Part shown: in pieces, positions 1 through 64,000 of the stretch
How the letters are laid out: each line of letters opens with the position of its first letter
Position numbering within the stretch: position 1 is the first letter of the stretch
Assembly (NCBI GenBank): GCA_019058315.1
Contig: JAHPZH010000002.1
Location: 1,261,910-1,325,909, forward strand
Length of the DNA: 64,000 nt
Reading direction: 5' to 3'
Origin: Candidatus Helarchaeota archaeon
GTDB taxonomy: Archaea > Asgardarchaeota > Lokiarchaeia > Helarchaeales > RDOG01
The notes under the pieces: model-generated
What the model saw: only the letters and a program-made list of their open reading frames with translations
What the model was told of the DNA's origin: nothing
Database searches by the model: none
Translations under genes and position numbers: made by a program

Positions 1-164
1 AAGGATCCATGTTAAAACCCAAAAATTTCAATTTATGTAAATATATTCTAACTGAGTATTAAGTTAAATTGTTATTGATGGTAGAAATTCTTTTTCTTTT
101 TTATTATTTTTGATTGAATACAAGAAAAAAGATTAAAATAAGAAAAATTTGTCTTAATAAGTAA

Positions 165-656
165 ATGATTAGAGAAATTGTGAGTAAGAAAGAACTTAAG
201 GAAAGTGTTAATGTATTAAGAAAATCATTTCTCACAGTAGCACATGAGTTCAATCTAACAAAAGAAACAGTTCCCTCAAATCCTGCATTTATCACATTAA
301 ACAGATTGGAAGAGATGCAGAATAAAGGAATAAAATTATTCGGATTATATAGCGATAAAGAACATGGAAAAAAATTGATAGGATTTATCGCAATAGAAAA
401 AGCTGATGATTTTCTTTACTATCTTGAAAAGCTAGCAGTATTACCGGAATACAGACACCGCGGATATGGGAAAAAGCTATTGGATTTTGCTTCAGATTAT
501 GTGAACAAGAAAATGGGGAAAAAAATCTCTATAGGAATAATAAATGAAAATTTAATATTGAAAAATTGGTATAAAAAGCATAATTTTATTGAAACAGGCA
601 TTAAACTATTTGATCATTTACCATTTACTGTTTGTTATTTAGAAAAAGAAATATAG
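165..656 (+). CDS. GNAT family N-acetyltransferase
   Basis: Acetyl-CoA motif A 'LAVLPEYRHRGYGKKLL' and C-terminal 'WYKKHNF'. Confidence 0.9.
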   Translation: MIREIVSKKELKESVNVLRKSFLTVAHEFNLTKETVPSNPAFITLNRLEEMQNKGIKLFGLYSDKEHGKKLIGFIAIEKADDFLYYLEKLAVLPEYRHRGYGKKLLDFASDYVNKKMGKKISIGIINENLILKNWYKKHNFIETGIKLFDHLPFTVCYLEKEI

Positions 657-698
657 AGTAAATTATATTTTATATGTAAAAATAATCGGAGAGATTAT

Positions 699-1844
699 AT
701 GGTCCATACTTATGGAGAAATGCCAGATGATTTATATTTAAAACCATTTCTTCCCTTATTATCCTTTCTTTGGCGAGTATATAAAAAATTAGGTTGGGAT
801 GGTGTTGATAATTACGAGAGAATAGGTGATGAGGGTATCTACGACTTTTTTGAAACCAGATTAAATGAATCAATTTATACATGTAAGGATGTAATTGATG
901 GCAAAATAACTGAACCTGAGAAAGTTCTTTCATATATTATTATGATTCCGAGTCTCGTTATCCGCAGCGATCTGGTTATTGGAACCCAAAAATTATTCGG
1001 TGGAGATAGCGCAGATGTTACATTCGCGGTTGTGCATGATTATAATGCTGAACTTTTAATTTTACTTAATTGCCATATTGAAGATGGAATTCCTGTAGAC
1101 TGGTATTTAATAAGAGAACAAGACGAAATTTTAGACAGACGCCACATGAAATACGGCTATAAATTAAGAGAAATACCACGTCGAGCTAAAGACATGACGA
1201 AATCTGCAAATATTTTAATGGATGTTTTGAAAGATATCCGCAATGAAAGGACACCCCAATGGAGTGATGCCGATTACTATGTAGGATCTGTAATATCTAG
1301 CTGGGCGATTAATTTATTATGCATCCCAAGTAATTATGAGAGTGCTGGAGAAACATATGATGGCTGGGCATCTAAAGAAATTTACAAATTACCTGACTAT
1401 ACATTTACGCTCCATCCATATCCATCGGCTTTTAATATGTTTTTTTATAAAGGAAGAAAGGATTTCTGTAAAATAGTTGCATCACTCACTACGAATATGA
1501 ATTTTTATATACAACCCTTTGAACCTCGGAATTTAGAGTTAATAAGGACGAGAGTTCCCGAATTATTTGCGATATATCAAGATCAAGTTCTAAATGAAGG
1601 TGTTCCATACCCAATTCAAACAATTAATAGTCAATATCAAAATATAAAAAGCAAAGATCCTAATATCAGATTTGAAAAGAAGTATCCAAAAGGGGATTTT
1701 ATCACACCTGATGATATTGGGCTTGATTTTGAAGAATTTTTACAAGGGGTTTATTTAGACGTTAACCACGAGACACCCGCTAAAAAAATAGATGAATCAA
1801 AAATTCTTTCAACTGGTATTGGACGAAATACGATATTTAAATGA
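699..1844 (+). CDS. Hypothetical soluble protein (381 aa)
   Basis: Long ORF with GGAGA RBS upstream; no motif recognised. Confidence 0.75.
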   Translation: MVHTYGEMPDDLYLKPFLPLLSFLWRVYKKLGWDGVDNYERIGDEGIYDFFETRLNESIYTCKDVIDGKITEPEKVLSYIIMIPSLVIRSDLVIGTQKLFGGDSADVTFAVVHDYNAELLILLNCHIEDGIPVDWYLIREQDEILDRRHMKYGYKLREIPRRAKDMTKSANILMDVLKDIRNERTPQWSDADYYVGSVISSWAINLLCIPSNYESAGETYDGWASKEIYKLPDYTFTLHPYPSAFNMFFYKGRKDFCKIVASLTTNMNFYIQPFEPRNLELIRTRVPELFAIYQDQVLNEGVPYPIQTINSQYQNIKSKDPNIRFEKKYPKGDFITPDDIGLDFEEFLQGVYLDVNHETPAKKIDESKILSTGIGRNTIFK

Positions 1845-1881
1845 AATCTCTCTATTTTAAAGATGAATAATTAAATATTAT

Positions 1882-1917
1882 TATAATAAAAAAGACAAGT
1901 ATAATAAAAAAGACAAG
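1882..1917. repeat. Perfect 18-bp direct repeat x2 (TATAATAAAAAAGACAAG) just upstream of the 1924 start
   Basis: Read directly from the sequence. Confidence 0.9.
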
Positions 1918-1923
1918 AAAAAA

Positions 1924-3033
1924 ATGCAATTTGGAAGTCTCTTTATCCCCTATCTAATATCGGGGATAATTTCAATGGTAATTATAATAATTGTATGTAT
2001 AACATTAATTCATAGCTATATTAAATCAAAAAACAGTACCACAATCTTTTATATTTTCTTTTTCATGATGCTCGGAGTGTGGGCATTTACAACAACTTTT
2101 TTTCCTAGTATGGATACAATTGATTCAGCTTTATTATTACAAATTATAGGAATAATATCCATTTACTTTGGGTTTTATTCACTATTTATATTCCTAGAAT
2201 TAATAAACTATGATAAAATAAATGTAGTTCGGGCTGTTTTATTTGCCTCAGTTATAATAATTTTTCTAATTGTGATTATTATCGCCCCTCCTTTATTAAT
2301 ACAATATGATTACCTTCCAAATTTCGGTTATGCAAATAAAACTGTTTTTTTAATTACAGTACTACAAGGTATACTTTTGATTGGAATTGGGATAGAATTT
2401 TTTTTAACAGCTCTTCGATTAAAAAAAATAGCAGAAACACCTGCTCAAAAACAGCAAGCACTATGGTTCATGGCAGGTCCAGCGATTGGAATATTTGGGG
2501 GTGCTCTTGCTCCCATTTTTAGATTAATTATTAATTTTCCAGGTTTATTACTATTATTCGCTTCTATTGGAATGGCTTTATCTGGTTTGGCTTTTATCAA
2601 AGACCCAAATGTTGCTTTTTTTTTACCATTCAGAGTATATAATTTGATGGTTATTAATACTGTAGGAATAAATATTTTCCATCAAAAATTTAGTGGTTCT
2701 AAAGAAGTTAATGAAGTTTTAGTTTCTGGTATGATTACAGGGATTTCGAGCTTTATGGAAGAAGCATTAGGAGTGAAATCACAACTACGAGCGATTATCT
2801 TTGGAGATAGATATGTTTTATTAGATCTAAGGGAAAAATTTGGTGCCTTTATTGATTCGGAATCAGCTTCCAAAACTCTAAAAATAGCTCTAGAAAAATT
2901 TGCGGATTATTTTGAATCGAAATTTTCCGAATATTTAAATAAATCATCCAAAAATGTAAATGTCTATAAGTCAGCAATTGCTGGAGTTGAAAAATATTTC
3001 GGATTTTTACCTGGTTCTTGGAAATCACATTAA
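1924..3033 (+). CDS. 7TM membrane protein with C-terminal longin-like domain
   Basis: About 7 hydrophobic segments, then a ~135-aa bb-a-bbb-aa pattern (LMVINTVGINIF...LVSGMITGISSF...LEKFADYFESKF). Confidence 0.75.
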   Translation: MQFGSLFIPYLISGIISMVIIIIVCITLIHSYIKSKNSTTIFYIFFFMMLGVWAFTTTFFPSMDTIDSALLLQIIGIISIYFGFYSLFIFLELINYDKINVVRAVLFASVIIIFLIVIIIAPPLLIQYDYLPNFGYANKTVFLITVLQGILLIGIGIEFFLTALRLKKIAETPAQKQQALWFMAGPAIGIFGGALAPIFRLIINFPGLLLLFASIGMALSGLAFIKDPNVAFFLPFRVYNLMVINTVGINIFHQKFSGSKEVNEVLVSGMITGISSFMEEALGVKSQLRAIIFGDRYVLLDLREKFGAFIDSESASKTLKIALEKFADYFESKFSEYLNKSSKNVNVYKSAIAGVEKYFGFLPGSWKSH

Positions 3034-3074
3034 ACATTTAAATTACTTTTCAATATCATAGGATGTTTTAAGAT

Positions 3075-3416
3075 TTGAAAAAATGTAAGATATGTAAAAA
3101 ACCTCTTGTATATACAAAAATTATTGAAAAAGACAAAAAACTAATGATTAAAGCTGTCTGTAAAAACAATCATGAGAATGAAATAGAGGAAAGGATAAAA
3201 AATCGAACCCCATGGCTTAGAAAGCTTGCAAAAAATATTTTTACTTGTAAAGAATGCGGGAAAATATTAAAACCTGGAAAAAAAGATGAAATAGAAGATA
3301 CTGGTGACATGTTTAAAATTCCAGTTAGATGTCCAGCTGGCTGTAAAGATGATATAAGATTAATTGATAAAAAATTTATGACCTATCTTACATTATCGCA
3401 GTATGAATTACGATAA
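3075..3416 (+). CDS. Double zinc-ribbon protein
   Basis: CKIC...CKNNH and CKECG...CPAGC; TTG start. Confidence 0.7.
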   Translation: MKKCKICKKPLVYTKIIEKDKKLMIKAVCKNNHENEIEERIKNRTPWLRKLAKNIFTCKECGKILKPGKKDEIEDTGDMFKIPVRCPAGCKDDIRLIDKKFMTYLTLSQYELR

Positions 3417-3493
3417 GTATTAAAGTAACTATTTTTTTTAATCTAGCATTATTATTTGGAATCTTAAAGTTCTTCTTCTTTGTTGAAAATAAA

Positions 3494-4534
3494 ATGACGA
3501 TAGTAAAACATACATCTTATGAAAAAATGAGTGAGAGTTTAAACAAATGGAGACTCTCAAAAAGTGATTATGGCTTATTTAATAAAACAAAATGGGTCGT
3601 GACTGAAAAAATACATGGTGCTAACTTCTGTATTCATACAAATGGTAAAGTGATCGAATTCGCTAAAAGAAAAGAAATATTGCCAGAGGGAGAAGATTTT
3701 TTTGGACATACTTCTTTAAAAGAATATTTTAAACCAAAAATTTTCGAATTATTTGTGTTAATTAAAGAAAAAAATAAAGAAATTGTACAAATTTCAGTTT
3801 ATGGAGAGCTGTTTGGTGGTGAATATCCGCATCCAGAAGTTCTTCCTAATCCAAATGTGCAAGCTATTCAAACTGGAATTTATTATTCTCCAAATATCGA
3901 ATTATGTATATTTGATATTGCAATTACTGATAGCTCTGGAAATAGAGATTATTTAGAATTTAGCTTTCTTGAAAAATATTGCAAACAATTAGGTCTTTTT
4001 TACACCGAACCTTTATTTATTGGGAAATTTAATGAAGCTATTAATTATAAACTCGGATTTAAATCCACTATTCCGCGAAAATTAGGTTATCCACCTCTGA
4101 AAAACATTGAAAATAAAGCTGAGGGAATTGTAATTAAACCATATAAGAGCTTTTTTATAACAACCCACAAGGGCAAGTTAAGGCCTGTTTTGAAGAAAAA
4201 AATTCCTGAATTTTCTGAAGATAAACGCTTCCAACAAGCTCGTAAGTGGGATTATTCTCAAAAGCATAAAAAGAAACAGCAAATAAAGGTTGATGAAAAA
4301 TTTTTGGAAAACGAGGTAATCCCGTTAATTACAAGACAAAGATTAAATAATGCAATATCTAAAGTAGGAAAATTAACAAAAAAAAATAAGAAGAAAATTA
4401 GAATTGAACTATCAGAAGATATCTTAGAAACTTTAAATGATAATTTTAATAAATTCTTTGAAAATTTAGAGCAAGATAAAAAGGAAATGATTTTAGAAGT
4501 TATTAACAAACAAATTTCAAAGTTAATTAATTAA
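3494..4534 (+). CDS. Rnl2-family ATP-dependent RNA ligase
   Basis: Motif I EKIHGAN, GELFGG, FDI, EGIVIKP, KKK; Rnl2-type C-domain 'RLNNAISKVG'. Confidence 0.88.
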   Translation: MTIVKHTSYEKMSESLNKWRLSKSDYGLFNKTKWVVTEKIHGANFCIHTNGKVIEFAKRKEILPEGEDFFGHTSLKEYFKPKIFELFVLIKEKNKEIVQISVYGELFGGEYPHPEVLPNPNVQAIQTGIYYSPNIELCIFDIAITDSSGNRDYLEFSFLEKYCKQLGLFYTEPLFIGKFNEAINYKLGFKSTIPRKLGYPPLKNIENKAEGIVIKPYKSFFITTHKGKLRPVLKKKIPEFSEDKRFQQARKWDYSQKHKKKQQIKVDEKFLENEVIPLITRQRLNNAISKVGKLTKKNKKKIRIELSEDILETLNDNFNKFFENLEQDKKEMILEVINKQISKLIN

Positions 4535-4558
4535 AGACTTAAAATTTTAGGTGTTTTA

Positions 4559-5353
4559 ATGAGCAAAAATCATAATAAAAGGTTAATTAATAAAGTGGCA
4601 CTCATTACCGGAGCGGGATCTGGAATTGGAAGAGCTACAAGTTTGAGATATGCGAAAGAAGGAGCAAGAATTATTGTTGTTGATATGAATATCGAAACTG
4701 CTGAAGAAACAGTCAAAATAATAAAAAATGAAATAAATGGAGAAGCAGTTGCTATTGAATGCGATATCAGTATTAGAGAAACAGTAAAATCTATGGTAAA
4801 ACAAGCATATAGTCAATTTTCTCGAATCGATATATTATTTAACAACGCTGGAATTGGAACACTTTCATACGGGGAGTTAGTTAATATAAGTGAAATTACA
4901 TGGGATAAGGTTATGAATGTTAACTTAAGAGGGAATTGGTTAGTCTCAAAATTTGTTGCTAAAAGAATGAAAAAACAAGATCTTATAGGAGAATTACGCG
5001 GAAAGATAATTAATAATGCATCATTATTGGGAAAAAAACCAACTTCTCCAGTAGGGGTTTATTCGATTACGAAAGCTAGTTTAATTGCTATGACAAGGAT
5101 TTTTGCTCAAGAATTAGCACCTTATAAAATAACAGTAAACGCTATATGTCCAGGATTTATGTTGACAGGGATATTTATGAATGATGAAAGAGCCATAAAC
5201 GAAATGATTCGATTTTGGGGAAAACCAATTCTACTCGAACGGACAGGAACCGCCGAAGATGTAGCAAATGTTATGTTTTTCTTAGCTTCAGATGACTCAA
5301 ATTACCTAACTGGGCAATCAATTAGCTGTGATGGTGGTTGTACAATTGTATAG
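4559..5353 (+). CDS. SDR family oxidoreductase (FabG-like)
   Basis: TGAGSGIG, NNAG, YSITK. Confidence 0.93.
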   Translation: MSKNHNKRLINKVALITGAGSGIGRATSLRYAKEGARIIVVDMNIETAEETVKIIKNEINGEAVAIECDISIRETVKSMVKQAYSQFSRIDILFNNAGIGTLSYGELVNISEITWDKVMNVNLRGNWLVSKFVAKRMKKQDLIGELRGKIINNASLLGKKPTSPVGVYSITKASLIAMTRIFAQELAPYKITVNAICPGFMLTGIFMNDERAINEMIRFWGKPILLERTGTAEDVANVMFFLASDDSNYLTGQSISCDGGCTIV

Positions 5354-5416
5354 AAAACCACAAAATTAAAAATAATAATTGAAAAAAATTAATTTGGTGA
5401 AAAAAATAACAAAATT

Positions 5417-6223
5417 TTGGGTGTTTTAATGAGTAACAATAATAATAAAAGACTAATTAACAAGGTAGCACTTATAACTGGAGCTGGATCTGGAATTGGA
5501 AGAGCTACCAGCTTAAGATTTGCTAAAGAAGGAGCAAACGTCATTGTTACTGATGTTAATATAGAAACTGCTCAAGAAACTGTAAAATTGATAAAGAAGG
5601 ATTTTCAAGGAGAGGCAATTGCCTTTGGTTGCGATATTAGTAATAAAGATGATGTCAAATCTATGGTAAAACAAGTATCTGATCAATTTAATCGTATAGA
5701 TATACTATTTAATAACGCAGGGATTGGGACCTATTCACTAGGAGAGCTTACTAATATAAATTTAAAAATCTGGGATGAAGTAATGGGTGTGAATTTACGG
5801 GGGACATGGTTAGTTTCTAAATTTGTAGCAAAAAAAATGAAAAAACAAGATATTATTGGTGAGTTACGGGGTAAAATTATTAATAATGCATCGATGGCTG
5901 GAGTAATTCCTTCAACCCCATTAGGAGTTTATTCAATTAGTAAAGCTGGTGTAATTGCCATGACAAAGATCTATGCTCAAGAATTAGCACCTTTCAAAAT
6001 AACAGTAAACTCGATCTGTCCTGGCTTCCATGTAACTGGAGTGTATTTTAATGATGAAAAATTCATAGAGAAAGCCCTTGAGTACTGGGGAAGGTCAATT
6101 CCATTAGAACGTATTGGAACAGCTGAGGATGTGGCAAATGTCATGTTCTTTTTAGCATCAGAAGACTCTAACTATTTGACTGGTCAGTCAATTAGCTGTG
6201 ACGGTGGATGTACCGTTGCTTAA
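5417..6223 (+). CDS. SDR family oxidoreductase, tandem paralog (likely start ATG 5429)
   Basis: TGAGSGIG, NNAG, YSISK; highly similar to 4559..5353. Confidence 0.93.
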   Translation: MGVLMSNNNNKRLINKVALITGAGSGIGRATSLRFAKEGANVIVTDVNIETAQETVKLIKKDFQGEAIAFGCDISNKDDVKSMVKQVSDQFNRIDILFNNAGIGTYSLGELTNINLKIWDEVMGVNLRGTWLVSKFVAKKMKKQDIIGELRGKIINNASMAGVIPSTPLGVYSISKAGVIAMTKIYAQELAPFKITVNSICPGFHVTGVYFNDEKFIEKALEYWGRSIPLERIGTAEDVANVMFFLASEDSNYLTGQSISCDGGCTVA

Positions 6224-6260
6224 TAAATATAGGTTAAAAAATATATGATTTAAAATTAAT

Positions 6261-6560
6261 ATGGTGATGAATTTGAAAGAAGTTGAAATAGTTGAAATTG
6301 CTATAATAGGAGCAATAGTTTTTGGCATTTGTTTTGGAATATCTATTCTTATGTCTTGGTTAGATTATTTATTTAATTGGCCTCTTATTAGAATTCTCAA
6401 ATTTGTGCAATTTGAGTGGTGGCATTGGCTTACTTTTAGACATTTCTGGACTTACATATATGCCACTGACTTACCTGCATATCTAATGTACATGGCAATT
6501 TTTAGTGGTATCATAGCAGCTGTGTTTTTATTCTTCTATGCTGGAAGAGATTGGGAGTAA
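6261..6560 (+). CDS. Small membrane protein (about 2 TM, Trp/His-rich loop)
   Basis: Two hydrophobic segments flanking WWHWLTFRHFW. Confidence 0.65.
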   Translation: MVMNLKEVEIVEIAIIGAIVFGICFGISILMSWLDYLFNWPLIRILKFVQFEWWHWLTFRHFWTYIYATDLPAYLMYMAIFSGIIAAVFLFFYAGRDWE

Positions 6561-6616
6561 TTTAATAATTTCTTATTTATTTTTAAAAATTCAAACACCA
6601 TATTGGAAGTATTTTT

Positions 6617-8023
6617 ATGCATATTTTAGATTATTTTTTTAAACCAAAATCCATTGCTATTATTGGTGCTTCTAAGAACCCAATGGCGTGGGGAAATTGG
6701 GTTTCACAAAGTGCACTTGGATATAAAGAAAAAGGGAATGTTTATTTAATCAATCCCAAGACTGAAAAAATATTAGGTGAAAAAACATTCCCAAATCTAA
6801 GTGTAATTGATGATCAAATTGATTTTGCTGCAATTATCTTGCCAATAAAAAGAGTCTCAAACGCATTAGACGAGTGCTTAGATAATGGAGTAAAAGCTGC
6901 AACAATTATAACTGCAGGATATGCAGAAACCGAAGAAGGGCGTCCTCTGCAAGGAGAATTAGAAAAATTTTCAAAACGTGGCATAAGACTCCAAGGACCG
7001 AACTGTAATGGTTTTTATAATGTTGCAATGGGTATAAATGTTAGCGCAATCCCTAATAAATTCTTAAGGGATTCGCCCGTGGCATTCGTAACGCAATCTG
7101 GATACATTGGTCATGCTTTGTCTTTATGGGGAGGTGCACGAAATTTATCCTTTGGAAAATATATTAGCGTAGGTAATGAAGCAGATTTAACAATTACGGA
7201 TTATCTAGAATATTTTAGTAATGATCCTACAGTTAAAGTAATTGTTCTTTACATCGAGGGGTTAAAAAATGGTAGGCGATTTTTTAAAGAAGCAAAAAAT
7301 GCAATTCAAAAACGACCAATTATTGTTTGGAAGACGGGAGAATCTAAGGCAGTTGCAAGAGCTGCAGGATCTCATACTGGAAAAATAGTAGGTTCGAAAT
7401 CTATTTTTGATGGTGTTTCAAAGCAAATAGGATTCATTCAAATAAAAGAACCGGAGCATATATTACCCCTATCTCATGCATTATTTAAACATCCTCCTCT
7501 AAATGGAAAAAGAATTGGTGTTATGACAATTGGTGCTGGATTTGCAGTAATTCTAACAAATGCAATTTCAGATAGTGGATTAATAGTCCCAGAATTTTCT
7601 GATGAGGTAAAGATAAAACTTAGAAAAGTCATAAAAGAATATAGGGCATCGATAAAGAATCCAATAGACATAGGAGCTGCTGGGAATTATGATCTTAACA
7701 CAATAATAAAACCTATGAAAATAATATTTGATGAAAATGCAGTTGATGCCATAGTTATGGCTAATATTGGAGAAAATGAATTAGTTATTAAGGAAGCAGG
7801 TATTATGGAAGATTATTTAGCAAAACAAATACAACTATTAGAACAAAAATATGAGCGTCCAATTTTATTATACACAATCATTTCTGAATTTGAAAGTTCA
7901 TCAGTTAAAAAAATTTCAAAAAGAGGTCCTATTTACCACAGTGCTTCGGAAGTAGTGACTGTTTTAAAAGGATTATATCAATTTCGCCAAAATGAACTAA
8001 AATCTTTAAAATTAATAGAGTAA
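6617..8023 (+). CDS. Acyl-CoA synthetase (NDP-forming) alpha subunit
   Basis: PKSIAIIGAS, GPNC, TQSG, SVGNEAD, phospho-His 'SHTG'. Confidence 0.88.
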   Translation: MHILDYFFKPKSIAIIGASKNPMAWGNWVSQSALGYKEKGNVYLINPKTEKILGEKTFPNLSVIDDQIDFAAIILPIKRVSNALDECLDNGVKAATIITAGYAETEEGRPLQGELEKFSKRGIRLQGPNCNGFYNVAMGINVSAIPNKFLRDSPVAFVTQSGYIGHALSLWGGARNLSFGKYISVGNEADLTITDYLEYFSNDPTVKVIVLYIEGLKNGRRFFKEAKNAIQKRPIIVWKTGESKAVARAAGSHTGKIVGSKSIFDGVSKQIGFIQIKEPEHILPLSHALFKHPPLNGKRIGVMTIGAGFAVILTNAISDSGLIVPEFSDEVKIKLRKVIKEYRASIKNPIDIGAAGNYDLNTIIKPMKIIFDENAVDAIVMANIGENELVIKEAGIMEDYLAKQIQLLEQKYERPILLYTIISEFESSSVKKISKRGPIYHSASEVVTVLKGLYQFRQNELKSLKLIE

Positions 8024-8125
8024 ATTTCATTTAATTGTGCCATTCTTTATTTGCATTGTTTTTTTGATTAAAAGTAACAACTTAAATATTAGATTATTAT
8101 AAACTATCTACAATCATTTGAAGGG

Positions 8126-9838
8126 ATGGCTTTGATAGAAAAAGAAAATACAAAAATTACTGATTCTGTGGAATTTAAAAAACCGTCAAAAGAAGAACGC
8201 AAAAAAATTAGAGAAAAGCGAAAAGCAGAGACAGGTATGCCTACTAAAATGAACCTATACCTCTGGTTCGTGCTTATATTCGCCGGGATCGTCACATTCT
8301 TCGATGGTTGGTGTACACTAGCGATTACCTTAGCTATGGGAAGTTTTGTAGGGGAATTAAATATTGTAGAACAAGTAAATAATCCAGATCTTTTTAATTA
8401 TTTCGGACTTGGAGCGTCGCCCATTATGATGGGAATTATTCTCAGCATAGCGGGAACTGGGGTAGTTCTCGCAATCTCGTTTAAATATTTCGTTGATAAA
8501 TATGGGAGACGTCCTTTAACTCTCATTACTGCCGTCCCATTTATTGGATTCTCCGTTTTGACTGCATTTAGTCCTCCTAATGGTTTAATACTATTTCTTA
8601 TTCTTCGAATTTTAGCGAATTATTTCCTATCTGCAGATATAGTTACGATTATAATCGCTGAAGAATCACCGGCAAATATTAGAGGAAGATTAGTTGCTAT
8701 AGTTCTTGCAACAAATGCTATTGGGGGAATGGCATGTGGGATAATTCAATCATTAGGATTTAGAATCCCAATCCCTGGTCCATGGGGATTTGCTGGATCG
8801 CAGGTAGGGAGCATGACGGTCTGGCAGAGCTTATTTTTTCTTACAATTATAGGATACATTTTTGTGGTTCCGTTATTTTTTTTGTTAAAAGAGACTAAGC
8901 GATTTACAGCTATGAAAAAGTACGAAGATTGGCGAAAGAAGAAAGGATTAAAACCAAAGACTGGCTGGTTTGTTCCTTTACAAAGGAAATATGCCCGTGG
9001 AATGGTGACTAGTATGATTGTGGGATTTTTAGCCCAACTTATATATTTCGCCCAAGTGACCTTCTTTGGCTTGTATTTCGCTAAAGAACTGAATATGTCT
9101 TCAAAAGCAATTGGGATGGTATCATTACCGTTAATGGCAGCAGCAGGTATTGGGATGATAATCGCTGGTCCTATTATAGACAGATGGGGTAGGCTCCCTG
9201 TTATCCACCGTTTCGGATGTACTACTCTTATTGGAGGTATGATTTTCTCTTGGCCTACCGTGTTTGTCTGTGGTGACATATCAAATCCTTTACTCACAAC
9301 TATTGCTGTGACCGGTGGGATGATTGGGATTTTCTCTCTTGTAATATTATCTGCTGCGGGTGCAATTATAGCTTTAGAATTATTGCCGACTCATATCATC
9401 AGCACAGCAATGGGCTGGATTGGAGCTATATCAAGAGGAGCAGTTATTGTAGCACCTTTCTTAATGATGTATGGGGCAGAAGCACTGGGAGGTTTAGGAC
9501 TTTCATACCAATTTATGTTCGTACTTATGGGAATGCCCTTAACAACGGTATTATTTGTAGCGTATTTATTAGTCCCAGAAAGTAAAGGCAGAGCATTAGA
9601 AGAAATTGTAGCTACTGAAGTATACACCAAAATAAAAAAAGCAGATGAAAAAAAGTATAAAGAACCGTATTACTTCTATCTGTCGGCTCTAATTTCATTT
9701 ATTGTTTGTGCTCCTATATATGGGCTTACTACTGATGGTTCTTTTTCAGCTATATTAGCCATGGTTGGATTCTATGGCAGTTTATGCCTAATTTGTTTTT
9801 TATTAGCAATTTGGGTTCGTAGAATGATTACAGAGTAA
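8126..9838 (+). CDS. MFS transporter with C-terminal 2-TM extension
   Basis: Motif A 'DKYGRR' and 'DRWGR', 'PESKGRALEEI'. Confidence 0.88.
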   Translation: MALIEKENTKITDSVEFKKPSKEERKKIREKRKAETGMPTKMNLYLWFVLIFAGIVTFFDGWCTLAITLAMGSFVGELNIVEQVNNPDLFNYFGLGASPIMMGIILSIAGTGVVLAISFKYFVDKYGRRPLTLITAVPFIGFSVLTAFSPPNGLILFLILRILANYFLSADIVTIIIAEESPANIRGRLVAIVLATNAIGGMACGIIQSLGFRIPIPGPWGFAGSQVGSMTVWQSLFFLTIIGYIFVVPLFFLLKETKRFTAMKKYEDWRKKKGLKPKTGWFVPLQRKYARGMVTSMIVGFLAQLIYFAQVTFFGLYFAKELNMSSKAIGMVSLPLMAAAGIGMIIAGPIIDRWGRLPVIHRFGCTTLIGGMIFSWPTVFVCGDISNPLLTTIAVTGGMIGIFSLVILSAAGAIIALELLPTHIISTAMGWIGAISRGAVIVAPFLMMYGAEALGGLGLSYQFMFVLMGMPLTTVLFVAYLLVPESKGRALEEIVATEVYTKIKKADEKKYKEPYYFYLSALISFIVCAPIYGLTTDGSFSAILAMVGFYGSLCLICFLLAIWVRRMITE

Positions 9839-9882
9839 AAAAGTCATTGAATTAGAACTTTTTTCTAAATATCTTTTAATTT

Positions 9883-10824
9883 TTATTTTAAATAATAATT
9901 TCCATTTTCTTTAATGATTTTACCCTTATCCTCTAATCGTTCCAAATGTTTACGAATTCCAACAGTCTCCCAATTAAAAACCCAAGGATCTATTAAAAAT
10001 TTTGGTCCTCCATAAAGTAAGCCATAATCTCGTATTTGTTCTAATGTTAAAGGGCCATTTTCTAGTTGATTTAAAATCTTTATATCCCGTCTATCAATAA
10101 TTGAAAGATAATCTCTTAAATTCTCCCTAAAATCTTCCCGAGTTACAACTCCTATCTCATGAGCCGTGATAAAAAAATCTACATTAAATTTCGCTATCTT
10201 ATTGGCAGAATCAATAAAATCCTGAATATCTGAGTCCGTACCATGATACCAAGGTCCCCATAGAGTTAAATCGATATCACCTGAATAAATAGCCCCTTCG
10301 TTAGGAAATAATAAACAAGAAAAACCTGCAGAATGTCCAGGAGTTGCAATAATTTTCATTTCTGTCGAGCCAAAATTAAACACTTGTTCATTATGATAAA
10401 TCCCATCAAGTCGTTGTGTTGACAGAACCCATTTATGATTTCGAGAGGGGGAATAAGGTGTTTGTTCAGAATTTGGATCCTTTGTATATTTTAACCAGTC
10501 ATCTATTCCTTGTTGTCCTCTTACTTCATAAGCTCCTACTTTTTTAGGAATGTTAGTTCTATCTTTAAAACAAACACTTTCTATTTCATTTATGAAAATT
10601 TTTGATTTAGAGAACAGAAAATTATTACAAATATGATCAAAGTGATAATGTGTGTTCAAAACTATGTCAATTGTGTTATTTTTCAAAATATTTCTTAAAA
10701 TATTTTCATCAGCACCTGGATCTATTATAACTTTAGTTTTATCATCAATAAAAATTGTTCTGCAAGCCGGAAATCTAGAATATTTCTTCTCTGATAGAAG
10801 TTTTAAATTACCAATTTCTTTCAA
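9883..10824 (-). CDS. MBL-fold metallo-hydrolase with C-terminal winged helix-like tail
   Basis: THYHFDH, TPGHS, SGD, TAHE. Confidence 0.87.
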   Translation of the reverse strand: MKEIGNLKLLSEKKYSRFPACRTIFIDDKTKVIIDPGADENILRNILKNNTIDIVLNTHYHFDHICNNFLFSKSKIFINEIESVCFKDRTNIPKKVGAYEVRGQQGIDDWLKYTKDPNSEQTPYSPSRNHKWVLSTQRLDGIYHNEQVFNFGSTEMKIIATPGHSAGFSCLLFPNEGAIYSGDIDLTLWGPWYHGTDSDIQDFIDSANKIAKFNVDFFITAHEIGVVTREDFRENLRDYLSIIDRRDIKILNQLENGPLTLEQIRDYGLLYGGPKFLIDPWVFNWETVGIRKHLERLEDKGKIIKENGNYYLK

Positions 10825-10928
10825 TTATATCAACAATACGTATAAGATTTAATATTAGAAATTTATTGATTCATTTAATGTCAATGATGTAAAAAATCAG
10901 TTATTAGAAAATAATTGGTTGTAAATTT

Positions 10929-11720
10929 ATGAAATTAAGATGGTTATTAACTGCTGGTTTCGAAATTATTACTGATAATTATAAAATTTTAATAGATCCT
11001 TATATTTCTAGACCCCCAAATGCAGTTCCACAATTAAATATGAAGTTAGATGATATTAGAGACGCAGATGCAATTTTGCTATCGCATGGTCACTTCGATC
11101 ATTCTATTGATATACCAGAACTTGTGAAGCATTCAGAAACAAAGGTGTATTGTTCCGAACCTGTTAAGGAAATGTTTATTAAAAAATTCGGTGTAAATGG
11201 AGAAAATCTAGTTAAAGTCGATGCTGGACAAACCTTTAATTTCGATCCGGATTTTAAAGTTACCATAATTAAAAGCAAACATATAAGATTTAATTTAGGT
11301 TTAATTTTTAAAACACTTTTTTCTAGAAAACCATTTAAGGTAAAAAAATTAACAGGACTCCGCATTAGGGATATAATGAAATATAAAAAAGGAAAAGTAT
11401 TTGGTTATTTATTTGAATTCTCTAATGGAAAAAAATTGTTTGATCTCGGAAGCGGAGGATATTATAAAAAAGAGTTAGAAAAATTACCTAAAGATATAGA
11501 TATATTTCTAGCCCCAGTAGCTGGAAGAGAAGATTGTGATAAAGTTCTTGCAAAAATGGCTAATATTTTCAAACCAAAAATGATAATCCCACATCATTAT
11601 GATGATTTTTTTCCTCCAGTTTCATTTTATGCATATTACTGTTTTGATGAAGAAGTTAAAAAACTAGATCCAAACATAATAGTGAATAAATTAGAACCAG
11701 AGGTATGGTTTGAATTTTAA
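10929..11720 (+). CDS. MBL-fold metallo-hydrolase (UPF0173/UlaG-like)
   Basis: LIDPYI, SHGHFDH, IPHHYD. Confidence 0.87.
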   Translation: MKLRWLLTAGFEIITDNYKILIDPYISRPPNAVPQLNMKLDDIRDADAILLSHGHFDHSIDIPELVKHSETKVYCSEPVKEMFIKKFGVNGENLVKVDAGQTFNFDPDFKVTIIKSKHIRFNLGLIFKTLFSRKPFKVKKLTGLRIRDIMKYKKGKVFGYLFEFSNGKKLFDLGSGGYYKKELEKLPKDIDIFLAPVAGREDCDKVLAKMANIFKPKMIIPHHYDDFFPPVSFYAYYCFDEEVKKLDPNIIVNKLEPEVWFEF

Positions 11721-11753
11721 AATAAATGTAAACATTTAAATGATGGATTAAAA

Positions 11754-12521
11754 ATGGGAATCAGAATTGAGAAAAAAGATGTTGTTACAACTATAATAAT
11801 TGATAATCCCGAAGTGAAAAATGCTGTTGATGGTCCTACTGGCACAGCGTTGGCAAATGCTTTTAGAGAATTTGAAAAAGATAAAAAAGCGCAAGTAGCA
11901 GTTTTATGGGGAGATCATGGTTGTTTCTGCGCAGGAGCCAATTTAAAAGCGATGGTTGACGGATATCATAATCTTGTTAATGCTGATATGACTGCTGATG
12001 GACCGATGGGTCCCTCTAGGATGTTATTATCAAAACCTGTCATTGCAGCTGTTGCTGGTTTTGCAGTAGCAGGAGGGTTAGAATTAGCTTTATGGTGCGA
12101 TTTACGCGTAGTAGAACGTGATGCAATATTTGGAGTTTTCTGCCGCAGATTTGGAGTTCCTCTTATTGATGGAGGTACTGTTAGATTGCCCAGATTAATA
12201 GGTCTAAGCAGAGCACTCGATTTAATACTAACAGGACGGCCTGTAAGTGCCGATGAAGCATTAGCTATTGGTCTTGCAAACCGAGTTGTTGATGTTGGAG
12301 AATCAAGACCTGAAGCTGAAAAACTAGCACGTGAAATTGCGGCATTCCCACAAACTTGTATGAGGGAAGACAGATTATCCGCTTATGAACAGTTTGACTT
12401 AGATTATGATAAAGCAATTGAGAACGAATTTAAACACGGTTTAAAAACTTTATTCAGTGGTGAAACTCTAAAAGGTGCCAAACGTTTTAAAAAAGGCGAG
12501 GGTAAACACGGACAATTCTAA
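11754..12521 (+). CDS. Crotonase / enoyl-CoA hydratase family protein
   Basis: FCAGANL, KPVIAAVAGFAVAGGLELALWCDLR. Confidence 0.92.
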   Translation: MGIRIEKKDVVTTIIIDNPEVKNAVDGPTGTALANAFREFEKDKKAQVAVLWGDHGCFCAGANLKAMVDGYHNLVNADMTADGPMGPSRMLLSKPVIAAVAGFAVAGGLELALWCDLRVVERDAIFGVFCRRFGVPLIDGGTVRLPRLIGLSRALDLILTGRPVSADEALAIGLANRVVDVGESRPEAEKLAREIAAFPQTCMREDRLSAYEQFDLDYDKAIENEFKHGLKTLFSGETLKGAKRFKKGEGKHGQF

Positions 12522-12697
12522 ATTAGTTTAAAAGCAAAAATTTTAGAAAAGAAATTGATAAATTAATCCTATAGCTATTATTATGAAAATTATAAGAGGA
12601 ACTAAAACCATTATTTTTGTTTCAAAATCCATCATATAATTCTATATCTATACTTTTAAAGAAATTAAAATTTATCACTTAAGAGAGAGTTAGAAAA

Positions 12698-14158
12698 ATG
12701 GAAGAATATAAAGACTTAACAGAATACGCGCTTGAATATGCACGCGGAAAAAAAATCGAATATGCAGAGGTTCGATTTGAGACTAACAACAGAGATTCTC
12801 TAGTTTTTATTAATGGAAAAATGCATATTGGCAAATTGCCCTTTGAACTCGTCACTGATGCATTTAGCCGAAAAACGGGGGTGAATATCCGTCTGCTCGT
12901 AAATGGGGGAATGGGAATGGCTACGACTAATAATCTAACAAAAAATTCTATCCGAAAAAGCGTAGATCAAGCTTTTAAAACCGCTAAAAGAAGTGGAGAC
13001 CAAAGAAAGACCCCTATTAGGATGAGTGAAGAAAAAGTTCATGAAATCAAATGGAAAAGTAAATATAATATTAATCCAATGGATATTCCCTTAGCCGAAA
13101 AAATTGAATTCATTCAAGATTTTATAAATATTTTTTCTGAAGAGAAATTTCAAGTCAATTATATTCATTTTTTTGTTTTAATTAATGAACAACGAGATAC
13201 ATATTTTATAAATAGTGATGGAGCGAAGATTTCAGGACATGTCCCTCGAATAGCTTTTATTCCCTTTATTATAGGAACCCAACCTGGTGGAAAAAATGAA
13301 CAATCGATGAGTATGTTTTGTACTACAGCTGGTTGGGACGATTTAATATCCCAAAATTTAAATGAAAAAGTAAAAGACAAGATAAGGGTAATTGGTAATG
13401 TCATTATAAATGCAAAAAAACCCCCAAAAGGAGAAATGGACTTAGTTCTTGGACCATCCGTCACCGGAATTATATCTCATGAAAATTGTGGACACCCTCA
13501 CGAAGCTGACCGCATTTTGGGACGGGAAGGTGCCCAGGCAGGAGAGTCCTATCTAAATCAGCACAAAATAGGTTTCAAAATTGGAAATGATTGTGTTAAT
13601 GTGTTTGAAGATCCTACAATTCCTGGCTCTTATGGCTTCTACTTATATGATGATGAAGGTGTTAAAGCCAGAAAACGAGAATTAATTAAAAATGGAATTT
13701 TTAATGAAATGTTACAAAATAGGGAGACAGCTGCTGTATTCAATATTCATAGTAACGCTGCTGCAAGAGCCATTGCATATGATAAAGAACCACTTATAAG
13801 AATGGCAAATACATATTTTGCTCCGGGAGATTTCTCGTTTGAAGAAATGATAGAAGATGTTAAACTGGGGATTTTTATGAAATCTTTTACAGAATGGAAT
13901 ATTGATGATAAAAGACTACAAGCAAAATATGTAGGACAGGAAGCTTATTTAATTGAAAATGGGGAAATTACCAATTTAGTATTAAGACCCATCCTTGAAA
14001 TTTCAACACTTGGATTATTTGGTAGTATCGATGCCCAAGGAAAGAAAGATACTATTGAATGGCAAGGAGGCTATTGTGGTAAATCTGACCCAGCACAAGA
14101 ATGCCCAGTTTGGATGGGAGGCTCAACAATTAGATTAAGGAAAGTAAGGTTAGGATGA
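12698..14158 (+). CDS. tldD: TldD metalloprotease subunit
   Basis: HENCGHPHEAD (HExxGH), YDDEG, RMANT, C-terminal CGK. Confidence 0.88.
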   Translation: MEEYKDLTEYALEYARGKKIEYAEVRFETNNRDSLVFINGKMHIGKLPFELVTDAFSRKTGVNIRLLVNGGMGMATTNNLTKNSIRKSVDQAFKTAKRSGDQRKTPIRMSEEKVHEIKWKSKYNINPMDIPLAEKIEFIQDFINIFSEEKFQVNYIHFFVLINEQRDTYFINSDGAKISGHVPRIAFIPFIIGTQPGGKNEQSMSMFCTTAGWDDLISQNLNEKVKDKIRVIGNVIINAKKPPKGEMDLVLGPSVTGIISHENCGHPHEADRILGREGAQAGESYLNQHKIGFKIGNDCVNVFEDPTIPGSYGFYLYDDEGVKARKRELIKNGIFNEMLQNRETAAVFNIHSNAAARAIAYDKEPLIRMANTYFAPGDFSFEEMIEDVKLGIFMKSFTEWNIDDKRLQAKYVGQEAYLIENGEITNLVLRPILEISTLGLFGSIDAQGKKDTIEWQGGYCGKSDPAQECPVWMGGSTIRLRKVRLG

Positions 14159-14167
14159 GTTGATCAA

Positions 14168-15541
14168 ATGAATGAGAATAAATCTGAAATATTACTGGAT
14201 ACTTTAGAATCTGCAAAAAAATACATTGAAAACTTTTGTACTGATTGGGTTATAAAAGGAACGATAAAATCAAACAATCAAATTCGTTTTTCTGATAGTC
14301 AAATTGACATTAATAAGAATTGGGATGAAATTAAATTAGATCTATTTTTAAGTAAAAAAAGAAGGACTACAGAAATAACAATCTGCGATCTGCGAATACA
14401 AACCATTGAAAATACTTTAAATTATTGTGAAAAATTGTTAAATGTTGTTAAAAAAAATGCTGATTTTAGAAGATTGCCCGAGGGACCATATAAATACAAT
14501 GGTAAAATTCAGATTTATGATAATAAGGTAATCAGTTTAGGAGAAAAAGCAATTGATTTAATTGAAGAGAGTAAAGAGGCTGCATTAGGTCAAGGGGCAA
14601 AAAGAGTAGCAGGATCATTTTATTTCGGCAGTTCGGAGAGTATTTTAAAAACAAGTTCAGGTCTAGAGGGGAAATATAAGAAAACAAACTTAAATTTCCG
14701 AATTAGGGCATTTGCCACAGACATGTATGCTACTGGAGAAAGTATCTCATGCTCAACTCATTTAGAAAAGGAGTTCGATCCTAAACAAGCTGGAGATGAG
14801 GCTGGAAAAATTGCCAAAATGGCATCGAATGGGAAAAAAGGAAAACCTGGGTTATATAATCTTATTATATACCCGAAAGTATGCAATGAGTTACAAGCCC
14901 CAACACCTGCTTTAGCTATGAATATTTATGCGAAAAAAATGGGATTATCATGGTTACTTGGAAAAAATGTAGGAGATAAAATAGCTAGTGGACTAATCTC
15001 TGCTTGGGATGATGGAAGAATTAATTACGGTTTAGGTAGCTCCCCTTTTGACGATGAAGGGGTTCCTACAAAAAAAACATTACTTATTGATAAAGGAATC
15101 ATGCGTCAATATTACACCAATACATCTTTTTCTAAAAAAGGCCAAGAATCCACAGGAAATGCAGGAATCATTATACCCAGACCTTCTAATACAGTATTTT
15201 CCACAGGAACCCATACACTCGAGGAATTAATGGAAATCTCTGAAAAACCAACACTTATTATCACATCCACATGGTACACTCGTTACCAAAGTTATGCTCC
15301 TCCAGCCATATTTTCTTCACTTCCTAAAGATGGTATGTTCTTGGTAAAAAATAGAGGAAAAATTCTCGAACCAGTTAGAGAACTTCGAATTAATTCTAAT
15401 CATCTTCATATGTTAGAACATGTTCTAGCATTGGGAAAGGAGTTAAAACAAGTCGCACCTTGGTTAATTTCTAGTGGGAAAGCTATATTTGCACCATTTA
15501 TGCTTATTGAAGATATAAGAATGTCAACTGGAACAAAATAA
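14168..15541 (+). CDS. pmbA: PmbA/TldE partner subunit
   Basis: PFDDEGVPT, STGNA, no HExxH; 9 bp after tldD. Confidence 0.82.
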   Translation: MNENKSEILLDTLESAKKYIENFCTDWVIKGTIKSNNQIRFSDSQIDINKNWDEIKLDLFLSKKRRTTEITICDLRIQTIENTLNYCEKLLNVVKKNADFRRLPEGPYKYNGKIQIYDNKVISLGEKAIDLIEESKEAALGQGAKRVAGSFYFGSSESILKTSSGLEGKYKKTNLNFRIRAFATDMYATGESISCSTHLEKEFDPKQAGDEAGKIAKMASNGKKGKPGLYNLIIYPKVCNELQAPTPALAMNIYAKKMGLSWLLGKNVGDKIASGLISAWDDGRINYGLGSSPFDDEGVPTKKTLLIDKGIMRQYYTNTSFSKKGQESTGNAGIIIPRPSNTVFSTGTHTLEELMEISEKPTLIITSTWYTRYQSYAPPAIFSSLPKDGMFLVKNRGKILEPVRELRINSNHLHMLEHVLALGKELKQVAPWLISSGKAIFAPFMLIEDIRMSTGTK

Positions 15542-15802
15542 TAAATTAAATTTTAATTTTTGCATTTAATAACACTATGATTAAAATTATTATCGTAAAA
15601 TATCATTTAATAAAAAATTTCTTTTAAAATTAGAAAATTATAAGGAGAAAATTAGGAATCAAATATTTGAGTAGAAGTTTTTGTTATTTTTGAAAGTTTT
15701 TTATTCATTTTTTCGTTTTTTTTAACAAATAAGTATTTTTAGGGATAAATACAATAAAACATATAGTAATATATCACTGTAATATTCGAAGGAATGATCT
15801 AG

Positions 15803-18193
15803 ATGGTAAAAGATCCTGTATGTGGAATGACTGTAGATAAAAATAAAGCGTTATCGGCAGTTATAGACGGTAAAACTTACTATTTCTGCAGCGAAACTTG
15901 CCTAAGAACATTTCAAGACCCAGAAGGTGAGCTGAAGCTTTTAAAGAAGAGAGTATCTGTAGCATTATCAGGTGCGGTATTTTTCGCTATATTCAGAGCT
16001 TCGCTAGCTTTAATACCGGCATTTCTTACCTTATACTTAACTTTCACTACGGAATGGTACTTTATTTTATTCTTAATTGCAACTCCAATAACTTTTATAG
16101 GTGGCTGGAGTTTTTTCAAAGGTGCCATTAAGTCTCTTAGGAATAAAGCAATAAATATGGATGTTTTAATAACTGTTGGAGTTCTAACAGCTTGGACTTA
16201 TAGTACAATTGTAACATTTCTACCATTCTTTGAACAAATTCTAAGAACCTTTCCTTGGCAATATGTATTGGAATGGGACTATTTGCTTATTCCTAAATCT
16301 ATGAGAAGTGCTTTTTTTGATACGGCTGCTATTATCGTTGCATTCATCTTGTTAGGAAAGTTCTTAGAAGAGGCAATTAAGAAAAGAAGCTCATCTGCAA
16401 TTAGAAAATTACTTGATTTAAAACCAAAAATGGCAACTGTTATACGAAATAATCAAGAAATGGTTATACCTGCAGAAAAAATAGAACTTGATGATATTGT
16501 TATTGTCAAACCTGGAGAAGCAGTACCAACTGATGGTGTAATTATCGAAGGCCATTCTGCAATAGACGAGAAATTAATTACCGGTGAAAGTATACCTGTT
16601 GAAAAAAATCCTAGTGACGAAGTTATTGGTGCGACGATTAACAAAACAGGCAGTTTTAAATTTAAGGCTACTAGAGTTGGAAAGGACACGACACTAATGA
16701 AGATAGTGCAAATGGTGGAAGATGCACAAGCCTCATCTGCACCAATTCAAAAAATAGCAGATAAAATTGCTTCATTTTTTGTTCCAGCAGTAATAGGGGC
16801 AGGGATTTTTGCATTCTTCTTCTGGTTAATTTTTTATCCTTATGCAATTTTCCCCGACTTAAGAAATCCTGTTCTTTCAATTTACACATTTATTGCAGTT
16901 ATGATCGTTGCTTGTCCTTGTACTTTGGGAATTGCTACTCCAGCTGCATTAATGGTGGGTGTTGGAAAGGCCGCTGAATATGGAATACTAATTCGCGGAG
17001 GAGAATTCTTACAAGAAGCTCAAAAATTAGATACTATAGTTTTTGATAAAACTGGTACAATAACTAAAGGTGAACCTATGGTTACGGATATTCTTAATTT
17101 CAATTCGTTAGGAGAAGATGAAATTTTGAAATTTGCTGCTACTGCTGAAAAAAATTCAGAACACCCTTTATCAGAAGCGATATTAAAAGCTGCTAAAAAT
17201 AGGGGCGTCGAAATTTTAGATTCTGATGACTTTGAAGCAATTCCAGGTCATGGTATAAAAGCTTCAATCGATTCTAAAGAAATTTTACTGGGAAACAGAA
17301 AGATTCTAAATAAATTCGAAATAGACTTTGAAAAATTTGAACCAGAAATTAAAAAGTTAGAAAATGAAGGAAAAACCATAGTTATTTTAGCAATTAATAA
17401 TCAGATTGAAGGAATCATAGCTATGTCCGATGTTATTAAGAAGAACGCAAAAGAAACCATTCATGCACTTAAAAAAATGGGAGTAGAAACAATTATGCTT
17501 ACTGGAGATAATAAGCTAACTGCTGAAGTTGTAGGTAAAAAGATTGGTATTGATAAAGTCATTGCTGACGTATTACCTGATGAAAAAGCAAATGTTATAA
17601 AAAGTCTTCAAGAAGAAGGAAAAGTTGTGGCAATGGTTGGTGATGGAATAAATGATGCCCCTTCATTAGCTCAAGCAAATATTGGCATTGCGATTGGTTC
17701 TGGTGCTGATGTAGCTAAAGAAACAGGTGGTATTATCCTAATGCAAAATGATATTCATGGTGTTTTAAATGGTATAAAAACCAGTAAAGCTACTATGAAA
17801 ATAATAAAACAAAATTTCTTTTGGGCATTTATATATAATTCGCTATTAATACCATTAGCTGTGTTAGGTATCATTCATCCAATTCTAGCGGCTGCTGCTA
17901 TGTCTCTAAGTTCGCTAACAGTTATTTCTAATTCTGCCAGATTAAAATTTTTTAAAATTAAAGGAGAAATTATGATAGAAGAAAAAAAAGGAGATGTTAT
18001 AAAGAAAATGGCAAAGCCTGTTCTAAAATGTAGTGAATGTGGAGAAGAAACTGATGTTCCCATGCATTGTGGAAAACCTATGCATCCCGAAGTTGTAGAT
18101 GGCACTAATTGCTTAGTATGTTGGATGGGACCGGGATGTGGAAAACAAAATTTTCCTGAACATCATGGTAAACCAATGAAATATAAAGCTTAA
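15803..18193 (+). CDS. copA: Cu(I)-translocating P1B ATPase with N-terminal YHS/TRASH domain and C-terminal Cys/His domain
   Basis: KDPVCGM...YYFCS..C, TGES, CPC, DKTGT, SEHP, GDGIND, YN..P and MSLSS. Confidence 0.93.
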   Translation: MVKDPVCGMTVDKNKALSAVIDGKTYYFCSETCLRTFQDPEGELKLLKKRVSVALSGAVFFAIFRASLALIPAFLTLYLTFTTEWYFILFLIATPITFIGGWSFFKGAIKSLRNKAINMDVLITVGVLTAWTYSTIVTFLPFFEQILRTFPWQYVLEWDYLLIPKSMRSAFFDTAAIIVAFILLGKFLEEAIKKRSSSAIRKLLDLKPKMATVIRNNQEMVIPAEKIELDDIVIVKPGEAVPTDGVIIEGHSAIDEKLITGESIPVEKNPSDEVIGATINKTGSFKFKATRVGKDTTLMKIVQMVEDAQASSAPIQKIADKIASFFVPAVIGAGIFAFFFWLIFYPYAIFPDLRNPVLSIYTFIAVMIVACPCTLGIATPAALMVGVGKAAEYGILIRGGEFLQEAQKLDTIVFDKTGTITKGEPMVTDILNFNSLGEDEILKFAATAEKNSEHPLSEAILKAAKNRGVEILDSDDFEAIPGHGIKASIDSKEILLGNRKILNKFEIDFEKFEPEIKKLENEGKTIVILAINNQIEGIIAMSDVIKKNAKETIHALKKMGVETIMLTGDNKLTAEVVGKKIGIDKVIADVLPDEKANVIKSLQEEGKVVAMVGDGINDAPSLAQANIGIAIGSGADVAKETGGIILMQNDIHGVLNGIKTSKATMKIIKQNFFWAFIYNSLLIPLAVLGIIHPILAAAAMSLSSLTVISNSARLKFFKIKGEIMIEEKKGDVIKKMAKPVLKCSECGEETDVPMHCGKPMHPEVVDGTNCLVCWMGPGCGKQNFPEHHGKPMKYKA

Positions 18194-18230
18194 TAGAATT
18201 TCTTTTTTTTTATTTTTAAGGTGATAAAAA

Positions 18231-18593
18231 CTGAATATAACATTTTCAAAAAGTGCTGAAGAATTTTTAGAGAAAGAATATACTAAACATAATAAAAAAC
18301 TAAATTTAGTATTACATGCTAAACAAATTGATAAAAATTGTTATCAGAAGTTAGAACCTACAATTTCATTTGAAACTGATAAAAATTATTTAGAAGGAAT
18401 TGATAAAATCTCGGAATGGAACAATAAAATTGATATTTTTATAGATCCCGTTATAGAACCTTTATTAAAAGACAAAAATGACATTAGAATTGATTTAAAA
18501 GGTAAAATTTTTAAAAATTTAAAAATCCTGGATGGAAAAACACAGGTAAAACTCGGAAGTTGTGCTGTTACATTTAAAAGACCACAATTTTGA
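18231..18593 (+). CDS. Unlisted 120-aa ORF with CTG start; HesB/CC-Se-motif-like fold suspected
   Basis: Open frame of 121 codons including TGA (MNITFSKSAEEFLEK...IRIDLKGKIFKNLKILDG...RPQF) with no in-frame ATG/GTG/TTG; AAGGTGAT RBS just upstream of the CTG. Confidence 0.72.
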   Translation: MNITFSKSAEEFLEKEYTKHNKKLNLVLHAKQIDKNCYQKLEPTISFETDKNYLEGIDKISEWNNKIDIFIDPVIEPLLKDKNDIRIDLKGKIFKNLKILDGKTQVKLGSCAVTFKRPQF

Positions 18594-18686
18594 TTTGTAA
18601 TATTTGTTTTTTATAAAAATAGTTTTTACTAATTTTAATTTTCTTATAAAAAAATAAGAGAAAAAGGATTTGAACTTTAAAATTTT

Positions 18687-18941
18687 TTAATTTCTATCGT
18701 AGTGTTTATAATTGTCTCTAACTAGAAGGTAAATCAATAGTCCAACTATATTAAAAATCAATATTATTATGATCCATGTTTCAGGATTAGATATGTTCCT
18801 ATTTAACGCGTCTTTATGTACAAAATAAGTCATTAATACACTAATTGTCACATAAATTCCAATTCCTATCCAAATAAAAATTGAACCATACCAAGGCCAT
18901 CCCATAAATCCATCAAAAAATCCACCAAAATGATGCATCAT
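18687..18941 (-). CDS. Small membrane protein (His/Met/Gly N-terminus, PLDc_N-like hairpin)
   Basis: MMHHFGG...; 'W.II..IFNIVGLLIYLLVR'. Confidence 0.7.
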   Translation of the reverse strand: MMHHFGGFFDGFMGWPWYGSIFIWIGIGIYVTISVLMTYFVHKDALNRNISNPETWIIIILIFNIVGLLIYLLVRDNYKHYDRN

Positions 18942-19189
18942 CTATAATCACTTCCTTTATTAAATAGATTCATTAAATCACTAAATGTTACTAATGAAAT
19001 CATTAAAAAAAACATTATTTCTTTATTTCTTAGAATAATGGTTCATTTTTTCGTCGTTTTTTAAAAAAAATTGCTCACTTTTTTAATTTATTAAAAATTT
19101 TTACATTTCTTTCTAATTAAACTAAAAACCAGGTTTTTAATCAATAAATCGATAATTTATATAGAAGATAAAGTATAAAAGATGAAAAT

Positions 19190-19402
19190 ATGTATTATAA
19201 TTTTGAAAATTTTAATAATTTTGATTTAACTGGTATAGGTACACTTGATCCTATTTCAATATGGATTGGTTTAGCTTTTTTTATAATTATTTGTTTAATC
19301 AGTCTTGTGATTTATTTAACAGATCATAATAAAAATAATTCAAATGAAGAAAAGAAGAACTCCGATGTCCTTGATGACTGGTATGATTGGAATTGGATCT
19401 AA
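19190..19402 (+). CDS. Small single-pass membrane protein
   Basis: One hydrophobic segment; acidic Trp-rich tail. Confidence 0.5.
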   Translation: MYYNFENFNNFDLTGIGTLDPISIWIGLAFFIIICLISLVIYLTDHNKNNSNEEKKNSDVLDDWYDWNWI

Positions 19403-19620
19403 TTTTATTTTAATTTTTTTGACAAAATTAGTGAAATATTTATTTAATTAAGTTATGTATTGATATATTTTTTAAATGAAATCAGAAATATCATAATTAA
19501 TTGTATTTATTGTTAATGGACTATGTTATAATAACTTTAAATTCGAGAAGGAGTGAACTAATTAGATTTTTAGTCATTTTGACTTCTAATTATTTATAAT
19601 ACTTTTTTAAATGAATAATA

Positions 19621-20238
19621 TTACATCTTATTCTTTTCAATTCGGTCCATAAACACTTTTGCACAAGTATTACAACAAAAATAATACTCTTCATTATCCA
19701 CAATTTTTTTTATTGGTGTTCCTTTTATTTCAGCGTGACAATAATCACAAGTTATTTTAAAACCAAATCCTGGTCTTAAAATATTTGGATTAGCTTTATT
19801 TTTTACGGTCCTAAGAATAGATAGTGCTTGAAATTTTTCTATATCTTTAAATTTGGATAACTCAGCTGTAATAAAATGATTCAGTTCTTGATTATCTTCA
19901 ACAAATAATTTTAAAATTATATTATTTTTATCTAAACTTGTATATATACCCTGAATTATTTCAATCCCTTCCAATTCTTCCACAATTTCATTTATTTTTT
20001 GAAATTTTGCTTCTATTAAAATAAATACAAAATAACCTTTCTGAAATTTATCAGGATCTAATATTACTGAAAAATTCTTAATCAAACCTCTTTTTTTTAA
20101 TTTATCTACTCTATATTTAACTGTGGGGGGACTTATATCTAATTCATTTGCTATTGTATTAAATGAAATTCTTCCATCCTCTTCTAATCTTTTCAAAATA
20201 TTTACGTCAGTCTCATCTAATTCTTCCATTTTGATCAT
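19621..20238 (-). CDS. Lrp/AsnC regulator with C-terminal TRASH domain (archaeal CopR-type)
   Basis: AsnC HTH 'LDETD..IL..LEEDGRIS'; TRASH 'CDYC...YYFCCNTC'; lies near copA. Confidence 0.88.
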   Translation of the reverse strand: MIKMEELDETDVNILKRLEEDGRISFNTIANELDISPPTVKYRVDKLKKRGLIKNFSVILDPDKFQKGYFVFILIEAKFQKINEIVEELEGIEIIQGIYTSLDKNNIILKLFVEDNQELNHFITAELSKFKDIEKFQALSILRTVKNKANPNILRPGFGFKITCDYCHAEIKGTPIKKIVDNEEYYFCCNTCAKVFMDRIEKNKM

Positions 20239-20361
20239 CGGATTAATTTATGTTATAAAATATTTCCAGATTTATTCCATCATCTTTAATTTATATAATA
20301 AATTTTTTAGTTCTTAAAAATAAAGTTAAAAATTTTACAAAAAATTATTCTTAAAAACTTC

Positions 20362-20811
20362 TTATTTTTTTAAAATATCTTTAAATAATTCTTTTAATGC
20401 AGTTTTAATCCCATCACGAACTTTTCTAAATATTTTTATTATTTCCTCTTCAGAACCTTTAGCCCTTGCAGGATCTGTAAAACTCCAATCTAATTTCTGT
20501 TTTGAATTCCCAATGAATAAAGGACAGATTCCTCCGGGGTCCCCTGTACATAAAGTAATCACATAGTCAAAATCTTGTCCATTGAATTTTGTAACTAATT
20601 TACTTTTTTGATTCGAAATATCAATTCCAATTTCTTTCATAACTTTAATAGCAAGAGGGTGAACTTCTGCTGTTGTAGCACCTGCACTAAATGCTTTAAT
20701 TTTATCATTCCATAAATTATTTACAAGTCCCTCACTCATTTGGCTTCGACATGAATTACTTCCACATAAAAATAAAACTCTATATTTATTGACTTTTGTT
20801 GATTTGACCAC
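20362..20811 (-). CDS. arsC: Arsenate reductase (LMW-PTP fold)
   Basis: CGSNSCRSQMSEG, LC...CP, W.F.DP. Confidence 0.88.
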   Translation of the reverse strand: MVKSTKVNKYRVLFLCGSNSCRSQMSEGLVNNLWNDKIKAFSAGATTAEVHPLAIKVMKEIGIDISNQKSKLVTKFNGQDFDYVITLCTGDPGGICPLFIGNSKQKLDWSFTDPARAKGSEEEIIKIFRKVRDGIKTALKELFKDILKK

Positions 20812-20989
20812 ATTAAAAACTCCTTAAGTTTTAAAAATATATTAGACTATGAATATTTAAATCTGGTTAGAGGAAAATTAAAAATTATTCATTTAATGGG
20901 CTAAAAAATTGAAAATATTTCAATAAGATATTATTTTAACCAAAAATTTTTATAAAAAATATAAAAAAAGAGTAAAATAAACTGTTATC

Positions 20990-21973
20990 CTATTTAAAAC
21001 CTTCTACCTTAATACTTGTTACTATACCCGCATAATCTTGTATGGTTTCTTTCGTTATGCCTAGTTTTTTAATAACTTCATCTACAATTGGATCATTTAT
21101 TATGAAGTCAATTGGAAAGGTAGTTTCACCTTTAATATTAACATTCTTAAAACCTGCATTTTTTATAGCATCAAGATACTCATTTTTTAATACTGCACCA
21201 GCAACACAACCAACATAAGCTTCTACGGAGTTTCTGATGAAATCAGGGAGCTCTTTCATTAAAACAATATCTGAAATCATTATTCTCCCTCCAGTTTTTA
21301 AAACTCTATAAGCTTCTTTAAATACTCTTTCTTTATTTGGAGAGAGATTTATTACACAATTCGAAATAATAACATCAACCGAGTTATCAGCTAGTGGTAA
21401 ATTTTCAATTTCTCCAAGTCTAAATTCTACATTTTCATAATTGCCTTTTTTAGCATTCTCTCTGGCATTATCAAGCATTTCTGGTGTCATATCTACACCG
21501 ATAACTTTTCCAGACTTTCCAACTTTATTGGCCGCAAGAAAACTATCGAATCCGGCACCTGATCCTAAGTCAAGAACGAATTCTCCTTCTTTTAAAGACG
21601 CCAAAGCAGTAGGATTTCCACAACCTAATCCGAGATTTGCACCTTCAGGGACAGATTTTAATTCTTCATTAGAATATCCTATTTTTTTACTGATTGTTTC
21701 TGTTAATTGGTCTGTTCCACAACAAGATGTAATTTTAGATTTTCTTTCACCTGTAGCGGTTTTAGCATAACTTTCCCTAACCATAGATCTTATTTCGCTA
21801 TCTTTTAATTTATGAATGTTCTCATGTTTAATCTTATCAACTTCTACATCGTGTGTGTGTCCACAAGTATTTGTAGGTCCACAGCAAGACCCCATATCTT
21901 TAAATTCTTTAAAGAATTTTTCATATAATTCTTTGTCTTTTTTCTTTTCTTCATCTTCATTCATATTTTTCAC
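20990..21973 (-). CDS. arsM: Arsenite methyltransferase
   Basis: [32 protein letters not shown]. Confidence 0.92.
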
Positions 21974-21981
21974 CTCAGATA

Positions 21982-22272
21982 CTATTCAAATAAACCTTTC
22001 ATAATTGGTCCTAGCAAATTTTTTGCTCCCTCTAAAAAATATTCTGCTTTGATTAATGTCAAACAACAAACTTCTCCTTCAGATTCCCCGCTAATTAAAA
22101 CAAATTTTTCTCCTGGTTTTAAATTAGCTTTCTCCCTTACATCCTTCGGAAGAAGAATCTGCCCTCTCTTATCAACTTCCACAATTGCGTCAACTTTAAC
22201 ACACTTAGAACCGTTAAGCATCTTGCTAGTTTCACAACAAGCATTATTTATTTCATTTTTTTCCTTAGACAA
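21982..22272 (-). CDS. AbrB/MazE-type DNA-binding protein with Cys pairs
   Basis: [24 protein letters not shown]; CC pairs at the N-terminus and in 'EVCCLTLIK'. Confidence 0.82.
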
Positions 22273-22302
22273 TGTTTCACCTTCAGAGAGGATAAAGAAA
22301 TT

Positions 22303-22370
22303 TTTTATATAAAACTTTCGGAAAAATCAGATATTTCTGAAAAATCCACATTTCCGCAAAATTACGAAAT
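22303..22370 (-). promoter_or_regulatory. TATA-like box plus imperfect 17-18 bp tandem repeats; candidate operator of the abrB-arsM unit
   Basis: TTTTATATAAAA at 22303-22314; TTTCGGAAAAATCAGATA / TTTCTGAAAAATCCACA / TTTCCGCAAAATTACGAAA from 22316. Confidence 0.5.
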
Positions 22371-22440
22371 TTATAAAAACGACATGCTAATTAAATTGAA
22401 AATTATTACATATTTACATCTGAGAAGTTGAGGATAAATT

Positions 22441-23538
22441 ATGAATTTAATAATTATAGAGGACCCATTAAGAGAATTAATAATTGGCATAAACTATTTC
22501 ATACAAATATTAATATTTCAAATGGGTTTATTATTTATTAAACAATGGAAAAGCGGATTTAGAAAACAATCCCATAATAGAGTTGTTCTAAGTTATGGTT
22601 TTTATTATATCTTTTTAGCTATAAGTATTTTCTTCAATACTTTTTTCTACTATCAAGGACTCTCTAATCTTGCTTATGATAGGGTTCTTATCCTTTCTGC
22701 TTTCATAAGAGGAATAGGTGGAACATTATTTTCAATTAATATAGAAAATTTTATTCAAAAAGTTTTAAAAACGAGGTATTTATTTTCAATTTTCTTTATT
22801 ATTATATTGTTTGTAGTTCCATTATTTCAAAATAACCCACTTCTCTATCAAACCTTAAATTTCTTTAATTTATTCTATTTTTCGCTTCCATTTATTTTTA
22901 CATTATTTTTTATAAGAAATACCTTTGATGAAGTTAGGAAAAAATTAAAAATTTCCTTGTTTGGGATCGTTTTATTATTTTTAGGCATCTCTTTTTCTAC
23001 AGAAACACGCTTAGAATGGATCACAAGTATAATTCCTAATATTTCTCTCGTTAAAATTATTTTTCAACTAGTATCTGTTTTCGGAATTTTCCTTTTCTCT
23101 TATGGTGTTGCTGGATATTCATTTTCTTTAGAATTACAGTGGCAAAATAATTTGATATCTTTGTATATTATCGATATAAAAAGTAATTTCTGCCTTTATA
23201 ATAAAAATTATCTTGAGAGTGAGATTAAAAGTGAGCAAATATTTGCTGGGGGAATTGCTGGAGTTATAAAAATTATTAAAAAATTCACGAGTTCGCATAA
23301 AAACCTTGATGTTATTCATATAGAAAATAAATTTATTTTAATAGAATTCGGAAAGAATATTATTACAGCAATGATAATTAAAAAGAATTTATTAAATGCA
23401 AGATATATTTTGAAAGAAATTACAAGAATGTTTGAGTTCTATTTCTGGGATTATTTAGAAAATAGAGATTTAATAGCTGATAAATCAGAAATTTTTAAAC
23501 CAATGGAAATTATAATGAGAAATCTAATAAAATTATAA
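22441..23538 (+). CDS. 7TM-longin fusion protein, type A copy 1
   Basis: 7 hydrophobic segments; C-terminal longin-like domain (LYIID...IFAGGIAG...FILIEFGK...FEFYF). Confidence 0.8.
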   Translation: MNLIIIEDPLRELIIGINYFIQILIFQMGLLFIKQWKSGFRKQSHNRVVLSYGFYYIFLAISIFFNTFFYYQGLSNLAYDRVLILSAFIRGIGGTLFSINIENFIQKVLKTRYLFSIFFIIILFVVPLFQNNPLLYQTLNFFNLFYFSLPFIFTLFFIRNTFDEVRKKLKISLFGIVLLFLGISFSTETRLEWITSIIPNISLVKIIFQLVSVFGIFLFSYGVAGYSFSLELQWQNNLISLYIIDIKSNFCLYNKNYLESEIKSEQIFAGGIAGVIKIIKKFTSSHKNLDVIHIENKFILIEFGKNIITAMIIKKNLLNARYILKEITRMFEFYFWDYLENRDLIADKSEIFKPMEIIMRNLIKL

Positions 23539-23551
23539 TTAGGATTCAAAA

Positions 23552-24622
23552 ATGACGTCTTATCCAATATTCGGACATTATAGAGGAATATTATTACCTC
23601 TTGAAATAATTATGACTGGTATAATTCTGGAAATCTCGGCATTTTTTTTCCTCAGATATTTAAAAAATAGAAAAGAATCGAGACCATCTGTGGTTGAACT
23701 AAGTTGGGGAATTCTCTTTTTAAGTTTTGGAATAGCATATGTAATTTATATAATTGGTGATTTCTTTTTTGTAAGTCGTGAATTTTTTCTTCTTCTTGCA
23801 TATACTTCTTTAACTATTGGTGGATTCCTCTATGCATATCAAGTTGAATCTTCTAAGATCATAAAAACAAAGTTTTTCTTCACTGGATTTACACTTCTTG
23901 TATTATTTCTATTTTTTTTAACAGTATTTATTGCTCCAACCTGGATTCAAACAGTCGCAAGCATAGCAGTTTTCCCTGCATATTCAATATTATTGATATA
24001 TTTTATAAAAATATTTCAAAAAATATGGGTTAGATATAAATTACACATAATAGGTCTATTTGCTGGTTTCTTTCTTTGGTTCTTAGGGTACACAGCAGTC
24101 TCAGATACGTCGATTGCACTTTTTAATACTTTAGATATCCGAATTTTTGGGGATTTTATAATTATAATTGGAATGATAATACTTGGTTTATCCTTAAATG
24201 CGATTCCTTCTTTGAATGAAATCGGATGGTCAGACCAGATCAAATATATTCTTCTAATCCATCAATCTGGAATCTGTTTATATAATGAAAATTTTAAGGA
24301 AAAGAGAGAAATAAATCAAAATGTTTTGGGAGGTGCTTTAGCAGCAGTAAAATTAATAATGGAAGAAAATTTGAAAAGAAAAGAAAAATTAAAAATGATT
24401 TCTAAGGCTGGGGATGTTTTTTTAATTGAAGAGGGTGAATATACTATTGGAACTTTAGTAGTTTCCCAAGAATTAGAAATTTTAAAATATTTTCTAAAAA
24501 AGGTTATTCAGCAATTTGAAGATTTTTTTAATGAATTTTTAAAGAAATGGGATGGGAATATAAAGGTATTTAAACCAGCGAAAGGGATCATTAATAAAAT
24601 ATTTTCAATTGAAAAGACATAA
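23552..24622 (+). CDS. 7TM-longin fusion protein, type B copy 1
   Basis: 7 TM; longin-like domain (LLIHQSGICLY...LGGAL...FEDFF...WDGNIKVF). Confidence 0.8.
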   Translation: MTSYPIFGHYRGILLPLEIIMTGIILEISAFFFLRYLKNRKESRPSVVELSWGILFLSFGIAYVIYIIGDFFFVSREFFLLLAYTSLTIGGFLYAYQVESSKIIKTKFFFTGFTLLVLFLFFLTVFIAPTWIQTVASIAVFPAYSILLIYFIKIFQKIWVRYKLHIIGLFAGFFLWFLGYTAVSDTSIALFNTLDIRIFGDFIIIIGMIILGLSLNAIPSLNEIGWSDQIKYILLIHQSGICLYNENFKEKREINQNVLGGALAAVKLIMEENLKRKEKLKMISKAGDVFLIEEGEYTIGTLVVSQELEILKYFLKKVIQQFEDFFNEFLKKWDGNIKVFKPAKGIINKIFSIEKT

Positions 24623-24645
24623 ATTATTAAATATTTCGAAATTAT

Positions 24646-25086
24646 TTATTTGGATATTCTTTTCATTCTCCCTTTATTGAGAATTGCATAAACTCCTTCA
24701 CCTATAGCACAAACAACCCCCTCCCTGTTAATAACTTCTGAAAAGAGTCTAACTTCCTTTTTATTCTTATTTTTCACTTGGGACTTAATAGTGATCCTCT
24801 CGTTAATAAAAATCGGTCGTTTAAACTTAACATTCAACTCTTTTGTTACACCAACTAAATTTGCTATATGTAGAACGGTCCAACTCATTGCTTCATCCAT
24901 GACCGAGCTAATTATTCCTCCATGGACTAATTGTTCCCATCCACAAAGTTCCTTTTTAGGAGTGAATTCTGTAACTATAAAGGAATTGTCCTCTATAAAG
25001 AACTTTAGTTTTAAACCGATAGGGTTATTTTGACCACACACGAAACAATAACTTTCACCATTTCCAGATGGGATTTCTTTTCGCAT
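24646..25086 (-). CDS. PaaI-family hotdog thioesterase
   Basis: CFVCGQNNPIGL, HGGIISSVMDEAM. Confidence 0.9.
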   Translation of the reverse strand: MRKEIPSGNGESYCFVCGQNNPIGLKLKFFIEDNSFIVTEFTPKKELCGWEQLVHGGIISSVMDEAMSWTVLHIANLVGVTKELNVKFKRPIFINERITIKSQVKNKNKKEVRLFSEVINREGVVCAIGEGVYAILNKGRMKRISK

Positions 25087-25193
25087 TTTATTAAGCTCAC
25101 ATTAACATTTTTTTATAATCTATATAATTTCGAAATAATAAGCTTTTAATTCTATAAATAATTAATATTCTGAAAATATCCAACTTTATAGAA

Positions 25194-26309
25194 TTGGGAA
25201 GTCAAATGGAATTATCTTATCGAGATCCTTTCAATGAAATCTCTATTGGTTTGAATTACGTAATTGCCGTATTCCTTCTGGAATTGGGAGTAATATTTAT
25301 TAAGCAATGGATTTTTGAGAGAAAGAAACAAGTAAAAAACGAATTTGGACTAGGTTATGGAATATATTTTTTAACTTTTTCAATAAGCAGTTTTCTATAT
25401 TTTTACATTATCGATCATGATATGTCTAAACAAGTTTTCGATTCATCTTTCATCTTAAGCATATTAATAAGAGGGATTGGTGGATTATTTTTTGCAATTA
25501 ATTTAGAATATCATGTTCAAAAGGTGTTAAAAACAAGATATCTTTTCTCGATTTCATCGATTATTTTGTTACCTATCATTACTTTTTCTTTAGATACCAC
25601 TTTCTTTTATCGGGTTCTAGATATATTTGATATTTTTCATTTGATTCTTCCTATTTATTTTACTAGTTATTTTATAAGAAATGCATTCGGTGAGATAAGA
25701 CAAAAGTTGAAATTTTCAGTATCGGGGTTCCTTTTATTTTTCATAACTTTGACCTTTTCTTCAAAATTACGTATAGAAATAATCGAAATTATATTTTCCT
25801 TTGCAAATATTATAATTTTTCTTTCTAAATTAATAGCAATATTGGCGATTTTTTTTGTTCTTTATGGTTTTACAGGATATTCATTTTATTTGGAAACACA
25901 ATGGAAAAATAATTTGATCTCCATACATATAATTAAAAGGAAAGAAAGAGTTAGCTTATATAATAGGAATTTTTTAAGTAGTGAGATACAGAGTGAAGCA
26001 TTATTTGCAGGTGGAATCACAGGAATGGTAAAAATAGTTAGTGATTTTACAGATTCCAATAAAACTCTCCAAGAAATTAATGTAGAGGATAAATTGATTT
26101 TATTAGAATTTGGGAAATACATTATTACAGGAATGATTATTAAAAAAAGGGTGTTAAATGCTAGATATATTTTAAAAGAAATAACTTCAAAATTTGAGTT
26201 TTATTTCCGTGAATATTTAGAAAATTACGAATTATTTTCTAGTTCATATACCCAAGCAGAACTATTTCGACCAATGGAAATGGTCATTAGAAATTTAATA
26301 AAAATGTAA
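25194..26309 (+). CDS. 7TM-longin fusion protein, type A copy 2 (likely start ATG 25206)
   Basis: Paralog of 22441 (QKVLKTRYLFSI, NARYILKEIT, FEFYF, RNLIK). Confidence 0.8.
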   Translation: MGSQMELSYRDPFNEISIGLNYVIAVFLLELGVIFIKQWIFERKKQVKNEFGLGYGIYFLTFSISSFLYFYIIDHDMSKQVFDSSFILSILIRGIGGLFFAINLEYHVQKVLKTRYLFSISSIILLPIITFSLDTTFFYRVLDIFDIFHLILPIYFTSYFIRNAFGEIRQKLKFSVSGFLLFFITLTFSSKLRIEIIEIIFSFANIIIFLSKLIAILAIFFVLYGFTGYSFYLETQWKNNLISIHIIKRKERVSLYNRNFLSSEIQSEALFAGGITGMVKIVSDFTDSNKTLQEINVEDKLILLEFGKYIITGMIIKKRVLNARYILKEITSKFEFYFREYLENYELFSSSYTQAELFRPMEMVIRNLIKM

Positions 26310-26322
26310 TTTAGATGGTAAA

Positions 26323-27396
26323 ATGGTTGATTTTCCGATAGTTGGACCATATAGGGACTTACTGATGGCATTGGAACTAATTATTATATTCATTGTATTA
26401 CAAAATTCGTTATATTTTTTTCAAAAATATCGTAATAATAAAAAAAATGAAGTTCCTTCGTTTGTTGAATTTGATTGGGGTATAATTTTTCTAACATATG
26501 CGATAACGAGTATTGCTTATATTTTCAGTGCGTTTTTTTATGTTATTCGAGTTCATTTTCTTTTCATCGGTTATATTTCTGTAGCAACTGGAGGTTTAAT
26601 ATTTTCATATAGTGTAGAATCAACAAAAACTGTTAATACAAAATATTTCTTCACGCTTTTTACTACTTGTGTTATAATCCTACTAATAACTATTTTTGTA
26701 GTTGCCGAATCATTATTGCAAACATTTGCATATTTAGCTATGGGTCCCGCATTTACATTATTATTTTTCTACTTTTTTAAAGTGAGTAAGAAACTTTGGA
26801 CTGGATATAAACTGCATTCAATAGGTTTATTTCTCGGAGTTACTCTATGGTTTGTAGGATATATGGGAACTTCGGATGTGGCAGTTGGATTATTTGGGGG
26901 GTTATATATTAGGGTAATAGGAGACCTAGGAATAATATGTGGAATGCTATTAATCGGAATTTTCTTGAATTATATACCCTCCTTGTCTGAAATTGGTTGG
27001 CAACAAAAAATCAAATATATTCTTATATTAACTCATTCAGGAATTTGCGTATATAATGAAAACTTTAGAGAAAAAAGAGAATTACGCGAAATTATTTTAG
27101 CGGGAGCTCTATCTGGTATTAAATTGTATATGGAAGAAACTCTAAAAAGTTTTCCAAAATTAAAAACGATTTCCAAAGAAAATGAAGTGTTTTTATTAGA
27201 AGAGGGTAAATATATTATTGGAGTTTTAGTAGTTGAACAAGAATTAGAAATTTTAAAATACTTTTTGAAAAAAATAGTGTATGAATTTGAAGAATTTTTT
27301 CAAGATATCTTAAAAAATTGGAATGGGGATACTAATATTTTCAAACCTACTAAAAATATCGTCAATAATATCTTGTCTATTGAAAAATATATTTAA
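26323..27396 (+). CDS. 7TM-longin fusion protein, type B copy 2
   Basis: Paralog of 23552 (PSL.EIGW, YNENF.EKRE, QELEILKYFLKK). Confidence 0.8.
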   Translation: MVDFPIVGPYRDLLMALELIIIFIVLQNSLYFFQKYRNNKKNEVPSFVEFDWGIIFLTYAITSIAYIFSAFFYVIRVHFLFIGYISVATGGLIFSYSVESTKTVNTKYFFTLFTTCVIILLITIFVVAESLLQTFAYLAMGPAFTLLFFYFFKVSKKLWTGYKLHSIGLFLGVTLWFVGYMGTSDVAVGLFGGLYIRVIGDLGIICGMLLIGIFLNYIPSLSEIGWQQKIKYILILTHSGICVYNENFREKRELREIILAGALSGIKLYMEETLKSFPKLKTISKENEVFLLEEGKYIIGVLVVEQELEILKYFLKKIVYEFEEFFQDILKNWNGDTNIFKPTKNIVNNILSIEKYI

Positions 27397-27434
27397 TTTC
27401 AAAAATTTACTTTCAAAATCAAATACTATCAATA

Positions 27435-27460
27435 ATTTCGCTCTAGCGAAATCTTTTTTT
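27435..27460 (+). terminator. Hairpin ATTTCGCT-CT-AGCGAAAT followed by a T tract
   Basis: Perfect inverted repeat plus oligo-T downstream of the 27396 stop; could alternatively be an operator. Confidence 0.45.
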
Positions 27461-27517
27461 GATTAATAATGTATTTGAAAACATGATAAGAAATTCAAAT
27501 TATGGGAGTTAATTCAA

Positions 27518-28588
27518 TTGATACAATTTCCAATTCAAGGTTCATTTAGAGAGATTATATTAATGGTTGAGATGATTATTGTTGTTTTGAATATTCAATT
27601 TGCGATAATATTTTTGAATCGGTATCTAAAACAAAAAGGGGTTAAAAATAATATGTATATAGCTTGGACAATACTATTTTTTTGCTTTGCAATTACTTAT
27701 TTCCTATTTATATTAACTGATTTCTATGTTTCTCCCAACGATCGCCCATTTTTTTTAAATATTAGCTATATTTTTATAGGTTCTGGTCAAACTTTATTAT
27801 TTTACAATATAGAAAGAGAAATGAAATCAGAAAAATATATTTTTACAAAGATTGTTTTAGGAGTTTTATCTTTCTTTATTATCAATACTATTTTTAATTT
27901 AATATATTCAACTCCCTTCTCTACAATTTATTGGGGGTTATTTTTCGTTCTTTTAATCATTTTTGGTAATAAATATTTAACCAGAATTAGACAAACTTGG
28001 AAATTGAATATATATGGCTTCATAATAGGGGCAACATTAACAATTATAGGGTGGGGGGGAATATCTGATTTAGGTATGAGTATTTTAGGTATAGAATTTC
28101 GTTTATTTGGTGATTTGTTTATAATTACCGGAACAAGTTTAATGACCCTATTTTTCGTTGGTTTACCTCGTCTATCTGAGATCGATTACTTCGAGAAAGT
28201 TAAAAGGATTTTTATAATGCATAATTCAGGAATACCAATATTCGAGCAAACTTTTAAAAAAGAACAAGATTTTAAAGAAACTGATTTAAGATCTTCACTA
28301 TTTGCGGGGGGATTGACCACAGTATCACAATGGATTACGGATTTAATCCAAAGTAAAGGTCACTTGGAGATAGTCGATCATGGAGATGTAAAAATAATTT
28401 TTGAATATGGTAAATATACAATAAATGTTTTAATTGTTGAAGAAGTGCTTAATATTTTAAAAAACAAATTGAAAACAATCACAAATGAAGTTGAGAATCT
28501 ATATCAAGACATTCTTCCAACTTGGGAGGGAGATATGTCTCCGTTTGAATTGTTAAAAAATATAATTCAACAAAATTTTGAAATTTAA
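27518..28588 (+). CDS. 7TM-longin fusion protein, type C copy 1
   Basis: 7 TM; longin-like domain (IMHNSGIPI, LFAGGLT, DVKIIFEYG, WEGD). Confidence 0.8.
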   Translation: MIQFPIQGSFREIILMVEMIIVVLNIQFAIIFLNRYLKQKGVKNNMYIAWTILFFCFAITYFLFILTDFYVSPNDRPFFLNISYIFIGSGQTLLFYNIEREMKSEKYIFTKIVLGVLSFFIINTIFNLIYSTPFSTIYWGLFFVLLIIFGNKYLTRIRQTWKLNIYGFIIGATLTIIGWGGISDLGMSILGIEFRLFGDLFIITGTSLMTLFFVGLPRLSEIDYFEKVKRIFIMHNSGIPIFEQTFKKEQDFKETDLRSSLFAGGLTTVSQWITDLIQSKGHLEIVDHGDVKIIFEYGKYTINVLIVEEVLNILKNKLKTITNEVENLYQDILPTWEGDMSPFELLKNIIQQNFEI

Positions 28589-28616
28589 TTTGGTTTAATT
28601 TCCTAAGTGAAGTAAA

Positions 28617-29735
28617 ATGTTACAATTACTATTAGAAAGAATCCCACCACTAATCAGAGAATCAAACTTCCCTTTAGAAGGTCTATTTAGAGAGCCACTT
28701 TTAATTCTTGAAGGAATTATTATTCTTTTAACATTTCAATATGGAATTTATTTCTTCTATAAATTTGCAAAAGAAGAGAGGGAAAAAAATTATATGATAA
28801 GAGCTTGGGCTACTTTCTTTCTAAGCTATACCTGTAATATTATCTTTTTTCTTATTAGCGATTTCTTTTCAACTATATATTATATTCGCCAAATATATAT
28901 TGACTTTGGATATATTATATTGGGACTTGGAGCGTTATTCTTTTCATATAATGCAGAACGTGAAATGCAGCAAAAAAAACATTTTTTCACAATAATTCTA
29001 ACAATATTATTAGGCCTACTCATTTTAGATACAATTTTATTAGTTGCTCCCCCTGGCGTTATAGCATTATTTGTGAATATACCATTTATTTTTGTATTAT
29101 TACTATATATTATAAAATTTACATCCAAAATAAAAGAAAAATGGAGATTAAATATATATGGTTTTTTAATTGGTATGTGCATCTGGATTTCTGGATATGC
29201 ACTTGTTACAGATCTAATGGTTAATTCATTTGGTACAATTGCAAGATTTATTGGAGATATTTTAATTATAATTGGTATAAGCTTAATATCACTTCTATTC
29301 ATCGGATTGCCTAGTCTGACAGAGTTTGAATGGCCAAAAAAAATGAAAAAAATATATGTAATGCATAAATCGGGAAAATATATCTCTGATTACAATTTTC
29401 AAGAGAATTTAACTGGAACTGAAGAATACAAAGATTTACCCAAATTAATCACAGGTGGATTGACAGGTATAAATAAATTAATTGATGAAATTGTCCATAG
29501 CAAAGAAGGTTTAAAAATTATGGATCATAAAGATGTAAAAATAATTTTTCAATACGGAACTTATCTTATAGCTGTGATTATCGTGGATGAAGCATTAGAT
29601 ATATATAAAACAAAACTAAAGAAAATGATAGATTATTTAGAAATGCTCTACGAGACCTATCTCCCCACTTGGGATGGAGATTTAACCCAATTTCTAATTA
29701 TTAAGCCTATAATAAAACGCTTCTTTACATTATAA
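28617..29735 (+). CDS. 7TM-longin fusion protein, type C copy 2
   Basis: Paralog of 27518 (W.LNIYGF.IG, VMHKSG, DVKIIFQYG, WDGD). Confidence 0.8.
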   Translation: MLQLLLERIPPLIRESNFPLEGLFREPLLILEGIIILLTFQYGIYFFYKFAKEEREKNYMIRAWATFFLSYTCNIIFFLISDFFSTIYYIRQIYIDFGYIILGLGALFFSYNAEREMQQKKHFFTIILTILLGLLILDTILLVAPPGVIALFVNIPFIFVLLLYIIKFTSKIKEKWRLNIYGFLIGMCIWISGYALVTDLMVNSFGTIARFIGDILIIIGISLISLLFIGLPSLTEFEWPKKMKKIYVMHKSGKYISDYNFQENLTGTEEYKDLPKLITGGLTGINKLIDEIVHSKEGLKIMDHKDVKIIFQYGTYLIAVIIVDEALDIYKTKLKKMIDYLEMLYETYLPTWDGDLTQFLIIKPIIKRFFTL

Positions 29736-29786
29736 TTCTTTATTATTTAATTGGGATAATGATTAATTTAATTCAAGAGTTATTAA

Positions 29787-30317
29787 TTAAACAGATGTTT
29801 TACTCAAAATTATTTTTGCAAAGTTATAAAAGGCTTCGTTAATCATAATATCAGCTTTTGCAGAGGTTTCAAAAAAACCATCTGCTTGCAGCATTTGTGC
29901 TAATTGTTCTCCCTCTTCCTTGGTAATTTGTCTGCTATCTTCTAAATCAACTTTATTCCCAACAATAATGAAATGAGCATCATTTGTGAAAGATTTTAAA
30001 TCGCTATGCCAATTTGGTATATTTTCAAAAGAATCTCTATCTGTAATTGAATAGACTAATAATGCAGCTTGAGCACCTGCAGCATATTTTTTTCTCAATT
30101 CCTTAAATTGTTCTTGACCTCCAATATCAAAAATTACAAATGTAACAGAATAATCGCCACTTTCACTAATATCAATCTGTCTTTCATAAACATTATATCC
30201 CAAAGTTGATAAATATTGACCCTCAAATCTATTGTTAATATATCGCTCAACTAACGAGGTCTTACCAACCGCAGCGTTGCCAAAAAGTACTAATTTGAAT
30301 TTATATGAGGCCGCCAT
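29787..30317 (-). CDS. Rab-like small GTPase
   Basis: G1 GNAAVGKTS, G2 STLG, G3 DIGGQ, G4 NKVD, G5 ETSAK; no C-terminal Cys. Confidence 0.93.
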   Translation of the reverse strand: MAASYKFKLVLFGNAAVGKTSLVERYINNRFEGQYLSTLGYNVYERQIDISESGDYSVTFVIFDIGGQEQFKELRKKYAAGAQAALLVYSITDRDSFENIPNWHSDLKSFTNDAHFIIVGNKVDLEDSRQITKEEGEQLAQMLQADGFFETSAKADIMINEAFYNFAKIILSKTSV

Positions 30318-30546
30318 CTTTACTCTTCCTATAAAATTTTTTGACTTTCATTTTTTAATAGATTAAAGTAGATCTTATTAACTTAGGATAATATGTAGTT
30401 AAATTTTTTTAAAAATCTGATGAGAATTTATAATTAATAATATTTAATTATAAGAAATATGTAAAAATTTAATTTGAAATCAAAATTTGAGATTTAGACC
30501 TTTTAAATTTTACATCTAATTTGATGTTGGCTTTTTATATCAAAAT

Positions 30547-31056
30547 TTAACCCACAAGTACTTTAGCAAATGTCAAAAACGCGTGATCAATCCCTATATT
30601 TTCCTTTGCGGAAGTTTCAAAAAAACCATCTGCAAATAATTCCAATGATAAATCTTCCCCTTCTTGAATGGTAACAACCCTTTGATCTACTAAATCAACT
30701 TTATTTCCAATCAAAATAAATCGAGCACCATCAGTGAATTCCATTAAATCATTATACCAATTTCTAACATTTTCAAAAGAATCTCTGTTTGTAATGTCAT
30801 ACATTATAAGTGCTGCATTAGCTCCTTTCGAGTATTGCTTTCTCAATTCTGTAAATTGTTCTTGTCCACCAATATCAAAAATTAAAAATGATATTCGATT
30901 ATTACCCATTTCGATAATTTTTTCTAGCACATTATATCCTAATGTAGAAATATAATCTTCTTCAAATTTATTATTAACATACCTATTAACTATCGAAGTT
31001 TTTCCGACTGCCGCATTACCATATAAAATAATCTTGAATCTATAAGTAGGCTCCAT
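30547..31056 (-). CDS. Rab-like small GTPase, tandem paralog
   Basis: Same G1-G5 motifs; no C-terminal Cys. Confidence 0.93.
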   Translation of the reverse strand: MEPTYRFKIILYGNAAVGKTSIVNRYVNNKFEEDYISTLGYNVLEKIIEMGNNRISFLIFDIGGQEQFTELRKQYSKGANAALIMYDITNRDSFENVRNWYNDLMEFTDGARFILIGNKVDLVDQRVVTIQEGEDLSLELFADGFFETSAKENIGIDHAFLTFAKVLVG

Positions 31057-31133
31057 TATGATTACTCTCTATAGACTTTTTTTCCGTTTGTATTAGATTT
31101 ATTGTTAATTTAAATTTTTAGATAAAAAAGCAG

Positions 31134-32270
31134 TTATTTTGATAAAAAATGTGAACTAAATTTTTTCAATCCCTTTAGAGCAGAAAGTTTTACCTTTTTA
31201 TTTAATTTTAAATCTGATATTACGGATTCCAAATATTTTATTGAATTATCCATCTCTTTTCTATCAATGGGGTATGGTTCACCATCTTTTCCACCAAATG
31301 CAAGAGCGTATTTAACTGGATCTCGAAATTTAATCTCTTTATCAAAAATCACAGAAGATACAAAGGATAAACCTCGAATCATCCCTGGACCAACTCCTTT
31401 AGTAGCCACAAATTCTTCATAAGTACGAGGTTGAAATTCGTATAAATTTTTTAGAACTTTCCATTTAACACGACGAGGTATTAGTTTATAATAATATTTA
31501 AATTTAGGAAGCATGCTCCCCTCTTCAAAATAAGTCGATAATGTTGTTTGACCTAATTCAGAACGCAATTGAATGGAATTAAAAAGATTTAACGTTTTTT
31601 TGGGTCTTTCTTTAATTAAATCTAAAGTGGTTTGCCGAATTTCCTCATTTTGTCTATAAGTTAAATCCAATACATCTTGATGTTTAATCTGGCTTAAAAT
31701 CTCCTCTTCTGGTTCATCTATGAAATCTGTGACATTATTAGAATACCAATGATATCTACGAGACATTCTATTATCTGGATTGAGACCTTGTTGAACGATG
31801 GTCCAGTTACCCTCTTTATTCACAAAAAAAGTATGAATATATAAATTATAACCATCTTGTATTACCGAATTATCTACTTTTGCAATAATTTTACTAATAT
31901 ATTTTAATTTATTCAAATAATCTTCTGAAAATTCAAATTTTTTTGAGATTTTATTCAAGTCTTCTAATGTTTGTAGGCTACGTTTACCCTTTCCACCAGC
32001 CTCTAAGACTCCATATTCTGTATCTAAAATAGATTTCAAAACTCCACATAAAACTGTCGTAGTTCCCGAGGAATTCCAGTCCATTCCTGTTACACATGAT
32101 AATGCTTGGAACCATAGTGGATTCGCAAGTCGTTTTAAGATTTCTTCAGAACCAAACTCTTCGTGTATAATTTTAAGAATTGCAGATGAGAGTTTCTTCA
32201 TACGTATTAAAAGCCAATACGGTGCATGTCCTCCATGTAAGCGAAGATCGGTAATTCCACTTCTAATCAA
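31134..32270 (-). CDS. DUF763 family protein
   Basis: LHGGHAPYWL, GMDWNSSGTTT, VQQG, RRYHW, HhH-like GVGP, GGKDG.PYP. Confidence 0.85.
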   Translation of the reverse strand: MIRSGITDLRLHGGHAPYWLLIRMKKLSSAILKIIHEEFGSEEILKRLANPLWFQALSCVTGMDWNSSGTTTVLCGVLKSILDTEYGVLEAGGKGKRSLQTLEDLNKISKKFEFSEDYLNKLKYISKIIAKVDNSVIQDGYNLYIHTFFVNKEGNWTIVQQGLNPDNRMSRRYHWYSNNVTDFIDEPEEEILSQIKHQDVLDLTYRQNEEIRQTTLDLIKERPKKTLNLFNSIQLRSELGQTTLSTYFEEGSMLPKFKYYYKLIPRRVKWKVLKNLYEFQPRTYEEFVATKGVGPGMIRGLSFVSSVIFDKEIKFRDPVKYALAFGGKDGEPYPIDRKEMDNSIKYLESVISDLKLNKKVKLSALKGLKKFSSHFLSK

Positions 32271-32420
32271 TTTTTCACTTCAGATTAAATCCTTTGAATT
32301 TGAAATTTGAATTACTTAAAATGCGCATTTTTTAAAAATGAGTATAGACCTTGTGAAAAATAATATAAATTGTCAAAAAAGGGATTTGAAGTGTAATTGG
32401 ATAAAAAAATTAAATATTGG

Positions 32421-33197
32421 TTAATCCGTCATCCCAATTCTACGTTTAAACCAATCTGGCATTGAAAAACAGACATAAAAAATAATTGCGGCAGGTACAT
32501 AAAATATTTGGATAAATTGTAAGCTAGGATTTACTGATGCAACAAGAATGGCTATTGAAAAACATAAGATGCCCAGTCCCAACCAGATGGAACGGTTACT
32601 GTGAGCTCTCTGTTCTCCTCGAACCTTTTTAGCATAATAAAAGAAGAGAGATATAGGAATTATTACAAATGGTACAAGACCTAAAGAACGTATTAACATA
32701 AAATCTAACGAAAAATAAACTAAAAAATTAATGACTCTGCTATATGGAGGTCCTTGTACAGCTGCCCAAACACCAGTATATACCAAAATAGCTGATAGGA
32801 TAAGTAATATAACTAATACAATTGTGTATCTTCTTGGAAAAGTTACCCGAATTGAAAATAAATTAACCAATAGAATACAAGAAAGGGCAAATAAATTTGT
32901 AATTATTGTGCAAAGAATTCCAAGTCCTAATAATCCCCAATTTGTAAGACTAAACCTTACTAAGATTGCAAAAATAGCAGCGAATATTAAGCATATCATA
33001 CCTACTAGAAATAATAACGTTTCAATTAATTTATTTTCTTTATAGTTAGTATATAATGCATGGATTATACCAACTAAAAATATCCCACTAATTAATAATG
33101 AAAAAAGTGTAATAAGTTCGATTGGGGAACTTAAAATAGACGTGCCAAATATTTGATTAAAATAAAACTGGAGAGAATAAAACCAATCAACTGACAT
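32421..33197 (-). CDS. 7TM membrane protein, array paralog 5
   Basis: 7 hydrophobic segments; C-tail MPDWFKRRIG. Confidence 0.85.
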   Translation of the reverse strand: MSVDWFYSLQFYFNQIFGTSILSSPIELITLFSLLISGIFLVGIIHALYTNYKENKLIETLLFLVGMICLIFAAIFAILVRFSLTNWGLLGLGILCTIITNLFALSCILLVNLFSIRVTFPRRYTIVLVILLILSAILVYTGVWAAVQGPPYSRVINFLVYFSLDFMLIRSLGLVPFVIIPISLFFYYAKKVRGEQRAHSNRSIWLGLGILCFSIAILVASVNPSLQFIQIFYVPAAIIFYVCFSMPDWFKRRIGMTD

Positions 33198-33305
33198 TTT
33201 TTTACCTTCTCAATGATATATTAAATTGTATTAACTTTTTCAAAATATTTGATAGCATATATTTATTTTTTTCTAAAATACAAATTTATTAAAAATACAT
33301 ATAGA

Positions 33306-34097
33306 TTAATCAGTCCAGCCAATTCTACGTTTAAACCAATCTGGCATAGAAAAACAAACATAAAATATTATAGCGGCAGGAACAAATAGTATTTGAATAA
33401 GTTGTAACTTAGGGATTACTGTTGTAACCAGAATTGTTGTAGCAAAACATAATATGCCCAGTCCTAACCATATGGAGCGATTAGAGTGAGCCCTTTGCTC
33501 ACTTCGAACTTTTTTTGCATAATAGAAGAAGAGTGAAATTGGGATTATAGAAAAAGGTAAAAGGCAAAAAAAACGTATTAGCATAAATACTGGAGAAAAA
33601 ACAACTACAAAATCAATAACTCTTACATGTGGAGGTCCTTGAATAGCTGCCCAGAGACCGGAATATACCAAAATGGCTGAAAGAATAAGCAATATTACTA
33701 ATATATTTTTATATTTCTTTGGAAAAGTCACTCGAATTGAAAATAAATTAACCAATACAATACAAATCAAAACGATAATACCCATAATTACTGAAATAAG
33801 ATCTCCTAGCCCTCTTAAACCCCAATTTAATAAAATAAATCTTAATATGATTGCAAAAACAGAAGCGATTATTAAACATATCATACCTAATAAGAAAAAT
33901 AATGTCTCAATCAATTTATTCTTCATATAATTAATATATAATGCATGGATTATCCCCGCTAAAAATATCCCACTTATTAATAATGAAATAAGCGTAATAA
34001 GTTCTGCGGGGTTAATAGAAGAAGTCCCAAATATTTTATTAAAATAAAATTGTAGAGAATACCACCAATCAACTGCCATTTTTACCCTTTCACTCAA
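33306..34097 (-). CDS. 7TM membrane protein, array paralog 4
   Basis: Same family; likely start at MAVDW. Confidence 0.85.
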   Translation of the reverse strand: MSERVKMAVDWWYSLQFYFNKIFGTSSINPAELITLISLLISGIFLAGIIHALYINYMKNKLIETLFFLLGMICLIIASVFAIILRFILLNWGLRGLGDLISVIMGIIVLICIVLVNLFSIRVTFPKKYKNILVILLILSAILVYSGLWAAIQGPPHVRVIDFVVVFSPVFMLIRFFCLLPFSIIPISLFFYYAKKVRSEQRAHSNRSIWLGLGILCFATTILVTTVIPKLQLIQILFVPAAIIFYVCFSMPDWFKRRIGWTD

Positions 34098-34180
34098 ATA
34101 TTAAATTCTAGATTATATACTTAGTATGAGTTATGAAAATATTAATTTTTTTATAATTATCATAAATTCCAGTCTACTAA

Positions 34181-34954
34181 TTAATCGATCCATCCAATTT
34201 TACGTTTAAACCATTCTGGCATAGAAAAACAAACATAGAAAATTAATGCAGAAGGAGCAAATAATACTTGAATAATTTGTAATCTGGGGAAAACTCCTGT
34301 TACCAAAACAGCTATATCAAAAAATAAAATACCTAATCCCAACCAGATGGAGCGGTTACTGTGAGCTCTTTTTTCCTCTCGAACTTTGTTAGCATAGTAA
34401 AAGAAAAGTGCTATTGGAATTATAGAATATGGTAAGAGACAAAAAAAACGTATTAAGGTTAACTCTAAAGTAAAAAAAACTAGAAAATCGACGACTCTGA
34501 CATAGGGAAATCCTTGGAAAGCTGCCCAAAGACCAGTATACAGCATAATAGCCGAAAGAACAAGTAGAATCACTAATACAATTTTATATCTCCTTGGAAA
34601 TGTCACACGAATTGAAAATAAATTAACTAGTACAATACAAGTCAGAACGAAAAGATTCATACCTAGTGTAAAAAGATCTCCAAGCCCTCTTAAACCCCAG
34701 TCTCTATAAGCAAATCTTAATAATATTGCAAAAACAGAACCAATTATCAGAAAAATCATCGCATATAAAAAAAGTAAAGTTTCTATCAATTTATTCTTCT
34801 TATAGGTTGTATATAATGCATGAATTATTCCAATTAATAAAATCCCACTTACTGATAATGTAACAAGTGAAATTAATTCTATTGGGTCAGTAGAAGAAGT
34901 CCCAAACAGTTTATTAAAATAAAATTGTACAGAATAGAACCAATCATCAGCCAT
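34181..34954 (-). CDS. 7TM membrane protein, array paralog 3
   Basis: Same family. Confidence 0.85.
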   Translation of the reverse strand: MADDWFYSVQFYFNKLFGTSSTDPIELISLVTLSVSGILLIGIIHALYTTYKKNKLIETLLFLYAMIFLIIGSVFAILLRFAYRDWGLRGLGDLFTLGMNLFVLTCIVLVNLFSIRVTFPRRYKIVLVILLVLSAIMLYTGLWAAFQGFPYVRVVDFLVFFTLELTLIRFFCLLPYSIIPIALFFYYANKVREEKRAHSNRSIWLGLGILFFDIAVLVTGVFPRLQIIQVLFAPSALIFYVCFSMPEWFKRKIGWID

Positions 34955-35053
34955 TTTTTTTCCTTCTCACTCTATAATTAAAATTGATATTATAATCGAA
35001 ATGATTATTCTGAAATATTAATTTTTTCATATGGATAAAGAAGTAAAAAGTGA

Positions 35054-35839
35054 TTAATCAGTCCATCCAATTTTACGTTTAAACCAATCAGGCATAGAAA
35101 AACAGATATAAAAAATAATGGCGGCTGGTACATACATTACTTGGATAAGTTGGAATCTGGGGTAAGCTGTTGCAACTACAATGGCTATAGAAAAACACAA
35201 TATGCCTAATCCCAACCAAATGGAGAGGTTACTATGAGATCTTTGCTCTTCTCGAACTTTTTTAGCATGATAGAAGAAAAGCGATATTGGAATTATGGAA
35301 AATGACACAAGACCAATAACACGTATTAATGTAATTACTGGAGAAAAAACAAGTCCAAAATCAACAACTTGGCTATGTGGAGGTCCTTCAAGAGTTGCCC
35401 AAAAACCAGTATATACCAAAATACCAAATAAAACAAGTAATATCCCTAAAAAGAATTTATATCTTTTAGGAAAAGTCACACGAATTGAAAATAAATTAAC
35501 CAATGTAACACAAATTAAAATGGAAACACTCATAAGTATTGATAAAATATCTCCAAGCCCTTTTAAACCCAAATTTTCATAAATAAATCTCAATACAATT
35601 GCAGAAACTGCTCCGATTATCAAAAAAAACATAGCAATTAAAAAGAATAAAGTTTCAATCAATTCATTTTTTTTATAGCTTTGATATAACGCATGGATAA
35701 TCCCAATTAAAAAAATCCCACTTACAATTAATGAAACAAGCGTAAGCATTGAGAATGGGTCAGAATAACTAATTATTTGATTGAAATAAAATTGAAGAGA
35801 ATACTGCCAATCAATAGCCATTTTTATCTTCACCTTCAT
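35054..35839 (-). CDS. 7TM membrane protein, array paralog 2
   Basis: Same family; likely start at MAIDW. Confidence 0.85.
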   Translation of the reverse strand: MKVKIKMAIDWQYSLQFYFNQIISYSDPFSMLTLVSLIVSGIFLIGIIHALYQSYKKNELIETLFFLIAMFFLIIGAVSAIVLRFIYENLGLKGLGDILSILMSVSILICVTLVNLFSIRVTFPKRYKFFLGILLVLFGILVYTGFWATLEGPPHSQVVDFGLVFSPVITLIRVIGLVSFSIIPISLFFYHAKKVREEQRSHSNLSIWLGLGILCFSIAIVVATAYPRFQLIQVMYVPAAIIFYICFSMPDWFKRKIGWTD

Positions 35840-35867
35840 TTTTTAATTTTTATATTAATAGATATAA

Positions 35868-36641
35868 TCATTCGACCCAGCCAATTCTTTTTTTAAACCA
35901 ATCCGGCATGGAAAAACAAACATAAAATATTAGAGCCGCAGGAACAAAAAATACTTGAATAAATTGAAATATGGGGATAATTGCTACTACCAGAATGGGT
36001 ATAACAAAACATAGTATACCCAATCCTAACCAGATGGAGCGATTGCTATGAGCTCTTTGCTCTTGTCGAACTTTTTTAGCATAATAGAAGAAAAGAGACA
36101 TTGGAATAATAGAAAATGGTAAGAGACAAAAAAAACGTATTAACATATACTCTATAGAATAAACAACTACAAAATCAACAACTCTGATATATGGAAATCC
36201 TTGATCAGATGCCAAAAGAGCAGTATATACCATGATAGCTGAAAGAATAAGCAATATTACTAATATATTTTTATATTTCTTTGGAAAAGTCACTCGAATT
36301 GAAAATAAATTAACCAATATAAAACAAGTTAAAACAGAAATATTCATGATAAATGTAAGAAAATCTCCTAGTCCTCTTAAGCCCCAATTTCTATAAGCAA
36401 ACCTCACTAATATTGCTAAAACAGACCCAATTATCAAAAAAATCATCCCATATAAAAAAAGTAACGTTTCTATCAATTTATTCTTCTTATAGGTTGTATA
36501 TAATGCATGAATTATCCCAATTAATAAAATCCCACTCACAGATAATGAAACAAGCGAAATAAGTTCTATTGGGTTAACAGTAGAAGTCCCAAATATCTTA
36601 ACAAAATAAAATTGTACAGAATAGAACCAATCATCAGCCAT
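35868..36641 (-). CDS. 7TM membrane protein, array paralog 1
   Basis: Same family. Confidence 0.85.
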   Translation of the reverse strand: MADDWFYSVQFYFVKIFGTSTVNPIELISLVSLSVSGILLIGIIHALYTTYKKNKLIETLLFLYGMIFLIIGSVLAILVRFAYRNWGLRGLGDFLTFIMNISVLTCFILVNLFSIRVTFPKKYKNILVILLILSAIMVYTALLASDQGFPYIRVVDFVVVYSIEYMLIRFFCLLPFSIIPMSLFFYYAKKVRQEQRAHSNRSIWLGLGILCFVIPILVVAIIPIFQFIQVFFVPAALIFYVCFSMPDWFKKRIGWVE

Positions 36642-36843
36642 TTTTTTTTCCTTCTCTCACAAATTAAATTAGATATTATATTTGAAATAAAGAGTATGTA
36701 ATATTAAATTTTTTTATTGATATAATGGAAAATAAAACAAGAAATATAAATAAGAAAATGAATTTTATAGTAAAAAATGTAAAAAAATTAGAAAATTACT
36801 AAAAATTTTAATTGATTTAAAAAAATAAAATAAAAAAAGAGTT

Positions 36844-38319
36844 TTACTCTTGCATTTCCTTCCATTGGGCCATTAATTTATCGAGATCCCAATATTTTTT
36901 CATTAAATCTGGAATTCCAGAGGAATCACGAGGTCCTACAAGAACTTTCCAATTTGCCAGACTTTCTAGTTCGCCAGAAATACGGGCAGCTAAGCCAGGG
37001 ATTATAATAATTTTATGCTCTACTTTATCTGCTAATCCAACTTCTTTAATTGCCTCTGCTACTTTTCCAGCATTCATTTGTCCTCCTGCAACAGAAGATT
37101 CTACTGAAATTCCTTCTGTATCAACAATTAGTAGCCATGCATTGATTTTCATATCTTTTAAGTCTGATTCGACAGTATAGTAGGTCATAGTGTAGTTAGA
37201 GGTCATAAAGACGGGATCTTTAGGACCGGGAGATCCTATTTCATACAATTTAGCATCTACTGCGGGGTTTATACGTGGATCAGCGTAAATATTATCTTTT
37301 ATTACCAGCATTGCTAGTTGAAACCAAATGTCTTCTGTATGTTGAATAAGCAAATTACAGGCATTAGATATCAATAATGTAGCAAGTTTTCCCTCTTCAT
37401 AAGCCAAAGCAATACGTTCGCCTTCTGAGATGTCCTTTTTCTTTCCAATCCATACCGTAGCTGTTACTCCTATAGTTGGCCAACCAATATCCTTATCCCC
37501 TTTATGAATAGCTGCTTTCTTTAGCATCATGTGTTTATTATAAGTATCCGCAACAATACCTTCTCCTGCACATGTTCCTGGATCGAGAGCAATTTTTTCT
37601 ACTCCACCCATGGCTAAGCTTTTTGCTATACTTTTCAGCTCGTTTAAATCCTCTGAAAAAACTACAACTCCACAATTATACGTTAATGCTAGCTTTCCAA
37701 CTTCTTCCCAATTATCCTTTGTTGCTGTATATATTAATGGGTTTTTCCCTTTTGCTGCTTCCAATCCCGCTTTGAGAACATCTGGATTAAGTGAACAAAG
37801 AATCATAGGTAAATCTGCGGCTTTCATGCATGTCTTTACAGCATTTGCAAATGTGTTTGGATTATTTGATCTACCTCTTAAAGCAATCCCTTGAAGATAG
37901 AAATTTTGTCCCAAACGATATATTGTAAAATCCTTTATGAATTTCGCTTTCCTTGTTATTTCTGCTTCATCATCATCATCTGCAACGTCTAAGAAAATAG
38001 GGGTTTTCTTATAATAGGTAAGTTCGTGGCGGTACATTACTTCCTCTCCTCCAATTTCAATTGTTGAATCACCTGAACCAATCGTTACGGAACGTATTGG
38101 AGGAGTTACTAAATCTTTCAGGCTTTTTAGTTTTTTTGCATATTTTTTATCTTTTATTAGGGGTTTGCAGTCTTCGATTTTTACTTGATGATCTAACAAT
38201 TTCACAGCGAAAGCCATACATGTTTCTTCCCCGCATTCTTTGCAATTAGTAGCTGGTAAATATTTTACGACTTGAATAGGTGATGTTTTAGGCATTTTTA
38301 GACCTCCATTGAAATCCAA
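36844..38319 (-). CDS. cdhE: ACDS gamma subunit (corrinoid Fe-S protein, large); likely start 38295
   Basis: LPATNCKECGEETCMAFA...C, GGEEVMYRHE, TSNY..TY..V, GPRDSS. Confidence 0.95.
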   Translation of the reverse strand: MDFNGGLKMPKTSPIQVVKYLPATNCKECGEETCMAFAVKLLDHQVKIEDCKPLIKDKKYAKKLKSLKDLVTPPIRSVTIGSGDSTIEIGGEEVMYRHELTYYKKTPIFLDVADDDDEAEITRKAKFIKDFTIYRLGQNFYLQGIALRGRSNNPNTFANAVKTCMKAADLPMILCSLNPDVLKAGLEAAKGKNPLIYTATKDNWEEVGKLALTYNCGVVVFSEDLNELKSIAKSLAMGGVEKIALDPGTCAGEGIVADTYNKHMMLKKAAIHKGDKDIGWPTIGVTATVWIGKKKDISEGERIALAYEEGKLATLLISNACNLLIQHTEDIWFQLAMLVIKDNIYADPRINPAVDAKLYEIGSPGPKDPVFMTSNYTMTYYTVESDLKDMKINAWLLIVDTEGISVESSVAGGQMNAGKVAEAIKEVGLADKVEHKIIIIPGLAARISGELESLANWKVLVGPRDSSGIPDLMKKYWDLDKLMAQWKEMQE

Positions 38320-39593
38320 TCAGTAAGGTTTGGTTTTGATGCTTTTGAAGTAGAGGTTAATTCCTGAATTATTTGTTTAAATGACTTAATAGCTCCAGGA
38401 TGTAACATCATTGCTACATTTAATCCTGCTAAACAAAGCCCAAATGCAGTAATAACTTCCCATAAAGGACCACGATATTCAACAGGGCCCCATTCTGGTT
38501 TCTTTTTTTGAGATAAAAATGCTTCTCTAGCACCCCATGCATTAGTTGTTCCTCCACTCATAGGACATTGAAGGTTTTCTTCTCCTTTCAAAGCTGCTAA
38601 TCGAATTCTTTGATATATACTAAAACTGAACTGCCAACCATAACCTAGAGGTGCAGTAGTCGGATCTATAACGATATGATCTTTTGATAAGCCCATATCA
38701 ATTATTTCTTGGTTCAGTTTCTTTGCAGCATTTAAATCGAGTGAAGTAAACGCAAGCACATTATGATCATATTTCTTAGCTATTGGCACAATTTTTTCAA
38801 ATGTGTCATCTTCAGCAGAACTTAGCATAAAACGCTCAGCTTCTGACACTTCTGCACATTTTTCGAAGACTTCGATGTCCATTACTTTATTTCCTGAACC
38901 ACCAATAACTATTGGAACCTTGACTGCTTGCATTACGTCTTCTAAATTTTTTGCAGCCCATTTTGCAGATTTTTTTCCTCCTAACTTTTCTGGTATAGTT
39001 GGATCTGTTCCTATATTGTGCATTGTTACCATTTGTGCACCATATTTCTCAACAGCTAATTTAGCCCATTCAGCTGGACTTTCGCTTATGTCTGGATCTA
39101 GATAATGCATTTTAACAGGTTTCGCTAGACGTAAGAAAGTTTCTCTCTTTTTAGTATGGATGGGAATATCGAACACATCTGCAGTAACTACGGGTGGATT
39201 GGGCATTCCAGCCTCAAAATTATAAAATGGTGGTGCTTTTTCTCCACCAAGCTTCACTACTTGCCCACCTTTACCTGAGCGTCTGAATTCGACTACCGAA
39301 ATTTCGCCAGGATATTTTTCTGCGGGTGACTCAAAAACTGCTTTTTGAAGTAACATAGCTTTAAGAAGTGGTTGTGCAGTTGGTATTCCTGCCATGGATT
39401 GTAATAACATTCCTGAAAAAGTTTGTGTCCCAATTTGTAGAGTTACAGGAACTTGTGGAGGAACTCCACCTCCACCCATTTGAATCTCGAACCCAATTTG
39501 ATCTGCATCGATGAATACATCTTTGAGGGTAATTTCTTCTGCATCTTTAAATAATTCTTTTAATTTTTTTGGTAGGTCTTCCATATTTTTCAA
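38298..39593 (-). CDS. cdhD: ACDS delta subunit (corrinoid Fe-S protein, small)
   Basis: GGEKAPPFY.FE, IGGSGN, DPTTAPLGYG, RLAALKG, NAWGAREA. Confidence 0.93.
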   Translation of the reverse strand: MKNMEDLPKKLKELFKDAEEITLKDVFIDADQIGFEIQMGGGGVPPQVPVTLQIGTQTFSGMLLQSMAGIPTAQPLLKAMLLQKAVFESPAEKYPGEISVVEFRRSGKGGQVVKLGGEKAPPFYNFEAGMPNPPVVTADVFDIPIHTKKRETFLRLAKPVKMHYLDPDISESPAEWAKLAVEKYGAQMVTMHNIGTDPTIPEKLGGKKSAKWAAKNLEDVMQAVKVPIVIGGSGNKVMDIEVFEKCAEVSEAERFMLSSAEDDTFEKIVPIAKKYDHNVLAFTSLDLNAAKKLNQEIIDMGLSKDHIVIDPTTAPLGYGWQFSFSIYQRIRLAALKGEENLQCPMSGGTTNAWGAREAFLSQKKKPEWGPVEYRGPLWEVITAFGLCLAGLNVAMMLHPGAIKSFKQIIQELTSTSKASKPNLTDWISMEV

Positions 39594-39646
39594 CCTTCAT
39601 TTATTGAAGTTATTCTTTTTTACGAACTTCCATAATTTTTCATTCC

Positions 39647-39856
39647 TTACTTTTTGCCTTTTTCTGGAAATAATGGTTTTTCTTCACTAGTTAATAAATT
39701 AATCAAGAGGTCGGTAGGAAGTTCTCCGGCCCCTTCACCAGTAACTTCAAGTTCGACCGCATCTGCATGAATTATCAGTTTTTTTAAGACAATTTCATCA
39801 GACTCTTGAAGTAATTCTTCGAATAACTCCGTAACTTCTTCCATAGAAATTCCCAA
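39647..39856 (-). CDS. Small acidic protein in the cdh operon, similar to the CdhD N-terminus
   Basis: Abuts the cdhC stop; EIVLKKLIIHADAVELEV. Confidence 0.7.
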   Translation of the reverse strand: MGISMEEVTELFEELLQESDEIVLKKLIIHADAVELEVTGEGAGELPTDLLINLLTSEEKPLFPEKGKK

Positions 39857-41296
39857 CTATTTCTTTTTCTTCTTTTTAGGTTCAATTCGTTTAATGATTA
39901 GTTCCTCTGCAGTAATGCGTGCACCTTTAAGGATAATTTTCCATCCACCAGTAGCAGCAGGAGCCATTGGAACTCCCATAGGCATCTGAACACCAGTTGG
40001 AACCATCGTAGGGGTTACTACTTCTTCCTCTTCTTCTTCTTCCTCCTCTTCAACCCAACCTTTAACAACTGGGTGATTTTTTGATTTAAGAAAATCTTTT
40101 AAGGAATCAAGATCTGTGGTGTCAGCCTCAGTCGCTATTTTATCTACAACATCTGCGGGAATATCATCTTTAACGCGATCTTTAATATGAGAAGGCATCC
40201 ATACAACTCTATTCCAACCACCATCAGCTTGGAAGAATTTGGGAGAACGCATATATTCTACGCCGATTCCAACGAATCCTTCAATTTGTTTACCACCACC
40301 TGTCGAGTTTGCCATAGTGGAGAAGGGTAATCCATTAACCGCAGCTCCCTTAAAGTTTCTATCAACTATACCAACACCATCGACTTCAGGAATATAGAAG
40401 GCGATTGCTTCAAAACATCCACAAGATGTGTGATTATAGGGACTAAGGATTGTATGTAAATGTACTCTTTCTACTTCTCCAAGAGATTTTTTCTTTGCGG
40501 CTTCATTAATTCCACTCCACTCTCCTTTAATGTCATCTAAACACTCGCCCTTTTCAATCAGGAAATTTGGACCTTTTGGATCAACTTTTGCGGCAGCTCG
40601 AGCATCAAACCAGCTTATTGAACCACATAAAGCGATTCTGCCAGGCGTGATAGTACAAACATGCGAGGGTGCGAAACTGCTACAAAGAACACAACCATAA
40701 AACTCATTTACATCGTCATCAGTAATACTTCGGGCTCGCTCATCTCTCGTCTTATAGACTTTCATTGCTTTATCAAATTCAGGTTTAATTTTGCTCGGAT
40801 CTGTAATAATGGTAACTTGAATCTTTTCAATTACTTTTTCAAACTCCGATTTATACAAATGAATTAAACCTTCGCCCCACCATTTCAACGTATTAAACCC
40901 TTTCTTATAACTTGCCTTTGAAAGTCTCATCCAAATATCATAACGTTGGTTGAGATGCATCATTCCTTCAATGAAATTACTAAATTCATGGATTCTCCTT
41001 TCAAAAACTGATTCAAGGTCTCTTTCGACTTGTTTTCCTGCTACTTCAACAATGATCCCAACAGGATATGATTTTCCTTCTTCCATATCTTTCAAATCAG
41101 GACCTATGATAGTAATTTTTCCATCTTGAACTTCATTCATTTTACGTGCTTGAACAAGCTCAAATTTATCGCCGACTTTAGGTCCGCCCAATTCCACTTG
41201 CATTTGTTTTCCTCTAATTCTTTCACCTTCATAAACTAATCCAACGTCAACAGGAAAATTTTCCCATTTAATTTCAGCTTCTGTCATATTATTCAC
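39857..41296 (-). CDS. cdhC: ACDS beta subunit (acetyl-CoA synthase)
   Basis: YEGERIR, FYGCVLCSSFAPSHVC, LCG, TSCGCFE, GGWNRVVWMP. Confidence 0.96.
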   Translation of the reverse strand: MNNMTEAEIKWENFPVDVGLVYEGERIRGKQMQVELGGPKVGDKFELVQARKMNEVQDGKITIIGPDLKDMEEGKSYPVGIIVEVAGKQVERDLESVFERRIHEFSNFIEGMMHLNQRYDIWMRLSKASYKKGFNTLKWWGEGLIHLYKSEFEKVIEKIQVTIITDPSKIKPEFDKAMKVYKTRDERARSITDDDVNEFYGCVLCSSFAPSHVCTITPGRIALCGSISWFDARAAAKVDPKGPNFLIEKGECLDDIKGEWSGINEAAKKKSLGEVERVHLHTILSPYNHTSCGCFEAIAFYIPEVDGVGIVDRNFKGAAVNGLPFSTMANSTGGGKQIEGFVGIGVEYMRSPKFFQADGGWNRVVWMPSHIKDRVKDDIPADVVDKIATEADTTDLDSLKDFLKSKNHPVVKGWVEEEEEEEEEEVVTPTMVPTGVQMPMGVPMAPAATGGWKIILKGARITAEELIIKRIEPKKKKKK

Positions 41297-41322
41297 CTTT
41301 TTTTATTAATCTCCTTATTTGA

Positions 41323-41877
41323 TTATTTTATAATCTCATTTATAATTTCATTTATTGCAGTTTTATACTCATCTTTTTTCAAATTCGCAAGACTGTATGT
41401 TGCGGTAGGAAAATAAAATCGATCTAGACTAATTGTTTTTAGGTGTTTATAGGCATAATTCTTGAGAGCATTCAAAAGTGTTACTTGTAAATTATAAATA
41501 ATGCAACAATATACTGCAAAATCATATTGTCCTTTACCATCGATTCCTTTCCAGTCAGGATCAGCCAATCTATTTGTAATATTATTAGAATCGGTAATCC
41601 AAGATGGTTTAAATCCCTTTTCTATGAAATATTTCGAAGAATGAGCAGTTGCTACAATTGGAATTCCTTTTTTCCCTACTTCGATGATTAAATCGATCAT
41701 CTGTTTTCCATTACCTACGTCATTTAATAATCCTTCAACACCAATTACAAAAATAGGTCGTTTCGCTTTTGCTATCATTTTACCTAAAGCTATAGGCTTT
41801 GCCATAGGTGTTCCAGCAGTTGGTCCAACTACAGCATTTGGTTGCCAAGGTTTTACTTTATACATTTCATTATACAC
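41323..41877 (-). CDS. cdhB: ACDS epsilon subunit
   Basis: KAKRP, DPDWKGIDGKGQYD; between cdhA and cdhC. Confidence 0.9.
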   Translation of the reverse strand: MYNEMYKVKPWQPNAVVGPTAGTPMAKPIALGKMIAKAKRPIFVIGVEGLLNDVGNGKQMIDLIIEVGKKGIPIVATAHSSKYFIEKGFKPSWITDSNNITNRLADPDWKGIDGKGQYDFAVYCCIIYNLQVTLLNALKNYAYKHLKTISLDRFYFPTATYSLANLKKDEYKTAINEIINEIIK

Positions 41878-41881
41878 CTCA

Positions 41882-44275
41882 TTATGCTTTCTTTTTTCTA
41901 ATTAATCGTTTTAAAGTGGTTGTATTTGTGCATATATAAGTTGGTTTCCAGTTGTGTTCTTTTAAATGCGCCATAACTTCATCTTTTATCGTCAATGGAA
42001 TATCAGCTTCTTCTCGAATATATAGATACACATCATCAGGAAAAGCTCCAAAGTATTTTTTATGAAGATCTATGTAATGTGTCAATTTAACTTGCCTACC
42101 TTTGAAATTATCACTTGAACGGATGCATAATTTAGCAGCCATTACTATACATTCTTCAACTGATTCTGCAGAATAGAGTAAATGTTCTGGACACGGACCA
42201 CCATTAATTTTCTCTCCTGTATTAGCATCATAAACTTCCCATTTTTCTGGTTTATCCGTTCTACCTAAGAGTTGACGTCGATATTTAATACCATGTGAAC
42301 CTAATATAACAGGAATTCCATAAGCATTGCAACCAGTACCAATAGAAGCTGCTTTTTGACTATAAGCACCCCATGCAATACCACAAGCACCAATTCTATT
42401 TAAACAATAATCTGCAATTTCTTCGAAATTTCCTCGGATTGGTCTTCGAGCAAATATATTTGCTACTTTTACACAAGTTCCACTGATATGAGCATTCGAA
42501 ACACAAGATCCGGTATTTACCAAACCTCCTGCATCAAACTCTCCAGGATATTTCTCATAGAGTGTAACTTTATTTCCTTCATCATCTTCTGTCAAATATC
42601 TACCAATATCCATAGCCCCGCAACCACTTACAACAACAATATAACGTCGTTTCAAAAATTCTTCAGCAATCATTGCAACATCTTTAGTTCCCTTCGAATA
42701 ATTGGAACAACCTACTATTGCAATAACTCCTGGAATCTCGCCAAGAACAATCGGTGCACCTACGTTTCGTATTTCAGTGTCACGTATTGGTCCTCGACCT
42801 ACACGACATAAATATTTCTCATTTCTTATTTTTTCATTTGCTACATGTATCATTAATGAATGGATTGGAATTTCTTGAGGGCATGCTTCTTCACAACGAG
42901 TACAACCTACACACCAATCGTAAACATCATTAAGTAGACTGGGATCACCCGCTTTTAATGCTTGCATGGCATCAAAAACCTCCAGATTATTACCACATGC
43001 TGATTGACAAGTCCCACAACCTGTGCAACTTTGAGCAATCTGTACAGCTTCTTCAAGTGTTACAGGAATAATAGATTTTTTCTTTCCCGTTTTTGGATCT
43101 TTTCGTTTTTCAAACATTTTTTGTGCTACTTTAACAGAAACTCTACCTGCTTTTACAGGATCCAAGATAAGTGCTGCATCTTGTTTATCAGATACTAGTA
43201 ATTCAACTATTTCATCTTCATCCATTTCAGTTTGATCAGGTAGACCATGAGTAGCTTTATCATTTGTGGCTATAACTTTTGTATTCACTTTTTTTGCTTC
43301 AAGAATTATATCTGCTCTAATGCATTGTTCATCAATTTGAATTACATCAGCAAGTCCCGAACGGACAATTCTAATCTGCCAAGAAATTGGACCAACAATT
43401 TTAGCACGTGCATCATAACGAACAATATCATGTGTTGTACAACAAATGCCTCCAACTTCTATATTATCAGCAAGATTTTCTTCATGAAGGTAGTTCATAA
43501 CCTCAATACCTGGTGATACATTATGTCCAATAAGTAAAATTACTGGTTTATTTTCATCAATAGTTCCCAAGCCAGATTCTACGAGAGGTGTGTCAATTTC
43601 ACCTTTCGGAAAATTCCAAGCACAAACTTGGGAAATATCACCCACTTCCATCCCAACGTGGTCAACAATTCCAATATGGAATGCTTTAGCCTCAAAATCT
43701 ATTTCAGAACCTTCTTGACCTGTATGAGCTGCTGCAACTCCATGGAGAACTTGATTCTCACACCATTCCAATGCAATTTCTAAGTCTTTCAGCGTTTTAG
43801 GGCGATAACCACAGATCATTCGAGTATTAGGTGCTTCAACTGCAATATCTTGACCAAGATCTAAGGGTAAATTCGGACCATAATCTTCAATCAAATGATG
43901 AACTAAATGCCTTGAATGTGCTGCGTGGCAGCTAGCTCCAATAAGACAAGCTAATAGTACAATCCTGCTTTGTTGCGCAGATAGACTCAAACCACATGCA
44001 CCTCTCTTTCCCTCACTCATATCACATTTACCAAATGTACATAAACAGCACATATCACAAAGTGGAGCATACAAAGGAGGATATCGCCAATTTAAATAAT
44101 TATACCAATTACGGAGTTGTGTCTGGTTTGGCATGGGTGTAGGACCCATCGGTTCTTCTTCCCATTCTTCAGAAGGTAATCGTCCAATTTGAACCTCTAG
44201 ACCTTTTGCAGAAACTCTTTCAGATTTCAATTCATCAATTTTCATTCTTAATGAATCTTTTGCCATTTTATTCAC
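41882..44275 (-). CDS. cdhA: ACDS alpha subunit (Ni-CODH with two extra 4Fe-4S sites)
   Basis: CDMCCLCTFGKC, GICCT, CTGCGTC..AC, CVGCTRCEEACP, GSCVSNAH. Confidence 0.96.
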   Translation of the reverse strand: MNKMAKDSLRMKIDELKSERVSAKGLEVQIGRLPSEEWEEEPMGPTPMPNQTQLRNWYNYLNWRYPPLYAPLCDMCCLCTFGKCDMSEGKRGACGLSLSAQQSRIVLLACLIGASCHAAHSRHLVHHLIEDYGPNLPLDLGQDIAVEAPNTRMICGYRPKTLKDLEIALEWCENQVLHGVAAAHTGQEGSEIDFEAKAFHIGIVDHVGMEVGDISQVCAWNFPKGEIDTPLVESGLGTIDENKPVILLIGHNVSPGIEVMNYLHEENLADNIEVGGICCTTHDIVRYDARAKIVGPISWQIRIVRSGLADVIQIDEQCIRADIILEAKKVNTKVIATNDKATHGLPDQTEMDEDEIVELLVSDKQDAALILDPVKAGRVSVKVAQKMFEKRKDPKTGKKKSIIPVTLEEAVQIAQSCTGCGTCQSACGNNLEVFDAMQALKAGDPSLLNDVYDWCVGCTRCEEACPQEIPIHSLMIHVANEKIRNEKYLCRVGRGPIRDTEIRNVGAPIVLGEIPGVIAIVGCSNYSKGTKDVAMIAEEFLKRRYIVVVSGCGAMDIGRYLTEDDEGNKVTLYEKYPGEFDAGGLVNTGSCVSNAHISGTCVKVANIFARRPIRGNFEEIADYCLNRIGACGIAWGAYSQKAASIGTGCNAYGIPVILGSHGIKYRRQLLGRTDKPEKWEVYDANTGEKINGGPCPEHLLYSAESVEECIVMAAKLCIRSSDNFKGRQVKLTHYIDLHKKYFGAFPDDVYLYIREEADIPLTIKDEVMAHLKEHNWKPTYICTNTTTLKRLIRKKKA

Positions 44276-44469
44276 TTTCTTTTAATTTTATAATTGCTTA
44301 AATTTCAACTCCTTCTATTTTCAAATTGAAACTTTATTTTTTTTTATATGATATTTAAGAAACGATAAGACAGAGTCTTAAAAAATTTAATTCATCAATA
44401 TTAAAAGTCAAAAAGGAAAAATTTAGAACATAAAATGAATCATACTTTGAAAAAATTTTTAAAATTTTA

Positions 44470-46359
44470 TTATTTTTGCTTTTCTAGATTTAATATTTGA
44501 AATGGAAATTTAAAAATAAGAGCCATTATAAAATTTCTTCCTTCTATTATTCGTTCATTCTTCGTTTTAGAAAGCCATTTAAATCTAAAATAGATCGAAA
44601 CTATGGAAATAGTAAGAATTGTAATGGTTACTATCCACAAACCAGTATAAACTTCTTCAGTTGTAGTAATTGGAGCAACCCAAACAAATATAATCTGACT
44701 TTCACTTTCTCCTCTACTATTATATAACGTTAATTCTATAATGGATAGTCCTGATGCATCTTTAATAGGAAAAATCATTAATTCATCAGTATTTTTTGAT
44801 AAAATTGGTATGCATGTATGAAAGATTCCAGAAAAACTCCAAGTTAGTTGACTATTATTATCAATTTTATCATATTCATATTTAGAAAGGTCAATTTTTT
44901 CTGGAATTCCATTTTCTATTAAATTAACGTGTGGAATTCGACCATTAACTATTTTTGGTTTAATATTATTACCAATATGTATTTTAATACTATCTTCTAC
45001 ATGATGATTTACTCGAACTCTTAAATAATAAGAACCGTTAGCAATATTTGTTGTATTTAGAGTCCCATTCCAAACATATGGAATTTTGGAAGTTTGGTTC
45101 ATGGGTTGCCAGTCACTTTTCCAATCCTCAATATAATTTGGGAAGATATTATCCCATTTTATATTATATATTTGAAATTCTGCAAGGTAGTCTGCAAGAG
45201 CTATTTTCGTAAAATCCCATGCATTTGTCCATGTTATATTATATAACTGAAATTCTACAGAACCTATGGTTGATTCATTAAATATTAAAGCTCGAACTGG
45301 AACTGAAGACTGTTCTAGATCGTATGTTCTGGTAGTTAATGATTCGTCAAGAGGAGAAGTTATAATAACAGCAGGCCAATCTCCAAGAGTTTTAGAGGAT
45401 ATAGATACACCATCGTTATCGACAGCAATAATCCTATATTTACCAGGGTATGATGTTCCTAGAGAATCAGTGCAAAGGTATAATGTGTCATTATATGTAT
45501 AATGCTCATCTCTATGTTTATGCCCATAAATATGAGCTGTGACGTTATATTCATAAATAAGGTCATTAAAGGTTTTTCCACTGGTAGCATGGTTATTACC
45601 TACTCCATAAAATGGATGATGCGAGAAAACAAATGTTAAATTTGAATTTTGTGTCTGATTAAGTGTTTTTTCAAACCAATCCAACTCAGATTTATTCAGA
45701 TCACCATTTGTACCTTCTGGCCAAATATATCCTTCATCTGCTGAATTCAAAGCAATAAAGGAATAATTTCCATAGGTTTTATTTACAGTCCAATTAAACT
45801 GTGTTTTTCCATGAGCTCGTCCCTGTACTGAATAATCTTTGTAAAAGGAAAAAGTTGGATCTCCATAGATATCATGATTCCCGAGTAAATCGTAATAAAA
45901 AGATTCATTCATACCCCATTTATCTAGAATTTGTTTATACATCTCCCATTGAGTAAAATCTTGATAAAAAGGAATTAAGGTCATCCCATCTACTAAATCT
46001 CCTGTATTTACGATAAATTCTGGACGGATATATTTAAATTCATTGAAAAATCCCTCGAAAAATATGTAAGAATAACCCCATAATTCAGGAGGATCTGATA
46101 TTGAACCAGAACCCAAGTGTGTATCAGTTATTTGGACAAACCAAAAAATTTGGCTATTATTATCTGTTTGACTTGGATAATCTCCATGGGCGTAAGATCC
46201 AATAAATTCTGTAGTTTTTGTAAATTGAGTAAAAAGTAATCGTGGAAGATAATACTCCAAGGGATCATCATTTTTATAAGGATTGAAAATTAAGGAAAAA
46301 GGAATAATAGATAAAATTGCTAGAAGGGAAAGGATTTTCAAAGCAGTTTTTCGCTTCAC
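44470..46359 (-). CDS. Membrane-anchored calcineurin-like metallophosphoesterase (TMEM62-like)
   Basis: Signal peptide; DTH, GDLVD, GNHD, HH, GHKH; Ig-like region; C-terminal TM. Confidence 0.85.
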   Translation of the reverse strand: MKRKTALKILSLLAILSIIPFSLIFNPYKNDDPLEYYLPRLLFTQFTKTTEFIGSYAHGDYPSQTDNNSQIFWFVQITDTHLGSGSISDPPELWGYSYIFFEGFFNEFKYIRPEFIVNTGDLVDGMTLIPFYQDFTQWEMYKQILDKWGMNESFYYDLLGNHDIYGDPTFSFYKDYSVQGRAHGKTQFNWTVNKTYGNYSFIALNSADEGYIWPEGTNGDLNKSELDWFEKTLNQTQNSNLTFVFSHHPFYGVGNNHATSGKTFNDLIYEYNVTAHIYGHKHRDEHYTYNDTLYLCTDSLGTSYPGKYRIIAVDNDGVSISSKTLGDWPAVIITSPLDESLTTRTYDLEQSSVPVRALIFNESTIGSVEFQLYNITWTNAWDFTKIALADYLAEFQIYNIKWDNIFPNYIEDWKSDWQPMNQTSKIPYVWNGTLNTTNIANGSYYLRVRVNHHVEDSIKIHIGNNIKPKIVNGRIPHVNLIENGIPEKIDLSKYEYDKIDNNSQLTWSFSGIFHTCIPILSKNTDELMIFPIKDASGLSIIELTLYNSRGESESQIIFVWVAPITTTEEVYTGLWIVTITILTISIVSIYFRFKWLSKTKNERIIEGRNFIMALIFKFPFQILNLEKQK

Positions 46360-47006
46360 TTTATCCTCAACCTCCTTAATATTGAAGAAATTTTTAACCT
46401 TCTCAAGATAGATTTAATTAAATTTGGTTCCGGAACATTATTAAGAATTACCAATTCTTTTATGCCTAATTTTAAGATTCTAGCACTAACTAAACGAAGA
46501 ACTTCCACCATAACCCAAAAATACAACGTATTATAAAATATAGATTTGTCAAAATCGCCCAAAACTTCGATAGAGGGTGCCAATTTTATACTGATTGCTG
46601 GAAATAAGTAAACGGGTGGAATAAATTGTAAAAGTAGTAACAATGCATAGATCATTACGAATGCAGATAATATTCCACCTATAATATTCCAATCAAAATA
46701 AGTTTCTAGGTTTTTTCTCATTTTAGAAATTTTCCAACCACTAATCAGAAATGTGAAGCTAATTCGTAACATTAAATAACACATTAGACCCCAGATAAAA
46801 TAGCTACCAATATAACGTGGGTAATCATAAACAAAAGTCAATTCAAGAATATTAAAAGAATAATAAAAAATTGGTAAACTTGGTCTAGTTGTTTTATAGA
46901 GAGTGGGAGCTAAAAAAGTACAAGTAAGAAGTAAAAAGGCTATACCTAATATCTTATAAATTTCAGCTATAATCTCATTTCTTGTTAATATACCCATATT
47001 ATTCAC
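46356..47006 (-). CDS. 4-TM membrane protein (two hairpin repeats)
   Basis: Hydrophobic segments; 4-bp overlap with the next gene. Confidence 0.7.
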   Translation of the reverse strand: MNNMGILTRNEIIAEIYKILGIAFLLLTCTFLAPTLYKTTRPSLPIFYYSFNILELTFVYDYPRYIGSYFIWGLMCYLMLRISFTFLISGWKISKMRKNLETYFDWNIIGGILSAFVMIYALLLLLQFIPPVYLFPAISIKLAPSIEVLGDFDKSIFYNTLYFWVMVEVLRLVSARILKLGIKELVILNNVPEPNLIKSILRRLKISSILRRLRIK

Positions 47007-47009
47007 AAA

Positions 47010-47294
47010 TTAAGCCGTTTTACCTTCCTTAGGCTCTTCAGTCTCCAATAAATTATCGGTATGAAGGATTACTTTCTCACCAATAAATACCATAAGCCGT
47101 AAAAATAAGTACCAAAATGCCAGATTGTAAATAGGGCTAAAATCGATTATAGCACCAGCGGGTGGGAGGCTAGGAGGGAATGGAAAACTTAATACATTGA
47201 ATCCTAATAAGAAAAGTAATACGAGTACGAAAACAAACATTATAATTCCAAAGCCGAACCATTTGAAAATTTTCCTCTTTTGGTTAAGGTTCAA
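47010..47294 (-). CDS. 2-TM membrane protein
   Basis: Two TM with a Pro-rich loop; GGAGGT RBS; 3 bp from the next ORF. Confidence 0.7.
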   Translation of the reverse strand: MNLNQKRKIFKWFGFGIIMFVFVLVLLFLLGFNVLSFPFPPSLPPAGAIIDFSPIYNLAFWYLFLRLMVFIGEKVILHTDNLLETEEPKEGKTA

Positions 47295-47404
47295 AAAATT
47301 CTACCTCCATTGTCAAAAAAAGTTTTTTATTAAATTTGGAGTAATAGGATAATAGAATTAACTATTTTCTTTTTAAGATATTTATCTTACGAAAGTGATT
47401 AGAT

Positions 47405-48283
47405 TTGGAAATAAATGACCCACTAGTTACAAAATTAAGGTTAGATGTTTTAGTGGAGAATTCTTCTTATAAAGCAAAATTTTTGGCAGAACATGGATTA
47501 TCAATATTAGTTCAAGCAGAAACAGAAGATAATAAAAAGTTTTTACTACTTTTTGATTCAGGAACTACTGGAATTCCACTTATAAATAATTTGAAGTTAT
47601 TAAAAATAGAAAATTTAATTCCCAAGCTAGATGGAATTATTTTGAGTCATGGTCATTATGATCATACTGGAGGATTAATGGAAGTCTTTAAATTATTAAA
47701 TAAAAAAATTCCATTATATCTTCATCCTGATGCTTTAAACCATAAATACTCTAAAAATGATGGAAAACTAAGAAATATCGGGATGCCTGCCCCTATTCTA
47801 GAAAAATTAAAAGATTATGTAGATCTACAAATTAGTAAGGAATTATGTTTAATTCATCCCTCTATAATAACTACTGGTCAAATAGATAGAACAACATTTG
47901 AGAAAGTTCCTGAACGATTTCAACAAAAAGTTGGAGAAAAATTAGTACATGATGATATTTTAGATGACCAAGCATTAATTCTAAAATTAAAAACTGGTAT
48001 TGTAATAATTTGTGGGTGTGGTCATTCTGGTATCATAAATATAATCAAACATGCCATTAAAATAACAAGTTCTAGTAAAATTAATTTAATTATTGGTGGA
48101 TTCCATTTGATTGATGCAAAATTTGATAAACTTAACCAAACAATAAATGAAATAAAAAAATTTGATATTGATTTGGTGGCTCCCAACCATTGTACTGGTC
48201 TTTATCCGACTACTTTATTAGTTAACGAATATTTGGGATCCTTCCGAGAAATGCATGTGGGAGATAATATAGTTTTTGAATAA
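47405..48283 (+). CDS. MBL-fold hydrolase, COG1237-like
   Basis: AEHGLS, FDSG, SHGHYDHTGG, DDQAL, GCGHSG, GGFHL, HCTG. Confidence 0.88.
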   Translation: MEINDPLVTKLRLDVLVENSSYKAKFLAEHGLSILVQAETEDNKKFLLLFDSGTTGIPLINNLKLLKIENLIPKLDGIILSHGHYDHTGGLMEVFKLLNKKIPLYLHPDALNHKYSKNDGKLRNIGMPAPILEKLKDYVDLQISKELCLIHPSIITTGQIDRTTFEKVPERFQQKVGEKLVHDDILDDQALILKLKTGIVIICGCGHSGIINIIKHAIKITSSSKINLIIGGFHLIDAKFDKLNQTINEIKKFDIDLVAPNHCTGLYPTTLLVNEYLGSFREMHVGDNIVFE

Positions 48284-48437
48284 AAATATTAGTTTAAATT
48301 ATACCAAATTTTCTAGATAATCTTCAAATAAATAAATAGTTATTCGTTATTTCCAGTATTATCTTGTAAGTTTACCTGATAATAAAGAACTATTATCTTA
48401 TCAAAAAAAAAGGTTTTAAATTAAGAAATCTATGATT

Positions 48438-50402
48438 TTATTTCTTAATTGATTTTTTAGTAATCGGTGTTTCACTGATTTTTTTATCCAACTCTTTAAA
48501 TGTTTTATTATTATTAATTCCAATTACTAACAATATTAGAAACAATGCCCCAAAACCAGCAATAATTCCTAGACCCAATGGCGAGAGCAAGAAGCTAGCT
48601 ACATCTCCTCCACCTTGACCTCCTGATATAAATATTGGCGATTCCTCGGAGGGCGATTCAGGTGTCTCTGTTGTGTTTATGATTGTTACAATAACTGAAT
48701 CTGAAATACCATATTGATTCTGACTATCATAATATTCAATTGTATAATTATAGGTTCCAAATACACCACGATAAATTGGTACAATTAATATGTTACTTTT
48801 ATTCCAACCAGTCCAATCTACCCATATGCCACCATCTAACCAGACACGGTATTTTCCTCCATCCCAATCATCATAAAGTGCCCAAGCAATTGTTTCTGAA
48901 CCGTCCATAGTTGTACTAATATCATCAGGATGGTTTGAGGTTGGTATTGCATCTGTAATTATTTTCTGTGCATAAATATCATAATTGTTGCCACTTCTAT
49001 AATCTGACCATGTGATAATCGCGCCGCCCGCACCATCACTACAAATTTGGGGACTATCTTGATTTTCGCTTACCGTGCAAATTGCTTTTCCATCCGCTGT
49101 CCACTGAAGACTTCCTGATGAATTGATTTTTTGGGTATATATATCAATATTAGTTGGAGCTCTATAATCTTTCCATGTGATAATCGCACCACCCGCACCA
49201 TCGCTGCAAATCTGAGGACTTCCTTGAATATTGTATGCCGTGCAAATTGCAGTTCCGTTAGTTGTCCATTGAATACTTCCATTAGTAAGTATTTTTTGGG
49301 CATATATATCACAATCAGCTGCAGGTCTATAATCATTCCATGTGATAATCGCACCACCTGCACCATCACTACAAATCTGGGGTGTTTGTTGCCAATCGAT
49401 TTCCGTACAAATTGCAGTTCCATTAGGCACCCATTGAATGTTTCCTATGGAGCTTATACGTTGGGCATATATATCGAAAGTCGGTCCAGTTTCCATATCC
49501 TGCCATGTGATGATAGCACCGCCCGCACCATCGCTACAAATCTGGGGATTATTTTGTTCGAGACTTGCCGTGCTAATTATCTCTCCATTAGTCGTCCATT
49601 GAATACTTCCATTAGTAAGTATTTTTTGGGCGAAGATGTCCATATCTCCAAATCTGGTATCCACCCACGTGATAATCGCACCGCCTGCACCATCGCTGCA
49701 AATCTGGGGATTTGATGCAGTTATCGAACAAATAAGCTTTCCATCAGCTGTCCATTGAACGCCTCCTGATGAAAGGATTTTTTGGGCGTATATACCACCT
49801 GCACTTCTGCTATCATCCCACGTAATAATCGCACCGCCTGCACCATCGCTGCAAATCTGGGGATCTGTTTGGGTGTTACCTTGCGTGCAAATTGCCGTTC
49901 CATTCGCCGTCCATTGAATATTTCCTGATGAATCGATTTTTTGGGTATATATATCCTCATTACTTCCAGTTCTATAATCACGCCACGTAATAATCGCACC
50001 GCCTGCACCATCGCTACAAATCTGGGCTAACTGTTGATCATCGCTTTCTGTACAAATTGCCACTCCATCTGCCGTCCATTGAACATTTCCTGTTGAATTG
50101 ATTTTCTGAGCGTAAATATCCCAATCACCATTCCTATAATCACGCCATGTGATAATCGCACCGCCTGCACCATCACTGCAAATCTGAGCTACTTGTTGGT
50201 TGGCACTTGCATTGCTAATTATCGTTCCTTCAACATCCCACATTATATATTCGTCATTAATAGAAAGTGTTGAGGATTTGTGATCAGCCAAAGGTGGAAG
50301 ATAATTTATTGTAGATAGAGATCCGACGAGAAAAATAGTTGAAATTACGAATATTTGTAATACAACGAGAAATATCAATTTTTTTTGGTACATTTTGATC
50401 AT
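48438..50402 (-). CDS. Cell-surface protein with 8 tandem repeats (predicted beta-propeller), Ig-like domain and C-terminal TM
   Basis: Signal peptide; 8x QICSDGAGGAIITW; S/T/P/E linker; TM anchor. Confidence 0.85.
   Translation of the reverse strand: MIKMYQKKLIFLVVLQIFVISTIFLVGSLSTINYLPPLADHKSSTLSINDEYIMWDVEGTIISNASANQQVAQICSDGAGGAIITWRDYRNGDWDIYAQKINSTGNVQWTADGVAICTESDDQQLAQICSDGAGGAIITWRDYRTGSNEDIYTQKIDSSGNIQWTANGTAICTQGNTQTDPQICSDGAGGAIITWDDSRSAGGIYAQKILSSGGVQWTADGKLICSITASNPQICSDGAGGAIITWVDTRFGDMDIFAQKILTNGSIQWTTNGEIISTASLEQNNPQICSDGAGGAIITWQDMETGPTFDIYAQRISSIGNIQWVPNGTAICTEIDWQQTPQICSDGAGGAIITWNDYRPAADCDIYAQKILTNGSIQWTTNGTAICTAYNIQGSPQICSDGAGGAIITWKDYRAPTNIDIYTQKINSSGSLQWTADGKAICTVSENQDSPQICSDGAGGAIITWSDYRSGNNYDIYAQKIITDAIPTSNHPDDISTTMDGSETIAWALYDDWDGGKYRVWLDGGIWVDWTGWNKSNILIVPIYRGVFGTYNYTIEYYDSQNQYGISDSVIVTIINTTETPESPSEESPIFISGGQGGGDVASFLLSPLGLGIIAGFGALFLILLVIGINNNKTFKELDKKISETPITKKSIKK
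48965..50230 (-). repeat. Intragenic tandem repeat, 8 units of about 153-165 bp
   Basis: Recurring core GT(G/A)ATAATCGCACCGCCTGCACCATC.CT.CAAAT. Confidence 0.9.
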
Positions 50403-50500
50403 TTCATTTAACTTAATTAATATTCAAAAAAATAATACTATCCCAATTATTAGTTTTTATATATGAAAGAATTTTAAAATCATTTATTTATCTTTAACTA

Positions 50501-50661
50501 TAAGGGAAATAACATAGTTATTTGAGATGAAATAAGGGATGTAATAGAGTTATTTGAGACGAAATAAGGGATATAATATAGTTATTTGAGACATAATAAT
50601 TTTAATAAAATTTTTACTATTTTCATAAAATAAGGGAAAGAATATAGTATTTGAGAAGAAA
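50501..50661. repeat. 32-bp imperfect tandem repeat x3 (50501-50596) plus a fourth copy at 50631
   Basis: Consensus TAAGGGAxxxAAxAxAGTTATTTGAGAxGAAA in a divergent intergenic region. Confidence 0.85.
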
Positions 50662-50710
50662 TAAAATATCTAACATTAAATCTAACATTAAATAGTTAAG
50701 GTAGGAAAAA

Positions 50711-51775
50711 GTGAGATCAAAAATTAAGGTTGCGTTCGATAGCAGCCACAAAGAAATTTTAAAAATAGGAAAAAAGGGAGAACATGAGTGGGAAACTTGG
50801 ACTATGGCTGAAAATTTAATTCGTAATAAAGGATTTGAGATTATAATATTAGAAAAATCCCCTTTAAATTTTTCAGAACTCTCACAATATGATATTTTAG
50901 TTATTGGAGCACCTCAAACTAAATTTTCAGAAGATGAAATTTTAAGCATTGTGGAATTTGTTAAAAAGGGTGGTTGCTTATTAGCTATCAATGAACAAGG
51001 GGGGGATCTCCGTAATAATACAAATTTGTCTGAAATAACAAAAAATTTCGGAATAGAATTTAATAATGATATGATACATGATAAAGTTCATAATATTAAG
51101 GGTTATGCATATGGTCCAGTTATATCCGATTTCGAGTACTGCTCTTCTCTAACCTTTAATATACGTGAATTCAATATTTTACTGGGATGTTCCCTAACCG
51201 TTTCAAATGAAGCATTAGTAGTTGCAAGGAGTAGCAAAGATTCCTTTATCAAAATCAGAACTCCCACTGGAAAATGGAAAAAGAAAGACGAGTCTTCATT
51301 ACCTGTTTTAGCTATATATCAATCATTAGGAGAAGAGGGTAGAGTTGTTACCATTGGAGATCCTCATGTATTCTCAGACGATGACGTTGGAATGCCATTA
51401 TACAATAATAAAGTATTACTAAATAATATCATAGATTGGCTTAGTGAGCCGCTACTGACTGCAGAAGAGAAATTTTCCATTCTATCAAATAAAATTAATA
51501 AAATTTCTGATGATTTAGTGAGGTTGAAGAAAAAATTAGGGATTATTGAAATAGGTGATCCTGTTTATAGATCAGGAACATATCTACCTGATGAAATAGT
51601 AGCACGCGTCGATAAAATAGAGAGTTTAATTAGAAGAACAGATAAAAAAATTGAAGAGGATGACATTAAATATCATAAATATAGAATTAGATTGCAAATT
51701 TGGACAATAATTTTAAGTTCATTATCTATAATAGTTGTTATATTAATTGCATTATTCGTAAGACCAGGTCTATAA
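50711..51775 (+). CDS. GIFT/DUF4350-like (IFT52-like) domain + coiled coil + C-terminal TM
   Basis: VAFDSSHKE, ILVIGAPQTKFSEDEI..I.EFV.KGG.LL, TNL...FGI.FNND, GRVV.IGD. Confidence 0.75.
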   Translation: MRSKIKVAFDSSHKEILKIGKKGEHEWETWTMAENLIRNKGFEIIILEKSPLNFSELSQYDILVIGAPQTKFSEDEILSIVEFVKKGGCLLAINEQGGDLRNNTNLSEITKNFGIEFNNDMIHDKVHNIKGYAYGPVISDFEYCSSLTFNIREFNILLGCSLTVSNEALVVARSSKDSFIKIRTPTGKWKKKDESSLPVLAIYQSLGEEGRVVTIGDPHVFSDDDVGMPLYNNKVLLNNIIDWLSEPLLTAEEKFSILSNKINKISDDLVRLKKKLGIIEIGDPVYRSGTYLPDEIVARVDKIESLIRRTDKKIEEDDIKYHKYRIRLQIWTIILSSLSIIVVILIALFVRPGL

Positions 51776-51786
51776 CTATAATTTAT

Positions 51787-52611
51787 TTAATCAATACTAT
51801 ATTTCCAATTCATATGTTTCCCATTGTGACTTATTCCATACTCACCATTTTTTGTTAAAATAATTATTCCTGCAACACTTTGAGTTGTGTTTTTAAAATA
51901 ATCAATTGAACGATTAGCTGCTTCTTGAGCACTGTATCCTTGTTCAACTTGAAATATTGCATATCTTGCAAGAGTTGTTTTGATGATATCCTCGCCAATA
52001 CCAGTGCAAGAAGCTCCCCCAAACTGATTTGCGTATATACCTGCTCCAATCATCGGACAATCTCCAATACGGCCTGCTAAAGCTTTAAATAATCCTCCAG
52101 TAGATGTTCCAGTAGTAAGTTTTCCATTTTGATCTAAAACCACAGCTCCAACTGTATTTCCAATAAATTTATTAGTTGTTGATTGACCTTTAACATCTGA
52201 ATTTTTTTTTGAGATTTCAGGAATTTTATATTTTCTCCCAAACTCTCTGGCGTAATCTCCAATTAAACAAATACTATTTGTCGTATCTATTATTTTCCTC
52301 GCAATTGAAATTGGAAATTTAATATCAGAAACACCTGCCACCGCTCCACAGCGCAAATCCGAACTCATTATTCCAGCATCCATTCTTTGTCTACCATCAC
52401 TCTGTACGACAGATCCAATACCTGCATTAAAAAGACCAGAAGATTCCATGATGTTGATAATTTTCTCTACCACATCTAAAGCATCCTCCCCACCTCTTAA
52501 CATATTTAAACCAGTTTCTGAAATCTTTTCAATTAATTTTTGTCTAACTTTTTCTATATCTTTTTTAATTATTCGAGAACCGACTCCAGTATGAAGAATT
52601 AACGCTACCAT
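51787..52611 (-). CDS. Isoaspartyl peptidase / L-asparaginase (Ntn hydrolase)
   Basis: FNAG.GS, MDAGIM, TVGAV, TSTGG, GRIGD, TG.GE. Confidence 0.9.
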   Translation of the reverse strand: MVALILHTGVGSRIIKKDIEKVRQKLIEKISETGLNMLRGGEDALDVVEKIINIMESSGLFNAGIGSVVQSDGRQRMDAGIMSSDLRCGAVAGVSDIKFPISIARKIIDTTNSICLIGDYAREFGRKYKIPEISKKNSDVKGQSTTNKFIGNTVGAVVLDQNGKLTTGTSTGGLFKALAGRIGDCPMIGAGIYANQFGGASCTGIGEDIIKTTLARYAIFQVEQGYSAQEAANRSIDYFKNTTQSVAGIIILTKNGEYGISHNGKHMNWKYSID

Positions 52612-52704
52612 TTTAAATCACCATGCAAAATAAACAAATTAATAAAACTAATCACGTTTGTAAATTTTTAAATTGTAATTATTTTAAAAAGATGGTTATT
52701 TTTT

Positions 52705-54138
52705 ATGAAAAATATTAAAGAAGTCTTAAAACCATTCTTTTATCCAAAAAATGTAGCGGTAATCGGAGCTTCAACTAAACCATTTAAATTTGGTAACTGG
52801 TTCTTAAAGGCACTTATTGGCTTCGGATATAAAGGAAAAATTTACCCCATAAATCCTCATGGAATTGATATATATGGTCTAAAAAGTTTTAAAAAATTGA
52901 ATGATGTTCCTGAACCAGTTGATCTAGTTTATATTACTGTACCTGCTAGCAAGACTCTAGACAGCTTCATTGAATGTGTTGAGGAGAAAATTAAAGCTGT
53001 GATAATTTTAACTGCAGGTTTTAAAGAAACTGGAGATCCAAATTCCATTAAAGTAGAAAACGAACTTTCCCGATTGGCACAGGAATCAGATACACGAATT
53101 ATAGGACCCAATTGTTTTGGAGTTTATTGCCCTGAAGGAGGTTTAACTTTACTTCCCGGAGAAGAATTCTCCAAAGAGACGGGAAGTGTTGCTTTACTCT
53201 CACAATCTGGTGGAGTGGCAGTAGAATTTACCAGATTAGCACATACTTATGGAATAAATTTTAGTAAAGTCGTAAGTTATGGAAATGCTTGTGATATTTC
53301 TGCTGCAGATCTTATTAATTATTTAGCAGATGATCCTCAAACCAAAATAATTGCTGGTTATTTTGAGGGGATGAAAAATGGGGGTGAATTTTTACAAAGT
53401 GTTAAAAAACTAAAAAAGCCTTTAATATTATGGAAGGGTGGTTTAACTGAAGCAGGAAGTAGAGCTTCTTTCTCTCATACTGGTTATCTAGCTAGTAAAC
53501 CTGGAATTTGGAATGGTATTTACAAACAATTTCCTAATGTTATCAGGTCAGATTCTCTACAAGAAATGTTCGATACATTAATTGCTATGCTAAAACTACC
53601 TTCTCCATCTGGAAGAAATTTAGGGATTATTGGTGGTGGGGGTGCAATTGGTGTAGCATTATCTGATATGGCAAATAGAATGAAGCTGAATGTTCCAAAA
53701 TTACCTCCGGAAGTCAAAACTGAGGTGAAAAAAAATTTACCATTAGATGGGTCTGTTGCTGCTAACCCTGTTGATTTAGGAAACCCAGTTTATAGAACTA
53801 CAACTTCATTTAAGAATATTTTACATATTTTGATTAATGATCCGACAATTAACATTATTGTTAATGACCAAATTTCTTCACATATTGAGAAAAGCGATTT
53901 ACGCTCTTTAAAACGTATTTTAAAGAAATCTAGGCAAGAAAAGAATTTTCCAATAATTGTAGTTTTAAGACAAGTTTCGCAAAGGAAAGATGAATTAGAC
54001 GAGGAAGAAAAACATAGAGATGCGAGAGATTCTTATCTATCCTATGATATTCCAGTTTATGATTCTTTCTTTAGAGCTATGAGAGCTATTAGAAATTATG
54101 TTCAATATTATGAAAAAAATAAGAACATTTCAAAATAA
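52705..54138 (+). CDS. Acyl-CoA synthetase (NDP-forming) alpha subunit
   Basis: PKNVAVIGAS, GPNC, SQSGG, SYGN, SHTG, NPVD. Confidence 0.88.
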   Translation: MKNIKEVLKPFFYPKNVAVIGASTKPFKFGNWFLKALIGFGYKGKIYPINPHGIDIYGLKSFKKLNDVPEPVDLVYITVPASKTLDSFIECVEEKIKAVIILTAGFKETGDPNSIKVENELSRLAQESDTRIIGPNCFGVYCPEGGLTLLPGEEFSKETGSVALLSQSGGVAVEFTRLAHTYGINFSKVVSYGNACDISAADLINYLADDPQTKIIAGYFEGMKNGGEFLQSVKKLKKPLILWKGGLTEAGSRASFSHTGYLASKPGIWNGIYKQFPNVIRSDSLQEMFDTLIAMLKLPSPSGRNLGIIGGGGAIGVALSDMANRMKLNVPKLPPEVKTEVKKNLPLDGSVAANPVDLGNPVYRTTTSFKNILHILINDPTINIIVNDQISSHIEKSDLRSLKRILKKSRQEKNFPIIVVLRQVSQRKDELDEEEKHRDARDSYLSYDIPVYDSFFRAMRAIRNYVQYYEKNKNISK

Positions 54139-54265
54139 TTTTAATTCATTTAATCAAAATATAAATATTATTTCCCTAATTGCGTTTTCTTCGTAAATTA
54201 TTTAATAGTTATATAATAAATATTCAAAAATCAACATAAATTTTATAAATATCTGAAAATTTAAT

Positions 54266-55057
54266 TTGCTTATTATTGAATTAATAAAATATGGATCAAG
54301 AAAAATGTCAGATGAGGAAACTAAATCCGATTCCGAGATTTCTAAAAAAGACATTCGTAATGTATTAATTTTTACTATAATTCTTGCGGGGTTAAATTTA
54401 TTATATTTCTTGTATATTGCGGTTGAGTTCACAGCTTTAGATTACGCAGTGATTTTAGGTATTGGAGTTCTTGCAGTTGCACCAGCTTACTTAGCCAATG
54501 CTGGTATGGCACTTGTAGGAGGTGGACGACCTATTGATGGAGGGCATTTATTTTTTGATGGCGAAAGAATATTTGGTAATGGAAAAACAATCAAAGGATT
54601 TCTTGGAGGATTTGCCATTGGAGCAATTGGAGGTTATTGGTTAGCTCTATTAAACCCAATAATAAGAGATTTTGCAGCTGCACAAATTCTACCACCTTTT
54701 CCTTGGGTTCAATCCCTAAAATTAGTCACTCCTGATGAGGTCTTTGCAGTTCTGGGCTACGACTTAATAACGAATTGGGATATTACTTATATTTTTAGAA
54801 TACAATTATTGGCAGTTGGAGCTCCATTAGGAGATCTTGCAGGATCATTTTTAAAAAGAAGATTCAAAGTCAAACGAGGAGGTCAATTCCCAATGTTAGA
54901 TCAAGTTGACTTTGTATTAGTCGCAATTGGCTTAGCATACCCACTATTTTGGCTCCGGCTGCACTATATACTTGTCTTAATTCTACTAACTCCACTAATT
55001 GCTTTGTTAGGAAACTGGGTTGCTTATAAAATAGGTAAAAAAACAGTACCGTGGTAA
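54266..55057 (+). CDS. carS: CDP-archaeol synthase (likely start ATG 54305)
   Basis: PAYLAN, GGRPIDGG, GNGKT, GDLAGSFLKRR, P.LDQ.DF. Confidence 0.9.
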   Translation: MLIIELIKYGSRKMSDEETKSDSEISKKDIRNVLIFTIILAGLNLLYFLYIAVEFTALDYAVILGIGVLAVAPAYLANAGMALVGGGRPIDGGHLFFDGERIFGNGKTIKGFLGGFAIGAIGGYWLALLNPIIRDFAAAQILPPFPWVQSLKLVTPDEVFAVLGYDLITNWDITYIFRIQLLAVGAPLGDLAGSFLKRRFKVKRGGQFPMLDQVDFVLVAIGLAYPLFWLRLHYILVLILLTPLIALLGNWVAYKIGKKTVPW

Positions 55058-55157
55058 CTTTTATATTTTATAATTAATTTTGAGAATAAAACTCCAACCT
55101 AGATTAACAATTAAATAAATTGAAAATAATAAATTTCAAAAAAAAGAATAATTGTTG

Positions 55158-56750
55158 TTATTTTACCTCTTGTTTTTTAAGGATAACTAAAAGTACAAAT
55201 CCCCCTATTATAAAAATTACCATTACTACAATAGGTAGAGTCATATTTGTTGGCTTATCTAATTCTAAAAGAAGTAAAAATGATAAATCTAGACCACCGC
55301 CTCCCGAGGGTCTGTAGGTACCATTCACTATACCTTGCACATATATATCATCATTTGCATTTCCAGTTCTCTCATCATGCCATGCAATATATGCACCTCC
55401 AGTTATATTACTGCATATCACAGGGGTTTTTTGATCACCTCCGGCTGTACATACAGGAGCTCCACTTCTGGTCCAATTTATAGAACCATCTGATTTGATC
55501 CATTGAGCAAAAATATTTTCAGTTTGCGTCCAAACAACAAATGCACCACCACCATTATCGCTACAAAGATCAAAATTTTCTTCATATTTAGATGAGTTGC
55601 AAATCGCTGTACCGTTAGATGTCCATAAAACAGTTCCCGCAGAATTTATTCTCTGTGCATAAACATCGTTGGATGTTCCAGACCTGAAATCTCTCCATGC
55701 AATTATTGCACCATTAAAACCATCATGAATTACTTTTGGATAATATTGATTTCCTAATCCTATACATACACCCATTCCATTTGAACCCCACAGTTCTGTC
55801 CCAGCTGAATTTAACCGTTGTACATAAATATCATAAGCACCCGTTCTAGTGTCTTGCCACGTGATTAAAGCACCACCAGCCCCATCGGAAGAAATTCGAG
55901 GGTTGCCTACATTCCCAACCACGGCACAGACAGCTGATCCATTCTGAGCCCATTGTATATCTCCTGTAGAATTAATCCTCTGAGCATAAATGTCAAAATC
56001 AGTTGCTTGGCGTCTCCAAGCTACAATTGCACTATTAACTCCATCAAAACAAATTTGTGGGGAATATTCACTATCATTATGTATGGAGGCAACGGTTTCC
56101 GTTGGCCAAACTAAACCTCCAGTGGAATTTATTCTTTGTACAAATACATCATAATTAGAATTTCGATTATCACGCCATGTAACATATACACCACCAGATC
56201 CATCAGTACAAATTGCATAGTCATAACGACTTATTGTTTCTGGTGCTGCTGCTGTACCATTTGCTTGCCATTGAGCGTGCCCAGTTGAATTAATCCGTTG
56301 CACATAAGGAGTCTGAAATCCACTTCTTGAATCACGCCACAATATGATTGCACCACCTGCTCCATCACTAATAATTTGCTCAATATTTGCATTGTAATCT
56401 AAATTAAAAATAGTTACTCCATCAGTCGTCCAATATATCTGCCCACTTCCATTTATACGTTGAGCATAAATGGCATAACTCGGCCCTCCTCTACCGTCTT
56501 GCCAAGCGATAATTGCTCCACCCACCATATCTGAACATATCTTCGGAAAAAGTTGTTGATTTGCTTCCCCGCAAATTTTCAGACCATTTTTATTCAATAT
56601 TATATACGCACTAACATTTAATGGCATCTTTGAATCTGTATTAGCTTGAATCTGTAATATATTGAAATTCGGAGTAGAATTTAAAGCAATAGAACCGATT
56701 AAGAGAAAAATAGATAAAATTGTAGAGATTAAAATATATTTTTGTTTCAT
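55158..56750 (-). CDS. Cell-surface 8-repeat beta-propeller protein, diverged paralog of 48438
   Basis: Signal peptide; 8 degenerate 'DG.GG....W.D.R....IY.QRI...G...W' units; C-terminal TM. Confidence 0.82.
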   Translation of the reverse strand: MKQKYILISTILSIFLLIGSIALNSTPNFNILQIQANTDSKMPLNVSAYIILNKNGLKICGEANQQLFPKICSDMVGGAIIAWQDGRGGPSYAIYAQRINGSGQIYWTTDGVTIFNLDYNANIEQIISDGAGGAIILWRDSRSGFQTPYVQRINSTGHAQWQANGTAAAPETISRYDYAICTDGSGGVYVTWRDNRNSNYDVFVQRINSTGGLVWPTETVASIHNDSEYSPQICFDGVNSAIVAWRRQATDFDIYAQRINSTGDIQWAQNGSAVCAVVGNVGNPRISSDGAGGALITWQDTRTGAYDIYVQRLNSAGTELWGSNGMGVCIGLGNQYYPKVIHDGFNGAIIAWRDFRSGTSNDVYAQRINSAGTVLWTSNGTAICNSSKYEENFDLCSDNGGGAFVVWTQTENIFAQWIKSDGSINWTRSGAPVCTAGGDQKTPVICSNITGGAYIAWHDERTGNANDDIYVQGIVNGTYRPSGGGGLDLSFLLLLELDKPTNMTLPIVVMVIFIIGGFVLLVILKKQEVK

Positions 56751-56833
56751 ATGATCAATTCCATTAATAATTATACTCTCTAACTCTAATTTGGATTGAA
56801 ATATTTATTATTAACAATATAATATAAATATTA

Positions 56834-57919
56834 TCATTTTTCAACCTTATTAAAAAAGGATGCTGTTCCCTCCTCAAATTTTTTTAAATATGTTAAATAA
56901 TTTGGGTCGTTAATTTTCTTTGCGACTGATTTCATAGCTTCAAATGCATCTGAATAAAATCCTATTTCACTATCTGCAAGATATACTGCATTCTCATAAC
57001 AAATTTGAGCATTTATTAGTTGATTTTTTTTCTCAAATTGTTTTCCTTCAGTCAGAAAAGTTTCCCAAGAGCCCCAAAAATTTATAGATCCATCTGCAGT
57101 TCCTTTTATTAAATCCCAAAATGGTTTTCCCTTATATGAAGTATCTTTACTGACCACCATTGCGGACACTTTTATAAAATCAGTAATTTGCTTCATATCA
57201 TGGGTAAATCTTCTATGAAAGACTTCATAAGCAGTTTCAACATCTATTCTTTCCACAGCATCGTCCTCAAAAATGATATCATCATCTGGAAGTTTATACA
57301 TTTGATATAATCCCTTATTGAAAAAAGAATATTTAAAAACAAAATCTTTCCATATATTAAGCTTGGGATTTTTTTCTTTTAACTCTAAAAATTCAATTAT
57401 ATAAGAATTTGGTTCAACATACTTATAATATTTCCCTGCTTCTTCTTTCCCAGGGTAAGTATTTTTTATATCGTCCCAATCCAAATTAGATAGTGTCTTT
57501 TCCATCCAATCATAAATTTTTTTATTTTCAAATCTCTTTAGGATTTTTAAAAATTCATCTTTATGCTCTAAAGTGTCAAAGAAACTTCCTTGTCCAATGC
57601 CTTCAACTAAATCATGAACTAAGTAAACAGGTAACCATCTTTTTATTGATGATGCTATTACTTCTATTTCGCTTTGTTCCTCGTTATATATTGCTATTGG
57701 ATATTCTTCAACCTTCATGTTGGGCAGAGGACATAGCACCAGAAAATCATGTCCCGTACTTCCAATTTCGTACATCGCCATGACACCAAAATTAGTGGCA
57801 AAATGATCCTTATTACAACAAACAAACTCATGATCCCAGGTCAAATCTAAACCAAAACCATCTAAATCTGGAATTAATTTACCATAATTTTTATCAAAAT
57901 TATCGAGATTATTACTCAT
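56834..57919 (-). CDS. Hypothetical acidic protein (possible SUKH-like N-terminus, TPR-like C-terminus)
   Basis: Long ORF; 'YPIAIYNEE...IASSIKRWL'; 'AQICYENA'. Confidence 0.6.
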   Translation of the reverse strand: MSNNLDNFDKNYGKLIPDLDGFGLDLTWDHEFVCCNKDHFATNFGVMAMYEIGSTGHDFLVLCPLPNMKVEEYPIAIYNEEQSEIEVIASSIKRWLPVYLVHDLVEGIGQGSFFDTLEHKDEFLKILKRFENKKIYDWMEKTLSNLDWDDIKNTYPGKEEAGKYYKYVEPNSYIIEFLELKEKNPKLNIWKDFVFKYSFFNKGLYQMYKLPDDDIIFEDDAVERIDVETAYEVFHRRFTHDMKQITDFIKVSAMVVSKDTSYKGKPFWDLIKGTADGSINFWGSWETFLTEGKQFEKKNQLINAQICYENAVYLADSEIGFYSDAFEAMKSVAKKINDPNYLTYLKKFEEGTASFFNKVEK

Positions 57920-58029
57920 CTTAATTCTTCCAATAAACTAATTGATTTTAATAAATAATTACTTTTAATCTGATTACAATTAGAGAGTGTTAGATAATTA
58001 TTTCTATGAGTAATTTTATTCTTAATATC

Positions 58030-58800
58030 TTATTGGGTTTGAATTAATTGATGTAATTCTGGTAAAAATATGTCACTTTTTTGAGGTTCTGAAAGTTTTT
58101 CAGTTATAGAAGAAATCTTTCTTCCAGGAATGCTTATTTCCAGTGGAAAATCTTCTTTTCTTATTTCCCCTGAACAAATATATCCAAATTTAAATGTATT
58201 TTTAGCCAATTCTGGTATAATTTTCCAAATTTGATAAATATTTTTATCTTTAGTTTCCAAAGTTGTTTGTATTGATTTTGGCATCTTTTTAATAATTTTC
58301 AAATCTTTAGGAATTAATTCTTTAATAAAAAGTTCTGAAACCGATTTATAAAATTTTAAGTAAAAACTAACGATTTTTTCGTTTTTTTCTATATTAGGTT
58401 CAACAATCTTTACTATATCCACTATAGGTTTATTTTTATTCTTAGCTTTAACTGAAACTTTATTAAGTATGTAATAATTAGGTTCAATTTCGATTTTTGG
58501 CACTACAACCGGTTTGGGTATTGGTTTTATTTTGTTCTCTTTTCTTTTAACCTTTTTTACTTTTACAGGTTTAATTTTTTCGGGTTTTACCTTTTTTACT
58601 TTGATTTTAGTAGGTTTTATTTTAAATGTTTTTTTTAATCTCAAAGCTTTCCAAATTCGTTTATATGCAGCAAATGTAGATTTGGTAATGTAATGCTTAT
58701 TTGATTCGTTGAATTCTTTAGCATTCTTATAATCAAATGGATCTATCTTATCTATAACAAACCATCTTTTTTCATAATTTGATCTAGTCTTCCTATTCAT
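58030..58800 (-). CDS. Hypothetical protein: basic Lys/Pro linker + beta-sandwich domain paralogous to the C-terminus of 58820
   Basis: Shared motifs EPNI, W.I.P, FGYICSGE, FLPELH. Confidence 0.75.
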   Translation of the reverse strand: MNRKTRSNYEKRWFVIDKIDPFDYKNAKEFNESNKHYITKSTFAAYKRIWKALRLKKTFKIKPTKIKVKKVKPEKIKPVKVKKVKRKENKIKPIPKPVVVPKIEIEPNYYILNKVSVKAKNKNKPIVDIVKIVEPNIEKNEKIVSFYLKFYKSVSELFIKELIPKDLKIIKKMPKSIQTTLETKDKNIYQIWKIIPELAKNTFKFGYICSGEIRKEDFPLEISIPGRKISSITEKLSEPQKSDIFLPELHQLIQTQ

Positions 58801-58819
58801 GTCTTATATCCTGCAATAT

Positions 58820-60385
58820 TCATTTAAATCTTCTATTTTTTTGTAAAAAGTAATGAAGTTCGGGAAGAAAAAAGGTTCGTTTTTCCATTTGCGGAGAACT
58901 TTCATTTTTTAAATCAATTTTCAATTCTGGAATGTGTAATTCAATAGGAAATTCATTAATCACGGTCTCCCCAGAACAAATATAACCAAATTCAAATTGA
59001 TTTTTATGAATTTTAGGAACGATTTTCCAAACTTGTATGATATTATCATCTATAATTTCTAAAGATTTTTCGATTGAATCGGGATATTGCATGGTTACAT
59101 TAACATTATTTGGAATTTTCTCCTTAATATAAATTTCTTTAATTTTATCGTTAAGTTTTATGTAGAAACTTATTAGAAACTCGTAAAATTGAATATTAGG
59201 TTCTGTTATTCTAACTATTTCCAATATTGGAACGTCTTGTGATTCTGCCTTTAATATGAATTTATTTAAAACATAAAATTCGTGCTCTGACAGCAAATAG
59301 GTGTGTTTTAGGCTTTTTCCAATTTCTAGTGGAGAATATGTCCATTTAATTAGTTGATCTAACTCCATTTTTTGTAAATTTAGACCATAAGGATCTGTTG
59401 GTCTCGCTTCGAGTAAATTAAATGTTTTAGGAATTTGATCTTCTATAATTAAATTATCAATTATTTCTTGAATGTTTGAAAAACTGTCAGATGCTGTATA
59501 GTTTTTTTCAAAAGGAATAATATTAAAATAAGTATTCAAGATATTAACAGCATCTCCGATATTCATCAATATTGTTCTAGATATTCTTCTTTCTAAATTT
59601 AGTTTAATTTTTGCTTCTTGCTTAATTTGGATTTCTGGAATTACCCAACTTAATTGTAGACCGTCATCAAGAAGTTTTTTTGCAGGATCGATGGTTTTAA
59701 ATCCTATAGTTTCATAATTTTTTACTTTATATCCATAAGGAACTATGTTATTAACCATCACATCTTTTAATGGAACATCTAATGGGTTTTCAAATGAAAC
59801 TGTACAAGAATATTTTTTTACATCTTTTTCTTGCCTTTCAATCTCATTTTCAGTTTCAAACGTGTGCATTTTATTATCTTGATCAAAATAAAATATCGAA
59901 CTTTTAATTTTAGTAGGGATTTCTTCTATTAAATTGTCGATTTCCTCCGAAAGAAACTCAGTTCTATTTGTAGCAGGAAGGTCTAAATCGATTTTTCGTA
60001 TTTTTGCTTTAACATCAGGATCTTTAATATCTAAAGTTTTTGCAAGAAATGCCTCTTCCTCTGCCTTATCTATTTTATTATATATAGCATTAAGTATCGT
60101 TTGATAGTCGAAATCAGGGTATCCAAGCCATTCTAAATAATCTGATAACCATGTAGCCATTTTGCGTGGATAAATATCCAATTTCGCTTCATTTTGCCAA
60201 AAATCAGCAATATGATCTATTAACGCCTCAAAACTATTTACAATTATTTCATTGGTTTTTCTTTTTGAAATATAGTACTCAATTCTAACAAAAATAACTT
60301 CTAACTTTTCTATGGTTTCTAGTAATTCAAGTCGAATTCCATAAGTAATAGACCCTAATAGGTTCTTAATTTGCCATTTAGACAT
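58820..60385 (-). CDS. Cytoplasmic protein with three beta-sandwich-like modules
   Basis: Three recurrences of '(N/D/E).(I/V)P...W'; no signal peptide. Confidence 0.72.
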   Translation of the reverse strand: MSKWQIKNLLGSITYGIRLELLETIEKLEVIFVRIEYYISKRKTNEIIVNSFEALIDHIADFWQNEAKLDIYPRKMATWLSDYLEWLGYPDFDYQTILNAIYNKIDKAEEEAFLAKTLDIKDPDVKAKIRKIDLDLPATNRTEFLSEEIDNLIEEIPTKIKSSIFYFDQDNKMHTFETENEIERQEKDVKKYSCTVSFENPLDVPLKDVMVNNIVPYGYKVKNYETIGFKTIDPAKKLLDDGLQLSWVIPEIQIKQEAKIKLNLERRISRTILMNIGDAVNILNTYFNIIPFEKNYTASDSFSNIQEIIDNLIIEDQIPKTFNLLEARPTDPYGLNLQKMELDQLIKWTYSPLEIGKSLKHTYLLSEHEFYVLNKFILKAESQDVPILEIVRITEPNIQFYEFLISFYIKLNDKIKEIYIKEKIPNNVNVTMQYPDSIEKSLEIIDDNIIQVWKIVPKIHKNQFEFGYICSGETVINEFPIELHIPELKIDLKNESSPQMEKRTFFLPELHYFLQKNRRFK

Positions 60386-60428
60386 TTTCTACTCCGAGTA
60401 ATTTTAAAAAAATTGAGAATGATTGTTT

Positions 60429-62798
60429 CTATCTTGCTACTAATTCGTTAGTTTTAATGATGAGATGCGCATCGGTTTTCTTTGATGCTGAAACAATTAT
60501 TTCAGATTTATTGCCCGCCGAATTTACGATTGATACTTTAAAATTAGCGCCTTTACCGTTTAACCATACCCATTTGGCCAAATCTTCAATTTCCGTAAAT
60601 CTATTGAGTAAGGATTTCTCAGTAACAGTTTCTTCATCCCAATCAATCAATGTCATAGGTTTATATTTCGAGATTGAAAATGGTCCATCTTTAGGATAAA
60701 ATTCATCAGATGACTCAATCGGGTTATAATTAATATCCAATATGTTTAATTTTGGCATGTCCATTAAATTTTCCAGTATTGCTGATTTCTTTGATTCCCA
60801 TGGGTCATAAGTTAGAGCATTTTCAATTAATCTCAGATAGAAAGATTCATTTTTTAAATCCTTATATAGTGGACGGATTTTATTGAAAAGTTCAAAGTTT
60901 TTAGATTTATAGATATATAGGTATAGTAGGGAGAGTAAAAATCCTGCCTCTTGTTTGTTTACTTTTTTATGTTCACTGATTTTTTCTATACACCTGTCAA
61001 AATATTCATTTATTGTAGATATATCTGTTAGTTTTTTAAGTTCAAGATACATTTTACTTTCAAAAATATCTTCTAATTCTAAAAAGCTTAATGGATTTAG
61101 TTTCTGCTCAATTTTTAGAATGAAGTCATCCTGTTTTTCTTTAACACTAATATATCCTTTCTTGCTAAGATCATCAAGTAATGTTTTAGTTACTACTTCA
61201 TCAATTTTATAAAGATCTTGAACTTTACTTAAGCTAGTTTCCCCTTCATTATTTATTAAAAAAAGCAGCTGATACTTAGGACTCTTCTCTAAGAATTGAA
61301 TTACATCATCTAATTCCATCCTCAGTTTTTCACTAATTTCTTCAAATTCTTTTTTCATGTCATTTTTTATTGCATCAATATCTACTTCTTCCTTCGCTGC
61401 TATTTGAGTTTGCAAATTTTTTACATCTTGATCCTTTTTGTTAAGTTGTTCTTTAAGAGTTTCTATTTCTGATGTCTTTCCTTCTAATTCTTTAGAGGAT
61501 TCTTTCTTCGCATTTTCTAAATTTTTTTGATTTTCTTCAATTTGTTTTTTAAGCGTTTCTAATTCAGAAGTTTTTTCTTCTAACTGTTTTACTAATTCTG
61601 TGTCTTTTCCCTCTACTTGTTTTTTAAGTGCTTCTAATTCAGAAGTTTTTTCTTCCAACTGTTTTCCCAGTTCATCTTCTGTTTTATTTAATTTATCTCG
61701 CAAGGTTTCTAATTCAGTAGTTTTATCTTTTAATAGTGTTTCCAATTCAGCTTGAAATTCATCTTTAACTTTTTCGGATTCAGAAGCTTTAGCTTCCAAT
61801 TCTTGTCTAGTTTCATCAATTACTCCAGTTAATTCTTTTTCACGTTCAGCAAGTTTTTGTTTAATTTCATCAGATTCTGATGATTTCTTGTCCAATTCTT
61901 CCTTTGTTTTTAGGATCTGAGCTTCTAAATCTTTTTGCCTTTTTTCCAGTTCTTTTTTACTTAAACCGGTCTCTTTTTTTAAAGCTTCAAGCTCTTCTTC
62001 GCGGTCTTTAAGACTATCCTTAATTTTCTGCGATTCTGCCTCTCTATCTGCTAACTCCTTTTGTAATTCTTGTTTTACGGACTCAAGCTCCTCTTCTCGT
62101 TTATCAAGTTGAGCTTTTATTTTTGCAGCTTCTTCGGATTTATCTGCTAACTCTTGTTCTCTCAGTTCAAGTTGTTCTTTAATCCATTTAGATGTGGAAG
62201 CAAGCTTTTCTACTTCCTCCTCAGCTGCTTTGATTTGTCCTTTTAATTTATTAAGAGAATCTAACAGCATTTTGTAGTTACTTGATAACTCAGTTTTAAT
62301 TTCTTCAGACATACCTGAAACATTTTGATTTAATTTTTCAGAACCCTCTTCCAATTGTGGAACGAGTTTTTCTCTCATGAATACAAGTGATTCCATTTGT
62401 TCAAGTTTAAATGGAGTTTGACCTATTGTATCATCAAAAACACTTTGAGCTTCACTTATTCTTTTCCTCAATTGGACACGTAAATCCTCAAGTTCGTTTT
62501 TGAATTCTTCCTTTTTTGACTTTTTTACTAGTCCATCCAAAAATTTCATTGCTGGGGTGAATTTATCGTAAAATTCATCTGCTAGATAATCCATACTCGA
62601 TTCGACAATCTGGCTGAGGTCTAAATTGTTTATAAAATCTTGAGTTTCTTTACTCTTTAATTGAATCTGTTCAAATAAGTTCTTTAGAGAGTCTAAATTT
62701 TTATCGAATAAAGCAATCGATTTTAATTCAATTTCTGATTTGGAAAGTGTCTCAATTTTTCTAATTAGTTCATTTACTTCTTCCATTTCTTCAATCAC
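60429..62798 (-). CDS. Long coiled-coil protein with an internal winged-helix-like domain
   Basis: E/K/L/Q heptads over roughly 330 aa; 'PKYQLLFLIN...LDDLSKKGYI'. Confidence 0.8.
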   Translation of the reverse strand: MIEEMEEVNELIRKIETLSKSEIELKSIALFDKNLDSLKNLFEQIQLKSKETQDFINNLDLSQIVESSMDYLADEFYDKFTPAMKFLDGLVKKSKKEEFKNELEDLRVQLRKRISEAQSVFDDTIGQTPFKLEQMESLVFMREKLVPQLEEGSEKLNQNVSGMSEEIKTELSSNYKMLLDSLNKLKGQIKAAEEEVEKLASTSKWIKEQLELREQELADKSEEAAKIKAQLDKREEELESVKQELQKELADREAESQKIKDSLKDREEELEALKKETGLSKKELEKRQKDLEAQILKTKEELDKKSSESDEIKQKLAEREKELTGVIDETRQELEAKASESEKVKDEFQAELETLLKDKTTELETLRDKLNKTEDELGKQLEEKTSELEALKKQVEGKDTELVKQLEEKTSELETLKKQIEENQKNLENAKKESSKELEGKTSEIETLKEQLNKKDQDVKNLQTQIAAKEEVDIDAIKNDMKKEFEEISEKLRMELDDVIQFLEKSPKYQLLFLINNEGETSLSKVQDLYKIDEVVTKTLLDDLSKKGYISVKEKQDDFILKIEQKLNPLSFLELEDIFESKMYLELKKLTDISTINEYFDRCIEKISEHKKVNKQEAGFLLSLLYLYIYKSKNFELFNKIRPLYKDLKNESFYLRLIENALTYDPWESKKSAILENLMDMPKLNILDINYNPIESSDEFYPKDGPFSISKYKPMTLIDWDEETVTEKSLLNRFTEIEDLAKWVWLNGKGANFKVSIVNSAGNKSEIIVSASKKTDAHLIIKTNELVAR

Positions 62799-62921
62799 TT
62801 TAATATTTTCTTATTTTGATAAGTTACTTAAATTTCCATGAGTTTATAAGATATTACCTTAAATTTGATAACTGTTTTAATCCATAATTATTTAATTTTC
62901 ATAATTTTTAAATTTTTGAGA

Positions 62922-63962
62922 TTATAAAAAAAATCCTCCAGAAATCTCATAGATTTTTTGTGAAAGTTGGGGAATATTTTTAGGGATTAGGTTTTCAGTT
63001 TGAGGTCTTTTAGAATAAATTAATAGATAATAAACTTTTTCTTTAAATGAGAATTTATAAAAATATATTTTTCCCTTTCCTAATTTTAAATCACCTTCAA
63101 TATCAATAACCGTCTTCTCTGGGACAGTATCAGTTTCTTCTCTAGCCCAACTATTAATAAAATAGTGAAGTGCTTCATTTGCAATGCTTAAGTTTGCCAC
63201 ATTTCCATACTGTTCGAGAATAAAGAAATTTTCTTCCAATAAAATGACTGCAGAAGATAATGTTTTTTTCATAAATCCCTTCAATAGGTTTCTAAATAAA
63301 TTTTCAACTTTTACTATTCTCTTAAGACCTTCTGAAAAACATACTAATATTGACCAATAATCATAAATGGAGGTTTCAAAAAATGTAACATTCTTTATCT
63401 CTTTAAAACGTTCTTTTATTTCATTAACTTTAGATTGTATTTCATTCTGGGTTAATTGGTCAGGATCTAATTTATGAATTTGAACGAGAATTTTAGATGG
63501 ATCGATACAATTAATTTCTTGTAACTCTAATAACTGTTTAAAATATTCTATAGATTCATCGATCGTGTCTTCTTGCACATCGACAAAGTAAAAAATTAAA
63601 TCTATGTCAGAAAAACACTGATCAGATTGCAAAATATAATCTTTTCTATAGATATCTTGTCCGCCATAATCCCAAATACTAAATTCATATCCTAAAATAT
63701 TCAAAACTTTTCTAGATATCCCTTTTGTAGGTTTGAGTTGATGAATTGTACTAAAATTTTTTTGAAGCACTTCTAAAAAGGATGTTTTTCCGGCTGCTCC
63801 TAACCCCAATAAACAAATCTTTTTTATTAATTCTTCTTCTTCAGGTATTGTTTCAGGTTCTGTAATTATTTCTTCTTCTATCTCTAATCTTTTTATCAGT
63901 TCCCTTATAGTTGGACTTTTAACTTCTAATATTTCTAAAATTTTTCCTAAATCAGAACTCAT
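62922..63962 (-). CDS. Rag/Gtr-like (Arf-related) GTPase with C-terminal roadblock/longin-like domain
   Basis: GLGAAGKTS, PTKG, WDYGGQ, HKLD, ETSIYD; ~130-aa C-terminal alpha/beta domain. Confidence 0.85.
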   Translation of the reverse strand: MSSDLGKILEILEVKSPTIRELIKRLEIEEEIITEPETIPEEEELIKKICLLGLGAAGKTSFLEVLQKNFSTIHQLKPTKGISRKVLNILGYEFSIWDYGGQDIYRKDYILQSDQCFSDIDLIFYFVDVQEDTIDESIEYFKQLLELQEINCIDPSKILVQIHKLDPDQLTQNEIQSKVNEIKERFKEIKNVTFFETSIYDYWSILVCFSEGLKRIVKVENLFRNLLKGFMKKTLSSAVILLEENFFILEQYGNVANLSIANEALHYFINSWAREETDTVPEKTVIDIEGDLKLGKGKIYFYKFSFKEKVYYLLIYSKRPQTENLIPKNIPQLSQKIYEISGGFFL

Positions 63963-64000
63963 ATCTTGTAATTCTGTTAAATATTTATTCGAGACTATAA

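Follow-up and report, generated by a model that had tools for sequence, protein, structure and literature searches.

Paired 7TM-longin proteins encoded beside Rab-like GTPases in a Helarchaeota genome: a candidate membrane platform for lipid-free GTPases

What is the role of an array of paired seven-transmembrane (7TM) proteins whose genes end beside two Rab-like small GTPases? This question is raised by a locus within the 64,000-nucleotide stretch of Candidatus Helarchaeota DNA that we analysed (the window). A preliminary description had proposed that ligand-sensing 7TM bundles turn on a fused longin heterodimer acting as a GEF for the adjacent GTPases, giving GPCR-like logic. The features relevant to this proposal are as follows.

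1924..3033, + strand: seventh 7TM-longin member in the window, unpaired 'single' clade, 369 aa (family HMM, tree)
22441..23538, + strand: A1, A-type upstream partner, 7TM with C-terminal longin, 365 aa ORF
23552..24622, + strand: B1, B-type downstream partner, 7TM with longin, 356 aa ORF
24646..25086, - strand: 4HBT-type thioesterase gene (Pfam 4HBT, 1.7e-10)
25194..26309, + strand: A2, A-type, 7TM with longin, 371 aa ORF (AF2 model)
26323..27396, + strand: B2, B-type, 7TM with longin, modelled reference, 357 aa ORF (AF2 model)
27518..28588, + strand: C1, 7TM with longin, B-clade offshoot, 356 aa ORF
28617..29735, + strand: C2, 7TM with longin, B-clade offshoot, 372 aa ORF (tree placement)
29787..30317, - strand: Rab-like small GTPase 1, 176 aa (Pfam Ras, 2e-48)
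30547..31056, - strand: Rab-like small GTPase 2, 169 aa (Pfam Ras, 6.7e-48)
31134..32270, - strand: DUF763 protein, flanked by the GTPases and the membrane paralogues (Pfam DUF763, 3e-117)
32421..36641, - strand: five tandem ~258-aa multi-pass membrane paralogues, about 7-8 hydrophobic segments each

All six plus-strand ORFs of the array (22441-29735) were confirmed, each encoding seven TM helices followed by a C-terminal domain of ~135 aa, and they are organised as three bicistronic pairs, A1-B1, A2-B2 and C1-C2, with spacings of 13, 13 and 28 nt, respectively. A1 is 48% identical to A2, B1 51% to B2, and C1 38% to C2. The nearest database relatives of B1 are hypothetical proteins from Promethearchaeota, Helarchaeota and Lokiarchaeota, and an exhaustive search with B2 retrieved 703 representative relatives at E<=1e-3. 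A terminator-like hairpin (27435-27452) lies between B2 and C1. The 3' end of C2 points at GTPase 1 across a 51-nt gap (29736-29786), the distance first reported; the two tandem GTPases are convergent to the array and are therefore not co-transcribed with it. The 4HBT gene, on the opposite strand, breaks the array, a detail missing from the preliminary description. It shows no homology to its positional counterpart in a Helarchaeota locus (L001), and the thioesterase is probably unconnected with the 7TM-longin module.

The AlphaFold2 models of B2 (pLDDT 92.6, pTM 0.86) and A2 (pLDDT 91.6, pTM 0.86) both display seven long TM helices and then a ββ-α-βββ-α-α domain, and the four unmodelled array genes align with the modelled ones over their full length. 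Using VIA-align, longins were the best whole-domain structural matches of the B2 and A2 domains (Z 11-13.2 over 113-128 residues): Fuzzy (Z 13.1), Trs23 (Z 12.6) and the VAMP7 longin (Z 12.3) for B2, and Fuzzy (Z 13.2), TRAPP Bet5 (Z 12.5) and BLOC-3 (Z 12.0) for A2, with BLOC-3 at Z 11.4-12.0 and Mon1-Ccz1 at about Z 11 for the two domains. The only significant sequence-profile match of the longin profile was to TRAPP Trs23 (E 5.6e-4), across the β1-β2-α1 'SG..LY...F' region. Pfam Fuz_longin_1 was matched by 3 of the 94 family members (best E 2e-5), Sybindin also by 3 of 94, below threshold, and a few members touched Intu_longin_1. The predicted fold and its top structural matches support the longin-type assignment originally made for these domains.

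Counting K+R per loop across the 94 members gives 4.9, 3.2 and 4.6 for the loops of one face and 1.0, 1.0, 0.3 and 1.1 for those of the opposite face, a charge distribution that puts the N-terminus outside and leaves the C-terminal domain cytoplasmic. In structural superposition, the 7TM helices align with those of adhesion and class C GPCRs and of designed GPCR-like folds (Z 12-13.6; for the 7TM part of B2, ADGRL3 at Z 13.6 and the alkaline ceramidase ACER3 at Z 13.0), a range that helical bundles reach without homology. Pfam scans of the window and the family gave no match to GPCR families, a single family member matched 7TMR-DISM_7TM (E 1e-3), and the 7TM-longin proteins lack an extracellular sensor domain. 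TM2, TM3 and TM7 bear conserved charged residues (D70, R76 and R197) toward their outer ends. Across the family, the TM bundle has no conserved His, which speaks against a zinc hydrolase of the ACER/PAQR type.

The proposal of a ligand-gated receptor that works as a GEF is supported only in part by these results. The top structural matches of the longin domains include longins from the catalytic platforms of Rab GEFs (Fuzzy in CPLANE, TRAPP Trs23 and Bet5, BLOC-3, and Mon1-Ccz1), and the sequence hints likewise lead toward Trs23 and Fuz_longin_1; however, longin and roadblock platforms serve equally as GAPs and anchors, and MglB and LAMTOR-type structures score within 1-2 Z units. The heterotypic pairs recall Bet5-Trs23 or Mon1-Ccz1, but each chain carries a single longin domain, so that the tri-longin architecture expected of a Mon1-Ccz1- or Hps1-Hps4-like build is absent, and the locus showed no Bet3-like partner. 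Although D70, R76 and R197 could make a binding pocket, the sole pointer to ligand sensing is the generic GPCR-like arrangement of helices in a protein with no extracellular domain, and the intact catalytic Gln and G motifs of the GTPases are uninformative about a GEF. We therefore consider this proposal unlikely as a whole.

Alternatively, the longin dimer could be a GAP or a GTP-state-specific partner (MglB-like, an NPRL2/FLCN-type longin GAP or an SRX-SRβ-type effector), which would switch off or read out a membrane GTPase instead of activating it. The roadblock GAP MglB and an MK-D1 roadblock match the longin domains at Z 11.3-11.5 (rmsd 2.2-2.7), but these matches leave out the last helix of the domain; the longin domains also match, at Z about 11, the SRX domain of SRα, a binder of SRβ-GTP. 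The GTPases beside four pair loci of relatives (L034, L038, L042 and L051) have the Gln of switch II replaced by Asp or Glu and are of a type that needs a partner for hydrolysis, whereas the GTPases of the window retain the catalytic Gln. Moreover, family-wide conservation revealed no catalytic signature and no conserved basic or catalytic residue in the longin domain, and hence no conserved arginine as an Arg-finger candidate. A role of this kind appears decidedly improbable.

The genome holds 40 full-length 7TM-longin members, and the family tree across Lokiarchaeia bears on how they are paired. The upstream (A) members, A1 among them, form a single clade (22/22, SH-aLRT 99), and the downstream (B) members, B1 included, form a second; C1, C2 and the pair of the relative G004 constitute a subclade inside the B clade (SH-aLRT 99). 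The A and B topologies are mirrored, with a distance-matrix correlation of r=0.88 (24 pairs, permutation p<0.0005), and tandem pairs occupy 19 of the 20 family loci in relatives. Judged from these trees, A and B are two old clades across Lokiarchaeia. The pairing noted in the preliminary description is thus one of paralogous, co-diverging partners, and this co-divergence suggests a heterodimer.

The two GTPases are 60% identical to each other, and the solved structures closest to them by sequence are Rab23, Rab8 and a Thorarchaeota Rab (PDB). All G1-G5 motifs of GTPase 1 are intact (GNAAVGKT, TLGYNV, DIGGQE, NKVD and SAK). Inspection of the translations confirmed that neither protein has a prenylation or C-terminal Cys, and Asgard Rabs have likewise been described without prenylation Cys (PMC10933270). 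Among 55 small GTPases, the two from the window form an exclusive clade (SH-aLRT 99) with the two of the other A/B array, where they are interleaved with the array (C11:127018-132962). Their co-orthologues in two relatives, G003 and G006, are reciprocal best hits, and each has, 3-12 nt away in convergent orientation, a full-length 7TM-longin gene that belongs to another clade. The closest relative of these abutting 7TM-longin genes in the genome under study is the seventh member in the window (1924-3033), which matches the family HMM across profile positions 11-355 (E 6.9e-18).

In this genome, a small GTPase is found within 200 bp (<=200 bp) at 4 of 28 family loci, against 0.65 expected (p about 0.006), and 5 of 24 stand-alone longin-profile proteins adjoin a small GTPase, against 0.37 expected; in relatives, a GTPase lies within 1 kb at 5 of 20 pair loci. 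The synteny anticipated in relatives therefore stands as a clade-specific link above chance but not as a general rule, since a GTPase neighbour is present at only about 15-25% of loci, leaving about 75-85% without one in the own genome and relatives; the A1-B1 and A2-B2 orthologues in Helarchaeota, Lokiarchaeota and G003 have none. Both GTPase-flanked arrays could derive from one segmental duplication, lowering their independence. These data support an adjacency that is partial, non-random and specific to one GTPase clade; it is not a conserved operon.

The adjacency also has to be weighed against the possibility that the longin tail is unrelated to GTPases and is a dimerisation, sorting or regulatory module of a 7TM transporter, channel or enzyme, its neighbours reflecting the density of GTPase genes. 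The longin fold does have GTPase-unrelated roles, in SNARE regulation and as adaptor subunits. The genome contains 111-115 GTPase-like ORFs in 5.8 Mb, but permutation tests reject chance adjacency, and although a GTPase neighbour is missing at most family loci, the adjacent GTPases are clade-specific and reappear in other genomes next to 7TM-longin genes of another clade. The 7TM part matches ACER3 about as well as it matches GPCRs. About 80 further ORFs match the same longin profile, and the same longin type is joined to unrelated architectures (an MFS transporter, soluble proteins of about 1100 aa and others); three ORFs, however, fuse it directly to a Ras-family GTPase. On balance, a GTPase-unrelated tail seems somewhat unlikely.

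The ~258-aa membrane paralogues (64-75% mutual identity, five compared) lie upstream of the DUF763 gene and the two GTPases in the same direction. The genome encodes 26 proteins of their family, several as immediate neighbours of longin-bearing genes. The 7TM-longin HMM also matches two of the 26, and a direct profile-profile comparison between the families is weak (probability 6.8%). These paralogues may be distantly related to the 7TM domain while lacking a longin, with uncertain membership.

We favour, with slightly better than even confidence, a docking or switching platform in which a longin heterodimer binds the neighbouring Rab-like GTPases and the 7TM part is the anchor. Each bicistronic pair would yield two paralogous seven-helix proteins, N-terminus out and C-terminus in, which we infer to assemble as a heterodimer, and their cytoplasmic longin domains would then form a two-longin platform on the inner membrane face. 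This platform would bind a particular Rab-like subfamily, here the GTPases encoded next door, resulting in membrane docking of GTPases free of lipid anchors and/or control of their nucleotide state, in either the GEF or the GAP direction. The 7TM bundle would anchor the platform and might be gated by a membrane or extracellular cue, possibly a ligand.

Several known systems resemble parts of this putative platform. The TRAPP core is a Rab1/Ypt1 GEF whose longins are parts of a soluble multisubunit complex, with Bet3 needed for catalysis. Its Bet5/TRAPPC1 and Trs23/TRAPPC4 (Sybindin family) share the ββ-α-βββ-αα longin fold and place two paralogous longins side by side; here, by contrast, a 7TM protein carries the longin as its tail, and the locus has no Bet3/TRAPPC3-like gene. 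Mon1-Ccz1, Fuzzy-Inturned (CPLANE) and HPS1-HPS4 (BLOC-3) are heterodimers of paralogous longin proteins, as the co-diverging pairs suggest here; they provide the best structural match (Fuzzy), and a Rab-like target would be common to both. However, they have three longins per chain instead of one and are peripherally recruited rather than membrane-integral, and the GEF role is putative here. In Ragulator/LAMTOR-Rag and MglA-MglB, a lipid-free small GTPase is tethered to the membrane, or regulated there, by a dimeric roadblock/longin-type platform, and the SLC38A9 transceptor is a multi-pass membrane sensor able to feed a Ragulator-type platform; this genome similarly encodes an MFS-longin fusion. 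Unlike Ragulator, with its lipidated anchor subunit and separate sensor, anchor and platform are here one polypeptide, and unlike both Ragulator and MglB, the fold is the longin and not the roadblock variant. With 7TMR-DISM proteins and eukaryotic GPCRs, the family has in common seven TM helices, the N-out, C-in topology and a cytoplasmic output domain, which is a longin instead of a kinase, a cyclase or a heterotrimeric G-protein interface; the extracellular sensor and the Pfam GPCR signature are lacking.

Within the same lineage, soluble Asgard longin and roadblock proteins, which belong to the same fold superfamily, and fusions, including those with GTPases, have been described, with no mention of a transmembrane fusion (Tran et al. 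2024, PMC10933270; Liu et al. 2020, 10.1101/2020.10.19.343400), and an operon of roadblock, Rab-like GTPase and DENN genes has been put forward as a candidate GEF module (Liu et al. 2020, 10.1101/2020.10.19.343400). Whereas roadblock or longin genes were generally not found in one operon with the GTPase genes of MK-D1 (Tran et al. 2024, PMC10933270), one GTPase clade here recurs beside 7TM-longin genes. We found no published description of a 7TM-longin family in the literature; the 7TM-longin protein is a real, new architecture built on a known regulatory fold, and its pairs are a testable candidate for docking or switching lipid-free Asgard GTPases at the membrane.

The window lies on a 1.4-Mb contig of a 5.79-Mb genome (12 contigs) of the Lokiarchaeia, or 'Promethearchaeota', type. 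The preliminary description reported six genes with seven transmembrane (TM) helices that end 51 nt from two Rab-like small GTPase genes on the opposite strand, and the ORFs and Pfam Ras matches showed this to be accurate. The six genes (A1, B1, A2, B2, C1 and C2, with A the upstream and B the downstream partner of a pair) belong to a family, here called 7TM-longin, in which the seven helices precede a cytoplasmic C-terminal longin domain; an alignment of 94 members served as the reference set. The features of the window are as follows.

1924-3033: seventh 7TM-longin member, found with the family profile
15803-22272: metal or arsenic-type resistance set (P-type ATPase with a YHS domain, AsnC-TRASH regulator, ArsC-like low-molecular-weight phosphatase, SAM methyltransferase and MazE-like protein)
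22441-29735, plus strand: six ORFs of 356-372 aa (A1, B1, A2, B2, C1, C2)
24646-25086, minus strand: 4HBT thioesterase, which breaks up the six-gene series
29787-30317, minus strand: GTPase 1, 176 aa, 51 nt beyond C2
30547-31056, minus strand: GTPase 2, 169 aa
32421-36641, minus strand: five tandem paralogues of ~258 aa with ~7-8 hydrophobic segments, 64-75% identical

The gaps within the series are 13 nt for A1-B1, 13 nt for A2-B2 and 28 nt for C1-C2, and the 121 nt between B2 and C1 contain a terminator-like hairpin (27435-27452), indicating three bicistronic pairs and not one array. Identities are 48% for A1/A2, 51% for B1/B2 and 38% for C1/C2, and ~20% between A-type and B-type proteins. 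The GTPases, 60% identical to each other, match Pfam Ras at ~1e-48 (GTPase 1 at 2e-48), and their best PDB sequence matches are Rab23 and Rab8 (1e-32 to 1e-34) and a Thorarchaeota Rab (1e-30). Their G1-G5 motifs are complete (GNAAVGKT, the T in TLGYNV, DIGGQE, NKVD and SAK), and neither C-terminus (...ILSKTSV and ...KVLVG) has a Cys motif for geranylgeranylation, or any cysteine, in agreement with their earlier designation as non-prenylated. Because the six genes and the two GTPase genes are convergent, they do not form an operon. A sigma-70 promoter scan of this AT-rich archaeal DNA was uninformative (66 seen, 64 expected). Two further candidates were rejected: the thioesterase 3' of B1 is not in a position syntenic with the gene that follows a Helarchaeota pair, and the ORF at 699-1844, 5' of the seventh member, falls outside the family (hhalign probability 0.2%). 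The resistance set that closely precedes the array probably has no connection with the 7TM-longin module.

AlphaFold2 (AF2), run on B2 with the 94-sequence alignment, gave a model (mean pLDDT 92.6, pTM 0.86) with seven long helices (residues 11-217) followed by a ββ-α-βββ-α-α domain (230-352), and the A-type protein A2 had an identical architecture (pLDDT 91.6). DSSP placed the B2 strands at 230-237 and 242-247, a helix at 256-273, further strands at 282-285, 288-294 and 298-304, and the last helices at 309-331 and 337-352; the order of elements is the same in A2. The longin topology has been defined as ββ-α-βββ-αα, a five-stranded sheet with one helix on one face and two C-terminal helices on the other, and without an N-terminal helix (PMC10933270); the B2 and A2 models both display the ββ-α-βββ-αα order. 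VIA-align, a structural comparison against 48,161 solved chains that is independent of Foldseek, ranked longin domains top for the B2 C-terminal domain (residues 226-357), aligned over its whole length: Fuzzy of CPLANE (Z 13.1, 124 aa, rmsd 2.9), TRAPP Trs23 (Z 12.6), VAMP7 (Z 12.3, 113 aa, rmsd 2.4), Sec22 (Z 12.1), BLOC-3 (Z 11.4), and Mon1-Ccz1 and SRα SRX (each Z about 11). The A2 domain likewise aligned with Fuzzy (Z 13.2), Bet5 (Z 12.5) and BLOC-3 (Z 12.0), and the best Foldseek matches of the longin domain were AP sigma subunits, Fuzzy, Mon1-Ccz1 and TRAPP. The modelled topology and both structural comparisons bear out the proposal that the C-terminal domains are longin folds.

Longin and roadblock domains form one superfamily with a shared fold. 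Roadblock/LC7 domains (MglB, LAMTOR, Robl) follow the order α-ββ-α-βββ(-α), with a helix at the N-terminus and no more than one at the C-terminus, whereas the window domain has two C-terminal helices and only a 4-residue helical turn ahead of β1. Roadblock proteins also matched B2 (MK-D1 Roadblock3 Z 11.5, MglB Z 11.3), in alignments that reach only to ~residue 330, short of the last helix. As modelled, the window domain is the longin variant of the shared longin/roadblock fold by the definitions of Tran et al. (PMC10933270); as the superfamily is common to both, it may still be kin to roadblock domains. No Pfam match at E<=1 was obtained for any of the six window proteins; among the 94 members, Fuz_longin_1 matched 3 (best 2e-5), Sybindin 3 and Intu_longin_1 1, and a longin-only profile found yeast Trs23 among PDB sequences at E 5.6e-4. 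This sequence evidence for longin kinship is thin and points in the same direction as the structure. Conserved in the domain are G240, W333, G335 and F340 (B2 numbering), and a conserved linker, P-x3-E-x2-W, precedes it (W226 in 98%).

Over the 94 members, loops 1, 3 and 5 averaged 4.9, 3.2 and 4.6 Lys plus Arg, and the averages for the N-terminus and for loops 2, 4 and 6 were 1.0, 1.0, 0.3 and 1.1; this skew of positive charge places the N-terminus outside and the C-terminal domain in the cytoplasm. Seven TM helices with the N-terminus out and the C-terminus in, as seen in the AF2 models and the positive-inside counts, are a feature of GPCRs and other 7TM receptors; neither the six window proteins nor the 94 members matched a Pfam 7tm family. 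In VIA-align, where helical bundles attain about Z 13 without kinship, the 7TM part superposed on adhesion and class C GPCRs, namely ADGRL3 (Z 13.6), GABA-B and CD97 (Z 12.0-12.4), and on designed GPCR-like bundles (Z 12-13.6 for the whole receptor-like group), as well as on the ceramidase ACER3 (Z 13.0), and Foldseek matched it to CaSR at E 8.7e-3. Given this background and the ACER3 score, we describe the 7TM part as GPCR-shaped and stop short of calling it a GPCR. It lacks the conserved intramembrane His/Asp zinc site of a CREST/PAQR/alkaline ceramidase 7TM hydrolase: no His in the TM region is conserved at 70% or more among the 94 members, which argues against an enzyme of the ACER/PAQR type.

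The residues that are conserved in the TM region of the 94 members are R11, E18, D70, R76, G90, E99, G179, R197 and G200. In B2 numbering, D70, R76 and R197 are found where TM2, TM3 and TM7 approach the outer face, and the cytoplasmic end of TM3 carries E99 (93% of members). The E99 position reads E-R-E in C1 (27812-27823) and C2 (28956-28967), which superficially recalls the GPCR E/DRY position; the likeness is one of position alone.

The five ~258-aa paralogues, for which Pfam gave no match, are co-directional with and upstream of a DUF763 gene and the two GTPases. Their family numbers 26 in the present genome, and in several instances 136-181 bp separate a member from a longin-bearing gene. 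The 7TM-longin HMM, through its 7TM part, also picks up two members; compared directly, profile against profile, the paralogues and the 7TM-longin family gave a weak match (probability 6.8%). The ~258-aa family may be related to the 7TM domain while lacking the longin, the sole link being these two intermediates matched by both HMMs.

At E<=1e-3, an exhaustive HMMER search with B2 returned 703 representatives of 50% identity clusters, mostly proteins of ~360 aa matched end to end. The family was present in 31/31 genomes sampled from the same class, and close B-type relatives (E<1e-45) occurred in 54/201 genomes across the phylum, including several families outside the class. Tandem pairs were found at 19 of the 20 loci taken from relatives. 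In a tree of 81 full-length members, one clade (SH-aLRT 99) was the upstream pair gene in 22/22 cases, its sister group consisted of downstream genes, and the branching of the one subtree mirrored that of the other locus by locus. Matrices of pairwise distances, one for the upstream and one for the downstream genes, correlated at r=0.88 over 24 pairs, a value as high being reached in 0 of 2000 permutations. One pair was recently duplicated to give A1-B1 and A2-B2, which have orthologues in Helarchaeota (locus L001), Lokiarchaeota (L003) and the relative G003 (L044). C1 and C2 both fall within the B clade, in a subclade shared with a pair from the relative G004 and one G003 gene; on this placement, C1-C2 is an older B-B′ pair. 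Diverged paralogues long co-inherited in a bicistron with 13-nt spacing are what an obligate heterodimer would look like. The conserved bicistronic A/B pairs and mirrored trees would fit a build like that of the tri-longin Rab GEFs (Mon1-Ccz1, BLOC-3 and CPLANE), which are obligate heterodimers of two paralogous subunits; these have three consecutive longins per subunit, whereas 7TM-longin proteins have one longin of ~135 aa and then end.

The present genome encodes 111-115 GTPase-like ORFs, 55-56 of them small (~1 per 50 kb), a density at which chance adjacency needs ruling out. A small GTPase lay within 200 bp at 4/28 family loci, compared with 0.65 under random placement (p about 0.006), and at three of these four at least one GTPase was co-directional and 65-150 bp upstream of the 7TM-longin gene. 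Stand-alone longins matched by the same profile adjoined a small GTPase in 5 of 24 cases (0.37 expected). Only one other A/B-pair array exists in this genome:

C11:127018-132962 (L059:5019-10963): GTPase (+), B (-), A (-), GTPase (+), A (+), B (+)

Its four 7TM-longin genes form two A/B pairs of differing lineage, interleaved with two Rab-like GTPases, the second of which is 78 bp upstream of its own pair and co-directional. Among 55 small GTPases, the two window GTPases and these two form an exclusive clade (SH-aLRT 99), which we regard as the most telling result on the neighbourhood. The two arrays may trace to one duplication.

Searched for in relatives, the window GTPase has its best matches at ~50% identity, and these are reciprocal best hits of the same exclusive clade. 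Four cases could be judged; in two of them a full-length 7TM-longin gene is convergent with the GTPase, as in the window, and its 3' end is 12 nt (G003) or 3 nt (G006) away. This adjoining gene is of another family branch, whose closest relative in the present genome is the gene at 1924-3033. At pair loci of relatives, a GTPase occurred within 1 kb in 5/20, in varying orientation, and four of the five are mutual orthologues across four genomes; this frequency is only ~threefold over a rough estimate and, as the loci are partly orthologous, does not amount to an independent significance test. The adjacency claimed in the preliminary description stood in part: it exceeds chance in the present genome and the clade recurs in G003 and G006, but most family loci, including the orthologues of A1-B1 and A2-B2, have no GTPase neighbour. 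Judged from gene order and trees, the genomic association of the family with one Rab-like GTPase subfamily appears real but non-obligatory. A GTPase-independent role of the longin tail is conceivable, and we consider it rather unlikely.

The GTPases beside pairs at L034, L038, L042 and L051 (genomes G009, G029, G023 and G014) are orthologous, and Asp or Glu replaces the catalytic Gln of their switch II (DFIGDE, DLVGEE and DFGGED; DIGGQE in the window clade). The two pair-associated GTPase lineages may differ in how hydrolysis is achieved.

The family profile identified 40 full-length members at 28 loci in the present genome, and ~80 further ORFs match the longin part only. These ~80 include the following forms.

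24 stand-alone longins
~13 soluble proteins of ~1100 aa with a C-terminal longin
C5:824010-825650 (L067): MFS transporter-longin fusion, Pfam MFS_1 6e-18, ~11 TM segments, C-terminal longin
C5:543259-544239 (L069), C3:142049-143044 and C3:143159-144148: longin-GTPase fusions of 327-332 aa

In the three longin-GTPase fusions, the N-terminal part is a longin of the family HMM (E 1e-8 to 1e-12) and the C-terminal part is a Ras-family GTPase (Pfam Ras 1e-49). The ~13 large paralogues (1110-1155 aa, mostly soluble; for example C3:696465-699866, L062, with several grouped at C3:1.29-1.35 Mb) show weak TPR/MIT-like signals and end in the longin (family HMM E 1e-34 to 1e-39). The MFS-longin fusion is 'transceptor'-like and recalls SLC38A9 feeding Ragulator-Rag; similar ~550-aa forms occur in many relatives. 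Six ORFs match the 7TM part alone, three of which adjoin a longin-only or GTPase gene. What looks like the 7TM-longin architecture in split form, at C5:173121-174492, consists of a 239-aa 7TM-only and a 212-aa longin-only gene, convergent and 20 bp apart.

To our knowledge, longin/roadblock dimers bind GTPases in all well-studied cases. The outcome varies: GEF activity in TRAPP, Mon1-Ccz1, CPLANE and BLOC-3, GAP activity in MglB, GATOR1 and FLCN, scaffolding in Ragulator, and reception of the GTP state in SRX-SRβ. We propose, as the model with the best support, that A and B (or B′ and B″) would form a membrane heterodimer, that its two longin domains would make up a cytoplasmic platform, and that this platform would bind the lipid-free Rab-like GTPases. 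That 7TM-longin pairs are a GTPase-binding membrane platform is predicted here as somewhat probable. A complex prediction of the C1 and C2 longins with GTPase 1 scored 0.26 (mark 0.32) and counts neither way. The more specific version in the preliminary description, a putative ligand-gated GEF acting on the adjacent GTPases, seems unlikely. A putative GAP or effector role of the platform is very doubtful; the longin domain of the 94 members has no conserved Arg or Lys that would mark an arginine-finger GAP. As for the boldest form of the GTPase-binding platform, it is distinctly improbable that the pairs are heterodimeric seven-helix receptors with fused longin tails that directly determine which nucleotide state their dedicated, lipid-free Rab-like GTPases adopt. 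If true, this would be a one-step relay from receptor to small GTPase, and eukaryotic Rab-GEF longin platforms (TRAPP, Mon1-Ccz1 and CPLANE) would descend from, or would once have acted as, membrane-integral sensors.

Asgard genomes carry genes for dozens of Ras-superfamily GTPases alongside those for many longin and roadblock proteins, and the issue is which regulator serves which GTPase. Asgard GTPase expansions are already known, as are soluble Asgard longin and roadblock proteins and GTPase fusions of them (PMC10933270), and the same paper raises the question of how GTPases free of a lipid anchor reach a membrane in cells without endomembranes. An operon of roadblock, Rab-like GTPase and DENN has been proposed (Liu et al. 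preprint), and in a 2026 preprint Asgard '7TM proteins' and a 'class C GPCR'-like cluster are named but not described further; in the literature searched, we found no account of a fusion of 7TM and longin parts, of its pairing or of its link to GTPases. New here are the Lokiarchaeial data, the A and B clades whose trees mirror each other, a census of the whole genome, the permutation tests and the clade-specific, reciprocal GTPase association. They offer a concrete pairing of a defined GTPase clade with a membrane family that has a built-in longin platform and is apparently heterodimeric. If binding is confirmed, it would establish the first membrane-proximal step for a small-GTPase pathway in Asgard archaea, and the eukaryotic longin-based Rab regulators would have a plausible precursor in evolution; if it is not, 7TM-longin would still be a large (hundreds of sequence clusters), Asgard-wide and unnamed membrane family that merits a name and a Pfam entry.
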